From: Bdellovibrionota bacterium
Lineage (GTDB): Bacteria > Bdellovibrionota_C > UBA2361 > JBIKWN01
Direction: 5' to 3'
Length of the DNA stretch: 64,000 nucleotides
Assembly: GCA_044356295.1 (NCBI GenBank)
Contig: JBIKWN010000005.1
Span: forward strand, 1-64,000
The notes under the pieces were generated by a model. It did no database searches. It was not told the origin of the DNA and worked only from the letters and a program-made list of their open reading frames with translations. The first letter of the stretch is position 1; each line of letters starts with the position of its first letter. Both the position numbers and the translations under genes were made by a program. This document shows positions 1 through 64,000 of the stretch, piece after piece.

Positions 1-2
1 AA

Positions 3-902
3 GTATTTCAAAAAGATCTTAATGATTTTTTGGAACTTCATAACGTAATGGGTTTAGTGCTCCTGAGCGAAGAAGGTATCAATGGCACAATCGCAGGAAC
101 AGAAACAGGAATTGTAGCTACAAAAAGCTTCCTTCAATCGATTCCTGAGTTAGGCTCGATAAATTTTAAAGATAGTTCCTCTTCATTTATCCCTTTTAAA
201 AGATTAAAAGTTGATCTTCGTGAAGAGATAGTGACTTTGAAACGACCTGATATCTTCCCTGATAACACAGATAACCATCACCTGTCTCCAAAGGAATGGC
301 ATGAGGTCTTAACGAAAGAAGAAGATTTTGTCTTAGTTGACACAAGAAATTTCTATGAAGTAGAGATTGGAAAGTTTAAAGGTGCAATCGATCCTAAAAC
401 AACTCACTTCTCTGAGTTCCCAGATTTTGTTGCACAACAAAATTATCCTAAGGATAAAAAAATATTAATGTACTGTACCGGTGGGATTCGTTGCGAGAAA
501 GCTTTAGTGCATATGCAACAAGAAGGATTCAAAAACGTTTATCAGTTAGAAGGCGGAATACTCAATTATATCAAAGAATATCCTGAAGGAGCATGGGAGG
601 GTGAGTGTTTTATCTTTGATCATCGTGTGGCGCTTGATAAGAATCTTGAACCATCCAAGATTTATAGTTTATGTCCTCACTGTGGTAATCCTGGTGATGT
701 TGCCATTACTTGTAAACAGTGCGGAACTGAATCAGTAATATGTAAACATTGTCATCCTAAAGAGTACTTAGAGACATGTTCGAAAAACTGTGCACATCGA
801 CTCATGCGATTTACAAATCGTGCAAAGGGCGTCTCGACAATTACGAAACCTAAGAAAGTAGCGAAGAAAGATCAACAGATTGATAGCTCGAAGGCTTTCT
901 AA
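3..902 (+). CDS. trhO: TrhO/UPF0176 rhodanese-domain tRNA uridine(34) hydroxylase, 5'-truncated by window edge
   Basis: EGINGT, DTRNFYE, MYCTGGIRCEK, YQLEGGIL and GECFIFDHRV motifs with a Cys-rich C-terminus; the frame is open back to position 3. Confidence 0.85.
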   Translation, partial: VFQKDLNDFLELHNVMGLVLLSEEGINGTIAGTETGIVATKSFLQSIPELGSINFKDSSSSFIPFKRLKVDLREEIVTLKRPDIFPDNTDNHHLSPKEWHEVLTKEEDFVLVDTRNFYEVEIGKFKGAIDPKTTHFSEFPDFVAQQNYPKDKKILMYCTGGIRCEKALVHMQQEGFKNVYQLEGGILNYIKEYPEGAWEGECFIFDHRVALDKNLEPSKIYSLCPHCGNPGDVAITCKQCGTESVICKHCHPKEYLETCSKNCAHRLMRFTNRAKGVSTITKPKKVAKKDQQIDSSKAF

Positions 903-1404
903 CTTTACCTGAACTGTCCTTGCCTACAGCATAATAGGCTTGTCCGTATTGAATAATGAATACTTGAGTAACCTCTTTAGGCCAGGTTATATCAGCATTA
1001 CAGCCCCATTTCTCTTTTGAAAGTTCACCAAGTGGAGAAAACTTTTGATCGACAAGGACAAATTTCTCTAGATTATTGTCACACACAAGTGAAAATGCTT
1101 CTTCTAATGGAGCGCCAAACATGACGGAGTTCCAGAACATCGTATAGGCTACATCGGATAAGCCATCAACCATTTCAAGTTTTGATGGAGTCTTTTCTGC
1201 AGAATACGAAAGAGCATTTGCATCGGTAATTTGTGTGGCATTAAACGTTGGAATAACACCAAGACCTTTAATAACATACTCAAGCGTTTCAGATAGTAAC
1301 AACTGAGCACCTAGTTCTCGAAGTTTTTTATCACCTTCGATGAATTGTGATGCGGGCGATTGCCCTGCAAGTGCAATAAACTGACGTACTTTTTTATCAT
1401 CCAT
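850..1404 (-). CDS. MazG-like / PRA-PH family nucleoside-triphosphate pyrophosphohydrolase
   Basis: LLSETLEY, EMVDGLSDVAY and C-terminal GKVRKP motifs typical of all-alpha NTP pyrophosphatases. Confidence 0.6.
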   Translation of the reverse strand: MDDKKVRQFIALAGQSPASQFIEGDKKLRELGAQLLLSETLEYVIKGLGVIPTFNATQITDANALSYSAEKTPSKLEMVDGLSDVAYTMFWNSVMFGAPLEEAFSLVCDNNLEKFVLVDQKFSPLGELSKEKWGCNADITWPKEVTQVFIIQYGQAYYAVGKDSSGKVRKPSSYQSVDLSSLLS

Positions 1405-1444
1405 AACGAACTTTTAAATTAAAAATAACTATTGAGTAAAAAAA

Positions 1445-2587
1445 CTAGATTGAATCCCAGAGTTCAATTGCATCAATACAATCTGAAAGTGAAGGTACTA
1501 AGGCTATTCGGTAATAATCAATACTTGATTTTCCAAAGAATTCACCAGGACTTATAACGAGACCTTTTTCAAGCAATTTTTCAGCGTACGTTGTTCCGTT
1601 ATAACCTTTAGGACTTTTTAACCAGAAATAAAAAGTAGAATCGCTCTCAACATATTCGAAACCTTTCTTTGCGAAAAAAGTTTTAAATAAAGCACGTTTC
1701 TTTTTGAAGATCTCTCTTCGTTCTTCTGCATGAAGATCGTCACCCCATGCGGCAGCAGCAGCAGTTTGAGTATAAATCGGGGTAGCAACCCCTAAGGTGT
1801 TTCTAAAGTTACCGAATACTTCAATGATGGAAGCATCCCCCGCGATAAAACCGCTTCGATATGCAGTCATTCCACTTCTCTTAGATGTTGAATGAAATAC
1901 CAGTACATTATCAATTGAAACTTGAAGAGCACTTGGTGGGGTTGTGTCACCATAGTACATATCTTGGTAGCACTCGTCTGAACAGAAAAGAATATCGTAT
2001 TTTTTACATATTTCTATTTGAGTTCGTAGGTAATCTAGATCTATCTCAGCTCCGGTAGGATTATGAGGATAATTAATCCATGCGATTGCAGTTTTCTTCA
2101 AAGTGCTTTCAGGTAATGTCGCTAAATCCATTCTGAAATTATTTTTTTCATTCAGCTCGAAGCTTAGGTACTCTGCTCCACACATAATGGCACTTCGTTC
2201 GTAGACAAAATATCCAGGAGTAGGACCAATAATAATATTTTTTTCACATCCTGGCTCAATCAATAAAAATGCAACACTATAAATTGCTTCTTTCGAACCA
2301 GTTGCTTGAATAATATTTTTTCCAGGAAGGGTAACGTCGAAGCGTCTTTTGAGATAACCTTGTATCGAAACAATTAACTCGTCGCATCCTTTTACGGTTG
2401 GATACTGAGAAACTTCAGGAACTCCTTTTGTTACGGCATCACGAATAAATTTGGCGGTTGGTTCGATAGGGTCGCCGGCTCCAAAATCAAACAGTCGCAC
2501 TCCTTGCTCTTTGAGTTTCTTCTTACGACCTGCAAGGGTAGCACTTGGGTATTCTGCAATTTTTTGGACTCTGGAGCTTATTTTCAT
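1445..2587 (-). CDS. Class I/II PLP aminotransferase (succinyl-/LL-diaminopimelate aminotransferase-like)
   Basis: GSKEAI, NYPHNPTG, SDECY and STSKRSGMTAYRSG (PLP lysine) motifs; start moved to MKISSRV. Confidence 0.85.
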   Translation of the reverse strand: MKISSRVQKIAEYPSATLAGRKKKLKEQGVRLFDFGAGDPIEPTAKFIRDAVTKGVPEVSQYPTVKGCDELIVSIQGYLKRRFDVTLPGKNIIQATGSKEAIYSVAFLLIEPGCEKNIIIGPTPGYFVYERSAIMCGAEYLSFELNEKNNFRMDLATLPESTLKKTAIAWINYPHNPTGAEIDLDYLRTQIEICKKYDILFCSDECYQDMYYGDTTPPSALQVSIDNVLVFHSTSKRSGMTAYRSGFIAGDASIIEVFGNFRNTLGVATPIYTQTAAAAAWGDDLHAEERREIFKKKRALFKTFFAKKGFEYVESDSTFYFWLKSPKGYNGTTYAEKLLEKGLVISPGEFFGKSSIDYYRIALVPSLSDCIDAIELWDSI

Positions 2588-2633
2588 AGATATTTTACTG
2601 TTTACCACGAGGCGGTGTAAAAATACAGGTAAG

Positions 2634-3470
2634 ATGTTGACCTTTTTACTGACCGTTCTCCCTAAAAACTACTTAAGCTTTATAACTGGCTTTTTTGCCC
2701 ATATCCCATTGCCCTATCCTTTTAACCGTTACTTAAATCTTTGGTTCGTTAAAAGATATAAAATTAACATGTCAGAGGCTGAGCATACGATTGATGAGTA
2801 TAATTCAATCGGTGCTCTTTTTACTCGAAACCTAAAAGTTGGGTCACGTCAGATCGGTGAACAACCCATTTCGCCGGTTGATGGAACTGTAAGAACTATA
2901 TCAAAAATTAACTCTGATCACTTGGAGCAGATCAAAGGTAAAGATTATTCATTAGCTACTCTACTCGCTGATGAAACAGAAGCATCGAATTTTATCGATG
3001 GAACAATCGCTAATTTTTATCTGGCACCTCACAACTATCATCAAATCCATGCCCCCTATTCTGGCAGAGTTACAAAACGAGTTCATATTCCAGGTACTTT
3101 ATGGCCTGTCAATGATTGGTCTTTGCATTCGATTGAAAATCTTTTTTCAATTAATGAACGTGTTGTCATCTATTTTTCGACCCCAAAAGGTAAAGTAGCT
3201 GTGATATTGGTTGGAGCTACCAATGTTGGGTGCATATCCCTTTCGTTTGATTCGCTGATTACCAATCAAAGGCCCTGGGAACTGAAAAAAGTTGATACTA
3301 TGTTATTCGATCAGACAAATAGCTGTACTATGAAAGCTGGTGATAAACTCGGAACATTCCATCTTGGATCAACCGTGATTGTGCTGTTTGATAAAAATTA
3401 TTCAATAGAAAATTTATATCCGTTGGATTGGATTGGAAAGGAAGTTCAATTCGGTCAAAGCTCGAAATAA
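2634..3470 (+). CDS. psd: Phosphatidylserine decarboxylase proenzyme
   Basis: FTRNLK, SPVDG, YLAPHNYH, NERV, VGATNVG and the FHLGST self-cleavage motif; start moved to MLTFLL. Confidence 0.92.
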   Translation: MLTFLLTVLPKNYLSFITGFFAHIPLPYPFNRYLNLWFVKRYKINMSEAEHTIDEYNSIGALFTRNLKVGSRQIGEQPISPVDGTVRTISKINSDHLEQIKGKDYSLATLLADETEASNFIDGTIANFYLAPHNYHQIHAPYSGRVTKRVHIPGTLWPVNDWSLHSIENLFSINERVVIYFSTPKGKVAVILVGATNVGCISLSFDSLITNQRPWELKKVDTMLFDQTNSCTMKAGDKLGTFHLGSTVIVLFDKNYSIENLYPLDWIGKEVQFGQSSK

Positions 3471-3590
3471 GCTTCTCTCACATGAAAACTACTCCTCTTC
3501 TATCGTACTCATCATGAAGTGCTCTTTCTGAGCTCTTTTCTAATTTTCTTCATAGAGGGATACTAGTAACACATTTATGCGAGAAACCTT

Positions 3591-4334
3591 ATGAAGCTAT
3601 TGAGACATCTGTTTATTGTTCTAACCTTAACTTTCAATTTTGTTTCTTTGTCACACGCAGACGAATTAGAAAGATTGGAAAATGAAATTCATAGTGCAAT
3701 TGAAGACTTACGACTTCGCCGTCACTCAGTTGAATCAGAATATAATGACGATGGTGAAGTAGTTTTAAAAGGCTATGTTTCGAGTCAAGAAGATAAAAAC
3801 CTAGTGGTTAAGAGGATTTCTTCGATCTCAGGAGTAACAAAAGTAGAGGATTCCTTGACAGTTAAAGCTAGTGAAGGTGCCATTGATTCTAGTAATTCAA
3901 AAGTTAATTCTGAAAATGATCTTGTTCGCAAAGAGGCCCTCCTTGCAGTTAAGAAATTATCAAATTTAAAAAGTTATGAAGTCGATGTTTCGGTGGGTGA
4001 TAAAAGTATAGAGGTTTTAGGGAACGCGACTGAACCTGTTGATATTACAAAAATTGGGAAAGCCATACGAGAAGTTGCTGGAAAAAGAGTAGTTGAAAAT
4101 AAAATGACACTCAGAGCTCGTCCTTCTGATTCTGAACTAGAAGCTTTGCTACGAAGAGCTCTCAGTGAAGAGAGTAATCTTGATTGGCAAGGTATAGATA
4201 TCTCTGTTCATCAAGGGGTTGCTATGTTTGAAGGTACAAAGCCAAGTCATAGAACTATTGATAGAATACTTTCAATTGCGAATATGGTTGATGGTATTGA
4301 TCGAGTTGATAGTAAAATGACTGTTTCTGAGTAG
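3591..4334 (+). CDS. Secreted multi-BON-domain (OsmY-like) protein
   Basis: Signal peptide ending SHA; three repeats such as GEVVLKGYV...ISGVTKVEDSLTV and GVAMFEG...VDGIDRVDSKM. Confidence 0.8.
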   Translation: MKLLRHLFIVLTLTFNFVSLSHADELERLENEIHSAIEDLRLRRHSVESEYNDDGEVVLKGYVSSQEDKNLVVKRISSISGVTKVEDSLTVKASEGAIDSSNSKVNSENDLVRKEALLAVKKLSNLKSYEVDVSVGDKSIEVLGNATEPVDITKIGKAIREVAGKRVVENKMTLRARPSDSELEALLRRALSEESNLDWQGIDISVHQGVAMFEGTKPSHRTIDRILSIANMVDGIDRVDSKMTVSE

Positions 4335-4410
4335 TGCTCGATATTAATAGTGACCAATTATCTCAGATTCATGCTGATAGAGAGGCCCTACGAGAGCCAT
4401 GAGTGAGGCT

Positions 4411-5073
4411 TCAAATCTCTTCACTCAGATCTGATTCATGCGATGCAATATCATATCTATAAATCTCTTCTAAGACTGCATTGGTATCAATTGTTGTTTG
4501 CTCATGTATCAGGCCGGTCTCCATATCATACACCCAGCCATGAATTGTTGGAGCCCTGCGGTGATTCCAGGAATTTTGTACAATAGAACTTTCTGCGAGA
4601 TTCCGAACTTGTTCATGAATATTTAATTCTACAAGTCTTCGGTATCTTATTGTAAGGTCAGGAATATTATTGAGTTCATCTGCATGAAAGCGATAAATAT
4701 CTTTAATGTGTCTGAGCCATTTATTAATTAATCCTAGATGTTTGTTACTCATGGCATTCTGAATACGTCCGCAACCATAATGTCCACAAACAATTACATG
4801 CTTTACTTTTAGTATTTCTACAGCATATTGCAGAACACTTAACAGATTAAAATCAGTATGCACAACAAGGTTGGCAATATTTCGATGAACAAAAAGTTGT
4901 CCTGGTGTGCAACCAGTAATCTCTTCAGCAGGCACTCTACTATCAGAACAGCCTATCCATAAAAATTCTGGGGTTTGTGTATCAGAGGTATTTTTAAAGA
5001 AGACAGGGTCAATGCTCAGCTTCTTAGCTACCCATGCCTTGTTTGCGTCAAGAAGACGATTAAATTCTGTCAT
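4411..5073 (-). CDS. can: Beta-class carbonic anhydrase
   Basis: [24 protein letters not shown] Zn ligands, IHGWVY. Confidence 0.95.
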
Positions 5074-5113
5074 ACTATCGCTTTGGGAATTTCTATAAAA
5101 TTAAAGAGGCTTA

Positions 5114-7708
5114 CTAAGTTTCACTGAGTACCACAGTGACTGAACTAATTCCAGGGGTATCACTGGTTTTAATGAGCGAAAGGTTTCCTGAAGAGATATT
5201 GCCACCTTTTTCTAGGTCTTCACAAACAAGATGTAAAGCTTGAATTGATGTCTCATCCGCAGTAACTGTTACTTTTTCAACAGCCCATTTTAAAGACCGT
5301 TGTTGTTCTGTTTTAGCTCCACGAATTTTTCCAATTACTTCAATTGCAAGAGGGAGGGTATTATCTGGTGCATCCAGTACCAACCCATTGATTTCAGTGA
5401 TTGCTGGCCATTGTGTGGTATGAATAGAACTATCTTTACCTGAAGATGAGGAAAAGCCCCATGACCAGATCTCTTCTGTAATATATGGAAGTACGGGTGC
5501 GAGTAATCGCAGAAAGGTTTTAAGAGTTAATGAAAGTGTTGCAAGAGCAGAAGCCCGGCCGGCTGTGGCATTCTCTTCATAACTTCTAGCTTTTACCAAC
5601 TCAAGATAATGATCGCAGTATTCCCAAAAGAGTTCTTCGGTAATTTGTAGGCTCTGAGCATAGTCAAATGAATTCAGACTTTCAGTTGATTCTTTTACAA
5701 CATTCATCAATCGAGCCACCATTGCTTTATCAAGAGGAGCAGTGATTTCACCAATTTTTGTTGCATTAGGATCAATTCCAACTCGATCAAATTGCATTAA
5801 AACAAACTTACTTGCATTAAATAGTTTCGTGACAAGTTTGCGACCAATTTTAAAAATGCCTTCATCGAATGCAGTATCTGCTCCTAGCCTAGCCTTTGCT
5901 GACCAATAGCGTACTGCATCAGCAGAGTATTCTTCGAGAAGTTTTTGTGGAGTAATCGTATTACCCTTAGATTTACTCATTTTTTTACGGTTGGGGTCTA
6001 AAATCCAACCGCTGATGACAGCATTTTTCCATGGAATTTCATCTTCATGCATCCACGCTTTTACAATCGTTGAGAAAGCCCATGTTCTGATAATTTCATG
6101 TGCTTGTGGACGAATGTCACTTGGAAAAAGTTTTTTATGACGAGCAGGATCTTTGCCCCAATGGCTTGCAATTTGTGGGGTTAAAGAAGAAGTAGCCCAA
6201 GTATCCATAACATCAGGATCACCATAAAATCCATTAGGCTGACCACGTTGTGATTCAGTACATCCAGGAGGGACATCACTGGTTGGATCAATTGGTAACG
6301 TATCGGGAGCAGCAAATATTGGTTTGTCATATTGTACCATTCCTTCGGCATCGATTGGATACCATACTGGAAATGGAACCCCAAAATAACGTTGTCTGCT
6401 GATACACCAATCTTGGTTTAATCCTGTCACCCAATTTTCATAACGAACAAGCATATGTTCAGGGTGCCACTTTACTTTACGTCCTTGTTCAAGAAGTTTT
6501 TCTTTATGATCTAATGTTTTAATGAACCACTGTCTTGTTGTAATAAATTCAAGTGGTCGATCGCCTTTCTCGTAGAATTTAACAGGATGTGTAATTGGTT
6601 TTGGTTCGCATCCAAGAAGCTCTACAATTTTTTTCTGAGCCTGCTTAACAGTTAATCCTTTTAGTTGATCAAAATTCTTTTGTGCTTCGTCGCAGTTTTC
6701 AGAAGTAAAATTACCTTCACCAAAAGTAATTGGAAGAATTCTGCCATTCAAAGCGATAATTTGTCTTACTGGAAGTTTTGATTTTTTCCAATACTCAACA
6801 TCCATAATGTCACCAAATGTGCACACCATAAGAATTCCACTTCCTTTTTCTGGATCTGCGTGTTCTGCAGGAAGGATAGGGACAGGAGCATGAAAAAGTG
6901 GAGTAAGAGCAGTTTTTCCAAATAGGGGCTTGTACCGCTCGTCATCTGGATGAGCAACTACTGCAATACAAGCGGCAAGAAGCTCAGGGCGAGTTGTTGC
7001 AATTTTAAAATCTCCACCACCTTTTACAGTGAAAGTAATTTCATGGAATGCTCCTGGGATTTCTCTGTCTTCAAGCTCGGCTTGTGCAACTGCAGATTGA
7101 AAATCAACATCCCACATTGTTGGTGATTCGATATTGTAACAAAGATTTTTCTTAACTAGATCCAGAAATGAGGCCTGCGAAATCTGTCTACAATGGCTAT
7201 CAATCGTTGCGTATTGTTCAGTCCAATCGAGAGAGAGTCCTAAATGACGCCATAATTTTTCAAAGTTCTTTTCATCTTCAACGGTAAGAATTGCGCACGC
7301 CTCGATAAAATTCTGGCGCGAAACTAGTTCAGCAGCTTCTTTAGTACCAGGTTCTGCAGGAGTCGGTATCCAATTGCCTTTATAGGTAACAGATGGTTCA
7401 CAACGAATGTTAAAATAGTTTTGTACGCGTCTTTCTGTCGGCAGTCCGTTGTCATCCCATCCCATCGGATAATAAATATTTTTACCAGTCATTCGTTGGT
7501 AACGAGCTATGACATCTGTTTGTGTATATGAGAAAACATGTCCTACATGTAATGAACCTGAAACGGTTGGGGGTGGTGTATCAACAACGAAGGTTTTTTC
7601 ACGAGGTTGAGTACTATCCCAGCGATAAATCTGCTTTTCTTCCCAAGCTTTACCCCAAGCGGCTTCAATCTGTGTATGGTCGTATTTTTCAGGCAGAGTT
7701 TTCTTCAT
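5114..7708 (-). CDS. valS: Valyl-tRNA synthetase, type 2 (archaeal/actinobacterial-like)
   Basis: DTPPPTVSGSLHVGH (HIGH), GWDDNGLPTE, DWCISRQR, KMSKSKGN; start at MKKTL. Confidence 0.95.
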   Translation of the reverse strand: MKKTLPEKYDHTQIEAAWGKAWEEKQIYRWDSTQPREKTFVVDTPPPTVSGSLHVGHVFSYTQTDVIARYQRMTGKNIYYPMGWDDNGLPTERRVQNYFNIRCEPSVTYKGNWIPTPAEPGTKEAAELVSRQNFIEACAILTVEDEKNFEKLWRHLGLSLDWTEQYATIDSHCRQISQASFLDLVKKNLCYNIESPTMWDVDFQSAVAQAELEDREIPGAFHEITFTVKGGGDFKIATTRPELLAACIAVVAHPDDERYKPLFGKTALTPLFHAPVPILPAEHADPEKGSGILMVCTFGDIMDVEYWKKSKLPVRQIIALNGRILPITFGEGNFTSENCDEAQKNFDQLKGLTVKQAQKKIVELLGCEPKPITHPVKFYEKGDRPLEFITTRQWFIKTLDHKEKLLEQGRKVKWHPEHMLVRYENWVTGLNQDWCISRQRYFGVPFPVWYPIDAEGMVQYDKPIFAAPDTLPIDPTSDVPPGCTESQRGQPNGFYGDPDVMDTWATSSLTPQIASHWGKDPARHKKLFPSDIRPQAHEIIRTWAFSTIVKAWMHEDEIPWKNAVISGWILDPNRKKMSKSKGNTITPQKLLEEYSADAVRYWSAKARLGADTAFDEGIFKIGRKLVTKLFNASKFVLMQFDRVGIDPNATKIGEITAPLDKAMVARLMNVVKESTESLNSFDYAQSLQITEELFWEYCDHYLELVKARSYEENATAGRASALATLSLTLKTFLRLLAPVLPYITEEIWSWGFSSSSGKDSSIHTTQWPAITEINGLVLDAPDNTLPLAIEVIGKIRGAKTEQQRSLKWAVEKVTVTADETSIQALHLVCEDLEKGGNISSGNLSLIKTSDTPGISSVTVVLSET

Positions 7709-7840
7709 ATGTGGACCCAACTGTAGCAGGATCTGTCATCGGAATATATGTAGAAATCGATTATGTAAGTAAATTTAAAGCGAATTATGTGGTTATGCTG
7801 AGGCGATAGGTCGTGGTAGAAGGAATTTTTTAAATGATAA

Positions 7841-8593
7841 TTAGTCCTCTTTTTTATCCTTCTTATCACCATGTAATTTTAAGAGCTTATCAAAGACTCG
7901 GTGGCTTTGTCCTTTGTATCCTTCTTTTGAAAGGTGGGGCAATTTTTTACTTATAATTTCATCAGGAACGTCTATATCAGTACTGGTAAATGGTTCAGAG
8001 TTATTAGTTACTTCGGCAAGTTTATCTATGTAGTCTTCGTGCAGGTTTTCAAATTTACGGGCAGAATCTTTAAGATGTTCTGAGAATATTGTACTCATAT
8101 CTTTTTCTTTGCCACGTTTTTTCTCTAGTGCAATTTTATCAACCTCCTGCATAAGGTAGTCGACTACATCAGTAAGGCCACCTTTTATTTCTTGATACTC
8201 TTTCTCTAGAAAATATGGCTCAATGATCTTTATTAAAGTGTCCTTATCTTCTTTAGTTCCTTGCAGAGAAATAATTGTATCAAAACCTTTGATTGCTAAA
8301 GAGTTGCGATCAAAATTCGGCGGAAGATGAGGGCGGAATTGAACAAATAGACAAAAAGAAGTTTTATTTAATTTTTTATAATCGTTAAAAAATGAATCAA
8401 CTTCAGCTGTGGGAAAACTATCTCCAATAAGACAAAGTTGAAAATCCATATCCATATGATATTGAATTGCCTTGTGAACGGTATTTACAACATCTAGATA
8501 TTCAAATGTAATTTCAGGTTGCATTGATGCTTCAAGCTCTTCAAGAGCAGACATGGAAGAATCAATGATAAGGGCTTTTAACTCTATTGGCAT
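7841..8593 (-). CDS. Hypothetical protein with degenerate receiver-like N-terminus; paralog of 8662-9408
   Basis: Shares FEYLDxVNxVHKAIQYHMDMDFQ, DKIALEKKRGK and KEGYKGQSHRVF with the adjacent ORF. Confidence 0.75.
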   Translation of the reverse strand: MPIELKALIIDSSMSALEELEASMQPEITFEYLDVVNTVHKAIQYHMDMDFQLCLIGDSFPTAEVDSFFNDYKKLNKTSFCLFVQFRPHLPPNFDRNSLAIKGFDTIISLQGTKEDKDTLIKIIEPYFLEKEYQEIKGGLTDVVDYLMQEVDKIALEKKRGKEKDMSTIFSEHLKDSARKFENLHEDYIDKLAEVTNNSEPFTSTDIDVPDEIISKKLPHLSKEGYKGQSHRVFDKLLKLHGDKKDKKED

Positions 8594-8616
8594 AAACGAA
8601 CAAATTCCATCTCTAT

Positions 8617-8643
8617 AGATCGTCTAGAAACGGCAAAAACTTG
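8617..8643 (-). promoter_or_regulatory. Putative sigma28 (FliA) promoter
   Basis: Minus strand CAAGTTTT-N11-GACGATCT just upstream of the ATG at 8593; matches TAAAGTTT-N11-GCCGATAA spacing. Confidence 0.6.
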
Positions 8644-8661
8644 TTATGAAAAGAGATAAAG

Positions 8662-9408
8662 TTATTTTTTTTCTTTTTTATCGCCGTGTATATTCAGTAA
8701 CTTATTAAAAACTCTATGGCTTTGCCCTTTATAGCCTTCTTTTGTTAGGCCTGGAAGCTGTTTGGAAACAACGTTTTCGGGGACGTCTAGTTTTGTTGTT
8801 TTAAAAGCCTGGGCGTTATCTGAGGTTTCAATTAGTTTTTCGAGGTAATCCTGTCTTAAGCCGTCAAATTTTTTTGAAGAATCTTTTAGGTGGTCTGAAA
8901 AAATAGTACTGAGATCTTTATCCTTGCCTCGCTTTTTTTCTAAGGCAATTTTATCAATTTCACCCATCAGATATCCAACTACATCTGGAAGTCCACCAAG
9001 AATCTCTTCGTATTCTTTTTGATTCCAATACTCTTTCAGGGCTATTTCTAGAGCATCTTTGTCATCTTTTGTTCCATTTTTTGTAATGACAGTGCTAAAA
9101 CCAATATTTTTTAAGGACGTTCTTTCAAAATCAGCATTGAGATGATCACGGAATTGTACAAAAACACAAACAGATTTTTTCGCTAATTTTTCATAATCAG
9201 CAAAAAAAGATTTTAATTCCTCTCTAGGGAATTGCTCACTAATTAAACAGATCTGAAAATCCATATCCATGTGATACTGGATAGCTTTATGGACGGAATT
9301 TACAATATCCAAATATTCGAATTGGATCTCAGGTTGCAAAGCAGCATCGAGCTCTTCAAGAGCAAACATCTGAGTATCAAGAATAAGACCGTTTAAAGTG
9401 GTAGTCAT
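8662..9408 (-). CDS. Hypothetical protein with degenerate receiver-like N-terminus; paralog of 7841-8593
   Basis: Full-length similarity to the adjacent ORF. Confidence 0.75.
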   Translation of the reverse strand: MTTTLNGLILDTQMFALEELDAALQPEIQFEYLDIVNSVHKAIQYHMDMDFQICLISEQFPREELKSFFADYEKLAKKSVCVFVQFRDHLNADFERTSLKNIGFSTVITKNGTKDDKDALEIALKEYWNQKEYEEILGGLPDVVGYLMGEIDKIALEKKRGKDKDLSTIFSDHLKDSSKKFDGLRQDYLEKLIETSDNAQAFKTTKLDVPENVVSKQLPGLTKEGYKGQSHRVFNKLLNIHGDKKEKK

Positions 9409-9430
9409 AAGGAAAAGGTAACCACTGGGA

Positions 9431-9457
9431 ATGTCGACATATTTAGTGAAAAACTTT
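9431..9457 (-). promoter_or_regulatory. Putative sigma28 (FliA) promoter
   Basis: Minus strand AAAGTTTT-N11-GTCGACAT just upstream of the ATG at 9408. Confidence 0.6.
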
Positions 9458-9470
9458 TCATAATAAAATC

Positions 9471-9498
9471 AAAAAAAAGCCCTCAAAAATGAGGGCTT
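9471..9498 (-). terminator. Rho-independent terminator of sod
   Basis: AAGCCCTCA-N4-TGAGGGCTT hairpin followed on the minus strand by a T-run (A8 at 9471-9478). Confidence 0.8.
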
Positions 9499-9593
9499 AA
9501 ATTATGTCTAAGATACTGAATTTATTAACTTTAGTAAGATATAAAGTAAATTTAATCAGTTATATATTTGTTAGGAAAATATATAAATATTGA

Positions 9594-10187
9594 TTAACGT
9601 GCAGTATCAAGACGTTTTGCAACATCATTCCAATTGATGACATTAGCAAAAGCATCTATGTAAGCTGCTCTGTTATTTTGATGTTTAAGATAATAAGCAT
9701 GCTCCCAAACGTCTAATGCAAGAAGGGGGGTAACAACCCATTGTCCAAGATCTTGGTGTTTTTCAGCGGTAAGAATTTCTAAGTTTCCAGTCATCCAATT
9801 TTTGCAAAGAATAGCCCAACCAGAGCCTTCAACTGCGGTTCCAGCTGCTTTAAATTGATTCCAAAAGCTTTCATAGCTTCCAAAATTTTTCTCAATCGCT
9901 GTTGCTAATGAACCTGATGGTTTGCCACCGCCTTTAGGCGACATATTTTCCCAAAAAATACAGTGAAGGAAATGTCCAGCGCCGTGGAATGCAAGTTCGC
10001 GCTCCCAATGTTTTACAAGTGCAAAATCATTTTTCTCTCTGGCTTCTTTTAATTTTGCTTCAGCGTTGTTGAGGCCAGTGACGTAGGCTTGGTGATGTTT
10101 ACCATGATGAAGGCGCATTGTTTGTTCATCGAGGTGTGGTTCAAGTGCGTTATAGTCATAAGGAAGTGGGGGGAGTTCATGTGTCAT
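9594..10187 (-). CDS. sod: Fe/Mn superoxide dismutase
   Basis: LPPLPYDYNALEP, HHGKHH, GHFLH, GSGW, DVWEHAYY; start at MTHELP. Confidence 0.95.
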   Translation of the reverse strand: MTHELPPLPYDYNALEPHLDEQTMRLHHGKHHQAYVTGLNNAEAKLKEAREKNDFALVKHWERELAFHGAGHFLHCIFWENMSPKGGGKPSGSLATAIEKNFGSYESFWNQFKAAGTAVEGSGWAILCKNWMTGNLEILTAEKHQDLGQWVVTPLLALDVWEHAYYLKHQNNRAAYIDAFANVINWNDVAKRLDTAR

Positions 10188-10264
10188 ATGGGGGTACCTT
10201 TTAAAAAAATATCGTAAAGTAATCAATTGTGGGGGACTCTATATCCCTGTAAAGTTTATATCTG

Positions 10265-11122
10265 ATGGGCATTTCTGACAAATTTTCTAGACTTGTAATC
10301 TTACTTTCATTAGGCAGCGTTATTGGTGGTGCTAAGGCTTGCCGTGAAGATTATTGTGTTGCCTGTAATGCAACGGTCGGAACGATCGCACCAACATCTA
10401 CCACCACACCAAGTGTAACGCCCACAGGCTCGATTACTCCAACCGTTACTTTAACTTCGATACCATCTGGTACCTTAACGCCTACTCCTACAGGTACTAT
10501 TACGATTACGCCAACCCCATCACCTACTGAAACTGATTCAGCAGAAGCCTCTATGAGAGGAGCACTTAGGAAACTCTCGCAGGAATCTGCAATCGGATCG
10601 GCTATGACACAAAAAGCGTTTGGTAATTGGCTTGGTTCAATCGCACAAGATGATTCAGACTCTGACAATGATGGATATACTGATTGGCTTGAACAGAATT
10701 CTGGATCAAATGTTAATGATGCTTCAAATACTCCAAGATTAAATCTGAAAAAATTTCTCAGAACTGCTGATCATGATGGTGATGGATTATCGGATAATGA
10801 TGAAACGTTACTTGGTACTGATCCTAAAAAAGCTGATACGGACGGAGATGGTTGCAGTGACGGTGCTGAATACCTTTCAGGTTCCCAGCCAACGGTAAAA
10901 GATAAGATTCAAAACGATTCTGATCAAGATTGTCTTTCTGACGAGATTGAAAACGAACTTGGAACAAGCGCTATTGCAAAAGATTCAGATACTGACGGAC
11001 TGAGCGATACTTTAGAAATAGCGATAGGAACAGATCCAAATCGAAAAGATACCGATGGTGATGGGATACTAGATCGTAAAGAAATTGAACTCAGTACAAA
11101 CCCGCTTATCAAAGATGAGTAA
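10265..11122 (+). CDS. Putative exported/lipoprotein with Thr/Pro-rich stalk and thrombospondin type-3-like (DxDxDG) Ca-binding repeats
   Basis: Hydrophobic leader ending AKAC, TPTG/TPTP repeats, about six DxDGDGxxDxxE...GTDP repeats. Confidence 0.75.
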   Translation: MGISDKFSRLVILLSLGSVIGGAKACREDYCVACNATVGTIAPTSTTTPSVTPTGSITPTVTLTSIPSGTLTPTPTGTITITPTPSPTETDSAEASMRGALRKLSQESAIGSAMTQKAFGNWLGSIAQDDSDSDNDGYTDWLEQNSGSNVNDASNTPRLNLKKFLRTADHDGDGLSDNDETLLGTDPKKADTDGDGCSDGAEYLSGSQPTVKDKIQNDSDQDCLSDEIENELGTSAIAKDSDTDGLSDTLEIAIGTDPNRKDTDGDGILDRKEIELSTNPLIKDE

Positions 11123-12014
11123 CCCACGGAAGCTTTCGCATCAAGCCCATATACGGGTCATAGCCCCAGCATCACCTGCAAAAGATTGGAAGTCGTTTCA
11201 ATCTGCAGTTGATCAGTTAAGAGGTTTTGGATTTACAGTTTCGTTTGGTAAAAATTTCAGAAAGAAACAAGAATATCTTGCAGGCAGTGATACAGAGCGG
11301 CTCAAAGATCTGCATGATGCTTATAAAGATAAAACAGTCGATGCAATTTTGACGTTACGAGGTGGATACGGAACGACTCGACTGCTTGATAAAATCGAGT
11401 ACTCGTTAATTAAAAAAAATCCAAAACCAATAATAGGATTTAGTGATATTACAGCTTTGCACTTAGCCATACTTACCATGACGGGAGTTGGATCGTATTC
11501 TGGGCCAAATTTATTTTCGATGTTCTCAGGAAAATCACAGTATTCCTTTCATCACTTCTTACGAGCAGTACTTGCAACTTCAAAAAAAATAGATCTCTTA
11601 ACTCATTCTAAAAAAGCACTTCAAAAAGCCAAAGTGATTCGCCCTGGTACAATAAAAGGGAAATTAGTCGGTGGAAATTTAAATCTTATGTGTTCTCTCC
11701 TGGGAACAAAGTATTTTCCAAAATTAAAAGGAACGATTTTATTTTTAGAAGATGTCAATGAAGCCCCGTATAAATTTGATAGGCTTTTGACTCAACTCCT
11801 CAATGCTGGTGTATTAAAGGGAGTGCGTGGAATTCTTATAGGACAGTGTCATGGGTGTGATAATTGGCAGCCTATAGCTATTGAACGATTAAAACCACTT
11901 GGCATTCCCATGGCTATTGATCTTCCCTTCGGTCATATCGATGAATTCATAACATTACCTATCGGTTGTGTTGCCTCAGTAGTAATAGGAAAAGAAATAA
12001 AGATTACAGTTTGA
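11115..12014 (+). CDS. ldcA: LD-carboxypeptidase (peptidase S66)
   Basis: IAPAS, RGGYG, GFSDIT, GGNL, FLEDVNE, FGH catalytic motifs. Confidence 0.9.
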   Translation: MSNPRKLSHQAHIRVIAPASPAKDWKSFQSAVDQLRGFGFTVSFGKNFRKKQEYLAGSDTERLKDLHDAYKDKTVDAILTLRGGYGTTRLLDKIEYSLIKKNPKPIIGFSDITALHLAILTMTGVGSYSGPNLFSMFSGKSQYSFHHFLRAVLATSKKIDLLTHSKKALQKAKVIRPGTIKGKLVGGNLNLMCSLLGTKYFPKLKGTILFLEDVNEAPYKFDRLLTQLLNAGVLKGVRGILIGQCHGCDNWQPIAIERLKPLGIPMAIDLPFGHIDEFITLPIGCVASVVIGKEIKITV

Positions 12015-12586
12015 TTACTCTATTTATAACACGTCACGGTCGTACTAATTTCAATGAAAAAGGATTGACCTCAGGGTGGGATAATTCTGAATTAATTGAA
12101 GAGGGAAAATTACAAGCTGCAAAGATCGGAGAGCGTCTTAAAATCATTAAGCCAGATTTTATCTTTTGCAGTACTCTACAGCGAGCAATTGATACTGCTT
12201 CTATTATTCAATCAATCTGTGGCGGAGTTCTGATTCAAAGAGATGAGCTTAAAGAAAAAAATCTTGGCAAGTTTCAAGGAATACCTGAGACTGAATATCA
12301 GGCGTTTTTAAAAAAAGTTTCGGGTGATCTAAATCTCTTTAGACCTGAAGGTGGTGAAAGTCGACAAGATGTTAAGGAACGTGTTGCTCCGGTAATTTCA
12401 GAGATCGAGAGAAATTATGAAGGTAAAACTATTTTAATAGTAGGGCACCATAGTACTAATCGATCAATTTTGAGCGTTTGTTTAGGTGGAGATCCTTCGA
12501 CGTATACCCAAAGGAATGGTTCTCTTAGCTTACTTCACTTCCAAAATGAGCGCTGGATAGAGGACTATCTTGATACGTATACATAG
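12011..12586 (+). CDS. Histidine phosphatase (phosphoglycerate mutase family)
   Basis: RHGRT..N, STLQRA, LKE.NLG, GGES, LIVGH; probable TTG start overlapping the ldcA stop. Confidence 0.85.
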   Translation: MITLFITRHGRTNFNEKGLTSGWDNSELIEEGKLQAAKIGERLKIIKPDFIFCSTLQRAIDTASIIQSICGGVLIQRDELKEKNLGKFQGIPETEYQAFLKKVSGDLNLFRPEGGESRQDVKERVAPVISEIERNYEGKTILIVGHHSTNRSILSVCLGGDPSTYTQRNGSLSLLHFQNERWIEDYLDTYT

Positions 12587-12701
12587 ATATTGTTCTTGAA
12601 CTTATTTGTAGATTCAATATTAAAAATTAGTACTTCCAGAGAAACTAGGTATTTTTTGCCGTCTTCTGTTTGGAATTAATAGCCAATTTAATAAATCACA
12701 T

Positions 12702-12728
12702 TAAGTCTTTTTTACATATTGTCGATCC
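12702..12728 (+). promoter_or_regulatory. Putative sigma28 (FliA) promoter
   Basis: TAAGTCTT-N11-GTCGATCC 18 nt before the ATG at 12746. Confidence 0.6.
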
Positions 12729-12745
12729 ATCCATGAAGAGAATCT

Positions 12746-14269
12746 ATGGAAGTGATCGACCTTTTAATACAACGTCCAAAAGAATCAAATTTTTCAGTTT
12801 CTTCCGATCCGATCCGTTCGCTGTTGGCTGGCTCAGTCATAACAATTGAAGTAGCTACAGATCCACAAACTGGAAAGCTTGGGATAAAATTCAATGACAC
12901 ATTCTATCCTGTAGAGTCTCTGACAGATTCAAAAATCGGATCATTCATTAAGGTTATTGTTCAATCAAACCTTGATCAAATTGTGTTAAAGATGCTTGAT
13001 AATGGGTTTATTCAATCACATCAATCTTCAATTGACTTAGGAAATAGAAATCCTCTGAATAACATTTCATTGGAAGATAAAAAGATATTGAGGGAAGCGC
13101 TCTCGAATGTTGAGTTGCCTATTAAAAATATTTTACATCAGACAACTGGGGTCAAAGAAATTATCCGAGATGAACTAAAAAATAATCTGATCAATAGAAA
13201 TTTAGATCGACAAGTGCTAACGCAGAAAATAGAAAAAGAAATTATTCAATCCCCACAACAACTCCTCAAAAGTAATGATGAAATATTAACAGATAGTAGT
13301 AAGAAAAATCTCTTAATGCCTAAAGCAACGTTGATTCAAAAAAACGTTCCTGAGTTCCAGAATACAGAGCTTTCACAAACATATCCTCAAAGTTTGAAAT
13401 CGGTTCCAAGTACTTTGAATGCAGCAGAGATCATTAATACACAAAAAGTAAAAGTAGCTGTAGGTAGTAATCTTACTACAGAGCAACAAGAAGTTCTTAA
13501 AGGAATCTTAAGCACCGTAACTAAACAGCTTATAGCCCAGCTGTTTCCAATTTTGCAGAATGCATCAAGGGAGCAATCAAAAGTTTTTGAGTTAATAAAA
13601 GGTCTCATCGATCAGCAAATGAGTCGTATTGTAGGAGTTCAAAAAAATCCTTCTAGTGATGAATCAACTGTATTAAACCCTTTGTCTCTAAAAGACCTCC
13701 CTATTGAGTCAGAAAAGACCAAAATTTTGAATAAAATTAAATCTGTTGCGATATCAGATCAAGTTGCCTTAAACAGTAATCAAGATGAAGTTTCTTCCTT
13801 AAGAATATCAGATCCGCTCCAACGAATGGTTTCCCAATTAGTTGCAGCCACAGATACCTTACAAAGGATTCACACACTACAACCTCAAAAAAAAGAGGGC
13901 ACCTATTTCTTACTTCCCGTATTGTACGGTAATACAATGCAATTTTCTCAGTCGTATCTTTTAGATGATGATACTGAACCGAGAAAACAGAATAAAAAAC
14001 GTCCACAACTAATTAAAATAAAGCTTGTACTTCCCTTCATTGGAGAAATTGTCGTTGAGGCATTAATGAGTGAACTTCATGTTGAACTTAGTTTGTATTT
14101 AGAGTCTGAACAGGCAAAACAAAATTTTAATTTAGTAAAAGAGTCTATTCTTCAGGGATTCAGTGAAAGTGGCTTAAATGCAAAATTAACAAATGTTTTT
14201 GTTGCACGTAAAAAATCAATTGTCCCAGAATGGATAGCTAAAGAGCTTGGTGTTCAGCAATTGGCCTAG
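12746..14269 (+). CDS. Flagellar hook-length control FliK-like protein
   Basis: Long low-complexity Q/S/N-rich body; C-terminal LVLPFIGEIVVEALM...VELSLYLESE resembles the FliK C-terminal domain; adjacent to the flagellar cluster. Confidence 0.5.
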   Translation: MEVIDLLIQRPKESNFSVSSDPIRSLLAGSVITIEVATDPQTGKLGIKFNDTFYPVESLTDSKIGSFIKVIVQSNLDQIVLKMLDNGFIQSHQSSIDLGNRNPLNNISLEDKKILREALSNVELPIKNILHQTTGVKEIIRDELKNNLINRNLDRQVLTQKIEKEIIQSPQQLLKSNDEILTDSSKKNLLMPKATLIQKNVPEFQNTELSQTYPQSLKSVPSTLNAAEIINTQKVKVAVGSNLTTEQQEVLKGILSTVTKQLIAQLFPILQNASREQSKVFELIKGLIDQQMSRIVGVQKNPSSDESTVLNPLSLKDLPIESEKTKILNKIKSVAISDQVALNSNQDEVSSLRISDPLQRMVSQLVAATDTLQRIHTLQPQKKEGTYFLLPVLYGNTMQFSQSYLLDDDTEPRKQNKKRPQLIKIKLVLPFIGEIVVEALMSELHVELSLYLESEQAKQNFNLVKESILQGFSESGLNAKLTNVFVARKKSIVPEWIAKELGVQQLA

Positions 14270-14391
14270 ACTCGCTTTCGGCGGGTCAGTCCTGAGAGTG
14301 GATGTTGATTAATTTTTTTGCTCACGCCTACGCTCATGGTCAGGTTCACGGGGGGTTGTTCGTCAATTAACAAGTTTGATTAGGCTCTACC

Positions 14392-14406
14392 TGGCATAAC
14401 CCTTGC
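14392..14406 (+). promoter_or_regulatory. sigma54 (RpoN) -24/-12 promoter upstream of motA
   Basis: TGGCATAACCCTTGC (GG-N10-GC). Confidence 0.7.
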
Positions 14407-14420
14407 CCTACTCTTTCACT

Positions 14421-15227
14421 ATGAACACAAAAGTACAAAATTTTGACACCAAATTTGCGTCCGAAGAGCGACCTTATGACAGAGGTATTATTATAGGTGC
14501 TTCTATATCGTTTCTACTTATCGTGGTTGGACTTATTGCTGGTGGCAAGTTGTCAGCAGCCTTTAATCCGATGAGTTGGTTGATTGTTCTTGGTGGAACA
14601 TTTGGAGCAACACTGGTTCAGTATTCTTGGTATGACATTAAGCATGGTTGGGATTGTTTCCGTAAAGCTTTAATGACACTTGATTTACATCCTCGGGAAA
14701 GAATTTCGTACATTGTGAATTTATCACATGCAGTAAGACAAAACGGTTTACTAATCTTGGAAGATGAAGCGCATCGCACGTATGATCCATTTTTAAAGTT
14801 AGCTCTTGAACTGACAGTAGATGGACAACCAGCAGCTGATATTAAAAGAATTCTAGAAACCGAAATGAGAGCTTCGCAGGATAAAGCACATCGCGGTTCA
14901 AATATCTTTCAAACGATGGGGACGTATGCTCCGGCACTTGGATTGATAGGTACCATTATTGGAATGATGCAAATGCTTGGTGATATGCAAAATGCTTCAA
15001 ATATAGGTCCAGCTATGGCAATTGCCCTTACGACAACGCTGTACGGAGCAATCCTTTCAAATCTACTTTTTCTTCCTATTGCAGGTAAATTAAGAAACCA
15101 TATTGATGAAGAGCTATTAGTGAAAGCTATAACTATTGAAGGGATTCTTGCTGTTGGAAGACAGGAAAATGCCTCAATGGTAGAGCAGAAATTACAAGGC
15201 TTTTTACCCCTTATTCCTAGTGTTTAG
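14421..15227 (+). CDS. motA: Flagellar stator A subunit (MotA/PomA)
   Basis: IVLGGTFGA, LELTVDG, APALGLIGT, IGPAMAIALTTTLYG, PIAGKL. Confidence 0.92.
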   Translation: MNTKVQNFDTKFASEERPYDRGIIIGASISFLLIVVGLIAGGKLSAAFNPMSWLIVLGGTFGATLVQYSWYDIKHGWDCFRKALMTLDLHPRERISYIVNLSHAVRQNGLLILEDEAHRTYDPFLKLALELTVDGQPAADIKRILETEMRASQDKAHRGSNIFQTMGTYAPALGLIGTIIGMMQMLGDMQNASNIGPAMAIALTTTLYGAILSNLLFLPIAGKLRNHIDEELLVKAITIEGILAVGRQENASMVEQKLQGFLPLIPSV

Positions 15228-15245
15228 AGTTTTTTTCTTGAGTGA

Positions 15246-15734
15246 GTGATGCTACCGAATAAATCTCAATGTGAGCATATAGAGGAAGGATTTTCTCAAA
15301 GTTTTGCTTTGCAATTTATCTCACTGGTATTATTTATCTTAATATTTGTTGTTACTAGTAACTTCTCAAACAGTAATTCAGATATTCAGACTAAAGAAGA
15401 AGTACTAGAAGTTTCGAATGTACTGAATATAAAAAATTCTGTCCAAGATAAAGTCATCTTTGAGCAGCAATTAACACCAGAATACTTTTCAGCAAACTAT
15501 AAATCCTTACAACTTTCAGAGTGGCAGCCCTTATTTGAAATGATCAAGGATCATGATCTCTCTGTAGTCGTTACGCTTGCAGCAGATTCATTATCAGAAA
15601 AATTATCAAAAGCTGAATCTACCTATTCACTATTACTTGAAGCTGGAGTTCCTACTGAAGCACTACGTGTAGAGACTAGTGTGAAAACAGAAAATGATTT
15701 TATAAAACTTATTGAAGGAGACGTCTCATGGTAA
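15246..15734 (+). CDS. Short single-TM protein, degenerate MotB-like without the TM aspartate
   Basis: TM FALQFISLVLFILIFVV; C-terminal AESTYSLLLEAGVPTEALRV resembles the end of an OmpA-like domain; lies between motA and motB. Confidence 0.5.
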   Translation: MMLPNKSQCEHIEEGFSQSFALQFISLVLFILIFVVTSNFSNSNSDIQTKEEVLEVSNVLNIKNSVQDKVIFEQQLTPEYFSANYKSLQLSEWQPLFEMIKDHDLSVVVTLAADSLSEKLSKAESTYSLLLEAGVPTEALRVETSVKTENDFIKLIEGDVSW

Positions 15735-16237
15735 CTGAGTCTTCTCGGGTCAATCACCAACAAACTCCTCATGATGTACATGGGACATGGCTTATTAGTT
15801 TTGCTGACCTTCTGGTTCTCTTGCTCTGTGCTTTTATTATGTATTTTTCTCAGAAGAACGATTCAGAGATTCTCAAACAGAATAATTCTGGCATCAAAGT
15901 TGCCTCTTTGGTGAATGAAGTACCAACTGAGCAACTTGAGTTTTTTGCAAACGATATTTTAGAAAGTAGTGATTTACTGACCCAAGAAAGTATCAAAGTT
16001 GTAAAAAAAGCAGTGGATCTAGGGTTTTACGGAGGGGAAGTGGTAACACTTTCAATTTGTAACGGGGCGAATGCGAATAAAATAGCATCTAATTTTTTGA
16101 CACTCTTTCGGGAAGCTATGGTTCCTGAAGAGCGTTTAAAGGTACGGTTTTTTGGCACTGAGTGCAGCACTCTTGGATTTAGAGACAAACCAAAAGGAGC
16201 ACTCGTTGCAAAGATAGAGATTTTGAAAAATGGCTGA
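15728..16237 (+). CDS. motB: Short flagellar stator B subunit (MotB-like)
   Basis: WLISFADLLVLLLCAFIMYF TM with the essential Asp; short degenerate OmpA-like tail VPEERLKVRFFG. Confidence 0.75.
   Translation: MVTESSRVNHQQTPHDVHGTWLISFADLLVLLLCAFIMYFSQKNDSEILKQNNSGIKVASLVNEVPTEQLEFFANDILESSDLLTQESIKVVKKAVDLGFYGGEVVTLSICNGANANKIASNFLTLFREAMVPEERLKVRFFGTECSTLGFRDKPKGALVAKIEILKNG
15889..15903 (+). promoter_or_regulatory. Possible internal sigma54 promoter for fliL-R
   Basis: TGGCATCAAAGTTGC (GG-N10-GC) inside motB, about 330 nt upstream of fliL. Confidence 0.45.
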
Positions 16238-16769
16238 CGACGATAAAGAAGAAAAGAAAGAGGAAGCACCGCCTGCTAAAAAGAGTAAGTTGATGCTCTT
16301 TATCGGTGTAGGTGTTGTCGTCTTACTTATTGGCGGAGGAGCAGCTTTTTTTCTAATGAAAGGAAAGAAAGAAGCGAAGGAAGAAATTGGCGCTGATGCA
16401 GCACAATCTGAATCTGGTCTTACGAGTGAAAGTGCAGTTGATGCTGAAGAACCACTTGAAGAAGGTGAAGAAGCATTAGGTGCAATTTTTCCGTTAGAGA
16501 CCTTCGTTGTAAATCTTACTGGTGGAAAATATGTTCGTGTACAAATGCAGCTTGAATTTCAAACACGAGATGTACCAAAAAGTTTCCTAGGAAAAATTGT
16601 AGCAATTCGTGATCTAATCATTACAGCCCTTAATAAAAAAACAGCAGATACAATTCTTGCAGAAAATGGAAAAGAATCAGTCAAAAGTTCAGTGAAAGAC
16701 ATCGTAAATGAAGTCTTGAAGAAAGAAGCAGTTAAAAAAGTTTATTTTACACAGTTTATCGTCCAGTGA
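16230..16769 (+). CDS. fliL: Flagellar basal-body protein FliL
   Basis: N-terminal TM, FVVNL, IRDLII, VYFTQFIVQ. Confidence 0.92.
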   Translation: MADDDKEEKKEEAPPAKKSKLMLFIGVGVVVLLIGGGAAFFLMKGKKEAKEEIGADAAQSESGLTSESAVDAEEPLEEGEEALGAIFPLETFVVNLTGGKYVRVQMQLEFQTRDVPKSFLGKIVAIRDLIITALNKKTADTILAENGKESVKSSVKDIVNEVLKKEAVKKVYFTQFIVQ

Positions 16770-16776
16770 TGAGAGT

Positions 16777-17805
16777 ATGAACCAGGTATTAACACAAGAA
16801 GAGATCAACTCACTCCTTCGAGGACTTTCAGATGGAGATGTAGAAACCGATTCAGTAGAAGCGGTACAAGCTGGCCCTCAAGCGAAGAAATTTGATCTTG
16901 CAAACCAAGAACGAATTATTCGTGGTCGAATGCCGACGATGGAACTTATCCATGATAGGTTCGCACGTCAGTTTCGTTCAGTACTTTCTAAGTTTTTAGG
17001 CCGAACCTGCTTTGCAAACGTAGGTGGGATTGAAATGGTGAAGTTCGGGCTTTTCATGAAAAAGCTTCCTCTTCCATCTTCACTTCATATTTTTAGAATG
17101 CCGCCACTTTCTGGATACGCATTAATGGTTGTTTCAGCACCATTAGTATTCGGAATTATTGATAGCTTATTTGGTGGTAGTGGACAGGGACGAGTTAAAA
17201 TCGAAGGTCGGGAATATACTCCGATTGAAACACGCCTTATTGGTAAGATCGTGATGCAAGCACTTGATGTTCTTAAAGATGCATGGGCACCGATTCATCC
17301 AGTTGATTTTGTTTATGTACGTTCTGAATTTAACCCATTAGCAATCGCAATAGTTCCGCCAACGGATGTGGTGATTATTGTTACCATTGAAGTTGAGCTT
17401 GAGCAGGAAAGTACAACGCTCACATTGTGCACACCAATTTCAACTATTGATCCTCTCAGACACAAGTTAGCTGCTGGGTTCCAAAGTACGCGCCTCGAAA
17501 TAGATACAACGACGGCTAAACGTATGGAAGCAAGTGTACGTCAAACTATTACAAATATGAGTGTTCAATTGGCAACAGGTACCATCAAAACAAAACAGTT
17601 TTTGCAATTATGTGTAGGAGATGTTGTTACTATGGAAACAAATCCTTCAGATGAGGCAATGCTTATGGTGGAAGGTGAACCGAAGTTTTACGGATACGTA
17701 GGAAGTTTTCGTGGGAATAGGGCGCTTAGAATTACGCGACCAATTCCAGGAAGAGATTTAATTAACTATCGAAACAGACAGGAGCTAGTGAAAAATGGCG
17801 GGTGA
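16777..17805 (+). CDS. fliM: Flagellar motor switch FliM
   Basis: VLTQEEINSLL CheY-binding motif, IIRGRMPT, FGGSG, REYTPIE. Confidence 0.95.
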   Translation: MNQVLTQEEINSLLRGLSDGDVETDSVEAVQAGPQAKKFDLANQERIIRGRMPTMELIHDRFARQFRSVLSKFLGRTCFANVGGIEMVKFGLFMKKLPLPSSLHIFRMPPLSGYALMVVSAPLVFGIIDSLFGGSGQGRVKIEGREYTPIETRLIGKIVMQALDVLKDAWAPIHPVDFVYVRSEFNPLAIAIVPPTDVVIIVTIEVELEQESTTLTLCTPISTIDPLRHKLAAGFQSTRLEIDTTTAKRMEASVRQTITNMSVQLATGTIKTKQFLQLCVGDVVTMETNPSDEAMLMVEGEPKFYGYVGSFRGNRALRITRPIPGRDLINYRNRQELVKNGG

Positions 17806-18151
17806 TGGCAGCGAAGAATTAGAACAGGTAGCGCAGGCGGCTTCAAATGTTGCTGCTGCAGCAACAGGTGCAGTAGCAGGCAAAAGAAAACCTCAAACAT
17901 TGGATTTTATCCTCGATGTCACCTTACAGGTGACAGTAGAAGTAGGGCGGTCTCGAATGACCATTCAGGATCTTCTACAACTAGGACAAGGTTCGGTTGT
18001 TGAGCTGGAAAAGCTGGCTGGAGAGCCGTTAGATATATATATCAACGGTAAACAGGTAGCACGGGGTGAAGCGGTAATCGTCAACGAGAAGTTCGGTGTG
18101 CGATTAACGGATATCATCTCTCCAGAAGATCGAATAGAGTCATTGGGGTGA
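17795..18151 (+). CDS. fliN: Flagellar motor switch FliN
   Basis: ILDVTLQVTVEVGR, GSVVELEKLAGEP, GEAVIVNEKFGVR. Confidence 0.95.
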   Translation: MAGDGSEELEQVAQAASNVAAAATGAVAGKRKPQTLDFILDVTLQVTVEVGRSRMTIQDLLQLGQGSVVELEKLAGEPLDIYINGKQVARGEAVIVNEKFGVRLTDIISPEDRIESLG

Positions 18152-18666
18152 GATACTATCTTTTAATAAAGACCCTATTCCTCTGTTTTCTTATTAGCTT
18201 TCCTTTGATGAGCCTTGCTCAAGATGCACCGCCAGCGTCTGATGCGAAGCATGAGTTATCAAAGCTCGAGCGTGCAAATGTTTTACGCGAAATCCAACTT
18301 GGGAAAGGAGCACTTGCGGAGCCATTACCAAGCCCTGATCAAGATTTAACTTCAACAGCATTAAGAATGTTCCAGAGTCTGGGAATTATTCTTGGATGTT
18401 TTTTGATTGGTGCATGGGCATATAAGAAATATATTTTGAAAGAGGTAGGAGGTGTGTCTGCTTCGCGAATAAAAGTCTTAGAAAGAATGTCGGTATCAAC
18501 AAGGGGTACGGTTATTCTTTCTGAGATAGATGGTAAAAAAATATTAATTGGAATTACTCCGCAGTCTATTAATTTTCTCGATCTAACATCAGGATCTTCT
18601 CAACAGAGCACTTTTAATTCCTCTTCACCCTCATTTATTCAAACTTTGACTGAGGAGATTAAATGA
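18148..18666 (+). CDS. fliO: Flagellar biosynthesis protein FliO/FliZ
   Basis: Position between fliN and fliP; TM followed by IKVLERMSV...ILIGIT. Confidence 0.8.
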   Translation: MRYYLLIKTLFLCFLISFPLMSLAQDAPPASDAKHELSKLERANVLREIQLGKGALAEPLPSPDQDLTSTALRMFQSLGIILGCFLIGAWAYKKYILKEVGGVSASRIKVLERMSVSTRGTVILSEIDGKKILIGITPQSINFLDLTSGSSQQSTFNSSSPSFIQTLTEEIK

Positions 18667-19445
18667 AAAAATTATTTCAAATCCAACCTCTCTGTATTTT
18701 TTTAATTGTTTGTTTTATTACGCTTCATGCAGCATCAGCTCTTGCGCAAGATCCAAGTGCTGCTCTTCCTAATCTATCAATTGCAATAGGTGATACTAAG
18801 TTGGGCGCTGATGGAACTGTTTCATCTACGATCAAGATTATGCTCCTTCTTACGATGTTGTCGTTTGCGCCAGCAATGGTGATGACGATGACTTCTTTTA
18901 CGAGGATATCAGTAGTACTAGGAATGGTTAGAACAACTCTCGGGACTCAGTCGATGCCACCAAATATGGTTATTACTGGACTCTCATTGTTCCTGACGTT
19001 TGCGATAATGCAGCCTGTAATGCAAGACATGTATAAAGATGGAATCGCTCCGTTCATGGAAGGAACTATGTCACAAGAGGAAGCGCTTCCAAAAACATTT
19101 GCACCATTAAAGAAGTTTCTGGTTCAACATGCCCGGGAAAAGGATCTTGCCTTATTTTTAGAGATTTCAAAATCAGAGATCCCCGAAAAGCCAGAAGATG
19201 TGCCTATCTATGTTGCAGCACCGGCTTTTGTTTTGAGTGAACTCAACCTTGCTTTTCAAATTAGTTTTATGATTGCACTTCCATTTCTAATTTTAGATAT
19301 GGTTGTTTCAAGTGTATTAACTTCCATGAGTATGATTACACTTCCGCCAGTAGTCATTTCACTACCGTTGAAACTGATGCTTTTTGTAATAGTCGATGGA
19401 TGGCACTTAATCATTACTTCGTTAGTGCAAACGTACCGGGTATAA
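18663..19445 (+). CDS. fliP: Flagellar export gate FliP
   Basis: MTSFTRI, PPN, PAFVLSEL, LPPVVISLPLKLMLFVIVDGW. Confidence 0.95.
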   Translation: MKKLFQIQPLCIFLIVCFITLHAASALAQDPSAALPNLSIAIGDTKLGADGTVSSTIKIMLLLTMLSFAPAMVMTMTSFTRISVVLGMVRTTLGTQSMPPNMVITGLSLFLTFAIMQPVMQDMYKDGIAPFMEGTMSQEEALPKTFAPLKKFLVQHAREKDLALFLEISKSEIPEKPEDVPIYVAAPAFVLSELNLAFQISFMIALPFLILDMVVSSVLTSMSMITLPPVVISLPLKLMLFVIVDGWHLIITSLVQTYRV

Positions 19446-19463
19446 AATCAAAGGAGGATTATT

Positions 19464-19733
19464 ATGCAACTTGGTGACTATATGAGACTTGCGCAGGTAG
19501 GGATAGAAACAGCCATTTTGGTTTCTGCTCCAGTGCTTGTCATTGGACTGGTTGCTGGATTACTCGTAAGTATTTTTCAAGCAGCGACTCAGATTAATGA
19601 TGCATCTCTTGCTTTTATTCCAAAGATCGGAGCAGCAGTTGTAGGTCTCTTGGCTTTTGGCCCTTTCATGATCAATCGAATCTCTTCATTTACAATCTGG
19701 GTGTACACTCAAATCCCACTCCTTGCTAATTAA
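19464..19733 (+). CDS. fliQ: Flagellar export gate FliQ
   Basis: GLLVSIFQAATQIND..LAFIPK. Confidence 0.95.
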   Translation: MQLGDYMRLAQVGIETAILVSAPVLVIGLVAGLLVSIFQAATQINDASLAFIPKIGAAVVGLLAFGPFMINRISSFTIWVYTQIPLLAN

Positions 19734-19751
19734 AAAAAGTCGGATTTTTTC

Positions 19752-20561
19752 ATGGGTGACGAACTAGGGTTCATGCAGAATGCTACTAAGATTCTTTCGA
19801 ATCTAAATCTTGCATTCACCTTTATACTTTTGTTAACTCGTTTTTCTACAATGTTTCTTTTAATACCAGGTATTGGTGCAGCACAACGAGGTATCGCTGC
19901 AAAGTATTCTGCAATACTTATGTTCTCACTTGTATCAATGTATTCGTCGGCAACCGTTCCGCTGCCGACTAACCTTGCTCTGATGGCAGGAATGATACTT
20001 TCAGAGATGGCATTAGGTGCTTGTATCGGTCTTATCCCTCTTTTAATGATTGCAGCTTTACAAAATGCTGGGCAGATTGCCAGTACTTCAATGGGTCTTC
20101 AAGCAGGTGCTGTTATGGATCCATCTACAGGGATATCGGTATCAGAGCTTTCCAAAATTTTCGGTGATCTATTTATGATTGCTTTTCTTTATGTGAATGC
20201 ACACCACGTATTGATTATGGCTGCCTCTGGATTAAACGGCAGGCTCATTCCTGGGAGCTTTCTTATTGGTGAAAGCTCACTTGAGTTTGTAATCCAACGA
20301 AGTGCTGATATTTTTATGTATGGTCTCCTCTTTGCTTCTCCTGTTGTTGTTGCGCTCTTGCTTACAAACTTTGTGATGGGATTAGTCTCAAAAGCAGTTC
20401 CTACAGTGAATATATTTATTGTTTCATTCCCTTTAACAATTGGTATAGGGCTTATTCTGACTCTTCTGATGATCCCAGAGCTTATGAAAGCTAATGAAAA
20501 AGTGATAACATCCACGGACAGCAGTGTTTCGGTAATACTGCAGGATGCAACACTAAAATAA
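19752..20561 (+). CDS. fliR: Flagellar export gate FliR
   Basis: AGQIAS.SMGL, MDPSTG, KAVPTVNIFIVSFP. Confidence 0.92.
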   Translation: MGDELGFMQNATKILSNLNLAFTFILLLTRFSTMFLLIPGIGAAQRGIAAKYSAILMFSLVSMYSSATVPLPTNLALMAGMILSEMALGACIGLIPLLMIAALQNAGQIASTSMGLQAGAVMDPSTGISVSELSKIFGDLFMIAFLYVNAHHVLIMAASGLNGRLIPGSFLIGESSLEFVIQRSADIFMYGLLFASPVVVALLLTNFVMGLVSKAVPTVNIFIVSFPLTIGIGLILTLLMIPELMKANEKVITSTDSSVSVILQDATLK

Positions 20562-21466
20562 TGACGACTACAAAAAACGCTATTCAATCTGGGGTACGTA
20601 GTACTCTTCTTGGTGCATTCATCAATATTCTTCTTGCAGTAATCAAAGGATTTGCTGGTGTGTTAGGGAATTCATTCGCACTTGTTGCTGATGCAATAGA
20701 GTCGCTGTGTGATATTTTTAGCTCATTAGTTGTGCTTGTAGGTTTGAAAATGGCGGGCAGGCCAGCAGATACTAATCATCCATATGGTCACGGTAAATAT
20801 GAACCACTTGCAGGAGTTATTGTTGCGATGGTTTTATTTGGAGCAGCAATTTTTATTGCTATCGAAAGTGTCAGAGGAATCATTACACCACATCATGCAC
20901 CGGCAGCATTTACGCTTTGGGTTCTCTTGGTCGTTATAGTTATAAAGGAATCACTGTTTCGTTTTGTGAAAGGTATCGGCGATCAGATACATAGTTCTGC
21001 CGTGAAAGCAGATGCCTGGCATCACCGTAGTGATGCAATTACATCAATGGCTGCTTTTGTTGGAATTTCAATTGCTTTGCTTTGCGGACCAGGATACGAG
21101 AGTGCCGATGATTTTGCTGCCCTTATTGCAGCATGTATTATTTTAATAAATGCAATGATACTCCTAAAACCAGCACTGTTTGAATTGCTTGATACCGCTC
21201 CTGATCCACAGCTTCATATGAGAATTAGAGATATTGCTGTTAACGTTCCTGGAGTATACGGAACACATAAGTGTCATGTGAGGAAATTAGGTTTTGATTA
21301 TTTTGTTGACCTTGATGTTTTGTGTGATCCAGATGCGACTATTCGTCAAGGACATACCATCGCCCATGATGTTGGAGAAGCCATTCATGCTGCACTTCCA
21401 GAGATCACGAAGGTACTTGTCCATGTTGAACCCAAAGATGATTTTGGAAGACGTGACCGTGGCTAA
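20561..21466 (+). CDS. Cation diffusion facilitator (FieF/MamM-like) transporter
   Basis: ALVADAIES..D, HPYGHGKYE, ADAWHHRSD, VLVHVEP. Confidence 0.92.
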   Translation: MTTTKNAIQSGVRSTLLGAFINILLAVIKGFAGVLGNSFALVADAIESLCDIFSSLVVLVGLKMAGRPADTNHPYGHGKYEPLAGVIVAMVLFGAAIFIAIESVRGIITPHHAPAAFTLWVLLVVIVIKESLFRFVKGIGDQIHSSAVKADAWHHRSDAITSMAAFVGISIALLCGPGYESADDFAALIAACIILINAMILLKPALFELLDTAPDPQLHMRIRDIAVNVPGVYGTHKCHVRKLGFDYFVDLDVLCDPDATIRQGHTIAHDVGEAIHAALPEITKVLVHVEPKDDFGRRDRG

Positions 21467-21621
21467 TTTTATATAAATCGATCCTTTATAACTAATTGAA
21501 TTTACTATATAAAACTAAGTTTAGTTTTACCAACTAAGTTTAGATTTCTTTTTTCTCTGAACCAAAGCTTCTTTAGGATAAGATAGGTGAGCGTAATCTT
21601 TATCCTCTAAGGAAAAGTAAA

Positions 21622-21969
21622 ATGTCAGAAGAGATTGTTGGTCGATTATTTGGTTCATTTAAAGTTCTTGAAGACGCCATTATCAATGCTCGTGAGAATC
21701 TTTCTTCTAGACCTCACGTTAAAATCGAAGTACTTGATAGACTTGATTCTTATACAACGCTACTCAGTAAACAGCGTACAGTTGCTTCTGAACTCACAAC
21801 CCTCATAGAGCAAGGTCTTTGGCAGGAAGTTTCACAAAAAATTGCTCTTATTAATGGACTTCTCGAAATGATTCGCACTGATGCACGTGATGTTTTAGCT
21901 TCCTTAAATCGTTCATCTTCTGAAGAAATAGAATCTGATAATGAAGAAGATTCTATTATCATCTGTTAA
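21622..21969 (+). CDS. Hypothetical helical protein
   Basis: 115-aa ORF with AAGGA SD; acidic tail. Confidence 0.65.
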   Translation: MSEEIVGRLFGSFKVLEDAIINARENLSSRPHVKIEVLDRLDSYTTLLSKQRTVASELTTLIEQGLWQEVSQKIALINGLLEMIRTDARDVLASLNRSSSEEIESDNEEDSIIIC

Positions 21970-22012
21970 TTTCTAAATAATAGTTTGATACCACACATCT
22001 CTAGCTAATAAC

Positions 22013-22028
22013 CGGCACGCCTATTGCA
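22013..22028 (+). promoter_or_regulatory. sigma54 promoter upstream of flhB
   Basis: CGGCACGCCTATTGCA, close to the TGGCACG-N4-TTGCW consensus. Confidence 0.8.
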
Positions 22029-22063
22029 TTTTATAGTTCTGACACCCTTTTTGCGTCAAAAAA

Positions 22064-23191
22064 ATGTCAGAAGCATCCGCCCCAGAAGAACGTACCGAGC
22101 TGCCTACCGACCGTAGGATGGGTCAGTTGCGTGGAGAAGGAGCTGTCCATTGCTCGAATGAGGTTGTTCAAGTTGTCAGCATGTTGACAGCGTTTTATGG
22201 ACTGACCTTTGTATGGCCTATTTTTTTCCAAAGATTCAAAGATGTATTTGCTGGTGTTTTTAAATCTATTCGAGATCCAGAACCAATGGTTTTTGAGAAT
22301 CTCTACCATGGGTTAATTAATGTTATTCTTGCGTTTGCACCGCCACTCATTTTATTTGTTGCCGCTATTGCTACGACGACAACGTTAGCAACTTTTCTTC
22401 AAACAAAATGGAATATAAAGAAAAAGTGGATCAAATTTGACCTTGGATTTCTTAATCCTATATCAGGAATTATGAAGATTTTTTCGATACAAGGCTTTAT
22501 TACAACTGGTAAGGCAATCCTGAAACTACTTTTCATACTTCCTATTGCATATCTCATGCTTCGAGCAGAAGCAGATAAAATGATTCAGTTAGTTCACACA
22601 AATTTAGAAGAAATATTCCATTTTGCGAATACTGAAATGTGGGCACTCTTTTGGAAAATTATGTATATCCTCATTGGAATTGCAGTATTTGATTATTTTT
22701 ATGGGAAGTTTCAGTGGTTTAAAACTAATAAAATGACAAAAGATGAAGTTAAAGATGAAAGAAAATCCATTGAAGGAGATGAAGCAACAAAAAGAAAAAT
22801 TATTAATAAAGCGATGAGTCGCGCTGCATTTCGTATTCGTAATGCAGTAGCAAAGGCAAGTGTCATTATTACTAACCCAACCCATTATTCTATCGCGCTG
22901 CAATATGACAGGAATAATATGAAAGCACCTGTTGTTGTTGCTAAAGGAAAGGGATTTATGGCTTTAAAGATTAGAGAGATTGCAAAAGAATACGGGATTC
23001 CACTTGTCGAAAGAAAACCTGTAGCGAGGGCTTTGTATGCATCAGTAGAAGTAGGAAGAGAAATACCGTTTGAACTTTATAAGGCAGTCGCTGAGGTTCT
23101 TGCGTATGTCTATAAGCTCAAAAATCCTTATGCGAATCGAAATCAAGAACCGGTGCAACAAAACAACAGCCAACAAAGTATGAGACCTTAA
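22064..23191 (+). CDS. flhB: Flagellar export substrate-switch FlhB
   Basis: ERTELPT, MTKDEVKDE..EGD, NPTHY autocleavage motif, AVAEVLAYVY. Confidence 0.95.
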   Translation: MSEASAPEERTELPTDRRMGQLRGEGAVHCSNEVVQVVSMLTAFYGLTFVWPIFFQRFKDVFAGVFKSIRDPEPMVFENLYHGLINVILAFAPPLILFVAAIATTTTLATFLQTKWNIKKKWIKFDLGFLNPISGIMKIFSIQGFITTGKAILKLLFILPIAYLMLRAEADKMIQLVHTNLEEIFHFANTEMWALFWKIMYILIGIAVFDYFYGKFQWFKTNKMTKDEVKDERKSIEGDEATKRKIINKAMSRAAFRIRNAVAKASVIITNPTHYSIALQYDRNNMKAPVVVAKGKGFMALKIREIAKEYGIPLVERKPVARALYASVEVGREIPFELYKAVAEVLAYVYKLKNPYANRNQEPVQQNNSQQSMRP

Positions 23192-23226
23192 TTATACTAA
23201 AATGGTAACAGGGATGTAACAATTGT

Positions 23227-25317
23227 ATGGCAACGAATTTGAAAGGTAACAAGTTACAAAAGTTTATAATTCATACTTCAATGCCTGTGGCGTTGATCTT
23301 TATACTTGGTATTCTAGTTTTTCCTATACCGACGAGTGCCCTTGATGTTTTCTTAGCATTAAATATTACTATTTCACTTATTGTTCTGTTTGTTTCACTC
23401 TATATTGACAGACCTTTAAACTTTTCATCCTTTCCGGCTATCTTACTTATTACAACACTATTTCGACTTGCAATGAACGTTGCAACTGCTCGTTTGATTC
23501 TTCTTCATGGTCATAATGGAACAGATGCAGCCGGACATGTTATTCAAGCTTTTGGTGAATTTGTTGTCGGCGGGAACTTTGTCGTAGGTTCGGTCATATT
23601 TATCTTGATTAGTATTGTAAACTTAAAAGTAATCACAAAAGGTTCGGGACGTATTGCGGAAGTTGCTGCCAGGTTTACTCTTGATGCAATGCCAGGAAAA
23701 CAGATGGCGATTGATTCAGATTTAAGTTCGGGAATGATCAATGATAAAGAAGCTAAAATTCGAAGAAAAGAGCTTTCGATGGAAGCTGAATTTTATGGAG
23801 CTATGGACGGAGCTGCAAAGTTCGTAGGTGGAGATGCTATTGCAGGTATTTTTATCCTCTTTATAAATATTATCGGAGGATTTCTTGTTGGTTGCTTCAT
23901 GAAGGGCATGGACTGGCAAGAAGCGATTCGAGTGTACATTATCTTAACGATTGGAGATGGACTCGTAAGCCAAATCCCATCAATTATTATTTCAGTTGCA
24001 TCCGGTTTAATTGTTGCACGTGCAGCTTCAGGTGAAGATTTAGGGTCTGATGTTATTGGACAGTTAGGTGCTTCGAGCAAACCTCTCTTTCTTGCGTCAG
24101 CAGTTTGCGGAGCTTTTGCAATTTTACCTGGACTTCCTTTTTTACCATTTTTTGTTTTATCAGGTCTTTGCGTTACTGCTGGTTATTTTAGAGATAAAAT
24201 AACTTCACAACATAAAGTCCTAGAAGATAAAAAAGCACACGAACATAAAGAAGAAGCAAACAAACCTAAACCTGGTAGTACTGAAGAAGTAACAGGGCTT
24301 TTGGGTATTGATACTCTTGAATTAGAAGTTGGTTTTGAATTGGTAAGCCTTGTTGAATCAGGCGATCTTGTTGAGCGTATTCGTTCAATTCGTAGGCAAT
24401 TTGCTCTTGATTATGGATTTATTGTCCCACCGATTCATATCAGGGATAACGTTCGAATTAAATCAAATGAATACAGATTTATGTTGAAAGGTGCGGTCAT
24501 TGGTTCGTCTGAACTAAAACCTCATCATATGCTTGCAATGGATCCAGGCAATGTTTCATCACCAATTGATGGAACTCCGACCAAAGAACCATCATTTGGA
24601 CTTGATGCTCTTTGGATCAATGATACCGATAAAGAACGAGCACAGTTTTCTGGTTATACCGTAGTAGATCTCCCAACTGTTATTACTACTCACTTAACAG
24701 AATTAGTCAGGGCAAACATGGCAGAACTTCTTGGCAGACAAGATGTTCAACATTTATTAGACACTGTTTCAAAAGAAGCTCCAAAAGTTGTTGAAGAGCT
24801 TATTCCTTCACTACTAACAGTAGGACAAGTTCAGCAAGTGCTTCGATTGCTTCTTAAAGAACAAATTAGTATTCGAGATCTTAAAACTGTTTTGGAAACG
24901 CTCGCTGATTGGGCTCCAACACTGAAGCATCCTGAAAAGCTTTCTGAATTTGTAAGACGTCGTCTTGCACGATCGATTACCAGCAAATATTTGTCACCAG
25001 AAGGAACACTTCCATTGGCGAGTCTAAATCCTGGCATAGAAAGAACACTAGGGGAGGCAGTACAGCAGACTGATGAAGGATCGTATCTTGCATTAGAACC
25101 TGGATATGCTCAGAGACTGATCAATCGTTTGACACAGATCTCTGAGAAATTTATGGAGCGTGGTTTAACGCCAGTGGTACTCGCTCCAGGTCATGTAAGA
25201 GCTGCTTTAGCCCACTTTATTGATCGATTTACCCCTGGCATCGCGGTGATAAGTCACCAAGAGATCGCACCGAATACTCGGGTTCAGTCCTTAGGAATCG
25301 TAGCGATCGAAGAGTAA
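23227..25317 (+). CDS. flhA: Flagellar export protein FlhA
   Basis: RIAEVAARFTLDAMPGKQMAID, FYGAMDGA, TIGDGLVSQIP. Confidence 0.97.
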   Translation: MATNLKGNKLQKFIIHTSMPVALIFILGILVFPIPTSALDVFLALNITISLIVLFVSLYIDRPLNFSSFPAILLITTLFRLAMNVATARLILLHGHNGTDAAGHVIQAFGEFVVGGNFVVGSVIFILISIVNLKVITKGSGRIAEVAARFTLDAMPGKQMAIDSDLSSGMINDKEAKIRRKELSMEAEFYGAMDGAAKFVGGDAIAGIFILFINIIGGFLVGCFMKGMDWQEAIRVYIILTIGDGLVSQIPSIIISVASGLIVARAASGEDLGSDVIGQLGASSKPLFLASAVCGAFAILPGLPFLPFFVLSGLCVTAGYFRDKITSQHKVLEDKKAHEHKEEANKPKPGSTEEVTGLLGIDTLELEVGFELVSLVESGDLVERIRSIRRQFALDYGFIVPPIHIRDNVRIKSNEYRFMLKGAVIGSSELKPHHMLAMDPGNVSSPIDGTPTKEPSFGLDALWINDTDKERAQFSGYTVVDLPTVITTHLTELVRANMAELLGRQDVQHLLDTVSKEAPKVVEELIPSLLTVGQVQQVLRLLLKEQISIRDLKTVLETLADWAPTLKHPEKLSEFVRRRLARSITSKYLSPEGTLPLASLNPGIERTLGEAVQQTDEGSYLALEPGYAQRLINRLTQISEKFMERGLTPVVLAPGHVRAALAHFIDRFTPGIAVISHQEIAPNTRVQSLGIVAIEE

Positions 25318-25359
25318 CGATAGACCGCGAGATTTATAGGTTTACAAGGGATTATACAG

Positions 25360-26340
25360 ATGCGAACAAGGATGTTTCGCGGGACAGAAGTCTCGTCAGT
25401 GATGACTCAGATCAAAGAAGAAGTTGGAGATGATGCGTTTATTGTTTCTATGACAGAAGCATCTGGTCGAGTAGAAATTGAAGTAGGTGTTGATGATGGT
25501 CTCCCAATGGTACGTCTGGAGCATCCAATTACTGACGCAATTTTAGAACCTACAGCCGACGTTACTCATAAAAATGATCTCATGACGCTCCTTCTTGAGC
25601 ATGGTGTTTCTAAAGCCAACGCTCAATTAATCATAAAAGGCGCAAGCCCGGTAGCCAAAACAGAGATGTCTGCTGATAGAAGAATTGGGCATGGACTTGA
25701 TACCATTCTTGAATGTAATTCATTACTTCCACAGCGTTCAAATGTGATTGCAATTTGTGGAGCAACAGGTGTTGGAAAAACTACTACGATTGCAAAAATA
25801 GCAGCTCGTTTAAAGCAAAGCTTTGAAATGAAGATTGGTTTAATCGCGGCAGATACATACAGAGTAGGTGCTGGATTCCATTTGCAGACGTATGCATCGC
25901 TTATGAATATGCCGTTTCGTCAGATTCAATCATCCGGAATCAAAGGCGCAAAAGAATTAAAAGACGCAGTCGATCAGTTTTCACAATATGATTTAGTATT
26001 GATTGATACATCAGGATGTGGACCTCGCGAAAAGGGCAGGATTGAAGACTTAGAAAAATCACTTTCTCTGATTCCTCAAGCAGAAAAAATGCTTGTGCTT
26101 CCTGCACCGTCGAATGATTTCGATCTTCATGCTGCCGCTCGATCTTTTGCAAAAATTGATTATAGCAGAGTTATTTTATCGAAAGTTGATGAAAGCGGTT
26201 TTATCGGTCCAGTTATAAATACGTTGATAGGATTAAAAAAGCCTTTGGCTTTTATTGCATCAGGGCAACGTGTTCCTGAAGATATTGAACCAGCGTCAAA
26301 TCGACGACTTGGATGGATGCTCACGAGAGCAATGCAATAG
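25360..26340 (+). CDS. flhF: SRP-type GTPase FlhF
   Basis: GATGVGKTTTIAK, DTYRVGA, DTSG, SKVDE, GQRVPEDI. Confidence 0.9.
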   Translation: MRTRMFRGTEVSSVMTQIKEEVGDDAFIVSMTEASGRVEIEVGVDDGLPMVRLEHPITDAILEPTADVTHKNDLMTLLLEHGVSKANAQLIIKGASPVAKTEMSADRRIGHGLDTILECNSLLPQRSNVIAICGATGVGKTTTIAKIAARLKQSFEMKIGLIAADTYRVGAGFHLQTYASLMNMPFRQIQSSGIKGAKELKDAVDQFSQYDLVLIDTSGCGPREKGRIEDLEKSLSLIPQAEKMLVLPAPSNDFDLHAAARSFAKIDYSRVILSKVDESGFIGPVINTLIGLKKPLAFIASGQRVPEDIEPASNRRLGWMLTRAMQ

Positions 26341-26424
26341 CAGTTAGGGGTAAGGAAAAAGTGTACAAAAATGTACATAAAATCCTTGAAAAATCAGTAA
26401 TTTGAATAATCAAAGAGAAAGCCA

Positions 26425-27387
26425 ATGAATTTAAAACAGTCACTAAAAAAAGGTGGAACGGGAAGTCGACCGCTCGAATCATATAGAGAGACGAGTATTA
26501 GACCGCAGCCGGCAGTGCGAGCCGATCAAGCTGAAGGTCTTCGTCGTTTAAACGTTCAAAAAAAGACTCCAAGTGGCATGAAAGGGATTACAAGAGTTAT
26601 CAGTTTCACAAGTGGCAAAGGTGGAGTCGGAAAGACTCAAACCATTGTGAATACAGCTATTGCGCTTGCTCGAATGGGTAAATCTGTTTTATTGCTTGAT
26701 GCTGATCTTGGATTAGCAAATGTAAATGTACTTCTTGGTATAAATCCTAAATACACACTTCAAGATGTTTTCAGCGGTGCTAAATCGCTTCGAGATATTT
26801 TAATAACTGGTCCAGAAGGAATTTCAATCATTCCTGCTGCAAGTGGTGTTGAATCAATTTGTGAACTCAATACTCACCAAAAACTCATGTTGCTTCAAGG
26901 TATTGAAGAAGTAGCACATGCTTATGATTACCTGTTAATAGATACACGAGCAGGAATCAGCAGTGATGTTATGTATTTTAATACTGCATCATCTGAAATT
27001 ATATGCGTCATCAATAATGAGCCAACATCGCTCACTGATGCATACGCAACAATAAAAGTTCTTTCAACAAATTACGGCGAAAAACGGGTTCTCGTTGTCG
27101 CTAATAATGTCAGTGATGAGCGTGAAGGTATAAAAGCCTTTACTCGATTATCTCAGGCAGTTGAAAAGTTTCTACACATCGAGGTGACGTACCTTGGGTG
27201 TATTCCACGGGATGGGGCAGTATCACAGGCAATACAAAATCAGCAGCCGGTACTAGAGCTATTTCCTACATCACCTGCGTCACGTGCAATTGGTAAAATT
27301 GCATCACGCATTGATGAGGAGTTCTTACAGTATCGAGTTAAGGGGGGCATGCAGTTCTTCTTTGAGCAGATTTTAGCGGTGGGGTAA
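26425..27387 (+). CDS. flhG: MinD-like ATPase FlhG/FleN
   Basis: DQAEGLR, SGKGGVGKT, DADLGLAN, EPTSLTDAYA. Confidence 0.93.
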   Translation: MNLKQSLKKGGTGSRPLESYRETSIRPQPAVRADQAEGLRRLNVQKKTPSGMKGITRVISFTSGKGGVGKTQTIVNTAIALARMGKSVLLLDADLGLANVNVLLGINPKYTLQDVFSGAKSLRDILITGPEGISIIPAASGVESICELNTHQKLMLLQGIEEVAHAYDYLLIDTRAGISSDVMYFNTASSEIICVINNEPTSLTDAYATIKVLSTNYGEKRVLVVANNVSDEREGIKAFTRLSQAVEKFLHIEVTYLGCIPRDGAVSQAIQNQQPVLELFPTSPASRAIGKIASRIDEEFLQYRVKGGMQFFFEQILAVG

Positions 27388-27393
27388 CGGACA

Positions 27394-27630
27394 GTGGCTG
27401 AGACCAAGCGGGTCATCAAACGAGTAAGCTTTGTATTTATGCAAAAGCTTGCCGCGGCAGTTTCGCTCCTTGCTTTAGTAGTAACTACTTTGGCAGGGAT
27501 TATGGGAGGCGCAAGGATCATCACCATTACCTACCGAGCAGCACTGGTGATCGTTGTCGTCGGAACACTGACTAGGATCATTATTAAGATTCTAGAAAGT
27601 TATGAGGAGATGAATAGTGGTAAAGGCTAA
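27394..27630 (+). CDS. Small two-TM membrane protein
   Basis: Two hydrophobic segments; fills the flhG-fliA gap and overlaps the fliA start. Confidence 0.55.
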   Translation: MAETKRVIKRVSFVFMQKLAAAVSLLALVVTTLAGIMGGARIITITYRAALVIVVVGTLTRIIIKILESYEEMNSGKG

Positions 27631-28372
27631 AAAATCGGCAGCAGAAGCATACAAAGTAAACACCCCAGATCCACAAGACCGTGAGGAATTGATTCGTCAA
27701 TACTTGCCACTTGTGAAGCGAGTTGTACATCGACTTTCTGGAAGACTACCTAAGGATATCGACATTCGAGAGATGTTGAACTCTGGTATTATTGGGTTGG
27801 TGGATGCACTGGAAAAATACGATCCAAAACATGAAACAAATTTTGCAACGTATGCACAGTTTCGAATTCGTGGTGCAATCTTAGATAGTTTCCGATCACA
27901 GGATTGGTTACCAAGATCGCTTCGATTCAAGTCTCATAAATTAGAACAAGCATATCAACGTATAGAACAAAAACTTGGGCGTCCCGCTACTGATGAAGAA
28001 GTTTCAATAGAGTTAGGAATTCCGATTGAAGAATTACAAAGTATGCTCAGCGAAGTTGGAAGCATTGTAATGCTTTCCTTTGAAGAGCTAGGATTTGGTC
28101 ACGGTGAAGAACGATTCCAAGCTGACGATGTTGTCGCAAGTAAAGGACAAGATCCATTAGGACAAATTCTTGGAGCTGAAAAAATTAGTTTAATTGCTCG
28201 TGCACTTGATAGATTACCTGAAAAAGAGCGACTGGTTATAAGCCTTTATTTCTATGAAGAACTAAACTTGAAAGAGATTGGTGAAATTCTTGGAGTAACT
28301 GAGTCACGAGCATCACAAGTTCGTTCACGTGGATTAATTCGTCTTAAAAACTATCTTAAACACGCAATGTAA
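27617..28372 (+). CDS. fliA: RNA polymerase sigma28 factor FliA/WhiG
   Basis: YLPLVK, YAQFRIRGAILD, DWLPRS, YEELNLKEIGEILGVTESR. Confidence 0.95.
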   Translation: MVKAKKSAAEAYKVNTPDPQDREELIRQYLPLVKRVVHRLSGRLPKDIDIREMLNSGIIGLVDALEKYDPKHETNFATYAQFRIRGAILDSFRSQDWLPRSLRFKSHKLEQAYQRIEQKLGRPATDEEVSIELGIPIEELQSMLSEVGSIVMLSFEELGFGHGEERFQADDVVASKGQDPLGQILGAEKISLIARALDRLPEKERLVISLYFYEELNLKEIGEILGVTESRASQVRSRGLIRLKNYLKHAM

Positions 28373-28384
28373 TCGAGAAGCTGT

Positions 28385-29566
28385 ATGGAAGAGCAAGGCT
28401 GCCCTCCAGTCAGTAACAGAATAGAGCAGATACTATTGCTAGAACCTTCTGCGCATGAAGTAAAGCATGCGCTCGAAGGTATTGTTGAACAGTTGCCACA
28501 TATCTCACTGACAGAGGTGACAAATTTAGAAAGTTATAAAAAGCAGGTTAGTTCTGCTGATTATGATGTTGTCATTCTTGACTATGATATATCTGGCGAC
28601 CAAGCCATAAATCTTATCCATGAATTAAAGTTGAAAGATTATGAACCAGCTGTATTAATTGTTTCTTCTCATATTGATTCAAAAATATTTACAGAAGTTT
28701 ATAATCAAGGACTCTATCGATACATTATTAAAGACGGAAAATGGCGAGATGAATTAGGTCCAGCGTTAAGGGCATTGCTTCGGATACGGCGATTAGAAAA
28801 CGAAAATAGAACCTTGCTCGCAAAATTAACGGAAGCAAACGCATTGCTCAATGACAAAAATAGAAGGCTCGACGAGTTTAGTGCAACACTTGCTCATGAT
28901 ATTCGTGGTCCTTTGGGTGGTATCTGTATGAAGCTTGAATATATTCTTGATTCATATGGCTCCGGATTTGACCCTAAACTTTTTGGTTTATTGGATAGAG
29001 CTCGAACTGCAAGTGAACGGCTAACATTAATCGTGCAGGCAATGTACGATTTTGCAAAACTCGGTAGAAAAGCTGCCAGAATGGAATCTGTAAATCTTGT
29101 TGAACTCGTACGACATGTTAGTCAGGACCTTTTATTTGATGAAGCGTTAGACATCTCATTGATAATAGATGAAAAATTACCAGTTGTTTGGGGTAATCGA
29201 GAATTATTAACAAGGGTATTTCTAAACTTAATTCAGAATGCAGTGAAATATACCGATAAAGACAAAATCAAAATTGAGGTAGGGCTCTCTTGTATTGAAT
29301 CAAAGACATTAGGCTCTTTTGCACGTATATTCGTGCGTGATAATGGGATTGGTATTCATCAAAAAGTACAGAATGAGATTTTTAATATTTTTTCCCGCGG
29401 CATACAGAATGCGTCTCATAAAAAAGAAGGGCTTGGATTAGGATTATCAGTTGTTCAACGTATTATCGAGCTTCATTTTGGAAAAGTTTGGGTAGAGTCT
29501 GTTGTTGGATTAGGCAGTACGTTTTATATGTTACTTCCAATTGATGAGATTAGTTTTATTCGGTAA
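28385..29566 (+). CDS. Cytoplasmic hybrid histidine kinase (REC-HisKA-HATPase)
   Basis: N-terminal REC (VILDY), H-box AHDIRGPL, NLIQNAVKY, DNGIGI, GLGLGL. Confidence 0.9.
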   Translation: MEEQGCPPVSNRIEQILLLEPSAHEVKHALEGIVEQLPHISLTEVTNLESYKKQVSSADYDVVILDYDISGDQAINLIHELKLKDYEPAVLIVSSHIDSKIFTEVYNQGLYRYIIKDGKWRDELGPALRALLRIRRLENENRTLLAKLTEANALLNDKNRRLDEFSATLAHDIRGPLGGICMKLEYILDSYGSGFDPKLFGLLDRARTASERLTLIVQAMYDFAKLGRKAARMESVNLVELVRHVSQDLLFDEALDISLIIDEKLPVVWGNRELLTRVFLNLIQNAVKYTDKDKIKIEVGLSCIESKTLGSFARIFVRDNGIGIHQKVQNEIFNIFSRGIQNASHKKEGLGLGLSVVQRIIELHFGKVWVESVVGLGSTFYMLLPIDEISFIR

Positions 29567-29570
29567 CTGG

Positions 29571-30716
29571 TTACTGACGTAACTTAAGCAAACAAAGTGT
29601 TTCAACATGTGATGTTAGCGGAAACATATCGAAACATTGTGCTTTTTCTATCACATAGTCGCTTGTCAGTGACATCAAATTATTCACCAATGATTCTGGA
29701 TTACAGCTAGAATAAAGAAGCATTTTTGGCTTTTTAAGAGTTAAAAAATCAATAATATTTTTACTTAGTCCTCGTCGTGGTGGATTAACGATACATGTAT
29801 CGAAGTCGAAATCTGACATTGGATCATGTGCTTCAAGATCCAATGTTTTAAAAGTAAGGTGTGGTATCTTGTTCGCCTGGGCACTCAGACCTGCAGCTTT
29901 TATTGCATCTTCAGTGATATCAATTCCTAGGCTTTTTTTACTGTGCGAGGCTGTAATAAGACTAAATGCTCCTGCACCACAATACAATTCAAGAATAGAA
30001 TTTGTTTCTGTTAACGTCAGCCATTCATTAGCTGTTTGGTAAAGTCTTGAAGCAATGAAAGGGGTAACCTGAAAAAAACTGGTTGGAGATAATGCAACTT
30101 TGATAGAGTTATATTCTTCCCAGATAAATTTTTCTTCTGACAGAAAAATTTCATATTCACCATCAAGTGATGCTTGATGTATAGGTTGAATTGAAAGAGC
30201 AAGAACTTTTAATTCCGGAAAATTCGAAAAAAAATTATTTTTTATTTTTTTAAATTTTTCTTCTAGAGCACGACTTCTGAGGATAATTCTTACCGAAACT
30301 TGGATTTGCGCTTGATTTGATGCAATCACCAAACCCTTTACTTCCCCTTTTTGTGTTTTTAAATTGTAAGGAGCCAAATTTTCCTTGATAACCTGGTTCT
30401 TAAAGAAGAGTAAGAATGCGTTGATAATTGGTACGTGAAGTGGACATTCCTCTAATGACTGTATCGATTCAGATGCATTGAAAAATCCAATACAAGGATC
30501 TTCTACTGAGCCTGAAATAGCAATTTTTGCCTTTGTTCTTGAATAAAACGGATTCGAAAGAATTTCTATTGGGATTAATGAGACTTTTGGATCTACAATC
30601 TGAAGAGATTTCAATACCGCTTGCTCTTTTTGTTTAGCAGCTTGAATATGACCAAGCGGCATCAAGTTGCATGATTGACATTCTTTTCGTTGAAAGTAAT
30701 CACATAAATTATTCAT
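29571..30716 (-). CDS. rlmC: 23S rRNA m5U methyltransferase RlmC-like
   Basis: CxxC Fe-S region, SFFQ, LELYCGAG, VNPPRRG, YSSCNP, FDMFPLTSHVE. Confidence 0.8.
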   Translation of the reverse strand: MNNLCDYFQRKECQSCNLMPLGHIQAAKQKEQAVLKSLQIVDPKVSLIPIEILSNPFYSRTKAKIAISGSVEDPCIGFFNASESIQSLEECPLHVPIINAFLLFFKNQVIKENLAPYNLKTQKGEVKGLVIASNQAQIQVSVRIILRSRALEEKFKKIKNNFFSNFPELKVLALSIQPIHQASLDGEYEIFLSEEKFIWEEYNSIKVALSPTSFFQVTPFIASRLYQTANEWLTLTETNSILELYCGAGAFSLITASHSKKSLGIDITEDAIKAAGLSAQANKIPHLTFKTLDLEAHDPMSDFDFDTCIVNPPRRGLSKNIIDFLTLKKPKMLLYSSCNPESLVNNLMSLTSDYVIEKAQCFDMFPLTSHVETLCLLKLRQ

Positions 30717-31299
30717 CTTGAGCTAAGGACTCGCGAGAAAGAATATCTTTTTGTAATGAACGATTAGGTGGCTCAGTACCGAGCCAAATACGAAGCACTC
30801 CAGTTCCAAAAGTTTTGTCGTTATCATGGGTAAGTAATTGGTTGTTTAGGTTAACACTTATACCAGTTTCGCCGAAAATAATTTCAAGTTCATCATTTTC
30901 GGAAACGGCAGGAAGCATGCTAGAAAGTTCGTTTATTTTTGATAGAAAGTGAGATTCGGGATTGTTATCCATGAAGTTATCAGTAAAAGCCTCTTGGACA
31001 TCATCCTTCGAAACATCTCTAAGAAAATGTATTCTTAAACGCTTTTCAGTATTCATAGCGAGTATTTCATGGGCGTTTTCAGAAGGAATGTGCAAATAAA
31101 GTCCTGCAGCGTAGACTTTGATTTTAAATAAAGTCACTTTCCTATAGCCAATACCATTCAAGAAAAGATCTGAACCTGAAGAATTTTTGATTACTTTTGG
31201 GAATGAGACTCCATCCTCAGTGATAATAGACTGAGCAAAGCAGATATTAGTAATAAATAATTGTGAGAGTAACGCAACAAGGAAGGGTTTTAGCCACAT
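30709..31299 (-). CDS. Chalcone-isomerase-like secreted protein
   Basis: Signal peptide, LNGIGYR..KVYAAGLY, IWLG..P. Confidence 0.8.
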   Translation of the reverse strand: MWLKPFLVALLSQLFITNICFAQSIITEDGVSFPKVIKNSSGSDLFLNGIGYRKVTLFKIKVYAAGLYLHIPSENAHEILAMNTEKRLRIHFLRDVSKDDVQEAFTDNFMDNNPESHFLSKINELSSMLPAVSENDELEIIFGETGISVNLNNQLLTHDNDKTFGTGVLRIWLGTEPPNRSLQKDILSRESLAQDE

Positions 31300-31344
31300 A
31301 TTGCTATAGTATGAAAGGGAATGCCTTGCATGCAAGGTTGAAAA

Positions 31345-32112
31345 CTAAGAAAGATTACTTTCCATTTTACTTATAAAACAAGGTAAATCTGCAAATGATT
31401 CAAGAACAGCATCAGCTCCCGCTTCAATGAGATCTTGAAATGTTGCTAGACCGGTTACAACTCCAACGACATACATTCCAATTCTTTTTGCAGATTTTAC
31501 ATCATCAACACTGTCACCAATGACGAGACATTCTTTTGGATAAACCCAGAGGGTAGAGCTTGCCTGCTGAAAAAGAAATTCTTTATAAGCGCCATTTGAG
31601 TATGGATCTTGTCTAAAAATTGTTGCATCAAGTTTACTTAATAAAAATGTTTGCGATAAATGCTCAAAGAGTACGGGACTATGTTCACGAGCACAGCAAA
31701 GTGCTATCAGGAGTCCACTAGATCTAAGTTGATCGATCGCAGGATCTATATTAGATAGAAGTGGATTTAGCTCTTCTCGAAGTTGCCCAAGCTTTTGATA
31801 ACATACATGATGAAAATATTCACGATTACATGATTGACCGTTTTTGCTAATAAAATAGTCGTTAACAGCTTGAAAAAGATCTTCAATTCTTTTAATTAAA
31901 TGATTGTCAGGAATTATATTTGAAGGACAACCAAAGAATGTAGCTATTTTTTTTGCATATCTATTGAAATCTTTATGATCCGGTTCAATGAGTGTCCCAT
32001 CTAGATCGGTAAGTATGGCCTTAAGGTTTTTTGGAAAAAGAGTTTGAGTAATAGGCACTGAAAATGAGAGTTGGTTGAAGAGGGAGTTACCTAAGACTGC
32101 TGTGACTGTCAT
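31345..32112 (-). CDS. HAD-superfamily hydrolase (phosphoglycolate phosphatase-like)
   Basis: DLDGTL, VIGDSVDDV..A..GM, GV.TG, AGAD. Confidence 0.8.
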   Translation of the reverse strand: MTVTAVLGNSLFNQLSFSVPITQTLFPKNLKAILTDLDGTLIEPDHKDFNRYAKKIATFFGCPSNIIPDNHLIKRIEDLFQAVNDYFISKNGQSCNREYFHHVCYQKLGQLREELNPLLSNIDPAIDQLRSSGLLIALCCAREHSPVLFEHLSQTFLLSKLDATIFRQDPYSNGAYKEFLFQQASSTLWVYPKECLVIGDSVDDVKSAKRIGMYVVGVVTGLATFQDLIEAGADAVLESFADLPCFISKMESNLS

Positions 32113-32171
32113 TACAAGAGGTAATATCTCAAATATCGCACCTCTAACCTAGAAATTTTACTCGTGCGTTA

Positions 32172-32612
32172 TCAAGAACATTTTTGACAGATCCCAAAGA
32201 ACTCTAATATATGACCAGTAATTTTGAATTTATGTTTTTTTTGTATACTTTTTTCTAAAGAATCAAGATCATTTGGCATCTCAACACATTGAATATATTG
32301 GCATTTTACGCAGACCAGATGGTGGTGATGATGATTTGGATCTGTTAGTTCATATCTTTTTTGACCTTCAAGAAGATCGATCTCGTTAACAACTGATTGT
32401 TCTTTTAAAAACTGTAATTCTCGGTAGACAGTAGTTTTGTTAACGTCTCTTCCATGTTTTTTTAACATCAAGATTAGATCACTTGCAGCAACCGGAGACG
32501 TAACCTTAGAAAGATGGGTAACGATAAGAGTTCTGGTTTTTGTTGTTCGATGACCATTCTGCTTCAATGTTTCTAAAAGCGTTTTAGCTTCTAATTGATT
32601 ATTCTTATTCAT
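32172..32612 (-). CDS. Fur-family transcriptional regulator (Zur/Fur)
   Basis: TTVYREL, HHHHHLVCVKC, GICQKC. Confidence 0.9.
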   Translation of the reverse strand: MNKNNQLEAKTLLETLKQNGHRTTKTRTLIVTHLSKVTSPVAASDLILMLKKHGRDVNKTTVYRELQFLKEQSVVNEIDLLEGQKRYELTDPNHHHHHLVCVKCQYIQCVEMPNDLDSLEKSIQKKHKFKITGHILEFFGICQKCS

Positions 32613-34189
32613 AAAGATTCAATAATAGTGGGGACGTTGAGCTGCTCATGAAGTTCTGGAAAATCAAGGGTAAAATGTAATCCTCTACTTTCTTTTCTTT
32701 TGAGTGCACTTTCAATAATTAATTTTGCGACAAGAGTTAAGTTTCTCAGTTCAAGTAGATCAGGAGTGATTTTAAAATCCCAATAGTAGCTTTCAATTTC
32801 TTGAGCCATTAACTGTACTCGATGTTTTGCACGTTCCAATCGTTTGGTAGTTCGAACAATTCCAACATAGTTCCACATAGCCCGACGTATCTCATCCCAA
32901 TTTTGTGAAATAACAACTTGTTCATCACTATTGGTCGCTTCACCACTGTTCCAAGCTGGAATATCTTCTCGTATTACCATAGAAGTGCAGTTTTTGACGG
33001 CATGTATTGCTGCTCGTTTTCCAAATACTAATCCTTCTAATAATGAGTTTGAAGCAAGTCGATTAGCTCCGTGAAGCCCTGTATAGGCGGCTTCTCCTGC
33101 AACATAGAGTCCTTCGATAGTAGTAGCACCGTGTTCATCAGTAACAACGCCACCACAACAGTAGTGGGCAGCAGGAACAACTGGTATGGGAGTAGTCGCG
33201 ATATCAATTCCAAATGAAAGGCACCGTTCATACACAGTTGGAAAATGCTCTTTCAGATATGAAGCAGGCTTATGTGTAACATCGAGAAGGACATAGTCTT
33301 CTCCATGTGTTTTCATTTCATTATCAATAGCTCGAGCAACAATATCCCTTGGAGCAAGCTCTTTAAGGGAATGATACTTACTCATAAACGCTTCACCGTT
33401 TATTCTCTTGAGGATACCACCTTCACCGCGAAGAGCTTCAGTGATAAGAAATGATTTAGCCTGAGGATGATATAAACATGTTGGATGAAATTGGAAAAAT
33501 TCTAGGTTAGCAACCGAGACACCAGCGCGAAAACACATTGCGATACCATCACCTGTAGCAACATCAGGATTTGAAGTATAAAGATATACTTTTCCAGCTC
33601 CACCTGTTGCAACACATGTTTTTTTTGCAAAAATACTTTTGACAGTTCCTTTTTCATCTAATACATAGGCACCGTAACAAGTGTCTACAGGAGCAGATCT
33701 ATCAATCTGCTCTCGAGTTGTTAAAAGGTCTACAGCAAAATGATTTTCAAGAAATGTAATATTTGAATTTTGTTTTGCTGTATCAAGGAGGGTTTTAAGG
33801 ATAATCCATCCGGTAGCGTCACCTGCATGAAAAATTCTTCTTCGAGAGTGTCCTCCTTCTTGGTGGAGGTGATACTTCCCATTTTCTTTATCAAAGATTG
33901 CACCAAGTTTTATTAGCTCATCAACTCGGTCGATACCTTCATTCACTACTATTTCAACAATTTTCTTGTCGCTCAGATTTGCACCTGCAGTGATGGTGTC
34001 TTGAATGTGTAGTTCTGAACTATCGTCTGCCTCAGTTACTGCAGCAATGCCTCCCTGTGCCCAAGAAGTGGATGTCGTGGTGAGTTCTTTCTTTGAAACA
34101 ACTAAAACTTTACCATGCTTTGCTGCCTCAAGAGCAAAGGTAAGCCCTGCAATTCCAGAACCAAGAACGAGGAAGTCAGTTTTAATCAT
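32609..34189 (-). CDS. nadB: L-aspartate oxidase
   Basis: GSGIAGL, WAQGGIA, EGGHSRRRI, QFHPT, ELAPRDIVAR, GLHGANRLASNSL. Confidence 0.95.
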   Translation of the reverse strand: MIKTDFLVLGSGIAGLTFALEAAKHGKVLVVSKKELTTTSTSWAQGGIAAVTEADDSSELHIQDTITAGANLSDKKIVEIVVNEGIDRVDELIKLGAIFDKENGKYHLHQEGGHSRRRIFHAGDATGWIILKTLLDTAKQNSNITFLENHFAVDLLTTREQIDRSAPVDTCYGAYVLDEKGTVKSIFAKKTCVATGGAGKVYLYTSNPDVATGDGIAMCFRAGVSVANLEFFQFHPTCLYHPQAKSFLITEALRGEGGILKRINGEAFMSKYHSLKELAPRDIVARAIDNEMKTHGEDYVLLDVTHKPASYLKEHFPTVYERCLSFGIDIATTPIPVVPAAHYCCGGVVTDEHGATTIEGLYVAGEAAYTGLHGANRLASNSLLEGLVFGKRAAIHAVKNCTSMVIREDIPAWNSGEATNSDEQVVISQNWDEIRRAMWNYVGIVRTTKRLERAKHRVQLMAQEIESYYWDFKITPDLLELRNLTLVAKLIIESALKRKESRGLHFTLDFPELHEQLNVPTIIESL

Positions 34190-34342
34190 TGGAAGATACT
34201 ATCATTGAAACCTACCTTTTGCAGCTATATCCGAGGCTTTGTATCAAGAGTTTGTTGATTTCAGGATGAGTCCTTGCAACCAGTTAATGGAAGTCTAATA
34301 CTTAGGACTCTATTCCCTGACAAGTAGGTTATATTAAATAAA

Positions 34343-35392
34343 ATGAGTAACAGTTCACAAGAATTTTACATGAGAAAAGCCCTTTCTCTTGCAGAGCAGG
34401 GATTTCCTAAGACCCGCCCAAACCCTATGGTTGGAGCAGTATTAGTTTCTAAAGATCAAGAAATCATAGGTGAAGGGTTTCACAGAGCTTATGGTGAACC
34501 ACATGCCGAAGTTGTATGCCTAAATGATGCTCAACTAAAAGGAGCATCGGCAGATGTTATAGCTTCTTCAACACTCTATGTAACGTTAGAGCCTTGTGCT
34601 CATTCAGGAAAGACGCCACCGTGTATTGATACTATTATTTCTCATAACATAAAAAAAATTGTTGTGAGTACTCTAGATCCGAATCCATTAGTAAATGGAG
34701 AAGGGATTGCTGCCCTTCAACGTGCGGGTATTGAAGTAATTACAGGTGTATTAGAGAAAGAATCACAGTTACTCAATAAACGTTTCTTTTGTTTCCATCA
34801 AAAGAAACGTCCCTATGTTATTTTGAAATGGGCTCAAACCATCGATGGTTTTATTGCTCAGGAAGACGGGACCTCAAAATGGATCTCTGGTGAATCAGCA
34901 CGAGGGCTTGTCCATAAATGGCGAGATGAAGAGATGGCAATCATGATCGGGACGATGACTGCAATCTTGGACAATCCATTTTTAACTTCAAGATTAGTTG
35001 GTGGAAGAAATCCTGTGCGGATTATTCTAGATAGAGAATTAAAAATCCCAACAAGTTTTAATGTTTTTGATGAGTCTGCAAAAACGATACTTTTTAATGA
35101 GCTTGAGGATTATAACTACGGAGCAGCAGAGCTAGTTAAAATCCCTTTTGACGCGGATCTTTTGCCTCACATTTTAGATATTCTTTATCAACGAGGATTA
35201 CAGTCATTGATTGTTGAAGGGGGAAGTAAGCTATTGCATTCATTTATTGATCTGAAGCTATGGGATGAAGCCCGTATCGTTGTAAATGAAAAAAAATTTC
35301 TTAAAGGTATTCCTGCACCAAAAATGACGCTTCCTCATGAGCCTACGATGAGCTTTCTACATGATAAGGATAAGCTCTATATTATTTCATAA
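34343..35392 (+). CDS. ribD: Bifunctional riboflavin deaminase/reductase
   Basis: PNPMVG, HAE, TLEPCAHSGKTPPC, K.AQTIDG, VEGG. Confidence 0.95.
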   Translation: MSNSSQEFYMRKALSLAEQGFPKTRPNPMVGAVLVSKDQEIIGEGFHRAYGEPHAEVVCLNDAQLKGASADVIASSTLYVTLEPCAHSGKTPPCIDTIISHNIKKIVVSTLDPNPLVNGEGIAALQRAGIEVITGVLEKESQLLNKRFFCFHQKKRPYVILKWAQTIDGFIAQEDGTSKWISGESARGLVHKWRDEEMAIMIGTMTAILDNPFLTSRLVGGRNPVRIILDRELKIPTSFNVFDESAKTILFNELEDYNYGAAELVKIPFDADLLPHILDILYQRGLQSLIVEGGSKLLHSFIDLKLWDEARIVVNEKKFLKGIPAPKMTLPHEPTMSFLHDKDKLYIIS

Positions 35393-35413
35393 TCTCTATG
35401 TACTGATTGATTC

Positions 35414-36586
35414 ATGAACATTATCAGAATTATCTACCTATTGTTTTACGGTATTATTGGATGCCACTTGCCATATTATCCGCTTTATTTATCCTCGATT
35501 GGATATTCTACTTCTGAAATTGGATTTTTTGTTGGTTTGCAAGGCATATCAGTTTTAGTAATGCCACTTATCTCTGGATTCTTTTCTGATACTTTTAAGG
35601 GAGCTGCACTTTTTCAAAAAAGATTATTTGCATTTGGATGTTTTGTTTTTCTAACGAGTATTGCATTCGTTGAATCCTTCTTATTGCTCAGTATTTTCTC
35701 ATTTTTACTTGGCATTTGTATGAATCCGCTTTTTAGCCTGATAGATACCTGGGTGATGCAAAGAATGAAATACCATGAGTTTGAAATGGATCGATTTGCG
35801 TCTTGTCGTGTCTGGGGCAGTATCGGATTTATTGTTCCCACTGCAATTTTTTGGTTACTGAGTTTTTATTATCAACTTAATTATCAACTGCTTTTATTAA
35901 TGGGCTCCGCTTTTGCTTTATGCCTTTTCTTATTTTTGTTAAATAATAAATTAAATTTCCCGATCAATGCCATAGAGGAGACCTCAGTACTAAAGAGAAA
36001 TCCTCTTCGACTTGCTCTTACTGCTTATACACATAAAGAACATCGACCTGTTTTCTTTGCGACATTTTGTATTGCAGCAGCAATGGGGGTGTATTATTCG
36101 ATGTTTTCTTTGTTGTTGCAGTCGCTACATCTTACTCCAGTTGCGATAGGAATAATGTACAATCTAGGTGTTGTTGCAGAAGTCTGTTTTCTTTTTATTA
36201 TCCCTCGTTTTAGTCAAAGAATTTCATTAACTCAAGGTATTACCATTGCAGCAATTGCAACATTTTTGCGGTTTCTGATCTTATCTTCTACTGAAGCAGT
36301 AGATGTTATAGCGATATCACAAATAACTCATGGCTTTATCATCTGGGGAATTGCAGTGCTTGCTAGTATGTATATTAGTTCGATAGCAAAAGATGAAAAT
36401 AGATACTCATTGTTTTCTTTGTATCAAATGATGCAAGGGGGAGTTGCTCGAGTTGTTGGAGCTTTCTTGGTGCCTTGGCTTGTGGGTCTTTTTGTGACCG
36501 ATCCTCATGCAGTACTGCATTATTCTATGCTAGTTGCCAGTTTGATTGCTTTGTTGGGTTTTGCCGCATTGCAGGCAAAAACTTAG
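35414..36586 (+). CDS. MFS transporter (HcaT/nucleoside-permease-like)
   Basis: About 12 hydrophobic segments; RVWGSIGF and GVVAEV motifs. Confidence 0.85.
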   Translation: MNIIRIIYLLFYGIIGCHLPYYPLYLSSIGYSTSEIGFFVGLQGISVLVMPLISGFFSDTFKGAALFQKRLFAFGCFVFLTSIAFVESFLLLSIFSFLLGICMNPLFSLIDTWVMQRMKYHEFEMDRFASCRVWGSIGFIVPTAIFWLLSFYYQLNYQLLLLMGSAFALCLFLFLLNNKLNFPINAIEETSVLKRNPLRLALTAYTHKEHRPVFFATFCIAAAMGVYYSMFSLLLQSLHLTPVAIGIMYNLGVVAEVCFLFIIPRFSQRISLTQGITIAAIATFLRFLILSSTEAVDVIAISQITHGFIIWGIAVLASMYISSIAKDENRYSLFSLYQMMQGGVARVVGAFLVPWLVGLFVTDPHAVLHYSMLVASLIALLGFAALQAKT

Positions 36587-36652
36587 AAATTTTATAGAAA
36601 TAATATACTTTATTGAAATATCTTAGGTTGTACGATCAAGATATTATAAACC

Positions 36653-37738
36653 TTGATGGAATTTGATGGACGAAGTGAATTTGATAATTCTTTGGGCAAA
36701 GAATCCCTTCGTGTACCTATAACATATAATTTTCCTAAAATAGCACGCGCCTCTTTCATGGTGGAGGAAGTTCACGAGTCATGCGAAAAAATAAAAACAT
36801 TAATTCTTGATCGAGAGATACCGTATTTCCTAGCATCTTTAAAGAAAGTTTCCCCTGATTTAGCAAAAACCTATGAATCGCTTTGTATCGATAGGCAAGG
36901 CGGGATCAATCCTATACCTCGTATTGAAGAGTTTACGAAAATTATTTATGAACCTTTAAAAAGAATCTTACTTTCAGGAGAAGATTGTGAAGATAAACAG
37001 CGATGTACATTTTCGCTACATCGATTTTTTGAACTTCAAAGAGTTTATTCACAGTTTTTGAGAAAAGGTCCATTGGTTACTTTGTATCAAACAGCCAAAC
37101 GATCACGAGAGCTTATTGATCGTTCGCCGCCTAACTTGCCTTATGATGAATTCAAATTGAAAGGGCAACGATCTGTTTATTTACATAAAAATTGGTTTAG
37201 CACTGAGATATTTGTACCAATTGCAAAAAAAGCTCTAGCCTTTCAAAAATACTCCCCCCAGCAGCTTCAAGAGTTACTTTTTGCCGACAGTCTGGAATCA
37301 GAATTAGATATTGAATTAAGAAAAGCTTCAATTACAGGAATAAGAGGAGTCCTCGGTGGAGGACATTTCGATACACGCTTATCTCAATTATCAAAATTAC
37401 CTGGAATAGATGCAAAATCTGGAAATACTTATATTGTTTGTTCTGATAAGTATACAAAAGCAATGGTTCGTAGCTATCTTGATTCCATAAATCCGAACGG
37501 AGTTATTACCTTAGTGAGTAGTGCCGACGAGCAAAGAGCTGAGCTTACGGATGAAAAGATATTTAGTAAAAAATCTAATCTTATATTCTTTGGTGTTGGT
37601 CCTTTGACTATTCCGTTGTTTGAGAGGATTGCTCAGAGTGACACTGCTAAAGAAAAACCTAGAATTACATTTCTTTGTTTTAGTAATTCTCCTGATGCTT
37701 GGACACTGAAAGAGAAATTAGGCGTTATTCCGTTTTAA
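36653..37738 (+). CDS. Hypothetical protein
   Basis: 361-aa ORF, no recognisable motif. Confidence 0.6.
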   Translation: MMEFDGRSEFDNSLGKESLRVPITYNFPKIARASFMVEEVHESCEKIKTLILDREIPYFLASLKKVSPDLAKTYESLCIDRQGGINPIPRIEEFTKIIYEPLKRILLSGEDCEDKQRCTFSLHRFFELQRVYSQFLRKGPLVTLYQTAKRSRELIDRSPPNLPYDEFKLKGQRSVYLHKNWFSTEIFVPIAKKALAFQKYSPQQLQELLFADSLESELDIELRKASITGIRGVLGGGHFDTRLSQLSKLPGIDAKSGNTYIVCSDKYTKAMVRSYLDSINPNGVITLVSSADEQRAELTDEKIFSKKSNLIFFGVGPLTIPLFERIAQSDTAKEKPRITFLCFSNSPDAWTLKEKLGVIPF

Positions 37739-38777
37739 GAAAATATATACCTGCTTGACCAAATCCTGCTGTCATTGGGAATTCTTGTGGGAATTTCATC
37801 ATCAACGAACTCTCAAGGACTGCGGCAATAGAAGGTTTTATTTTACCAAGTCCTTCAAGTGAAGCTCTAAAATGGAAATCAAGTTCTTCTGCACTCATAA
37901 TGAATATCTTTCCATGTTCAGGATCAGTTTTTTCGTGTCTACGAGTTGTGCTTATTATTGTAGAGCTGTTCTCGCCAGCAGTAGAGAGGGGCAATCCCAT
38001 TCTTCGAGCATAGAGTTGAGAAATAAGTGCAATTTCAAATCCAATAGCAGTTTGATCCTGTGCAAATTCATTTGGAATTCCTAATACAATACCTTGTTGT
38101 AAGTCTGATTCATCAGCGGATTGAAGAACACGCAGTGCTCTTTTACCCCATACAGAAAGCCCTGAATGTTCTTCGAGGGGCTGATCTTCAACAATTTTAG
38201 CAGAGTAATGAATGATTAACTCACCACATAATTTTTCCAACTCAGGTTTTCCGAATCTTGAACCCTTATTTTCACGTTGAGTTCTAATCTTTTTGAATTC
38301 TCTATATCCTTGTGATTCATTTGAGCCATTCGAAACAGGTGTAAGAAGATCGCAAAGTGAATCACTAAGAACGCTACGAAATGCACCAGCTATCCCAACT
38401 GTCATCAAAGCCCCAGCACAAGCAGAATCTTCTTGAATAAGATTTCTAAGTGCAACTTGATAGGCAGCCATTGGTGAATTATGACGTCTGGCAATTTCAC
38501 CTAAGACCCTTTTGGCTGCTTTTTTAACGAGATCGGGAATATTTTGATTATCAATCTTAGATTTTAGTGAAGAAATATCATTTTCAAATTTTTTGTTCAC
38601 TGAAGTATCAACAGAGGATCCTTTCCAAAACAGTAATCCTGCATCCCCATCCCCAGTATCTACGGTGACTGGGTCAAAGCCATTTTTAACGAGTCTTGAA
38701 TCAAGATCTTTTTCAACCTCAAAAGGTCTTTCTGACTGCGAAAAGCCGGTATAATGTATTGATGTAAGATTACGCAT
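37725..38777 (-). CDS. Hypothetical protein
   Basis: 350-aa ORF, no recognisable motif. Confidence 0.6.
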   Translation of the reverse strand: MRNLTSIHYTGFSQSERPFEVEKDLDSRLVKNGFDPVTVDTGDGDAGLLFWKGSSVDTSVNKKFENDISSLKSKIDNQNIPDLVKKAAKRVLGEIARRHNSPMAAYQVALRNLIQEDSACAGALMTVGIAGAFRSVLSDSLCDLLTPVSNGSNESQGYREFKKIRTQRENKGSRFGKPELEKLCGELIIHYSAKIVEDQPLEEHSGLSVWGKRALRVLQSADESDLQQGIVLGIPNEFAQDQTAIGFEIALISQLYARRMGLPLSTAGENSSTIISTTRRHEKTDPEHGKIFIMSAEELDFHFRASLEGLGKIKPSIAAVLESSLMMKFPQEFPMTAGFGQAGIYFLKTE

Positions 38778-38817
38778 GATATTTAAGACGTTATGGCACT
38801 AAAAAAAGAAGTGTAAC

Positions 38818-39450
38818 TTATTGAAAAGTTCCCAGAGCATCCGCTACGGCTTGTAGGTCTTTTTCCTCAACCATCACCATAAGATCTGTCCAGCAGCTCA
38901 TTTCTTCAAGTACGTTGATATTATGCTCTGCAAAAAGGCGATACACAAAAGCTATAACCCCTGGAATCGTCTCAATTTTTCTTGAAAAACGCATATGCAC
39001 CCTTACAAGGTCCTCGCTAATGCGAAGAATTCTTCCTTTAAATGCTGTTTTTACTTCACTCAGAAGTGTTTCTGAGATGATGAGGGTCACAACATCTTCC
39101 CCTTCAATTAATGAAAAAGTACTCCCTTCATCGTTTGCTTCGTCTCGTAGCACTGAAAGCCGTTCAAAGCTCCTTGGCTTTTCAATAATAACGACAGCCA
39201 TCTTCGTTTGAAGATTCACACTGGATCTCTTCATGACTTGGAGGATTGTTTCATCTTTACCGGATTTTTTTGGTCTCCGTTTGATAATCCTTCTGCATGC
39301 CATAAGTACTGCATCAAATTGTCGGATGTTTGCTTGACTACATATAAGTCTCGCTAAAGCAGAATAATTTACAAGCCCACGCTGAGCACAATCGGCAATG
39401 CTTTGGTTGTCTGCAAGGAATTTTCTAATAACTTTGGAAGTCGGTTGCAT
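38818..39450 (-). CDS. ACT-domain protein with N-terminal helical (HTH-like) domain, archaeal/CPR-style
   Basis: GLVNYSALAR N-terminal motif; C-terminal ACT-like IETIPGVIAFVYRLFAEHNINVLEEMSCWTD; start at MQPTSK. Confidence 0.75.
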   Translation of the reverse strand: MQPTSKVIRKFLADNQSIADCAQRGLVNYSALARLICSQANIRQFDAVLMACRRIIKRRPKKSGKDETILQVMKRSSVNLQTKMAVVIIEKPRSFERLSVLRDEANDEGSTFSLIEGEDVVTLIISETLLSEVKTAFKGRILRISEDLVRVHMRFSRKIETIPGVIAFVYRLFAEHNINVLEEMSCWTDLMVMVEEKDLQAVADALGTFQ

Positions 39451-39454
39451 AGAT

Positions 39455-39502
39455 ATGTTCAAATTTGAACATTTTTGTTTATAAATGTTCTTCTTGCAAC
39501 AT
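39455..39502. promoter_or_regulatory. Paired operator-like palindromes ATGTT-N8-AACAT
   Basis: ATGTTCAAATTTGAACAT (39455-39472, perfect) and ATGTTCTTCTTGCAACAT (39485-39502) between divergent genes. Confidence 0.6.
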
Positions 39503-39557
39503 TTTTTTAAGGGATCCCTCTTACAGCAAATTTTTAATCTGGTACCCTTTATTAATC

Positions 39558-40172
39558 TTGAAAACTGCTCTTCGAATCGTATCTCAACCTTTTCCCTTAA
39601 TAACTGTCCAAAGAGCGACTGCTGATCACTTGTGCTTTGTTGAACAGATCATTGAGCTTATTGCTCTATCAGCTAAAGAGCGTGGGACAGGCAGAGGCAT
39701 AAGAAGCTACGAGGAAATTGCGGGTAAAATTAACAAAGGCCAGGCAGTTATATCAATCTCGCCAGAAGGTAAATTTGTTGGATTTTGTTATGTAGAAGGG
39801 TATGACGAAGGGAAGTACTTTGCGAATTCTGCCCTTATTGTCTCACATGAATTTAGAGGCTTCGGAATATCTAGACAGTTAAAGATCGAAGCATTTCGCC
39901 TTGGAGCAAAGATTTTCCCAGGAGCAAGCCCAATATCAATTACCACAAGTGCACCTGTGATGAAGTTAAATGGAGAGCTTGGGTATAAAGCAGTTACTTT
40001 CTCTGAAATTAGTTCGGATCCTAAATTCTGGGAAGGCTGCAAGGGATGTGTTAACTATAGCCTTCTTACCAAATTAGATGGCAAGAACTGTATCTGTACT
40101 GCGATGAAGGCAGAGCCACCAAAAGCAAAAAGTGCTTTGTCTAGACTGCGTTCTGTTAAAAAGAGCAGCTAA
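39558..40172 (+). CDS. GNAT acetyltransferase (Bacteroidetes/Xanthomonas arginine-operon ArgA-like); start uncertain
   Basis: SAKERGTG, FVGFCYVE, ANSALIV..EFRG.G, ITTSAPVMK.N, FWEGCKGCVNY, CICTAM. Confidence 0.75.
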   Translation: MKTALRIVSQPFPLITVQRATADHLCFVEQIIELIALSAKERGTGRGIRSYEEIAGKINKGQAVISISPEGKFVGFCYVEGYDEGKYFANSALIVSHEFRGFGISRQLKIEAFRLGAKIFPGASPISITTSAPVMKLNGELGYKAVTFSEISSDPKFWEGCKGCVNYSLLTKLDGKNCICTAMKAEPPKAKSALSRLRSVKKSS

Positions 40173-40375
40173 TTATTTAAAATTTATCTTTATTATTTCT
40201 ATTTCTTCTATCGCTTTAGGAGTACGAAACTGTGTGGCATCGCCTTCTTTAGCGTTCATTCACACTGTACCAGTTCTTGCGTGAAGGGTTATTGCTGTTT
40301 GAGCATTGGGTGAGGCTCTCTGAAATTTATTGGATTAGCCACCAAAAAGACGGGATACTACTGAGCTGTAGTATC

Positions 40376-42859
40376 ATGACGCATCCAGCTTTCTCCTATT
40401 CTAAATTGCCCACTGATGAACTAAATGGCGGGCAAAGTGTTTTTAGTTCTGTATTAAAAAGTCTAGCTGAGGCTGAAAAGTTTGATGCGCCCCTTCTTCT
40501 ATTAACACTCACTAGGTTGGCGGCAGTTATATCCGATGAGTCATCATCAAAAATTGAGGCAGCCCGTTGTAGTGCAATGCTTGGTTACATTCTTAGTTAT
40601 GTAACCATGAAGATAAGTGATCACATTAATAACGTTGATGAAGATAACGAATTTTTTGAATTAAAAAAAATCTGTACGCTGTTGAATGAGCAATATAGTG
40701 CAATGTCTCAAGATTCTGAAGGCTTGCTTTTGGCGGCACTCACGCCGGGGGTTCCTGAAAGTTTTGTTAATTATTGTGTAAAAAGTATTTTTTCTTCATC
40801 TTCTTTTTATTCAAACAAGATAAATACAACAAGCGTCGTTCGTGCATTTTCATCTGAATGGAGGGTTGCATTTGATACACTACGTTCTGAAGAAGCTATG
40901 CCTATCCAAGTGGGGCTTGCATTGGCTGTCAGCATGTTGAGTGAGAATATCGACAATCATACATTCATTTTTAGTTTGCTCCATCAAAAGTGGAGGAGTC
41001 ACCCTTTTGTCATCTCAATATTGTTTAACACTGAAAGCAACGCTCATTTATCATCCTATCCACTGACTTCAGATTCTAAGCACAGTACATTCCAAATTGT
41101 TAACGAACGTTTGGCTGAAATTGTTTGTGATTCAATTCGGCAAGATGAAGACCCTCGCAAATCTGAAGCACTCATTCCTTTATTGCAGAAAACCGACTCA
41201 ATGGATGAGTATTCACTGGTATTAAATGGAGCACGTATTGCCGGTGCACCATGGCTCAACCGTGCTTTGGTCAGTGCGATTGGTAACTTCACGCAAGCGA
41301 GTAGAGAGCTTTATAATGCCATCACTGCTTTAACTGATCACGGTGGTCCAGAATGTGTTGAAGCGCTTCGTATAGGACGATCACATTACCCGAAAGGTGA
41401 TGAACGTTGGTTTTTAGCTACCTTGGGTATGGCGCAACATGATGATCCTGAGGCACTTGATCAGATTTCCAAAGCTGCAGCAAAGAATTCCATGAATCTT
41501 TGGGCATCCATAAACGGTGAAGAGTTTGTTGAGAAAATTGAAAACGATAAGACTGGTAAGCTTACCAACGTGCTTTGGAATGGTATCTATAAATGTGGAA
41601 AAGCGCAGTCTGAAACTATATTGTTCGCACTCTTAAATAAGAAAATTGATGATCAATTAATAATTCCACGTGCTGAATTAGAAGAATATGTTCAGAAGAT
41701 ATTATCTTCGAAAAAACTTCAACCCTTCGAACTATCGATTGCATTGAAAATAGGAACAGTATTTCAGATTAGTCTATCAGACGATCAGCTTAGCGCAGTC
41801 ATATCAAAAAAATATCGAAGAAATGATTTGATTTCTTCGATAAGTAGTTTCTTAGTGAGTAATCTTAATCAAAATTATCCTGAAACATTCAAGATAATTC
41901 GTGCAAAGTACCCTAAACTTATTAGGACTGTTGAAAACATCGAACTCATTAAATCTGGTTCACTTTCTCCACTCATGTTACCTCTCAAACTAACAGCTGA
42001 CTTCAGTGTTTATAAGGCTATTTTATCGGATTGCGTCCAATTTGCTTCTTATGTTGTTTTGCCTGCGTTAAACGATGAGGTATTAGAAGCAAACTATTTA
42101 AATTCACTTTTCTCAAATAAGGCGAATCGTGAAGAATTCTATGAGGGCCTTGAAGAGGGAGCCCGCCAATTAGAGAGTCAAGACAAACGAGATGATGCTT
42201 TTCAATTGCGCACATACCGAGAAGCACTTATCACCTCTCAAGCGCTCGGAATTAGTAAACCTTTTCGATTTAAGCCATCGGAGCTACTTCAATTAACTCA
42301 GGCAAGGATGCATCCAAAATCTTGCCAAGGAAAGCCAATCGTCGTTATGTGTTTTGCATCGTTTGATTGGAATGGTGCTTTCAGTAATCTTAGTTCGATC
42401 CTTAAGCCGTACTTTGAAAACAATTATGCGGTTTTATACTATGAAATTAAAGAGAAAGAAGAACTTGTAGACGCTCTAGAAGAAGTTCGAGTTGAATATC
42501 ATCAGAAGGCATCAGCGATTTGGATCGCTGCTCATGCGGCGCCACAGTCGTTACAATATTCAAAAATGAATCCTGAACACGATCTCACAACAGAAGATTC
42601 CCAGATCCTCCGTAACCTCTCTTTGAATCGAACACTTGAGCCAGGTGGACAGTTAATTCTAAAGGGCTGTTCGACGAAACGACCTCTCGCTGGCGCTTTA
42701 ACAATCGGAAGTTCATTTGAATTTGCCGCATCAAGCGTTAAAGATGTTGAAGTGGTTGCTTCAGAATTAATTACCTATACAAGTATGTTTTCCTTTGCTT
42801 TATCCAGTGATAAAAAAGTCAGAGTATCGCTTCCGCGAAGAGGAATTTCAGGCGGTTAA
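40376..42859 (+). CDS. Large hypothetical protein: helical-repeat body with possible C-terminal His/Cys (caspase/DUF4347-like) domain
   Basis: HEAT-like helices; DWNGAF, IWIAAHA and LILKGCST near the C-terminus; start at MTHPAF. Confidence 0.6.
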   Translation: MTHPAFSYSKLPTDELNGGQSVFSSVLKSLAEAEKFDAPLLLLTLTRLAAVISDESSSKIEAARCSAMLGYILSYVTMKISDHINNVDEDNEFFELKKICTLLNEQYSAMSQDSEGLLLAALTPGVPESFVNYCVKSIFSSSSFYSNKINTTSVVRAFSSEWRVAFDTLRSEEAMPIQVGLALAVSMLSENIDNHTFIFSLLHQKWRSHPFVISILFNTESNAHLSSYPLTSDSKHSTFQIVNERLAEIVCDSIRQDEDPRKSEALIPLLQKTDSMDEYSLVLNGARIAGAPWLNRALVSAIGNFTQASRELYNAITALTDHGGPECVEALRIGRSHYPKGDERWFLATLGMAQHDDPEALDQISKAAAKNSMNLWASINGEEFVEKIENDKTGKLTNVLWNGIYKCGKAQSETILFALLNKKIDDQLIIPRAELEEYVQKILSSKKLQPFELSIALKIGTVFQISLSDDQLSAVISKKYRRNDLISSISSFLVSNLNQNYPETFKIIRAKYPKLIRTVENIELIKSGSLSPLMLPLKLTADFSVYKAILSDCVQFASYVVLPALNDEVLEANYLNSLFSNKANREEFYEGLEEGARQLESQDKRDDAFQLRTYREALITSQALGISKPFRFKPSELLQLTQARMHPKSCQGKPIVVMCFASFDWNGAFSNLSSILKPYFENNYAVLYYEIKEKEELVDALEEVRVEYHQKASAIWIAAHAAPQSLQYSKMNPEHDLTTEDSQILRNLSLNRTLEPGGQLILKGCSTKRPLAGALTIGSSFEFAASSVKDVEVVASELITYTSMFSFALSSDKKVRVSLPRRGISGG

Positions 42860-42929
42860 GGTGTTTAGAATTTCGGCCAATCGCTCGCGATTAAGTGATC
42901 CACGTTGTATAAGAGTCTAGTTTCTTAAA

Positions 42930-43484
42930 TCACTTAAACTGTATCTTAATAATCTCAATCTCTTGTATCCCTTTTGGAGATCGAAATTGAATAGTATCTC
43001 CTTCTCGAGCATTCATTAACGCTGATGCCAGCGGGCTTTGCCAGCTAATTTTACCCAGAGTAATCTCTGCTTCATCAACACCAACAATTTGATAAGTCTT
43101 TTGTTCGTCGTCTTCATTACAGATCGTGACAGTTGCACCAAAGCTAACGATATCTTTTTTAGAAACGGCGGCAGGATCAATTGCTTCAGCACTTCGAATC
43201 CTTTTACCAAGAAACCCAAGTTCTCGGTCAATTGCCCGAAGCCTTCGTTTGCCGTATTGATAGTCAGCATTTTCGGATCGATCTCCGTTTTCGGCTGCCC
43301 ATGAAACAGTTTTTACTACTTCGGGGCGTTCGCCGTATTTAAGCTGTTTGTAACGTGATTTTAAGTTTTCAAGACCTGCTGGGGTAATGTAGTTTTTACC
43401 TTGAAGTGTTGGGGAAACAACTTTTTCATCTTCGAAGTCTTCGTCTTCGAGGTAGTCGTCTTCTTTGGTAAAGGCTTTGTTCAT
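42930..43484 (-). CDS. greB: Transcription elongation factor GreB
   Basis: NYITPAG, VSWAAENGDRSENADYQYGKRRLR, IVGVDE, ISWQSP. Confidence 0.93.
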   Translation of the reverse strand: MNKAFTKEDDYLEDEDFEDEKVVSPTLQGKNYITPAGLENLKSRYKQLKYGERPEVVKTVSWAAENGDRSENADYQYGKRRLRAIDRELGFLGKRIRSAEAIDPAAVSKKDIVSFGATVTICNEDDEQKTYQIVGVDEAEITLGKISWQSPLASALMNAREGDTIQFRSPKGIQEIEIIKIQFK

Positions 43485-43636
43485 TTCATAACGAGTATAG
43501 CTAATGTTGGGTTATTGTAGAAGTTTTAGATTCCTTGCGCTTTGCTTGTAAATATTTACTATAGGAAACTAGTTTCAGTAATGTAAGCATAGTGAAATAG
43601 AGGTATCATTTCGTATCTATTAGTTTCAGTACCTAA

Positions 43637-43855
43637 ATGAAAAAGAAAAAAAAACCAGAGCGTTTCGGACTCATTTATAAAGGCTTCTCGTTTGAAGAAG
43701 CTGAGAAAGCATCCAAATCTTTTTGGATTAATATGCCGTTAGCCCAAAAACTAGAAGCAGTTACTCAAGTTATTCAAGATACCTATCTTTTAAAAGGAAT
43801 TGACTTTCATGCACTCAGACTTCTTAGAACTACTGCTATTATTAGAAAAGCATAA
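43637..43855 (+). CDS. Small partner protein (putative antitoxin) of nucleotidyltransferase
   Basis: 72-aa ORF (SFEEAE...FW.....KLEA) overlapping the downstream NTase gene. Confidence 0.6.
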   Translation: MKKKKKPERFGLIYKGFSFEEAEKASKSFWINMPLAQKLEAVTQVIQDTYLLKGIDFHALRLLRTTAIIRKA

Positions 43856-44243
43856 AGTAAAGTACTTACTGATCGGCGGATATGCAGTTGGTATTTATGC
43901 CGAACCAAGAGCGACTAAAGATTTGGATGTTTGGGTTGATGCTTCCTTAGAAAACGGTCGTCGCTTACTGAAAGCATTAAAGTCATTTGGTGCTCCAACT
44001 GATAATCTATCAGAGAAAGATATTCAAATACCTGGACTGTTATATATCTTTGGGATTCCTCCTCTAAGAGTAGATATTCTCAATCGTGTTGGAAAAGAAG
44101 TTTTTAAAGAAGCATATAAGAAAAGGCATATCGTTCAGATCGGTAAAGTTAAGGTTTCAGTTGTTCCAAAAGAAGTACTTAAAAAAATGAAGAAAGCTGC
44201 AGGTCGTCCGCAGGATAAAGCTGATCTGAAGAAATTACAGTAA
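43809..44243 (+). CDS. Minimal nucleotidyltransferase (DUF6036-like, TA-associated)
   Basis: YLLIGGYAV, PRATKDLD, RVDIL, K.AAGRPQDKADL. Confidence 0.8.
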   Translation: MHSDFLELLLLLEKHKVKYLLIGGYAVGIYAEPRATKDLDVWVDASLENGRRLLKALKSFGAPTDNLSEKDIQIPGLLYIFGIPPLRVDILNRVGKEVFKEAYKKRHIVQIGKVKVSVVPKEVLKKMKKAAGRPQDKADLKKLQ

Positions 44244-44344
44244 TTTTTTTAAAGATTTAAAATTTATATCGCTTAGCCTGATATATACTAAGTCTGCTGA
44301 TTACTACTTAGTGTCTTAGGCAAGAAAAGAGTACACTACCAACA

Positions 44345-45580
44345 ATGAAAGTACGAGCAGAATCCCTAGCAATCGGCGGCAGCATGGTCTGTTCGAATAC
44401 CGATCCTGAAGACAAAAAGAAAATTTTTGTTCCATATCTAATACCTGGTGAAACTGCAGAAGTACTTATTACTTCCCAGAAAAGCTCACTTCAAGAAGGC
44501 AAAGTTGTAGAAGTCATAACACCAGATAAATCCCGAGTTAAACCTCCGTGTGATGCATTTACAATCTGTGGTGGATGCCAACTCCAGCATATTGCTACAA
44601 AATCGCAACGTGATATCAAAATTGAGATGATTCGAAGTTACTTTGATCGTCAAACAAAACTAAAAGATATTCAGGTTATCAATGCATCTGAAGGACTTCC
44701 TGATTACGGATATAGGAGGAGGGCAACATTTCACCTTTCACATGAAGGGCTTCTTGGATTTCATGCTGGAGGTACACGGTCAGTAGTACCAATTCAAGAT
44801 TGTCTGATTGTAGAGCCGGCGATTTCAAAACTTATTCCGACGCTTCAAGCAATCGCTCAAAAATTATCAGACCGAGTTACTACTATTGAAGTTTCAATAG
44901 GCCATAAAAACTCAATCGTTTTTATGGTACGAGACCGCACTCATCCAAAAGATTTACAACGAGAACTCGAGCAGTTTCAGCGTAAACATAAAGAAGATAT
45001 CTATATTAAAACGAAGCAGCAGACATTTTTTCTTTCTGCACATGGAATAATCCCAAGTCACAGTGATCATGGGCACTTTTCACAGGTTAACCGACTCGGA
45101 AATGAAAGGTTACACGCAGTCGTATCCGGCGCGGTGGCGAAGCAATCATCAACTGCCACTGAGCTTTATGCAGGAAGTGGTAATTTTACATTTGAACTTG
45201 CTGCGCGTGGATATCAAGTTAATGCAATTGAATTGGATGCACAACTTGTGAAAGCAGGTCAGCAAAAAGCAATGGAAACAAAAAACGGTAAAAAGATTAC
45301 TTTTTATCAAAGTCCATGTGAAACATGGGTGAAAAAAAATGACCTTTCTGAATTAGTTTTACTTGATCCGCCACGTGCTGGCGCAAAAGATGTAATCCGT
45401 CTTGCAAGGTGGGAACAGGTAAAACAAATTATTTATATAAGTTGCAGTTTGCCATCATTTGCAAGAGATGCTGAATCCCTTGTGACTGGGAATGGCTTTA
45501 CTCTTAAAGCTGTGTCTTTTGTAGATATGTTTCCTCAAACACATCATGTAGAATTAGTCGGAGTATTTTCTCGGGACTAA
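44345..45580 (+). CDS. rlmD: TRAM-domain 23S rRNA m5U methyltransferase RlmD-like
   Basis: PPC..F..CGGCQLQH, FSQVN, ELYAGSGNF, LDPPRAG, YISC, DMFPQTHHVE. Confidence 0.8.
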   Translation: MKVRAESLAIGGSMVCSNTDPEDKKKIFVPYLIPGETAEVLITSQKSSLQEGKVVEVITPDKSRVKPPCDAFTICGGCQLQHIATKSQRDIKIEMIRSYFDRQTKLKDIQVINASEGLPDYGYRRRATFHLSHEGLLGFHAGGTRSVVPIQDCLIVEPAISKLIPTLQAIAQKLSDRVTTIEVSIGHKNSIVFMVRDRTHPKDLQRELEQFQRKHKEDIYIKTKQQTFFLSAHGIIPSHSDHGHFSQVNRLGNERLHAVVSGAVAKQSSTATELYAGSGNFTFELAARGYQVNAIELDAQLVKAGQQKAMETKNGKKITFYQSPCETWVKKNDLSELVLLDPPRAGAKDVIRLARWEQVKQIIYISCSLPSFARDAESLVTGNGFTLKAVSFVDMFPQTHHVELVGVFSRD

Positions 45581-45586
45581 AGCTTA

Positions 45587-47068
45587 ATGAATGCATACGA
45601 CGACCTTCCTTACGCAAGTAAAATCAATAGAGCTCGCCATATTGATGCATTGGGTACAATGGCAAGGCTCTATGGATATCTTCCGGCTGATCCGTTTGGA
45701 GCTCGAGTTTTAGAGATCGGTTGTTCTACTGGCGATGCTCTTTTCCCTTTAGCATTCGAATATCCACAAGCAACTTTTGTTGGCATTGACACATCGAGTA
45801 GCCAAATTAAAGAAGCACTAGAGCGAAAAAAATATTTTAAAGAGCATAAACTAGACAATCTTGAATTCATTCATGGCGATGTGACGGTTGAAGCGCTCAA
45901 AGGACGACGGTTTGATTATATTATCTGTCACGGTGTGCTCAGTTGGATCTCAAAGGAGGATAGAAGTGAGATTCTAAAAAGTATTCCATCACTCTTATCA
46001 GACAAAGGGGTATGTTTTCTAAGTTATAATTGTGCACCTGGTGGTTTATTGAGAAAAGCTATCTGGGATGGATTAAAGAAATTTGTAACTGCGCACAGTT
46101 CAGATCTAGTGGAAATAAGAAAAGCAATCACAGCATTTCAAGAAACAATTGAAATCGACTATGAAAAACCATACCAGTTATTTGTTTACCAAGAATTAGA
46201 CAGAATTCTAAAAGAGCCAGATCAGTATTTAGTGCATGAAGTCTTTGCTCTACAAAATGAACCACTCTACTTTAATCAACTTGTCGAGGATTTGTCAGGA
46301 CACGCACTTAAAATTATTGGCGATGTGCGTCCTCACAGGACGGGATTACAACGATTTTTATCTGCTCACCTTGCTGCATCAAGTTATACAGCATTGTCGC
46401 AGTTACAAACTCATTTTAATTTCTCGGCTGAAAGTATCTCTGATTTCTGTTTTGGTACTCCTTTTCGTGAATCGTTGATTATGAAAAATCTGCAGGAAGG
46501 ATCACCGCATTTATCGAAAGAATTATTTCATTCACTTTCTTTCTCTCATACTGGAATCGGTATAGATGAGAAAAGTTCATCAGTAGAAAAATTACTCCTC
46601 GATCACTATCCACATTTTCTTACATTTTCAGATTTAACTTCTTCAGATGCTAATGCATTGCATGGTCTTGATAATGAAAAAGTATCAGCTGATCTGATGC
46701 ACTGTTTTATTCAAGACAGAATAGTAGTTTCGTTTTACCCACCAGAGGTTTCTTCAAAAGTATATGCATTTCCAAAAACTTCACCTTGGATTCAGGACCA
46801 AGCATCTCGGCAAGAAATAGTTACCAATTTACAGTACCGATCTATTGAGCTTGATTCTCTGGCGAGGGGACTTCTTGCGCATTTAGATGGGAAAACTTCG
46901 AGAGAAGAGCTAGAAACTGTTGCTCATCAGATGGTCAAAAGTGGGGAGGGTGGTATTAAGGAAAATGGGCAATTGGTGGAGGATCCAATCCATGTCGCTT
47001 CTCTCATTCCAGAGCTCGTAGAATCAGCGCTTGAAACTTTAAAAAAAGCAGCAATGTTGCTTCCTTGA
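45587..47068 (+). CDS. Class I SAM methyltransferase with methyltransferase-regulatory domain (rickettsial PKMT-like)
   Basis: YDDLPY.S, RVLEIGCSTG, FVGID.S..QI, FDYIICHGVLSW, SYNC.PG, YLVHE. Confidence 0.8.
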   Translation: MNAYDDLPYASKINRARHIDALGTMARLYGYLPADPFGARVLEIGCSTGDALFPLAFEYPQATFVGIDTSSSQIKEALERKKYFKEHKLDNLEFIHGDVTVEALKGRRFDYIICHGVLSWISKEDRSEILKSIPSLLSDKGVCFLSYNCAPGGLLRKAIWDGLKKFVTAHSSDLVEIRKAITAFQETIEIDYEKPYQLFVYQELDRILKEPDQYLVHEVFALQNEPLYFNQLVEDLSGHALKIIGDVRPHRTGLQRFLSAHLAASSYTALSQLQTHFNFSAESISDFCFGTPFRESLIMKNLQEGSPHLSKELFHSLSFSHTGIGIDEKSSSVEKLLLDHYPHFLTFSDLTSSDANALHGLDNEKVSADLMHCFIQDRIVVSFYPPEVSSKVYAFPKTSPWIQDQASRQEIVTNLQYRSIELDSLARGLLAHLDGKTSREELETVAHQMVKSGEGGIKENGQLVEDPIHVASLIPELVESALETLKKAAMLLP

Positions 47069-47128
47069 ACGAATTTTAGCAGTAATAGAGTTCTTGCATA
47101 GTTATCCAAGAAGGCTATCATTACCTAG

Positions 47129-47575
47129 ATGAAAATTAAGGTAGCAATGCACCCACTTCTGCGACAGATTTTTTTACTTTCTTTGCTACTCAGTATGAGT
47201 AGTGTTGTACATGCTGGACCTTCTCCAAAGGTAATGACTGGACTTTCATTTAATGAAGTCGTCAAAATTAAAGGATTTCCAATCTCAACTGACACCCATG
47301 AAACAAGCAGAATTGTAGTTTGGAATTTTAAGCATGGCCCGATATATTTTAAGGACGGCAAAACTGTGCCTCGACCCAAAAATTGGAATCAAGGTCAGAT
47401 TAAGCCGAAACAAAATAGTAGTACTGTACTGAATAGACCTATTAGTAAAAAGAGCAACCTCAGTCAGACAGATGTTGATGAAATAATCTCTGCAATTCCT
47501 AATGATAAAGGTGGTCCTGCAAAACCGAACCAAGATGTAGCACCGGATTCGGATGCTGCTTCATCGTCCAATTAA
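47129..47575 (+). CDS. Hypothetical secreted protein
   Basis: Signal peptide ending VHA; low-complexity C-terminus. Confidence 0.6.
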   Translation: MKIKVAMHPLLRQIFLLSLLLSMSSVVHAGPSPKVMTGLSFNEVVKIKGFPISTDTHETSRIVVWNFKHGPIYFKDGKTVPRPKNWNQGQIKPKQNSSTVLNRPISKKSNLSQTDVDEIISAIPNDKGGPAKPNQDVAPDSDAASSSN

Positions 47576-47583
47576 AAATCAAA

Positions 47584-48693
47584 ATGAATGCAGCAATTGA
47601 AACGATTAGTATTGATTGTACGCAAACTAAAAAAGGTAGTTATTCAGTAGCTATTGGTGAAGCGGTACTTGATGGATTAAAAAAACTTATTCTAGAGAAT
47701 AAATACTCCTCTGTTGTTGCTTTTTTTGACCCAAATGTTGTTCGTCATCCTCACTCTGAATCAATCCGTTCGATGGTTCAAAGCAGTGTCATACTTCCTC
47801 ATTTTGGTGAAGCAATTAAAAACTTTGAATCATTACAGTGGATAATTCAGCAGTGCATGCAACATCGACTTGATCGTAAAAGCGCAGTCATTGCAGTGGG
47901 TGGTGGAGCAGTCGGAGATGCAGTTTCGTTTGCGGCTTCTCTTTATATGCGCGGTATTGCTGTCATCCAGATTCCTACAACGCTTCTTTCTATGGTGGAT
48001 AGTAGCGTTGGTGGAAAAACTGCGATTAATGTTGGGCCGGTAAAAAATTTAATTGGTTCTTTTCAACATCCTGAAGCAGTATTTATTGAGCCTGGATTCT
48101 TGAGCTCGTTACCAGAGCGAGAATTTCTATCCGGTACTGCTGAAATTATAAAGCATGCATTTATTCGAGATGCTGAACTGATTCCGCTTCTTTTGGATCA
48201 ACGATTAAAGGAGTCTGATAGTAGTACCCTGACATCAATTATTTCTCGTTCAGTTAAGACAAAAAAAGAGATCGTGCAAGAAGACCCAACAGAAGAGCAC
48301 ATTCGAAAGATTTTAAATTTTGGACACACTGTTGGTCATGCCCTTGAGCGCTGTTCACATGAAACAACAACACCTCTTTTACATGGTGAGGCTGTATTTC
48401 AGGGAATGTTACTGGAGTCTCTTATTGCTTCTAAGTTAAAGAAAGAGGTTCGGGATGTTTTTGAGGAACTTGTTCGATTGTATCGTTTTCAAGGGGTTTC
48501 AACTGAGATAAATGAATTGAATGAAGATAAGCTCATTAATGCTATGCTACTGGATAAGAAGAATCACAGTGGAAAACTTCGTTTTTCTTTGTGTTTTCAA
48601 AAAGGTCATTGTGAGTATGACCAAGAGGTTTCGCGAGACCTTGTTTTGGATGTCTACCGAGAAGCCTTACAGGATCGTACGCTGCTTTTCTGA
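47584..48693 (+). CDS. aroB: 3-dehydroquinate synthase
   Basis: GGGAVGD, YMRG, PTTLLSMVDSSVGGKT, LNFGHT.GH, LHGEAV, DKK. Confidence 0.95.
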   Translation: MNAAIETISIDCTQTKKGSYSVAIGEAVLDGLKKLILENKYSSVVAFFDPNVVRHPHSESIRSMVQSSVILPHFGEAIKNFESLQWIIQQCMQHRLDRKSAVIAVGGGAVGDAVSFAASLYMRGIAVIQIPTTLLSMVDSSVGGKTAINVGPVKNLIGSFQHPEAVFIEPGFLSSLPEREFLSGTAEIIKHAFIRDAELIPLLLDQRLKESDSSTLTSIISRSVKTKKEIVQEDPTEEHIRKILNFGHTVGHALERCSHETTTPLLHGEAVFQGMLLESLIASKLKKEVRDVFEELVRLYRFQGVSTEINELNEDKLINAMLLDKKNHSGKLRFSLCFQKGHCEYDQEVSRDLVLDVYREALQDRTLLF

Positions 48694-48713
48694 AATTTAG
48701 TTAAGAGTTCCTT

Positions 48714-49385
48714 ATGACGTTTAAAATTTGTATCCCGTTTTTTGATTGTTCCTTGAAAGGAATTGATGAGCAAAGTATTCAAGAAGCCGATATGCTCGAA
48801 CTCTATATCGATTCGCTTCATGCAGATACAGAAGAACTTGTATCATTTGCTCAAAGTGTCCTCCAACAAGACAAACAAATAATTATTACTTTAAGGCGAC
48901 CACAGTTTGCTGAACAGAAAAATACATTTACTCAAAGAATAGAGCTGCTAAAAAAATTTATTACTCTGCCTGTTTTGTTTGATCTAGATATCTATAAAGA
49001 AAAAGAAGAGATACTTTTTCTTGTTGAACAAGGAGTGAGTTCTCAGTTAATTGCGTCCTATCATCATTATGCATCTACTCCTAGCAGTGAAGAACTTTCA
49101 GTTATTCGAAAAGAGGCTTTGCAGTATTCACCAGGATTTATTAAGTTTTCAACTATTGTTCATACCGAGCAAGAGATGCACCGCCTCGTCTCGTTGTCGT
49201 TGGAATGTGTAACTTCTTCAATGCCATGGATAGTTAGCCCTATGGGACGATTCGGAAAGCAAGGAAGAATCATTACTGGGCTTTTAGGTTCAGCATGGAC
49301 GTATGCTAAAAGTGGTTCATCCACAGCAGAAGGACAGCTTGGATTAGAAGACTGTGCATCAATTCGTGCTTTGTTAAGTCGTTAA
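48714..49385 (+). CDS. aroD: Type I 3-dehydroquinate dehydratase
   Basis: ELYID, IITLR, ASYH, IK, MG..G..GR, TAEGQ; follows aroB. Confidence 0.8.
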   Translation: MTFKICIPFFDCSLKGIDEQSIQEADMLELYIDSLHADTEELVSFAQSVLQQDKQIIITLRRPQFAEQKNTFTQRIELLKKFITLPVLFDLDIYKEKEEILFLVEQGVSSQLIASYHHYASTPSSEELSVIRKEALQYSPGFIKFSTIVHTEQEMHRLVSLSLECVTSSMPWIVSPMGRFGKQGRIITGLLGSAWTYAKSGSSTAEGQLGLEDCASIRALLSR

Positions 49386-49392
49386 TCGAGCT

Positions 49393-52113
49393 ATGACTAG
49401 TTCTCTTTCGGGTTCGATATCATTTCAAAATAATCAATTTGAAATTCGGTTTCGATATAATACTGATATCTTCAAAAAACTTACTGCTCTTGATGGTGTT
49501 TCGTATGATAAAGAAAGAAAGTGTTGGCTTAGTCCACTTCGAATCGCTCCACTGATATTTTCGCAAAAGCAGTTTTCAAAACAATACTTTCGGTATGATT
49601 TTGATGAAGCAGAGATTGCAAAAAAAATTGAAACACTTCAAAAAGATATCGAATTAGCCCGAGTTCGAGCACTTGCCGATCCATTTTGTGTTCGAAAGAT
49701 TGATATAGAGCTACTTTCATTTGACGTTATTGCTCGAGAAACTGATGTTGAACGGGGATGGATAGAGCTTGGTATTTCAAAATCAAGAAGAGCTAAAAAA
49801 ATTCTTTCAGAGGCACGTGGTGTTTTTGCAATTGGAAAGAAAAAAAAGTTTCTAACCAATGCTTCAGTTTTTCCAGAACTTTTAAAGATTTTTCGGGAGC
49901 AGCAGTTATCTTTTGCAGTAGAAGAAGAGTTATCGCTTAAGTTGAAATCCACCAGTTCACTCCGAAGTGAAACTATACGAACTGGGATTGGTGCTTCAAG
50001 AAAAGATCTTGAATGCAGTTTTTTGTTACCTTATTGGGATATCAGTACACCAGGAAATAAGACAGTAGATGGAGTAGGTTTTTTTACAGAGCTTCGAAAT
50101 AAAATTATTCCATCTAAAAAAGGACAACGTTTAACCAAAGTTGATCCCACTACTTCATTACAAACACTATATAAGGGAAAACTTTTTGGAATTCCTATTT
50201 TTCAAACTAATGATGCTTCAAAATTAACCGCGAAAGTTTTAGAAGAGTTCCAAAGGGATTACCAAAACGACCAAACCCAGTTTGCTGATGAATTATTACT
50301 GTCTTTACCGTTTCCGTACTGTTGGCGTGTTGATGAAGTTGGAAAGGGTGGTTTGCATATTTCAAATCAAGCGAGCTCGATTCTGCAAGAAAATGAGTTT
50401 TCTCATGTCATTAAAGAATTTGATATACTCGTTAAGAAAATTGGGAATTTTGGGTTTTTTCTTGAGCCCAAAAGTCATCAATTACCGCATTTTATAGAGG
50501 TAGTTAAAGTCTATTTTAAAGATCTACAAAAAAAAGAAATCCCGCGATCAATACAATTTATTGCGACACTAAAAATTCTTTTAGAACGCGCATCTAGAAT
50601 TGCAGCGCAGAATAAATATCAAACATTAAAAGATACCGACTTATCACTTGTGAGTGATTCAAATTTTGCCACAAGGCTGTATCCGCACCAGCGAGTTGCC
50701 GTTAGATGGATTTTAGAAAACGAATCTGGGATGTTGGGGGACGATATGGGGTTGGGAAAGACACTCTCAGTCCTTACTGCATTTAATGAATCCCTTTCTA
50801 CTAAAAAAACCGATTTTTTATTGGTGATATGTCCAAATTCATTAGTTCGAACTTGGCTTCGTGAAGCGCAGCAGTGGTTTCCATCTTTATCATTACGATC
50901 TCTTCCAGATTCGAAAAAAGAGCGTGAAGGTTTTCTAGAGAGTCTCATTGAAAACCGTCAAGAAAGCCTTGATGGATTAGTAGTAAACTTTGAAGCAATG
51001 CGAATTGAAACAGTTCGAGCTGCTTTGGAAGCAGTATCTAAGTTTCGAACAGTTTTTCTTACCATTGATGAATCACAAAGAATTAAGAATCCTCAATCGA
51101 AAACATTTCAGGCATTAAAATCATTTGCACTCAATGCCAAAAAGCGGTTTCTCTTGAGCGGAACACCAACGCCACGTGATGTTGCTGACCTGTGGGGGCA
51201 AGTGTTTATTATCGATAAAGGTGAGCGGTTTGGATCAAGTTTTACAGCTTGGTTAAAAACTGTTGCAGAATTAGGCACAAAATGGAGTGAATTTGCTGTT
51301 AAACGATTTATTCCTTCTGCGGTTGAAGAAGTATCCGCTCGTACGCAAGAAATCTTGCTTCGAAGGAAAAAAGAAGATGTTGTTTCGCTTCCTGAGAAAG
51401 TTTTTATTTTTCGAGATGTCGATATTATTGGTGACCAGAAAAAACGTTTTGATCAGATACGTGAAGAGTTGTTGATTCAAGTTGGTAGCATTCAAGGTAG
51501 AGAGAAAATTAAAACAATTGAAAGCATCCTTGAAGAATACCTAAGAGCTGTTCAAGTTTGCTCGAATCCGAGGCTTATCGACCCAACGTGGGTTGGGGAA
51601 CCAGCTAAATTTAAAGAGCTTGATGATATTGTTGAAAATATAGTTAAAGAAAAAAATGAGAAGTTAGTGATCTGGACTAACTATCTTTTAAATATTCATG
51701 AACTGTGTGAGCGCTATAAAGAATTCGGAGCTCTGCCGTTTAGCGGTGAGGTTCACCCGAGTGAGCGCCAGCAGACTATTAATGAATTTCAAAAAGTGAG
51801 CTCGAAAAATAAAATTTTGGTAGCGATACCTGCTGCGGGTGGAGTGGGGATTACTTTAACCGCGGCGCAAACCTGTGTGTATGTTGATAGAACTTGGAAC
51901 GCTGAGCATTGGCTTCAGTCTATTGATAGAGTCCACCGAATTGGTCAAACAGGAACTGTCACTGTAATTGTTCTTAATGGTTCTAAAGTGGATGAGCTTA
52001 TTGGGTATAATCTATATAAAAAGAAAAAACAGATGGATCAGTTGCTTCAGGGTGATGCTGCTTATGAGGAGTTTTTGCCGAGCGTTCAAGATTTATTGGA
52101 TGCGCTTCGGTGA
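49393..52113 (+). CDS. SNF2-family helicase/ATPase with HARP-like N-terminus
   Basis: LYPHQ, DDMGLGKT, IDESQRIKN, LSGTP, GVGITLT, QSIDRVHRIGQ. Confidence 0.9.
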   Translation: MTSSLSGSISFQNNQFEIRFRYNTDIFKKLTALDGVSYDKERKCWLSPLRIAPLIFSQKQFSKQYFRYDFDEAEIAKKIETLQKDIELARVRALADPFCVRKIDIELLSFDVIARETDVERGWIELGISKSRRAKKILSEARGVFAIGKKKKFLTNASVFPELLKIFREQQLSFAVEEELSLKLKSTSSLRSETIRTGIGASRKDLECSFLLPYWDISTPGNKTVDGVGFFTELRNKIIPSKKGQRLTKVDPTTSLQTLYKGKLFGIPIFQTNDASKLTAKVLEEFQRDYQNDQTQFADELLLSLPFPYCWRVDEVGKGGLHISNQASSILQENEFSHVIKEFDILVKKIGNFGFFLEPKSHQLPHFIEVVKVYFKDLQKKEIPRSIQFIATLKILLERASRIAAQNKYQTLKDTDLSLVSDSNFATRLYPHQRVAVRWILENESGMLGDDMGLGKTLSVLTAFNESLSTKKTDFLLVICPNSLVRTWLREAQQWFPSLSLRSLPDSKKEREGFLESLIENRQESLDGLVVNFEAMRIETVRAALEAVSKFRTVFLTIDESQRIKNPQSKTFQALKSFALNAKKRFLLSGTPTPRDVADLWGQVFIIDKGERFGSSFTAWLKTVAELGTKWSEFAVKRFIPSAVEEVSARTQEILLRRKKEDVVSLPEKVFIFRDVDIIGDQKKRFDQIREELLIQVGSIQGREKIKTIESILEEYLRAVQVCSNPRLIDPTWVGEPAKFKELDDIVENIVKEKNEKLVIWTNYLLNIHELCERYKEFGALPFSGEVHPSERQQTINEFQKVSSKNKILVAIPAAGGVGITLTAAQTCVYVDRTWNAEHWLQSIDRVHRIGQTGTVTVIVLNGSKVDELIGYNLYKKKKQMDQLLQGDAAYEEFLPSVQDLLDALR

Positions 52114-52147
52114 GATTGGTTTGTGATAGTGGTATGCTATTAAGTGA

Positions 52148-52232
52148 TTTTTTGTAACGCGAAGGTCGCGAAGTACGCGAAGGAATTAAATGTAATCCTT
52201 CGCGTACTTCGCGACCTTCGCGTTACAAAAAA
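52148..52232. repeat. Long palindromic repeat, copy 1 (perfect 37-bp arms); probable bidirectional terminator / REP-MITE-like element
   Basis: TTTTTTGTAACGCGAAGGTCGCGAAGTACGCGAAGGA-N11-exact reverse complement, between convergent genes. Confidence 0.9.
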
Positions 52233-52236
52233 AATA

Positions 52237-53184
52237 CTACCCAACCCGCTTCAAAACATTCCAGTAATACCGAAATGAAGCCCGATCATGAAGTCTATCT
52301 TTATAAGAAATAGGTGCCCATTGAGCATTCTTAGCAAGAGTGAGGATCTCTTTAGCAGTATCTACTTCCTCAGCGCTTGGAGACATTGCGTTTAGTATAG
52401 GTTGAATCTGATTTGGATGAATACTCCACATACGAAGGAATCCAAAATGATGTCTTGCTCGAAGTGCGTCATCATATGCAGAGTCTGGATTTTTATAATC
52501 TACGGTAACATTGTGAGCAGGGATAATATTATTTCCAAGGCACGCCGCAACAAGACGGCTTTTTGCCCTCATCAGGATTGGATGCTCGAACTGTTCAGGA
52601 CTTTGAAAACATTTATCTGATAATGCACCGTGATGGAATGAAACAAAATCCATACAACCAAAATCTAAACCTCTAAGGAGCGGAAGCGAAGCAATCTGCC
52701 ATACTTCTTCGACAGCTTTTGGTGTTTCGATAAGAAAATGAATCGGTGGAATTGATACTTTACTCGTATCGCATTCTTTTTTGTAAGTATCGATAACAGT
52801 ATCAATAACTTTCTGTCCTTGTTCAAAAGACAAAATTTTTGGAATTGTAAGATGAGAGATAATACCAAAAAGATTTTTTGCTACAAAATTTAGGTCATCA
52901 CTAAAATGAGAAGATAGGGGATCATGAATTCTAACCCCAATTTTTTTATAAACATTTTCAGAAGAAGAAATAATGTTTAAAAAAAGTTGTCTCAACGCAG
53001 TTTCTTGTCCTACTGAAGCTCCATCTTCAAGATCACAGGTAATATCGAAACTACCTTTGAAGATCTTTTGCGTTTCAATACTTTTTAAAATTAATTTTTC
53101 ATGACCTGCATAATGATCACATGCAGAGCATGAAGGAAGTGGTTTTTCATTTGGAAAAAGTATTGAATCAAGATTTTCAAACAT
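52237..53184 (-). CDS. HpcH/HpaI aldolase / citrate lyase beta-subunit family protein
   Basis: CDHYAG, DLEDGA, IGVRIH, LIET, LDFG.MDFVS, WSIHPNQI, LHDRASFRYYW. Confidence 0.85.
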   Translation of the reverse strand: MFENLDSILFPNEKPLPSCSACDHYAGHEKLILKSIETQKIFKGSFDITCDLEDGASVGQETALRQLFLNIISSSENVYKKIGVRIHDPLSSHFSDDLNFVAKNLFGIISHLTIPKILSFEQGQKVIDTVIDTYKKECDTSKVSIPPIHFLIETPKAVEEVWQIASLPLLRGLDFGCMDFVSFHHGALSDKCFQSPEQFEHPILMRAKSRLVAACLGNNIIPAHNVTVDYKNPDSAYDDALRARHHFGFLRMWSIHPNQIQPILNAMSPSAEEVDTAKEILTLAKNAQWAPISYKDRLHDRASFRYYWNVLKRVG

Positions 53185-53200
53185 ATGTAGTAACTTACTG

Positions 53201-53638
53201 TTAACTGTGACGATAAATACTCAACGGATTAAAATTTTTATCGTGAGCTATTCGTAAAGAGCAAAGTTGTCCGACGTGGTAGCTTTCGTGTAAGACAATA
53301 TAATCTGACAACAGCTTTAAAGAATTGACGTTCTTTGATTCCAAAGCATTGGAAATCGTTTTGGATCTTTGGTGTTGATATTCTGTGAACAAGGATTGAA
53401 AAGTGCCTTGTTTGTTCAGATAACTTCCCCATTCGTGAGTTTCGGAATTTAACTGCTTCTCAATGGCTTCAAACAGCTCTAGGAAATGAGCCAAGGTGAG
53501 TCTAGGACTCATCAGGTCAGGCGAGAGGGTCGCTTCATAAAGATTTTCAGGCAGACCTTCAAAGACTTTTTCGACCTGAAAACCAACTATTTCTAGCTGA
53601 TATTGTATAAGTTCTATTGAGCCCATATGAGATGCCAA
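53201..53638 (-). CDS. DinB-family protein
   Basis: SPRLTLAH and LHESYHVGQL His motifs. Confidence 0.75.
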   Translation of the reverse strand: MASHMGSIELIQYQLEIVGFQVEKVFEGLPENLYEATLSPDLMSPRLTLAHFLELFEAIEKQLNSETHEWGSYLNKQGTFQSLFTEYQHQRSKTISNALESKNVNSLKLLSDYIVLHESYHVGQLCSLRIAHDKNFNPLSIYRHS

Positions 53639-53727
53639 ATACTAGCCGAAATTCCAAGTTCCGTCAGCTTGAATTAATTTAGCCCTTCCGGTATTCTTCT
53701 TATCCGCTTGTTTTGCAAGCACTGTAT

Positions 53728-53804
<77 letters not shown>

Positions 53805-53909
53805 TTCGACATCGCCGCCATTAGCGGCTTGCTCATGGCAAGTCATTCTTCGGCGAGGAGAATGGCGCCCTGAGCCCTGAGCCCTGAGCGACCAAAGGGA
53901 GTCGAAGGG
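53805..53909 (+). repeat. GC-rich structured trailer directly after tRNA-Asp
   Basis: TTCGAC...GTCGAA closing pair, GCCGC/GCGGC and CATTCT/AGAATG hairpins, (GCCCTGA)x3 at 53867-53887. Confidence 0.55.
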
Positions 53910-54038
53910 AGGGCTGGTTTCATGCTGTCAGCCATTTTGAATCAGCTCAGTATTATTTGTCTCCCGATACCAGACACAATCAAAACATATATTTGTTTAC
54001 TATACTGAATTGTATTAGCCTATTTTAAGGCAGTCTCA

Positions 54039-54977
54039 GTGATAAAAGTAGTTGATAATAGTTGCGATCTTTCGGATTTGTATGGTCCCGACATTGGTTT
54101 TGCATGTGCACATCCTGAAATGACAGGCCTTGTCCCATATCCTAGTAAAACTTCTGAAACATCTGAAAACCAACCTGGAATTCTTTTCGAACCAAAGATT
54201 GAAGTACGTCGCTGTTTAATGATAGGCGATTCATTTAACAGAATTGCTTCAGAACCTGGATGTATCGATAGATATCTGCATCACCGGTTTCAGATTGAGG
54301 GAACAGACTTTGATCAATTAGCGTTAGCCCTTGCCGGTGATCATCAAAGATCTCCATTCAATAATAAGAATCTCGCTGAAATTATTTCGCCCTTATCTCA
54401 AATTTCTGCAGAGGGTCAGGGTTGGATAAAAAATCAAGCAGGGTTTCGAAATGCAGTAGGAAGATCTTACTGTGTTAAACAATTGAGTAAAGTATGTGGG
54501 GATTTAGATTCAGAAATTCAAGAATATTGTAATGCACTATCTACAGTTGCAAATGAAAATGATTTTTTAATGATTCTTATTGATGGATCAAGACTTTCAA
54601 ATCAATCGCAAGCAGTAAATCCTCGGCCAATCAGAAACTATCAACAGTTGTTAGCAAATTTAAATGCAATTCCAGGATGGAAGTGTATTTTCGATCTGTC
54701 CCTAGAGTGTGGCAATTTAGCAAATGCTCACATGGAAGATATTGCAAAAAAATCAATCGAGATGGACCGCACTGCAGTGCTAACGAGTGTTGCCTATCAA
54801 CAAGAGCCAACATCAATGCATACACAAACTATATGGGACTACCTTGTGAATACAATTTTATTTGGAAGGAGCCTAAAAGAGATTCGTTTAGCTCCATTAA
54901 TTAGTGAAAATGCAGCCTCACCCAAAGCAGTGCCACTTATTCCACAGATACGTTCGAATTACTCTGTCGCGTTGTGA
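54039..54977 (+). CDS. Hypothetical protein, possibly degenerate vWA-like partner of the atypical PurA
   Basis: 312-aa ORF; QLALALAGD, ISAEGQG and FLMILIDG segments echo the vWA family found beside atypical PurA genes (by-eye comparison). Confidence 0.55.
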   Translation: MIKVVDNSCDLSDLYGPDIGFACAHPEMTGLVPYPSKTSETSENQPGILFEPKIEVRRCLMIGDSFNRIASEPGCIDRYLHHRFQIEGTDFDQLALALAGDHQRSPFNNKNLAEIISPLSQISAEGQGWIKNQAGFRNAVGRSYCVKQLSKVCGDLDSEIQEYCNALSTVANENDFLMILIDGSRLSNQSQAVNPRPIRNYQQLLANLNAIPGWKCIFDLSLECGNLANAHMEDIAKKSIEMDRTAVLTSVAYQQEPTSMHTQTIWDYLVNTILFGRSLKEIRLAPLISENAASPKAVPLIPQIRSNYSVAL

Positions 54978-54979
54978 TA

Positions 54980-54997
54980 GGGGATGCTCACCTTTAT
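54980..54997 (+). repeat. GGGGACGCTCACC-family repeat copy
   Basis: GGGGATGCTCACCTTTAT 2 nt after a stop codon. Confidence 0.7.
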
Positions 54998-55072
54998 TAA
55001 TGCATTGAATTTGTTCAAATTTAATTTTAATTGTGCTTAAATTTAAAAATATATATATATATAATCATATAT

Positions 55073-55438
55073 ATGAATAACAATTTGAATATACTGAAAA
55101 AAATTGCTACGAAAAGTCTAAAAACTGAAAAAAGTAGAAAAATCCCTGTGTATCTTAAACTTGAGGAAGACGTAGTAAACTGGTTCAAGAATGAAGGTAA
55201 GGGGTATCAAGAAAGAATTAATTCGCTACTTAAGGATTATGTCAGCGAAGTAGTCATGGCAACTACGACAAAAGTTTCTAATGCACAGAACCTATTCGAA
55301 AAATATTATTCACAATGTTTCTGGCATTTGCGAAGAGATATCGTTATTAAAGAAGAGCATATTCCACTGATCATAGAAGGGCTTAAAAAACATGGTGGAC
55401 AACAAGGTTATCTAGAGTCACAAATCTTATGCCAGTAA
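55073..55438 (+). CDS. BrnA-like (RHH) antitoxin domain fused to a small NTase-partner domain
   Basis: KIPVYLKLEEDVVNWFKNEGKGYQERINSLLKDYV, followed by FEKYYSQCFWH...GLKKHGG. Confidence 0.7.
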   Translation: MNNNLNILKKIATKSLKTEKSRKIPVYLKLEEDVVNWFKNEGKGYQERINSLLKDYVSEVVMATTTKVSNAQNLFEKYYSQCFWHLRRDIVIKEEHIPLIIEGLKKHGGQQGYLESQILCQ

Positions 55439-55819
55439 CAAAATTTCAAAAAAAATTCTTAAACTTTTGTCACAAAACCGAAGCCCCGATAGCTATGTTG
55501 CAGGGCTGCATGTGGTAAAGATCCAGGATTTACCCCTGAATTAATTCTTGATTGCATAAGCCGAAATGCTCGATTAACACCCGATATACTCGCTTTAGAA
55601 AATCTTACTTCAGCTATAGATCCAAAAAAAATTAAGATGCAATGGATGGAATCTTTTCAAAGAGCTCAATTAGAGATTTCTAAATATCCCATTGATTCAA
55701 TCGGATCACTTTTTCTCGATAAGCAAGGCAATACAGTTCATCGACCGAAAGATTTCTCAAATTTAATAGTTCATAAAGGTAGTGTAAGGGGTAGCTGGCC
55801 CTTTTCTGAGAGCGTGTAG
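55429..55819 (+). pseudogene. Nucleotidyltransferase (AbiEii-like toxin) pseudogene with frameshift and internal deletion
   Basis: MPVTKFQKK, frameshift in A8 (55448-55455), ILKLLSQNRSPDSYVAG, then a jump to AACGKDPGFTPE...HKGSVRGSWP in another frame; catalytic core absent. Confidence 0.65.
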
Positions 55820-55830
55820 GAGACGCTCAC
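55817..55830 (+). repeat. GGGGACGCTCACC-family repeat copy (degenerate)
   Basis: TAGGAGACGCTCAC overlapping the stop codon at 55817-55819. Confidence 0.55.
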
Positions 55831-55835
55831 TATCA

Positions 55836-56999
55836 TCAGAGAGATCGAATTAATTTGAAAAATTCTTGGTATGGCAATATCTCTACATCATTTATTTTTC
55901 TTGATCTTTCAGCAGTACAAACACAGATTTTTTTCACTTTTTGGTTAATTAATCTAATAGCATTAAAACCAGCTTCATAATCAAGTTCAATCGGAGTATC
56001 TTTGGATTTTATTTCTACTGCAATCATTTCACCTGAAGGCGTTGTAATTATTAAATCAACTTCTACATCTGCCGCTGTTCTTAGAAATGAAAGTGAAAGA
56101 TCTTTACGAAGATAGTGCGAAATTCTTACTACCTCATTGATAACCCATGTTTCAAAATAGTTACCATACTCGAATGTTTGAGGGCGAATATCAGTATTGA
56201 GGCGTTTTTGAAGTGAACGAAGTACGCCAGTATCAAAAAAGTAAAATTTGGGAGAAGTTTTAAATTTCTTCCTTTCAGAATGATTCAAAGCAGGAAGGAA
56301 TCTGCCTAAAAGTGTATCTTCAAGGATTTTAAAATATTCTTTAACCGTTACTGAAGAAAGAAGAACATCGCGGGCTATGTTAGAAAAATTTATTTGTTCG
56401 CCGTTACATTGTGCCGCAACTTCCAGAAATCTAATAAAGCCTCCTATATTTCTTGAAAGAGCTTCAGCTTCGATTTCTTGTTGAAGATACATTTGAGTAT
56501 AGGCTCTTAGATTTTCTTTTGCAGAATCTTTATCAGTTAAAATATTTGCTGGAAGTGTTCCAGTAGAAAGAATTTGATTTAATGTAACTGGCTTTGGTAC
56601 TTCTAAGAAGGTGAGGGGGAATAATTCAAAGCTCCAAGCCCTACCGCCAAGTAAATTGGCACGCCCTCTTTTTAATTTTCTTGCACTTGAACCCGTTAGG
56701 ATAAACTTTTGAGGAACTCCTTTATCAATTAAATACTGGACTTCATTTAATAGATCTGGAACCCGCTGCGCTTCATCAATCAATACATGAGAGATTTTTT
56801 CAGATAAGGCCCAAACTTCCTCTCTTAAGCGGTCAGGTTTAGAGACAAACTGGGAATAGGTCTCAGTTTGAAGTAAATTAATTTCAGCAAGTTCTTCACT
56901 TTTAAAAGAATTTCTAATCAACGTAGTTTTTCCAGATTGTCTGGCTCCGAATAGGAAAAAACTGTTAGATTTTGGTATGTTAAGTTCTCTTTTAAGCAT
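55836..56999 (-). CDS. AAA+ ATPase with DUF4143 and C-terminal PD-(D/E)xK-like domain
   Basis: GARQSGKTT, IDEAQR, LTGSSAR, PKFYFFDTG, FETWV, EVDLII...AVEIK. Confidence 0.9.
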   Translation of the reverse strand: MLKRELNIPKSNSFFLFGARQSGKTTLIRNSFKSEELAEINLLQTETYSQFVSKPDRLREEVWALSEKISHVLIDEAQRVPDLLNEVQYLIDKGVPQKFILTGSSARKLKRGRANLLGGRAWSFELFPLTFLEVPKPVTLNQILSTGTLPANILTDKDSAKENLRAYTQMYLQQEIEAEALSRNIGGFIRFLEVAAQCNGEQINFSNIARDVLLSSVTVKEYFKILEDTLLGRFLPALNHSERKKFKTSPKFYFFDTGVLRSLQKRLNTDIRPQTFEYGNYFETWVINEVVRISHYLRKDLSLSFLRTAADVEVDLIITTPSGEMIAVEIKSKDTPIELDYEAGFNAIRLINQKVKKICVCTAERSRKINDVEILPYQEFFKLIRSL

Positions 57000-57107
57000 G
57001 CTTTAAATATCCGTTGAATAATTAAAGCATACTTTTACTTAAAGACAAATCCCCAATCTAAGATATCAATCAGGTTGATGCATCAGTGTTTGCATAAGGA
57101 ACAAACC

Positions 57108-58424
57108 ATGAAAGCTCGAATAGTCATCTGGCTTGGGTACGGTGATGAAGGGAAAGGGTCTTGGGTTGATTACTTGGTAAGAAAACACCAGGTCACTCAA
57201 GTTGTGCGATTCAATGGAGGTGCGCAAGCACTACACCATGTGGTGACGCTCGAGGGGCTTACCCACGGATTCGCACAATTTTCCTCTGGTACTTTGGTGC
57301 CGGGGGTTAAGACCCTCCTTTCCAAATTCATGTTGATTGAGCCAGAGAGTTTTTTTGCAGAGGCAGAGATGCTTTCCGCAAAAGGAATCGCTGATGTTGT
57401 TGAAAGAGTTATTATCAGTGAGAAATCACCGGTGATCACTCCTTTCAACAGATTACTCAATCGAATCATGGAGCGCTTTCGTGGAATAGAACGCCATGGA
57501 AGTTGCGGATTTGGAATCGGACTTACTCAAGCAGATGTAGAGTCGCTCAAAGATCGAGCACTCTATGTCAAAGATCTATCGTCATCTTCGACACTTCGGT
57601 CAAAGTTAAATGATCTGTGGAGTTTGAAATTAGATTTTGCTGATCGATTCAGAAATGAATCGACTGAAGATCTGTTTCATGCACTGCAGAACATTGACAT
57701 TGAACGATATGTTGAACTGTTCACACGGTTCGCTGAAGCGGTAAACGTTGTCAGCGAAGAGGAATTTCAAAAACTGCTTCGTGAAAACGAATCAGTCTTT
57801 GAAGGTGCACAGGGTGTTATGCTCGACCAAACGTATGGAACATTTCCGTTCTGCACGAGGTCGAATACGACATTCGAAAATGCATTGATGCTTCTTCGTG
57901 AAGCTGGGTGGCAGGGTACTATTGAGAGAATTGGACTTTTGAGGGCGTATGGAACCAGGCACGGTGCTGGTCCATTCCCAACAGAAGACTCTTCACTCAA
58001 CGTAGTACCTTGTCTTAATCAACTCAATGAATGGCAGGGGCAGTTCCGAACAGGATGGTTTGATGCAGTGTTAGCGCGCTATGCACTTGAATGTGTAGGC
58101 GATGTTGATACGTTAGTCATCACCAACTTTGATCGAATTGTTTCAGAACAAACTCTCCAGATCGCAGTTCGATATGGCAGAGTGAGTGATAGTCGTTTCT
58201 TTCGTGACGGACAGATGATTCCTTTTACGGGGGGTCTTCAAGAACTTGCGGAACGAACGACAATGCTAGCCGAAGTGGAACCTGACTATCTTGATGGTGG
58301 AGTCTATTCGCAAAACGATCCTGATTCGGTAAATCGATATCTGAAGCTCCTTGAAAAGAGTATCGGACGTCGAATTAACACTGTGTCATCAAGTATCGAT
58401 TGCAAAAAGATAGAGTTCGATTGA
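57108..58424 (+). CDS. Divergent adenylosuccinate synthetase homologue (atypical PurA family)
   Basis: LGYGDEGKG, VVRFNGGAQA.H, FEGAQG..LD..YG.FP..T.S, TRHGAGPFPTE, RTGWFD; AAGGA SD before MKARIV. Confidence 0.85.
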   Translation: MKARIVIWLGYGDEGKGSWVDYLVRKHQVTQVVRFNGGAQALHHVVTLEGLTHGFAQFSSGTLVPGVKTLLSKFMLIEPESFFAEAEMLSAKGIADVVERVIISEKSPVITPFNRLLNRIMERFRGIERHGSCGFGIGLTQADVESLKDRALYVKDLSSSSTLRSKLNDLWSLKLDFADRFRNESTEDLFHALQNIDIERYVELFTRFAEAVNVVSEEEFQKLLRENESVFEGAQGVMLDQTYGTFPFCTRSNTTFENALMLLREAGWQGTIERIGLLRAYGTRHGAGPFPTEDSSLNVVPCLNQLNEWQGQFRTGWFDAVLARYALECVGDVDTLVITNFDRIVSEQTLQIAVRYGRVSDSRFFRDGQMIPFTGGLQELAERTTMLAEVEPDYLDGGVYSQNDPDSVNRYLKLLEKSIGRRINTVSSSIDCKKIEFD

Positions 58425-58574
58425 TGAGATCAATTTGGCTTTATTCTTTGTATTCTTCATCAAAAAGGGAGGGGTTCTTAGCGACGGTTCTTCATTTGAG
58501 TTTATGGGATGCACTCGAGATTACTGCAAAGGTTTAAAAGTCAAAGCAGCTCTCAAAGCATCCCCTACCTTTCA

Positions 58575-58587
58575 GGGGACGCTCACC
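58575..58587 (+). repeat. GGGGACGCTCACC-family repeat copy
   Basis: GGGGACGCTCACC. Confidence 0.7.
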
Positions 58588-58628
58588 ATAACTTATTAAA
58601 ATTTCATCACCGCGGTCTGGTAGGAGTT

Positions 58629-58736
58629 TAACTATTATTTTTTTTTGTAACGCGAAGGACACGAAGTACGCGAAGGAATTAATTTAATCCTTCGCGTACT
58701 TCGCGACCTTCGCGTTACAAAAAATATCTTCAATTA
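58629..58736. repeat. Long palindromic repeat, copy 2 (left 108-bp direct repeat of the flagellin cassette)
   Basis: TAACTATTATTTTTTTTTGTAACGCGAAGGACACGAAGTACGCGAAGG...CCTTCGCGTTACAAAAAATATCTTCAATTA. Confidence 0.9.
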
Positions 58737-58752
58737 CTTTCTACCGAGCAAT

Positions 58753-58871
58753 AGTGACCTTTAGGGGACAGTGACCTTTAGGGGACGCTCACCTTTATAA
58801 GCCACTGTAATCACTTGGTAGGAATAAATTATCTCTAAAGATTTCAAACAGTTATAAAGGTGAGCGTCCCC
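58753..58871. repeat. 17-bp tandem duplication plus MITE-like 20-bp perfect inverted repeat
   Basis: (AGTGACCTTTAGGGGAC)x2 at 58753-58786; GGGGACGCTCACCTTTATAA (58781-58800) and TTATAAAGGTGAGCGTCCCC (58852-58871). Confidence 0.85.
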
Positions 58872-58882
58872 AAGATTCTGAT

Positions 58883-58909
58883 TAACTTTTTGGGCTAAGT
58901 AGTCGATCT
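58883..58909 (+). promoter_or_regulatory. Putative sigma28 promoter of flagellin
   Basis: TAACTTTT-N11-GTCGATCT, about 95 nt upstream of the flagellin ATG. Confidence 0.65.
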
Positions 58910-58980
58910 TACGTGTGATGAGAACCCTTTAAGGGGGATCTTGCGCCTGTGGCGTATTTAAAGAGTGTGTGTGTAAAAAA

Positions 58981-58996
58981 TGCAAAAGGAATTGCA
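58981..58996 (+). promoter_or_regulatory. Possible CsrA-binding hairpin over the flagellin Shine-Dalgarno
   Basis: TGCAA-AAGGAA-TTGCA: GGA in a hexaloop. Confidence 0.45.
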
Positions 58997-59003
58997 AACA
59001 TAA

Positions 59004-60860
59004 ATGCCAATCACGATCGCTAGCAACATAGCGTCGCTTGGTGCGCAACGACAACTTGGAAAAGTTTCCGAGTCGTTAGGTAGTACCTACGAGAGGCTCT
59101 CATCAGGAATGAGAATTAATAAAGCATCAGATGATGCTGCAGGGCTCGCAATTGCTTTAAGTCTGAATTCAGATACAAGAGTATTTACTCAAGCGGTAAG
59201 AAACTTAAATGATGGTATATCGTATCTATCAATCGCTTCTGGAGCACTTGATGCCCTTTCAACTATAGTCATTAGGCAGAAAGAATTAGCAGAGCAATCT
59301 GCAAATGGAACTGTTGGCCTCACGCAACGAAAAAGTATTCAACAAGAGTCAGATGCATTAACAAGAGAATATGCTCGTATTACTGCAACTGCTACGTTTA
59401 ATAATCGAAAAATATACGAAGATAATTCCAATAACTTACTATCGTTACAAACAGCCTATAGTGCGATTACATATAATCTTGGGCAGTCTCTTGCTGATTA
59501 TCGTGGTGATGGGACTTTCTCGAGTGGGACAACTGTGGATAGTGCTACATTTTTGGGGCAAGTAGTAATTGCGGACCTCAATAATGATGGGAAACAAGAT
59601 ATTATACAGGTCAGAGGTACTGGTGGAAATTTAAGGTATCAACTCGGAAATGGTGATGGAACTTTCCAAAGTGTCATTCAGCTTAGCACTGGAAATAGTC
59701 CAATTTCAGTATTAGTTGATGATTATAATAAAGATGGTTTCAAAGATTTTGCGATAGTAAATTCACAAGGTAATCTGCGTGTTGCTTTACAAAATAGCAA
59801 TGGAACTTTTGGAACTTTTGTTACTTATCAAGGTCCACTTGGAGCAAACACCATGCAGTTAACATCTGGTGATTTTGATGGTGATGGTATTACTGATCTT
59901 TTTTATCAACACGGAAGTTTTACAAGTTGGGTCTTAAGAGGAAATAGTGATGGTAGCTTTCAAGCCCCAGTGACTGCAGCTAGCACCCTTTTTAATAGTA
60001 CCGTAAAAGTTGCTGATTTTAATAACGATGGAAAATCTGATTTAGTTTCGATTACATCTGGAACACTAAGAACATTTACTTCGAATGGTGATGGCACATT
60101 CGCAGTAGGCGCAACAATCTTCTCTGGAATTACCGGTTCAGTTACAGCAGATGTAGGTGATTTTAACCGAGATGGAATTCAAGATATTGTTTATTCAGAT
60201 ACCACATCTGGGAGGGTATATCTTGCCATTGGTAATGCAAATGGAACTTTTCAAGCTTCTATATCATTCACATCTTCAGGTGCAAACCCAGGCTCCATAA
60301 CGACTGGGGATTATAATGGAGATGGATTAGCAGACATAAGTTATCTCACAACTGGTTCAACATCGTTAAGTATTCGTTTAGGTAATGGTGACGGTAGTTT
60401 TCGGGCAGAGACATCATCAGCAATAAGTACTAATGGATCATTTGCTTTTGGGGATGTAAATAATGATGGCTCTGTTGATCTTGTTTCAGTGAGATCCGAT
60501 TCCAATTCTAGTGCTCTGTATCTGCAAGGCACACGAACAGAATTTCAAGCAGACTATTTATATCTTTTAGACCAAAAGAGTGCCCGAAATGCCATCGATC
60601 AACTTGAAACAATTTTTAATAAAATTTCTCAAGAACGTTCAATAGTCGGTGCTTCTCTTTCTAGAATTTCAGTCGGTATACAGACGCTGTCGGATGCAGC
60701 GCTACAGTATAAAGCTGCTGAATCAAGGATAAGAGATATTGATGTTGCAGAAGAATCATCAGAACTTACGAAACAATCAATTCGCCAACAAGTTGCTGCT
60801 TCGATTCTTGGACAAGCTAATCAGCAGCCATCTTTGGCGCTTAGCCTCTTACGATCTTAA
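59004..60860 (+). CDS. fliC: Flagellin with seven FG-GAP/VCBS repeats in the variable region
   Basis: N-term ERLSSGMRINKASDDAAGLAIA; C-term AAESRIRDIDVAEES...QANQQP..ALSLL; central DxNxDGxxD repeats x7. Confidence 0.93.
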   Translation: MPITIASNIASLGAQRQLGKVSESLGSTYERLSSGMRINKASDDAAGLAIALSLNSDTRVFTQAVRNLNDGISYLSIASGALDALSTIVIRQKELAEQSANGTVGLTQRKSIQQESDALTREYARITATATFNNRKIYEDNSNNLLSLQTAYSAITYNLGQSLADYRGDGTFSSGTTVDSATFLGQVVIADLNNDGKQDIIQVRGTGGNLRYQLGNGDGTFQSVIQLSTGNSPISVLVDDYNKDGFKDFAIVNSQGNLRVALQNSNGTFGTFVTYQGPLGANTMQLTSGDFDGDGITDLFYQHGSFTSWVLRGNSDGSFQAPVTAASTLFNSTVKVADFNNDGKSDLVSITSGTLRTFTSNGDGTFAVGATIFSGITGSVTADVGDFNRDGIQDIVYSDTTSGRVYLAIGNANGTFQASISFTSSGANPGSITTGDYNGDGLADISYLTTGSTSLSIRLGNGDGSFRAETSSAISTNGSFAFGDVNNDGSVDLVSVRSDSNSSALYLQGTRTEFQADYLYLLDQKSARNAIDQLETIFNKISQERSIVGASLSRISVGIQTLSDAALQYKAAESRIRDIDVAEESSELTKQSIRQQVAASILGQANQQPSLALSLLRS

Positions 60861-60872
60861 GGGGGACGCTCA
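60861..60872 (+). repeat. GGGGACGCTCACC-family repeat copy
   Basis: GGGGGACGCTCA immediately after the flagellin TAA. Confidence 0.7.
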
Positions 60873-60879
60873 GATTTTA

Positions 60880-60987
60880 TAACTTTTATTTTTTTTTGTA
60901 ACGCGAAGGACACGAAGTACGCGAAGGAATTAATTTAATCCTTCGCGTACTTCGCGACCTTCACGTTACAAAAAATATCTTCAATTA
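60880..60987. repeat. Long palindromic repeat, copy 3 (right 108-bp direct repeat of the flagellin cassette); probable bidirectional terminator
   Basis: Two mismatches versus 58629-58736; lies between convergent genes. Confidence 0.9.
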
Positions 60988-61015
60988 TTTCTAGCATCAA
61001 TCAGCCAAATATGTT

Positions 61016-63037
61016 TTACCCGGTAAAAGTATAAACAATTTCAAGTGACATCGGATCTAAAAGAGCCCTCATCCAATCGGGTTGTTTCTCAATCTGCATA
61101 TTTAAATAATCGATAGATTCTTTCTTGGCCGGTAGTCCTTTGCGCAATCTATATCTCTGTTCCGCGGCTAACGGCTTATTACCATCAACCAGTACATTTG
61201 ACAGAGTTCTTCGAAACTGTGAAACCATGTCACTAGTACACCATGCTTGACCATGTGGTAAAAATATTGAGGCTGCTGCTGGTTCGAAGCAAGCTTCGGA
61301 TAATAAAATTTTTAGTTGAGATATTTCAAAAAGATTTAAATGAGATTCCCCCAGTATTGGACCATGTAAGACTCCTGATTTATGAAATAGATCGTATGTT
61401 AGTATTTCGAAAATCTTTTTAATTTTTCTTGGATCTATATTGCTGGATTCATCTGTGTTACGTTGCATAGCAATTCCTAAAGCTATCACCAGTAATCTAC
61501 GATGAGCAGAAAGTGTTATCTCACTGTCTTGAATAAGGCGTTTATACCAACTGGTATTATGAAAGAAACACGAGGGGTCTAGTTTTTCGATAACATTTGA
61601 AGATAGATCGCCTAATTGTACATACTTTTCAATCAGCTTGCGTGCATGTCGAAACCCTAAATCTCCTTTACTACGATTTACAATTTGATCTGCGGCAAAT
61701 GGTGAAACGTCAAATAAACTTTGTGCATATTGTAAAGGAGTAGGTGGGTTATCCTTATACTCGACAGCAGACATTATAGTTAGTGTACTTACCCGTTGGC
61801 CAAGTTCAAGATTTGAATCTGAAGCAATATCTGGTGGAAGAAAACATAGTAAGCTTTCTGAAATATTTTGACTAACGACACCAAGTTTAGATATACAAAA
61901 TTGTGTTGATTGTAGTTTGCCTTGAACAGATATATGGCTTGAGCCAAGCAAGATACTTTCGGCGTGCTTAATAGTTTTCAAACCAAAAAGTCGAAGTATA
62001 ATCTCAGTATCTTTGAATCCACAAAATTCCTGGATTTCTTTTCTGAAAAGCGCGCATGCACTTCTTCTTGCCCGAGAAAGAGCCAGGCGTTTAGGATCTA
62101 AATATAATTTCTCACTAGGATTTGGATTAAGTAATACGACCATTTTGTGAGCAAATGGATGAAATGCTACTTGGTTTAAATACCTTTCGAGACGGCTGGG
62201 GCTTAAGCTTTTGTGACCATAGATTATATCTCGTGCTGAACCAAATGTTAATTCAAAGCGAAGTGCAACTTCTCGAATTGCTGAGGCAAGCTTTGGGGCA
62301 TTATTACCATTAAAATGTCTATAAACTTCGAATGCAAATTCTTTCCTTAGCTCAACAATATCAGAAGGTAATTGCGAGGTAGAGTATTTTTTTGGTGATG
62401 ATGGTTTGGTAGGAAAGGTTTGAGGAATGCTTTGTGAGAAAATTTTAGCAAAGGTGTATCGAGCTTCCTTATCGCTACTCTCCAGCAGTTGAAGCGATAA
62501 ATTAGTTTCAAACAGATCAATTACCTCTTCACTTGAACGACTGTTACTTATACGACGACGAACTCTTGAAAGACGTGATTTATATTGAGTTAGATTTATA
62601 TTTAAATGAAATGCTCCTTCTTCATCCGAAAAACCAATAATATCTAGAAAAAGAACATTTTGATCGAGCGGGTTATGTATCCCAAGTGAGGCTAAAGTTT
62701 CACGTACAAGAGCATAATGTTCTCTGTTAAAATCAAAATTAGAAGTAGATGCATGTTTGGAACTAATTGGTTCGATTGAATCCGGAGCATCCAACTCGAT
62801 TGCATGTCGTGTTCTTTTTCTCTTTTCCCCCCTATGTTTATCAATCCCAATACTTTGGAAAGTACGAATCACTAAACCAGTTGCTGAGCCACCATCTTTA
62901 ACTTCATGCCCATTGAGCTTAAGCCACGCTTCACCTAAAGCATCCTCAGCATCTCGTAAGGGTACACCCGCCCTTATTAAAGATTGGATACGCTTATTTC
63001 CTGAACGGAGTAACTCTTCGGCGATATCTTCTTGCAT
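61016..63037 (-). CDS. ECF-sigma-like protein with ~500-aa uncharacterised C-terminal extension
   Basis: Region-2-like DAEDALGEAWLKL and region-4-like GFSDEEGAFHLNINLTQYKSRLSRVRRRI in the first ~165 aa. Confidence 0.6.
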   Translation of the reverse strand: MQEDIAEELLRSGNKRIQSLIRAGVPLRDAEDALGEAWLKLNGHEVKDGGSATGLVIRTFQSIGIDKHRGEKRKRTRHAIELDAPDSIEPISSKHASTSNFDFNREHYALVRETLASLGIHNPLDQNVLFLDIIGFSDEEGAFHLNINLTQYKSRLSRVRRRISNSRSSEEVIDLFETNLSLQLLESSDKEARYTFAKIFSQSIPQTFPTKPSSPKKYSTSQLPSDIVELRKEFAFEVYRHFNGNNAPKLASAIREVALRFELTFGSARDIIYGHKSLSPSRLERYLNQVAFHPFAHKMVVLLNPNPSEKLYLDPKRLALSRARRSACALFRKEIQEFCGFKDTEIILRLFGLKTIKHAESILLGSSHISVQGKLQSTQFCISKLGVVSQNISESLLCFLPPDIASDSNLELGQRVSTLTIMSAVEYKDNPPTPLQYAQSLFDVSPFAADQIVNRSKGDLGFRHARKLIEKYVQLGDLSSNVIEKLDPSCFFHNTSWYKRLIQDSEITLSAHRRLLVIALGIAMQRNTDESSNIDPRKIKKIFEILTYDLFHKSGVLHGPILGESHLNLFEISQLKILLSEACFEPAAASIFLPHGQAWCTSDMVSQFRRTLSNVLVDGNKPLAAEQRYRLRKGLPAKKESIDYLNMQIEKQPDWMRALLDPMSLEIVYTFTG

Positions 63038-63188
63038 TCAAAAAACTAAGTAAAAATACGTTAATTGATAGAGAGATTTATATCAGAAGAATTATCCTTA
63101 ACATAAAAAAAGAGAAAAAAATTGATTTATCACCAATTATCTTTGCGCTTTTGCTTGAGTAAGACTCAATGTACTCTATCTAGAAATC

Positions 63189-64000
63189 ATGGCCCAATCA
63201 CTCAGTCTTATCCCACAGCTCCTCATCAATGGCCTTATTACAGGTAGTATCTATGCTTTAGCAGCTGCTGGTTTGACGCTGACTTATGTCTCGTTTCGAG
63301 TGCTCAATTTTGCACACGGAGCATTAGTCATGATTGGAGCATATTTATTTTATGCAGTTTTTATTCTTCGAGACGTAACATCACTTCTGCCCATAGTTCT
63401 TTTTCTACTCATAAGTGGTTTTATACTGTCTAGGTTTATTGATAGATGTTTTATAGCCCCATTTTCCAAAGTTCATCCGATTCTTCCTTTTGTTTCAACA
63501 CTTGCATTGGCGATATTAACTGAAGCAAGTGTTTCAATGATTTTTGGAGTCAATGTTCTTTCTCTTTCTACAGAGATGAGTGATCTGATAGTTCTTCCTT
63601 TAGATCTCTCACTCACTGTTATGCAAGGATACTTTGTTGTTGTGAGTTTAATGACTCTTTGTGCTTTAGCACTCTACTTAAACAAAAGTCTCTTTGGAAA
63701 ACAGTTACTTGCACTTGCAGAATCACCAACGTATTTAGCTTCACTTGGTATATCTATTGACAACCGTCGAAGCGTTACTTTTTTTCTCGCTGTTGTTTTA
63801 GCATTTTTTGCCGGAATATTTTTAGGATTCGAAACAAATCTGCAACCAATGATGGGAAGCTCCATTATGATTAAAGCATTTGCCGCAATGGTATTGGGCG
63901 GTATGACTTCCCTGAGTGGAGCAATATTTGGAGCGTATCTCTTAGCAATTATTGAATCGTTAATGATCGGGTTAGATTTCGGAGCATTCTCGGTGCCTGC
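63189..64000 (+). CDS. livH: Branched-chain amino acid ABC transporter permease, 3'-truncated by window edge (absent from the ORF track)
   Basis: Manual translation: QLLINGLITGSIYALAAAGLTL...LNFAHGALVMIGAY ... KAFAAMVLGG.TSLSGAIFGA. Confidence 0.9.
   Translation, partial: MAQSLSLIPQLLINGLITGSIYALAAAGLTLTYVSFRVLNFAHGALVMIGAYLFYAVFILRDVTSLLPIVLFLLISGFILSRFIDRCFIAPFSKVHPILPFVSTLALAILTEASVSMIFGVNVLSLSTEMSDLIVLPLDLSLTVMQGYFVVVSLMTLCALALYLNKSLFGKQLLALAESPTYLASLGISIDNRRSVTFFLAVVLAFFAGIFLGFETNLQPMMGSSIMIKAFAAMVLGGMTSLSGAIFGAYLLAIIESLMIGLDFGAFSVP

Follow-up and report, generated by a model that had tools for sequence, protein, structure and literature searches.

The architecture reported here has a precedent in an AlphaFold survey of flagellin outer domains (Fields et al. 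2024, Nat Commun, PMC11532411). In the parts of that survey considered here, it appears as outer-domain cluster #55, labelled "WD40-repeats", in which at least 16 of 40 members combine PF00669, PF00700 and PF13517. These members are 545-670 aa long, and the MAGs that they come from carry the labels Deltaproteobacteria, Pseudomonadota, Alphaproteobacteria, SAR324 and Bradymonadales. The same parts remark on cellular homologs and propose co-option, and give cluster #55 no function, structure or genomics. Other flagellins also keep D0/D1 conserved around a co-opted insert at the same position, including Geovibrio thiophilus with domains D2-D5 (9au6) and the dimerising outer domains of EHEC, EPEC and Achromobacter (7sn4, 7sn7, 7sqd). 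The large outer domains of the 9au6- and 7sn7-type flagellins, and of the peptidase-like "flagella_HEXXH" flagellins that form cluster #15 of the survey, adopt Ig-like, beta-barrel or peptidase folds and contain no propeller, and at least ten paralogs per genome are unreported for them in the sections of PMC8931119 and PMC11532411 covered here. The original prediction had left room for the architecture being functionally characterised already; it was indeed catalogued in 2024, but full-text literature searches found no functional study of propeller flagellins, and in the literature searched the family is catalogued and functionally unstudied. Relative to the survey sections considered, repertoires of 10-16 copies, invariant loops with hypervariable surfaces and a sigma-28 promoter are what the present analysis adds.

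Outside the flagellins, the integrin alpha head likewise consists of seven FG-GAP blades with DxDxDGxxD-type calcium hairpins, and integrins carry the calcium loop in three or four blades. The lectins PVL (Psathyrella velutina), AAL2, PLL (Photorhabdus) and BP39L (Burkholderia) are also seven-bladed and of similar size. Unlike integrin, the propeller described below has a calcium-type loop in all seven blades, has no beta-subunit partner and is inserted in a flagellin.

The gene lies on the forward strand at 59004..60860 of the window (the whole 64,000-nt stretch of DNA analysed) and encodes, from an ATG start, 618 aa plus the stop codon. On the same strand, the N-terminal D0/D1 region (residues 1-140, 59004..59423) is defined by a Flagellin_N match, predicted helices and alignment to FlaA, the predicted seven-bladed FG-GAP beta-propeller outer domain (residues 165-513, 59496..60542) by FG-GAP_3 in seven stretches and an all-beta model, and the C-terminal D1/D0 region (residues 522-618, 60567..60857) by a Flagellin_C match and predicted helices. 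In Pfam, Flagellin_N (PF00669) matches residues 5-141 over profile positions 1-137 of 139 (E 1.1e-30, 106.9 bits against a cut-off of 26.6), and Flagellin_C (PF00700) matches residues 532-616 over profile positions 2-86 of 86 (E 5.2e-16, 59.2 bits against 23). The seven stretches score E 5.7e-55 with FG-GAP_3 (PF13517; 184.2 bits against 26.9), and FG-GAP (PF01839) gives E 1.2e-22 (79.8 bits). These scores exceed chance by far and confirm the observation behind the original prediction, namely intact flagellin N- and C-ends around a seven-repeat FG-GAP insert; the seven repeat strings that it quoted (ADLNNDGKQD, DDYNKDGFKD, GDFDGDGITD, ADFNNDGKSD, GDFNRDGIQD, GDYNGDGLAD and GDVNNDGSVD) are all in the translation, as is VIRQKELAEQ. 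The interpretation built on this observation is, as a whole, partly supported. It had, for example, called the segment matching the TLR5 epitope divergent. Aligned to solved flagellins (ivirqkelaeq with ilqrmrelsvq and ilqrmrdlalq), the segment is moderately so, but the claim was overstated, since the R, E/D, L and Q positions are kept, and the remark carries little relevance for a lake-water bacterium.

The N-terminus is colinear and gap-free with V. cholerae FlaA (9n8g) over residues 1-139 (E 6.5e-26). The top NCBIfam matches are flagellins (E 3e-47 to 1e-42), with FlgL at only 3.9e-22; no curated NCBIfam flagellin equivalog or subfamily cut-off is reached (best 161 bits against cut-offs of 365-627), these models being full-length and for specific flagellin types, of which only both ends match in the 618-aa protein. 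The repeats are detectable in the DNA too, with a period of ~144-150 nt (families D1 and D3). That the gene is intact is supported by its propeller-coding pieces, which reappear with 0 differences in contigs from further lake-water runs (X2-X4), in a metagenomic check that covered DNA contigs of 15 lake-water and freshwater runs, four of them examined closely.

The AlphaFold2 model of the whole protein (pLDDT 81.7, pTM 0.74) has a helical hairpin core, with N-terminal helices at residues 6-33, 45-100 and 106-129 and C-terminal helices at 524-579, 583-605 and 607-617, and an all-beta middle in which residues 165-513 have pLDDT mostly 80-91. For residues 168-513 the prediction, which has good confidence, is a closed propeller of seven blades, and the model thus agrees with the integrin-alpha-like propeller on D0/D1 that had been proposed from the sequence. 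The core matched the cryo-EM filaments 9au6, 7sn7 and 9gnz in Foldseek, filaments of the 9au6, 7sn4, 7sn7 and 7sqd type being its best matches, and the middle matched PVL (2bwr; E 3.4e-11, rmsd 4.0 over 341 columns, target TM 0.59). In VIA-align, the five best chains for residues 168-513 reach Z 27.4-29.1 with rmsd 2.7-3.6 A over 306-333 residues and include integrin alpha5 (Z 27.4), BP39L (Z 27.6) and PLL (Z 27.4). Over residues 168-517, integrins alpha5, alphaV, alphaIIb, alpha6 and alpha4 give Z 26.6-27.4 and rmsd ~3.1 A over ~320 residues, at 12-17% sequence identity. The WD40 label was rejected for this propeller, since WD40 is absent from the five Pfam families that match the protein at E <=0.01 and WD40 structures score lower in VIA-align (Z 23-24 against ~27 for FG-GAP-type propellers). 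A homodimer prediction with two copies of propeller residues 160-520 gave no answer (score 0.00) and weighs neither way.

The original prediction implied that the protein was unique, which it is not. The 2.96-Mb genome holds 10 long propeller flagellin genes and 9 short core-only flagellins, and full-length copies occur in 22 of 40 same-order relatives searched, with up to 16 per genome. These statements on distribution cover the same-order and same-class genomes that the wider relative search returned. When either the insert or the complete protein served as query, protein searches were dominated by generic multi-repeat FG-GAP proteins: one gave 6873 proteins at E <=0.001 among 8000 candidates scored, and the other gave 140,725 at the same threshold, with 11 full-length flagellin-type proteins (605-640 aa) among the 150 representatives listed.

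DxNxDGxxD loops, putatively of calcium-binding type, are present in seven of seven blades, starting at D191, D240, D290, D338, D386, D436 and D484. Averaged over the seven blades and 49 homologs, entropy is 0.02, 0.73, 0.08, 0.14 and 0.14 bits at D0, N2, D4, G5 and D8, and the motif is nearly invariant, while the remaining propeller positions have ~3 bits. Among paralogs of this genome, median identity is 0.54 for the core and 0.14 for non-motif propeller positions (range 0.10-0.19; 36 pairs). In the tandem arrays of one relative (G011), cores are 0.89-0.95 identical and non-motif propeller positions 0.14-0.17. What appears to be new, judging from these alignments, is that the calcium loops stay nearly invariant while the remaining propeller positions diverge between paralogs, even those with near-identical cores. 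On the best reading, this gene, which has nine paralogs of the same kind in the genome, probably encodes a filament subunit whose propeller forms a coat stabilised by calcium and variable in surface. Calcium loops and GNGDGTF turns make up a fixed scaffold, and residues at nearly all other propeller positions are paralog-specific, so that the genome may supply a set of filament coats that differ in surface but share one rigid scaffold.

What these surfaces do can be read in more than one way. The propellers might bind carbohydrate or protein, giving an adhesin or lectin filament that displays thousands of such modules, with paralog-specific ligands for prey, particle or surface capture, which we regard as a tentative and rather doubtful alternative. 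Four propeller lectins (PVL 2bwr, AAL2 4tqj, PLL 5c9o and BP39L 6gxr) are among the closest solved folds, bearing out, for the predicted fold only, the relation to lectin propellers in the original prediction. But integrin heads, aldos-2-ulose dehydratase and scaffolding propellers score equal to the lectins, so that the fold alone is uninformative on function. A match to the BP39L lectin family (NCBIfam NF052349) has E 2.6e-5 but is weak, at 23.3 bits against a cut-off of 400, and the flagellin is not a member; nor did a phmmer search of the propeller against all PDB sequences give any match at E <=0.001. Named database matches of the flagellin are uncultured Bdellovibrionota, a phylum with predatory members, which would suit prey capture. 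Against a shared ligand, conservation across the 49 homologs is confined to the calcium loops and the GNGDGTF turns, so the family has no common binding pocket. Distinct, maintained specificities would still fit paralog surfaces that are nearly all different together with one ortholog pair (C8 of this genome and L110 of the relative G002) whose propeller surface is 89% identical, with omega ~0.05. This pair shows that some surfaces at least are strongly constrained and not free to vary. It had also given the impression that orthologs in general keep their surfaces, which we rejected, as just 1 of 16 same-genus propeller comparisons reaches 0.8 identity; 3 lie at 0.39-0.57 and 12 at or below 0.22.

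The same turnover, with 12 of the 16 same-genus copies lacking a counterpart above 0.22 identity, would be expected if the propeller were a rigid spacer without specific binding, a variable protective coat whose surface changes evade flagellotropic phages, grazers or antibodies or tune hydrodynamics. This is possible, though again we doubt it. The scaffold is fixed while non-motif identity between paralogs is 8-20% across three genomes, and expansions are lineage-specific, with 14 of 15 G011 copies forming one clade (SH-aLRT 95) and 3 of 3 copies of another relative, G040, forming another (97). The tandem arrays with near-identical cores point the same way. However, the strong conservation of the C8/L110 surface sits poorly with a freely changing coat, the flagellin locus carries no phase-variation or inversion signal, and the apparent turnover draws on incomplete assemblies, that of G002 being 86% complete, so that missing orthologs may be unassembled. 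Region-wise dN/dS does not separate diversifying selection from old divergence plus core homogenisation, because dS is saturated in most pairs.

The genomic context is that of a flagellar system. The window contains, on the forward strand, a core flagellar cluster identified by Pfam (motA, motB, fliL, fliM, fliN, fliO, fliP, fliR, flhB, flhA, flhF and flhG; 14403..27387), in which FlhA scores 861 bits with TIGR01398 against a cut-off of 772. Directly 3' of flhA-flhF-flhG lies fliA, encoding sigma-28 (27617..28372, forward strand; TIGR02479 FliA_WhiG, 247.7 bits against 189.6). One FliD and one FliS are encoded in the genome, as is a CsrA-FliW pair with csrA and fliW adjacent. Together with the promoter described next, fliD, fliS and fliW lend indirect support to polymerisation of the protein into the filament. 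FliA is presumed to act on a sigma-28-like promoter, TTAAC-N15-GTCGAT, at 58882..58907 on the forward strand, which ends 97 nt upstream of the start codon. The pattern T[TA]A[AG]-N14-16-[GC][CT]CGA[TA] occurs upstream of 7 of the 10 long genes and of a divergent copy (C38), against 2.7% of 20,000 random 360-nt windows, though it was drawn by eye from the same upstream regions later counted and four of the seven matches (C128, C74a, C74b and C8) share homologous upstream DNA and are not independent. When the locus was scanned in the standard way for sigma-70 promoters and terminators, nothing exceeded shuffled expectation. In the leader, a minimum-free-energy fold places a hairpin, UGCAA-AAGGAA-UUGCA with GGA in the loop, at 58981..58996 (forward strand); the C74a and C74b leaders carry it unchanged, and its AAAGGAATTGCA part also occurs in the C8 leader. 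With a whole-region fold z-score of -0.75, the hairpin is only a hint of a candidate CsrA site and/or ribosome-binding site.

The protein might also not be a bulk filament subunit, and instead be a soluble export of the flagellar T3SS, occupy a special site (hook-proximal, at the tip or sparsely), or be an unexpressed cassette whose propeller sequence is passed on by recombination. Translation signals are weak: the start codon is GTG or TTG in 5 of the 10 long genes, and all 10 lack the strong AAGGAGG ribosome-binding site that three short flagellins (C15, C45 and C95) do have, and this suggests, from gene starts and leaders, that the long flagellins may be minor components. The ten long loci are scattered, and a search for neighbour genes in common gave only the tandem pair at C74, a single pair of ABC-type paralogs and a weak match, 24% over 82 aa, that links an unannotated neighbour of C120 to one of C12. 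Core dS in the G011 tandem copies is 1.0-1.6 against propeller dS of at least 2.2 or saturated, which suggests gene conversion of cores; C120 has an in-frame TAA, and C38 is a divergent 689-aa relative with degenerate ends. (C38 was also considered as FlgL and rejected, with 0 NCBIfam matches; the true FlgL-like gene adjoins csrA and fliW on C98.) Two more export-gate genes of FHIPEP (SctV-like) type are also present in the genome, which may make export by another route conceivable. Yet 9 of the 10 long copies are intact, seven have their own sigma-28-like promoter, and the complete D0/D1 ends have an entropy of 1.25-1.5 bits against 2.41 for the insert (49 homologs), as expected if polymerisation is selected, which leaves a role other than bulk subunit improbable.

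The gene is flanked by two copies of a 111-nt, REP-like dispersed repeat with an 84-nt palindrome, at 58629..58739 upstream and, 97% identical and 20 nt past the stop codon, at 60880..60990 downstream. The downstream copy is possibly a bidirectional terminator. We rejected a cassette or mobile-element reading of these flanks, as the palindrome is dispersed through the genome; a third copy lies at 52147-52234 of the window and BLAST gives 166 segments genome-wide, often at contig ends, so the element is not specific to the propeller flagellin gene. Metagenomic depth was high over the palindromic repeat in four runs.

Returning to a subunit with a calcium-stabilised propeller coat, the protein would be a late-class flagellin driven by sigma-28, whose D0/D1 ends would leave the cell by flagellar type III export and assemble into the core of the filament. 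The outer domain, at residues ~165-513, would close as a seven-bladed FG-GAP propeller with one DxNxDGxxD calcium loop bracing each blade. By analogy with RTX proteins, in which calcium drives folding after export, low cytoplasmic calcium may keep the propeller unfolded for export, and lake-water calcium may then allow folding at the filament tip. The propellers would form an outer layer on a filament perhaps ~19 nm wide or wider, by arithmetic from helical parameters. Their variable surfaces may confer paralog-specific properties, in binding or in evasion of phages and grazers. The Bdellovibrio flagellum is membrane-sheathed, and if the flagellum of this lineage is sheathed likewise, it would be difficult to square with propellers exposed as a coat.

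Of all parts of the flagellum, the outer domains of flagellin are understood least, and a rigid, calcium-braced propeller of seven blades and ~350 residues would be one of the larger and most regular examples. The organisms are uncultured, and the significance of the finding rests on prediction. One question concerns export and folding, as a velcro-closed propeller must cross the narrow filament channel unfolded and then fold at the tip. We think it quite unlikely that the flagellum is a programmable recognition organ, with 10-16 interchangeable propeller-flagellins, calcium-gated folding after export, distinct surfaces and gene-converted, co-polymerising cores. If it were, the cell could select the specificities that coat its filament, each displayed thousands of times, to suit prey, particles or surfaces. 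For protein engineers, the scaffold may offer a polyvalent display platform. An invariant scaffold, differing surfaces and near-identical tandem cores, in 10-16 copies per small genome, would provide a natural system in which to ask what purpose outer domains serve, and the same pattern bears on how multi-flagellin filaments are composed.

The flagellin gene (59004-60860, forward strand, ATG start) encodes 618 aa, and its reading frame and all seven repeat strings quoted in the original prediction of a propeller-displaying flagellin were confirmed in the translation. In Pfam, Flagellin_N (residues 5-141, E 1.1e-30), FG-GAP_3 (seven stretches, E 5.7e-55), FG-GAP (E 1.2e-22), and Flagellin_C (residues 532-616, E 5.2e-16) all lie far over their gathering scores. 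The top NCBIfam matches are flagellins (E 3e-47 to 1e-42) that match both ends only and all fall below the full-length cut-offs; FlgL is matched much more weakly (E 3.9e-22). Residues 1-139 are collinear without gaps with V. cholerae FlaA and other solved filament flagellins. The segment VIRQKELAEQ is present as described, but its divergence from the TLR5 epitope had been overstated, since the R, E/D, L, and Q positions are kept in that alignment. This flagellin is a real, well-formed feature.

AlphaFold2 was run on a 21-row alignment (the window protein, nine paralogs, and eleven database representatives) and returned a mean pLDDT of 81.7 and a pTM of 0.74. Helices are predicted at residues 6-33, 45-100, and 106-129 and again at 524-579, 583-605, and 607-617, enclosing an all-beta middle region with pLDDT mostly 80-91. 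By Foldseek, the helical core resembles cryo-EM flagellar filaments (9au6, 9n59, 7sn7, 9gnz), and the middle resembles the Psathyrella velutina lectin 2bwr (E 3.4e-11, rmsd 4.0 A, 341 columns), with further matches to AAL2, UmbA4, CRTAC1, ITFG2, and a Tc-toxin propeller. With a second structural aligner, independent of Foldseek, residues 168-513 of the predicted model superpose on complete seven-bladed propellers, as had been proposed from the repeats. These include aldos-2-ulose dehydratase (Z 29.1), the lectins BP39L (Z 27.6) and PLL (Z 27.4), and integrin alpha5 (Z 27.4; other integrin alpha heads 26.6-26.9), whereas WD40 propellers are less alike (Z ~23-24). No sequence relatives of the insert were found in the PDB at E <=0.001.

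The propeller flagellin is not a one-off. Its genome (2.96 Mb, 128 contigs, 93.6% complete; the window lies on a 97-kb contig) has 22 Flagellin_N matches, among them ten long genes of 573-628 aa, all with FG-GAP_3, and nine short, core-only genes of 268-295 aa, one truncated at a contig end. The remainder are a divergent 689-aa relative, one fragment, and hook-associated proteins. The divergent protein (G000:C38:25619-27688, locus L022, outside the window) carries FG-GAP repeats and is 26% identical end to end to the window flagellin; its D0/D1 ends are degenerate, with a weak Flagellin_N and neither Flagellin_C nor any NCBIfam match, and it adjoins two short flagellin genes and has a sigma-28-like motif upstream. 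One long copy outside the window (G000:C120:5611-7470) has a single in-frame TAA, past which the frame resumes and enters the C-terminal domain. This copy is either a pseudogene or misassembled, and lone TAA stops of the same kind are also seen in two other genomes (G010:C14 and G051:C12). FliD and FliS are each encoded once in the genome, and csrA and fliW lie side by side, with the FlgL-like gene as their neighbour.

Entropy across 49 long homologs, drawn from seven genomes, served to map conservation. It averages 1.25-1.51 bits in D0 and the N-terminal part of D1, 1.88 in the C-terminal part of D1, and 2.41 over the propeller as a whole. Inside the propeller, positions of the calcium loops are almost invariant (seven-blade averages of 0.02 bits for D0, 0.73 for N2, 0.08 for D4, 0.14 for G5, and 0.14 for D8), the GNGDGTF turn is intermediate (1.2-1.8 bits), and the remaining positions, strands included, reach ~3 bits each. 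From propeller topology, the calcium loops (A-B) and GNGDGTF turns (C-D) would share one face, placing the variable B-C and D-A loops on the opposite one, with which integrins bind ligands.

Over 36 paralog pairs in the window's own genome, median identity is 0.54 (range 0.45-0.86) in the core but 0.14 (0.10-0.19) at non-motif propeller positions, for which two other genomes give 0.15 and 0.12. In the tandem arrays of one relative (G011), core identity is 0.89-0.95 versus 0.14-0.17 for the non-motif propeller; dS lies at 1.0-1.6 for the cores and is at least 2.2, or saturated, for the propellers. This contrast suggests that cores were homogenised by gene conversion or that propeller segments were shuffled. 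In comparisons with sister species (three genera), the surface is conserved with a counterpart in one of 16 copies (own C8 and L110 of G002; identity 0.89, omega ~0.05), three have intermediate counterparts (0.39-0.57), and for the other 12 no counterpart exceeds 0.22, although some orthologs may be missing from incomplete assemblies. With dS saturated in most comparisons, we do not claim positive selection. In a tree of 280 core columns (49 long flagellins and eight short ones from the window's own genome; C47 and C120 left out), long flagellins split from short ones (SH-aLRT 93, not starred), and 14 of 15 G011 copies (SH-aLRT 95) and all three from G040 (97) group by lineage. On this tree, expansions of long flagellins are largely lineage-specific.

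The relatives are samples of their groups, and absence means not found among the genomes searched. Full-length matches (E <=1e-60) occur in 22 of 40 relatives from the same order, covering 14 of 21 families, with up to 16 copies in one genome, partly in tandem arrays. A wider sample searched at E <=1e-70 yields matches in 28 of 95 other genomes; the figures are 7/23 for other orders of the class and only 1/28 species for one large genus, and copy numbers here are lower bounds because 13 candidates were scored per genome. In named records, the match extends over the propeller only in MAGs whose titles read Bdellovibrionales, Bdellovibrionota, or simply 'bacterium' (L026-L031, L036, L037); at other named loci the match is confined to the flagellin ends. 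The gene's DNA was found again in lake-water metagenomes from several studies, and propeller-coding pieces showed 0 differences in three other metagenome runs.

The window also holds motA, motB, fliL, fliM, fliN, fliO, fliP, fliR, flhB, flhA, flhF, and flhG (14403-27387; FlhA 861 bits vs a cut-off of 772), with fliA after flhG (27617-28372; FliA_WhiG 247.7 bits vs 189.6). A cation-efflux (CDF family) gene (20561-21463, +) interrupts the flagellar export operon, separating fliR from flhB. Near the cluster, a 285-aa TSP3_bac protein (10265-11119, +) with thrombospondin type 3 calcium-binding repeats (E 5e-23) is another extracellular calcium-repeat protein. Two more FHIPEP export-gate genes besides flhA lie outside the window (G000:C100:30776-32833 and G000:C18:53174-54889, the latter split in two pieces); both match SctV slightly better than FlhA, under both cut-offs, and their sequences suggest non-flagellar type III-like systems. 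The flagellin gene is 30 kb from the cluster, and the genes around it are unrelated: one of the adenylosuccinate-synthetase family, one for an AAA/DUF4143 ATPase, and a convergent 673-aa ORF without annotation (61016-63037, -), which matches no Pfam family and whose N-terminus is only faintly ECF-sigma-like (E 3e-4, well under the cut-off). At 55031-55435 (+) is a gene with a BrnA-type antitoxin domain (E 1.4e-10). No recurring neighbours were found around the ten long loci.

Upstream of the flagellin gene is a sigma-28-like motif, TTAAC-N15-GTCGAT (58882-58907); the sigma-28 consensus is TAAA-N15-GCCGATAA. The pattern precedes seven of ten long genes, the divergent C38 gene, and none of the nine short genes, and occurs in 2.7% of random windows, having been derived from the same upstream regions later counted, with four matches sharing homologous upstream DNA. 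Short flagellins may thus fall into another regulatory class than long ones. A sigma-54-like TGGCA-N6-TTGCA was spotted by eye ahead of one short gene, C38a (G000:C38, upstream of 30636, -). GTG or TTG starts in five of ten long genes, and strong AAGGAGG sites confined to three short genes, hint that short flagellins may be the bulk subunits and long ones minor or conditional. The flagellin leader has a hairpin with GGA in its loop (58981-58996), within an overall fold that is not significant (z -0.75). The Bacillus hag leader carries a CsrA site, and by analogy, csrA and fliW being present, this hairpin may be a candidate one.

The 111-nt repeats flanking the gene are copies of a dispersed palindromic element, probably terminators or REP-like elements; a reading of them as cassette boundaries was dropped because of this dispersal. 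The 84-nt near-perfect palindrome with T/A-run flanks (58641-58724, 60892-60975, and 52147-52234) is a REP/MITE-like element with 166 BLAST segments genome-wide, often at contig ends, and probably fragments the assembly. Another short repeat, GGGGACGCTCA, occurs 32 times in the genome, with four copies around the flagellin gene (58575, 58781, 58861 (-), and 60862), two of which form a perfect 20-nt inverted repeat (58781-58800/58852-58871) just 5' of the promoter-like motif.

We consider this flagellin likely to be a true subunit of the filament, with a predicted calcium-braced propeller as its outer domain. What the analysis shows is the domain architecture and a predicted fold, together with how conservation is distributed, the paralog repertoire, the promoter-like motif, and the set of flagellar genes. 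The subunit would leave unfolded through the flagellar channel, and external calcium would drive propeller folding at the filament tip, as in RTX proteins; the propellers would form an outer layer. Flagellar filaments rise ~4.7 A per subunit around a core of ~60 A radius, and arithmetic from these helical parameters and the 38-kDa insert gives a width of roughly at least 19 nm. The estimated width falls within the range of Geovibrio, whose filament measures 24 nm.

Two readings of the variable surfaces fit the data about equally. Specific binding as an adhesin or lectin, as first proposed, is a tentative possibility. The surfaces may instead vary without binding anything, as a means of evading phages or grazers, a reading we hold just as loosely. 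A non-filament or cassette role is less likely than binding or evasion, and we regard it as improbable.

The architecture had already been catalogued in cluster 55 of Fields et al. 2024, who sorted AlphaFold models of 16,948 flagellins into 682 outer-domain clusters (PMC11532411). The paper refers to 'WD40-repeats in cluster #55' and takes cellular homologs as pointing to co-option (PMC11532411). Of the 40 members of cluster 55, at least 16 combine PF00669, PF00700, and PF13517 in 545-670 aa, from MAGs labelled Deltaproteobacteria, Pseudomonadota, Alphaproteobacteria, SAR324, and Bradymonadales; those without FG-GAP, among the members listed, include Paenibacillus, Metabacillus, Desulfovibrio, and Chlamydiales, and singleton #636, from Fuerstiella, pairs Flagellin_N with FG-GAP (PMC11532411). 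The WD40 label is unsupported for this fold, which has no WD40 Pfam match and for which FG-GAP-type structures outrank WD40. In openly searchable full text, we found no paper on the propeller flagellin itself and no functional study of the architecture; the single preprint in which flagellin and FG-GAP/VCBS both appear deals with unrelated proteins from Midichloria. Within that literature, the flagellin belongs to a catalogued, functionally uncharacterised class. New here are the invariant calcium-loop scaffold with divergent surfaces, the paralog divergence, the mosaic evolution, the turnover, and the phylogeny. The size of the repertoire and the invariant scaffold with hypervariable surfaces are family-level findings that deserve experiment.
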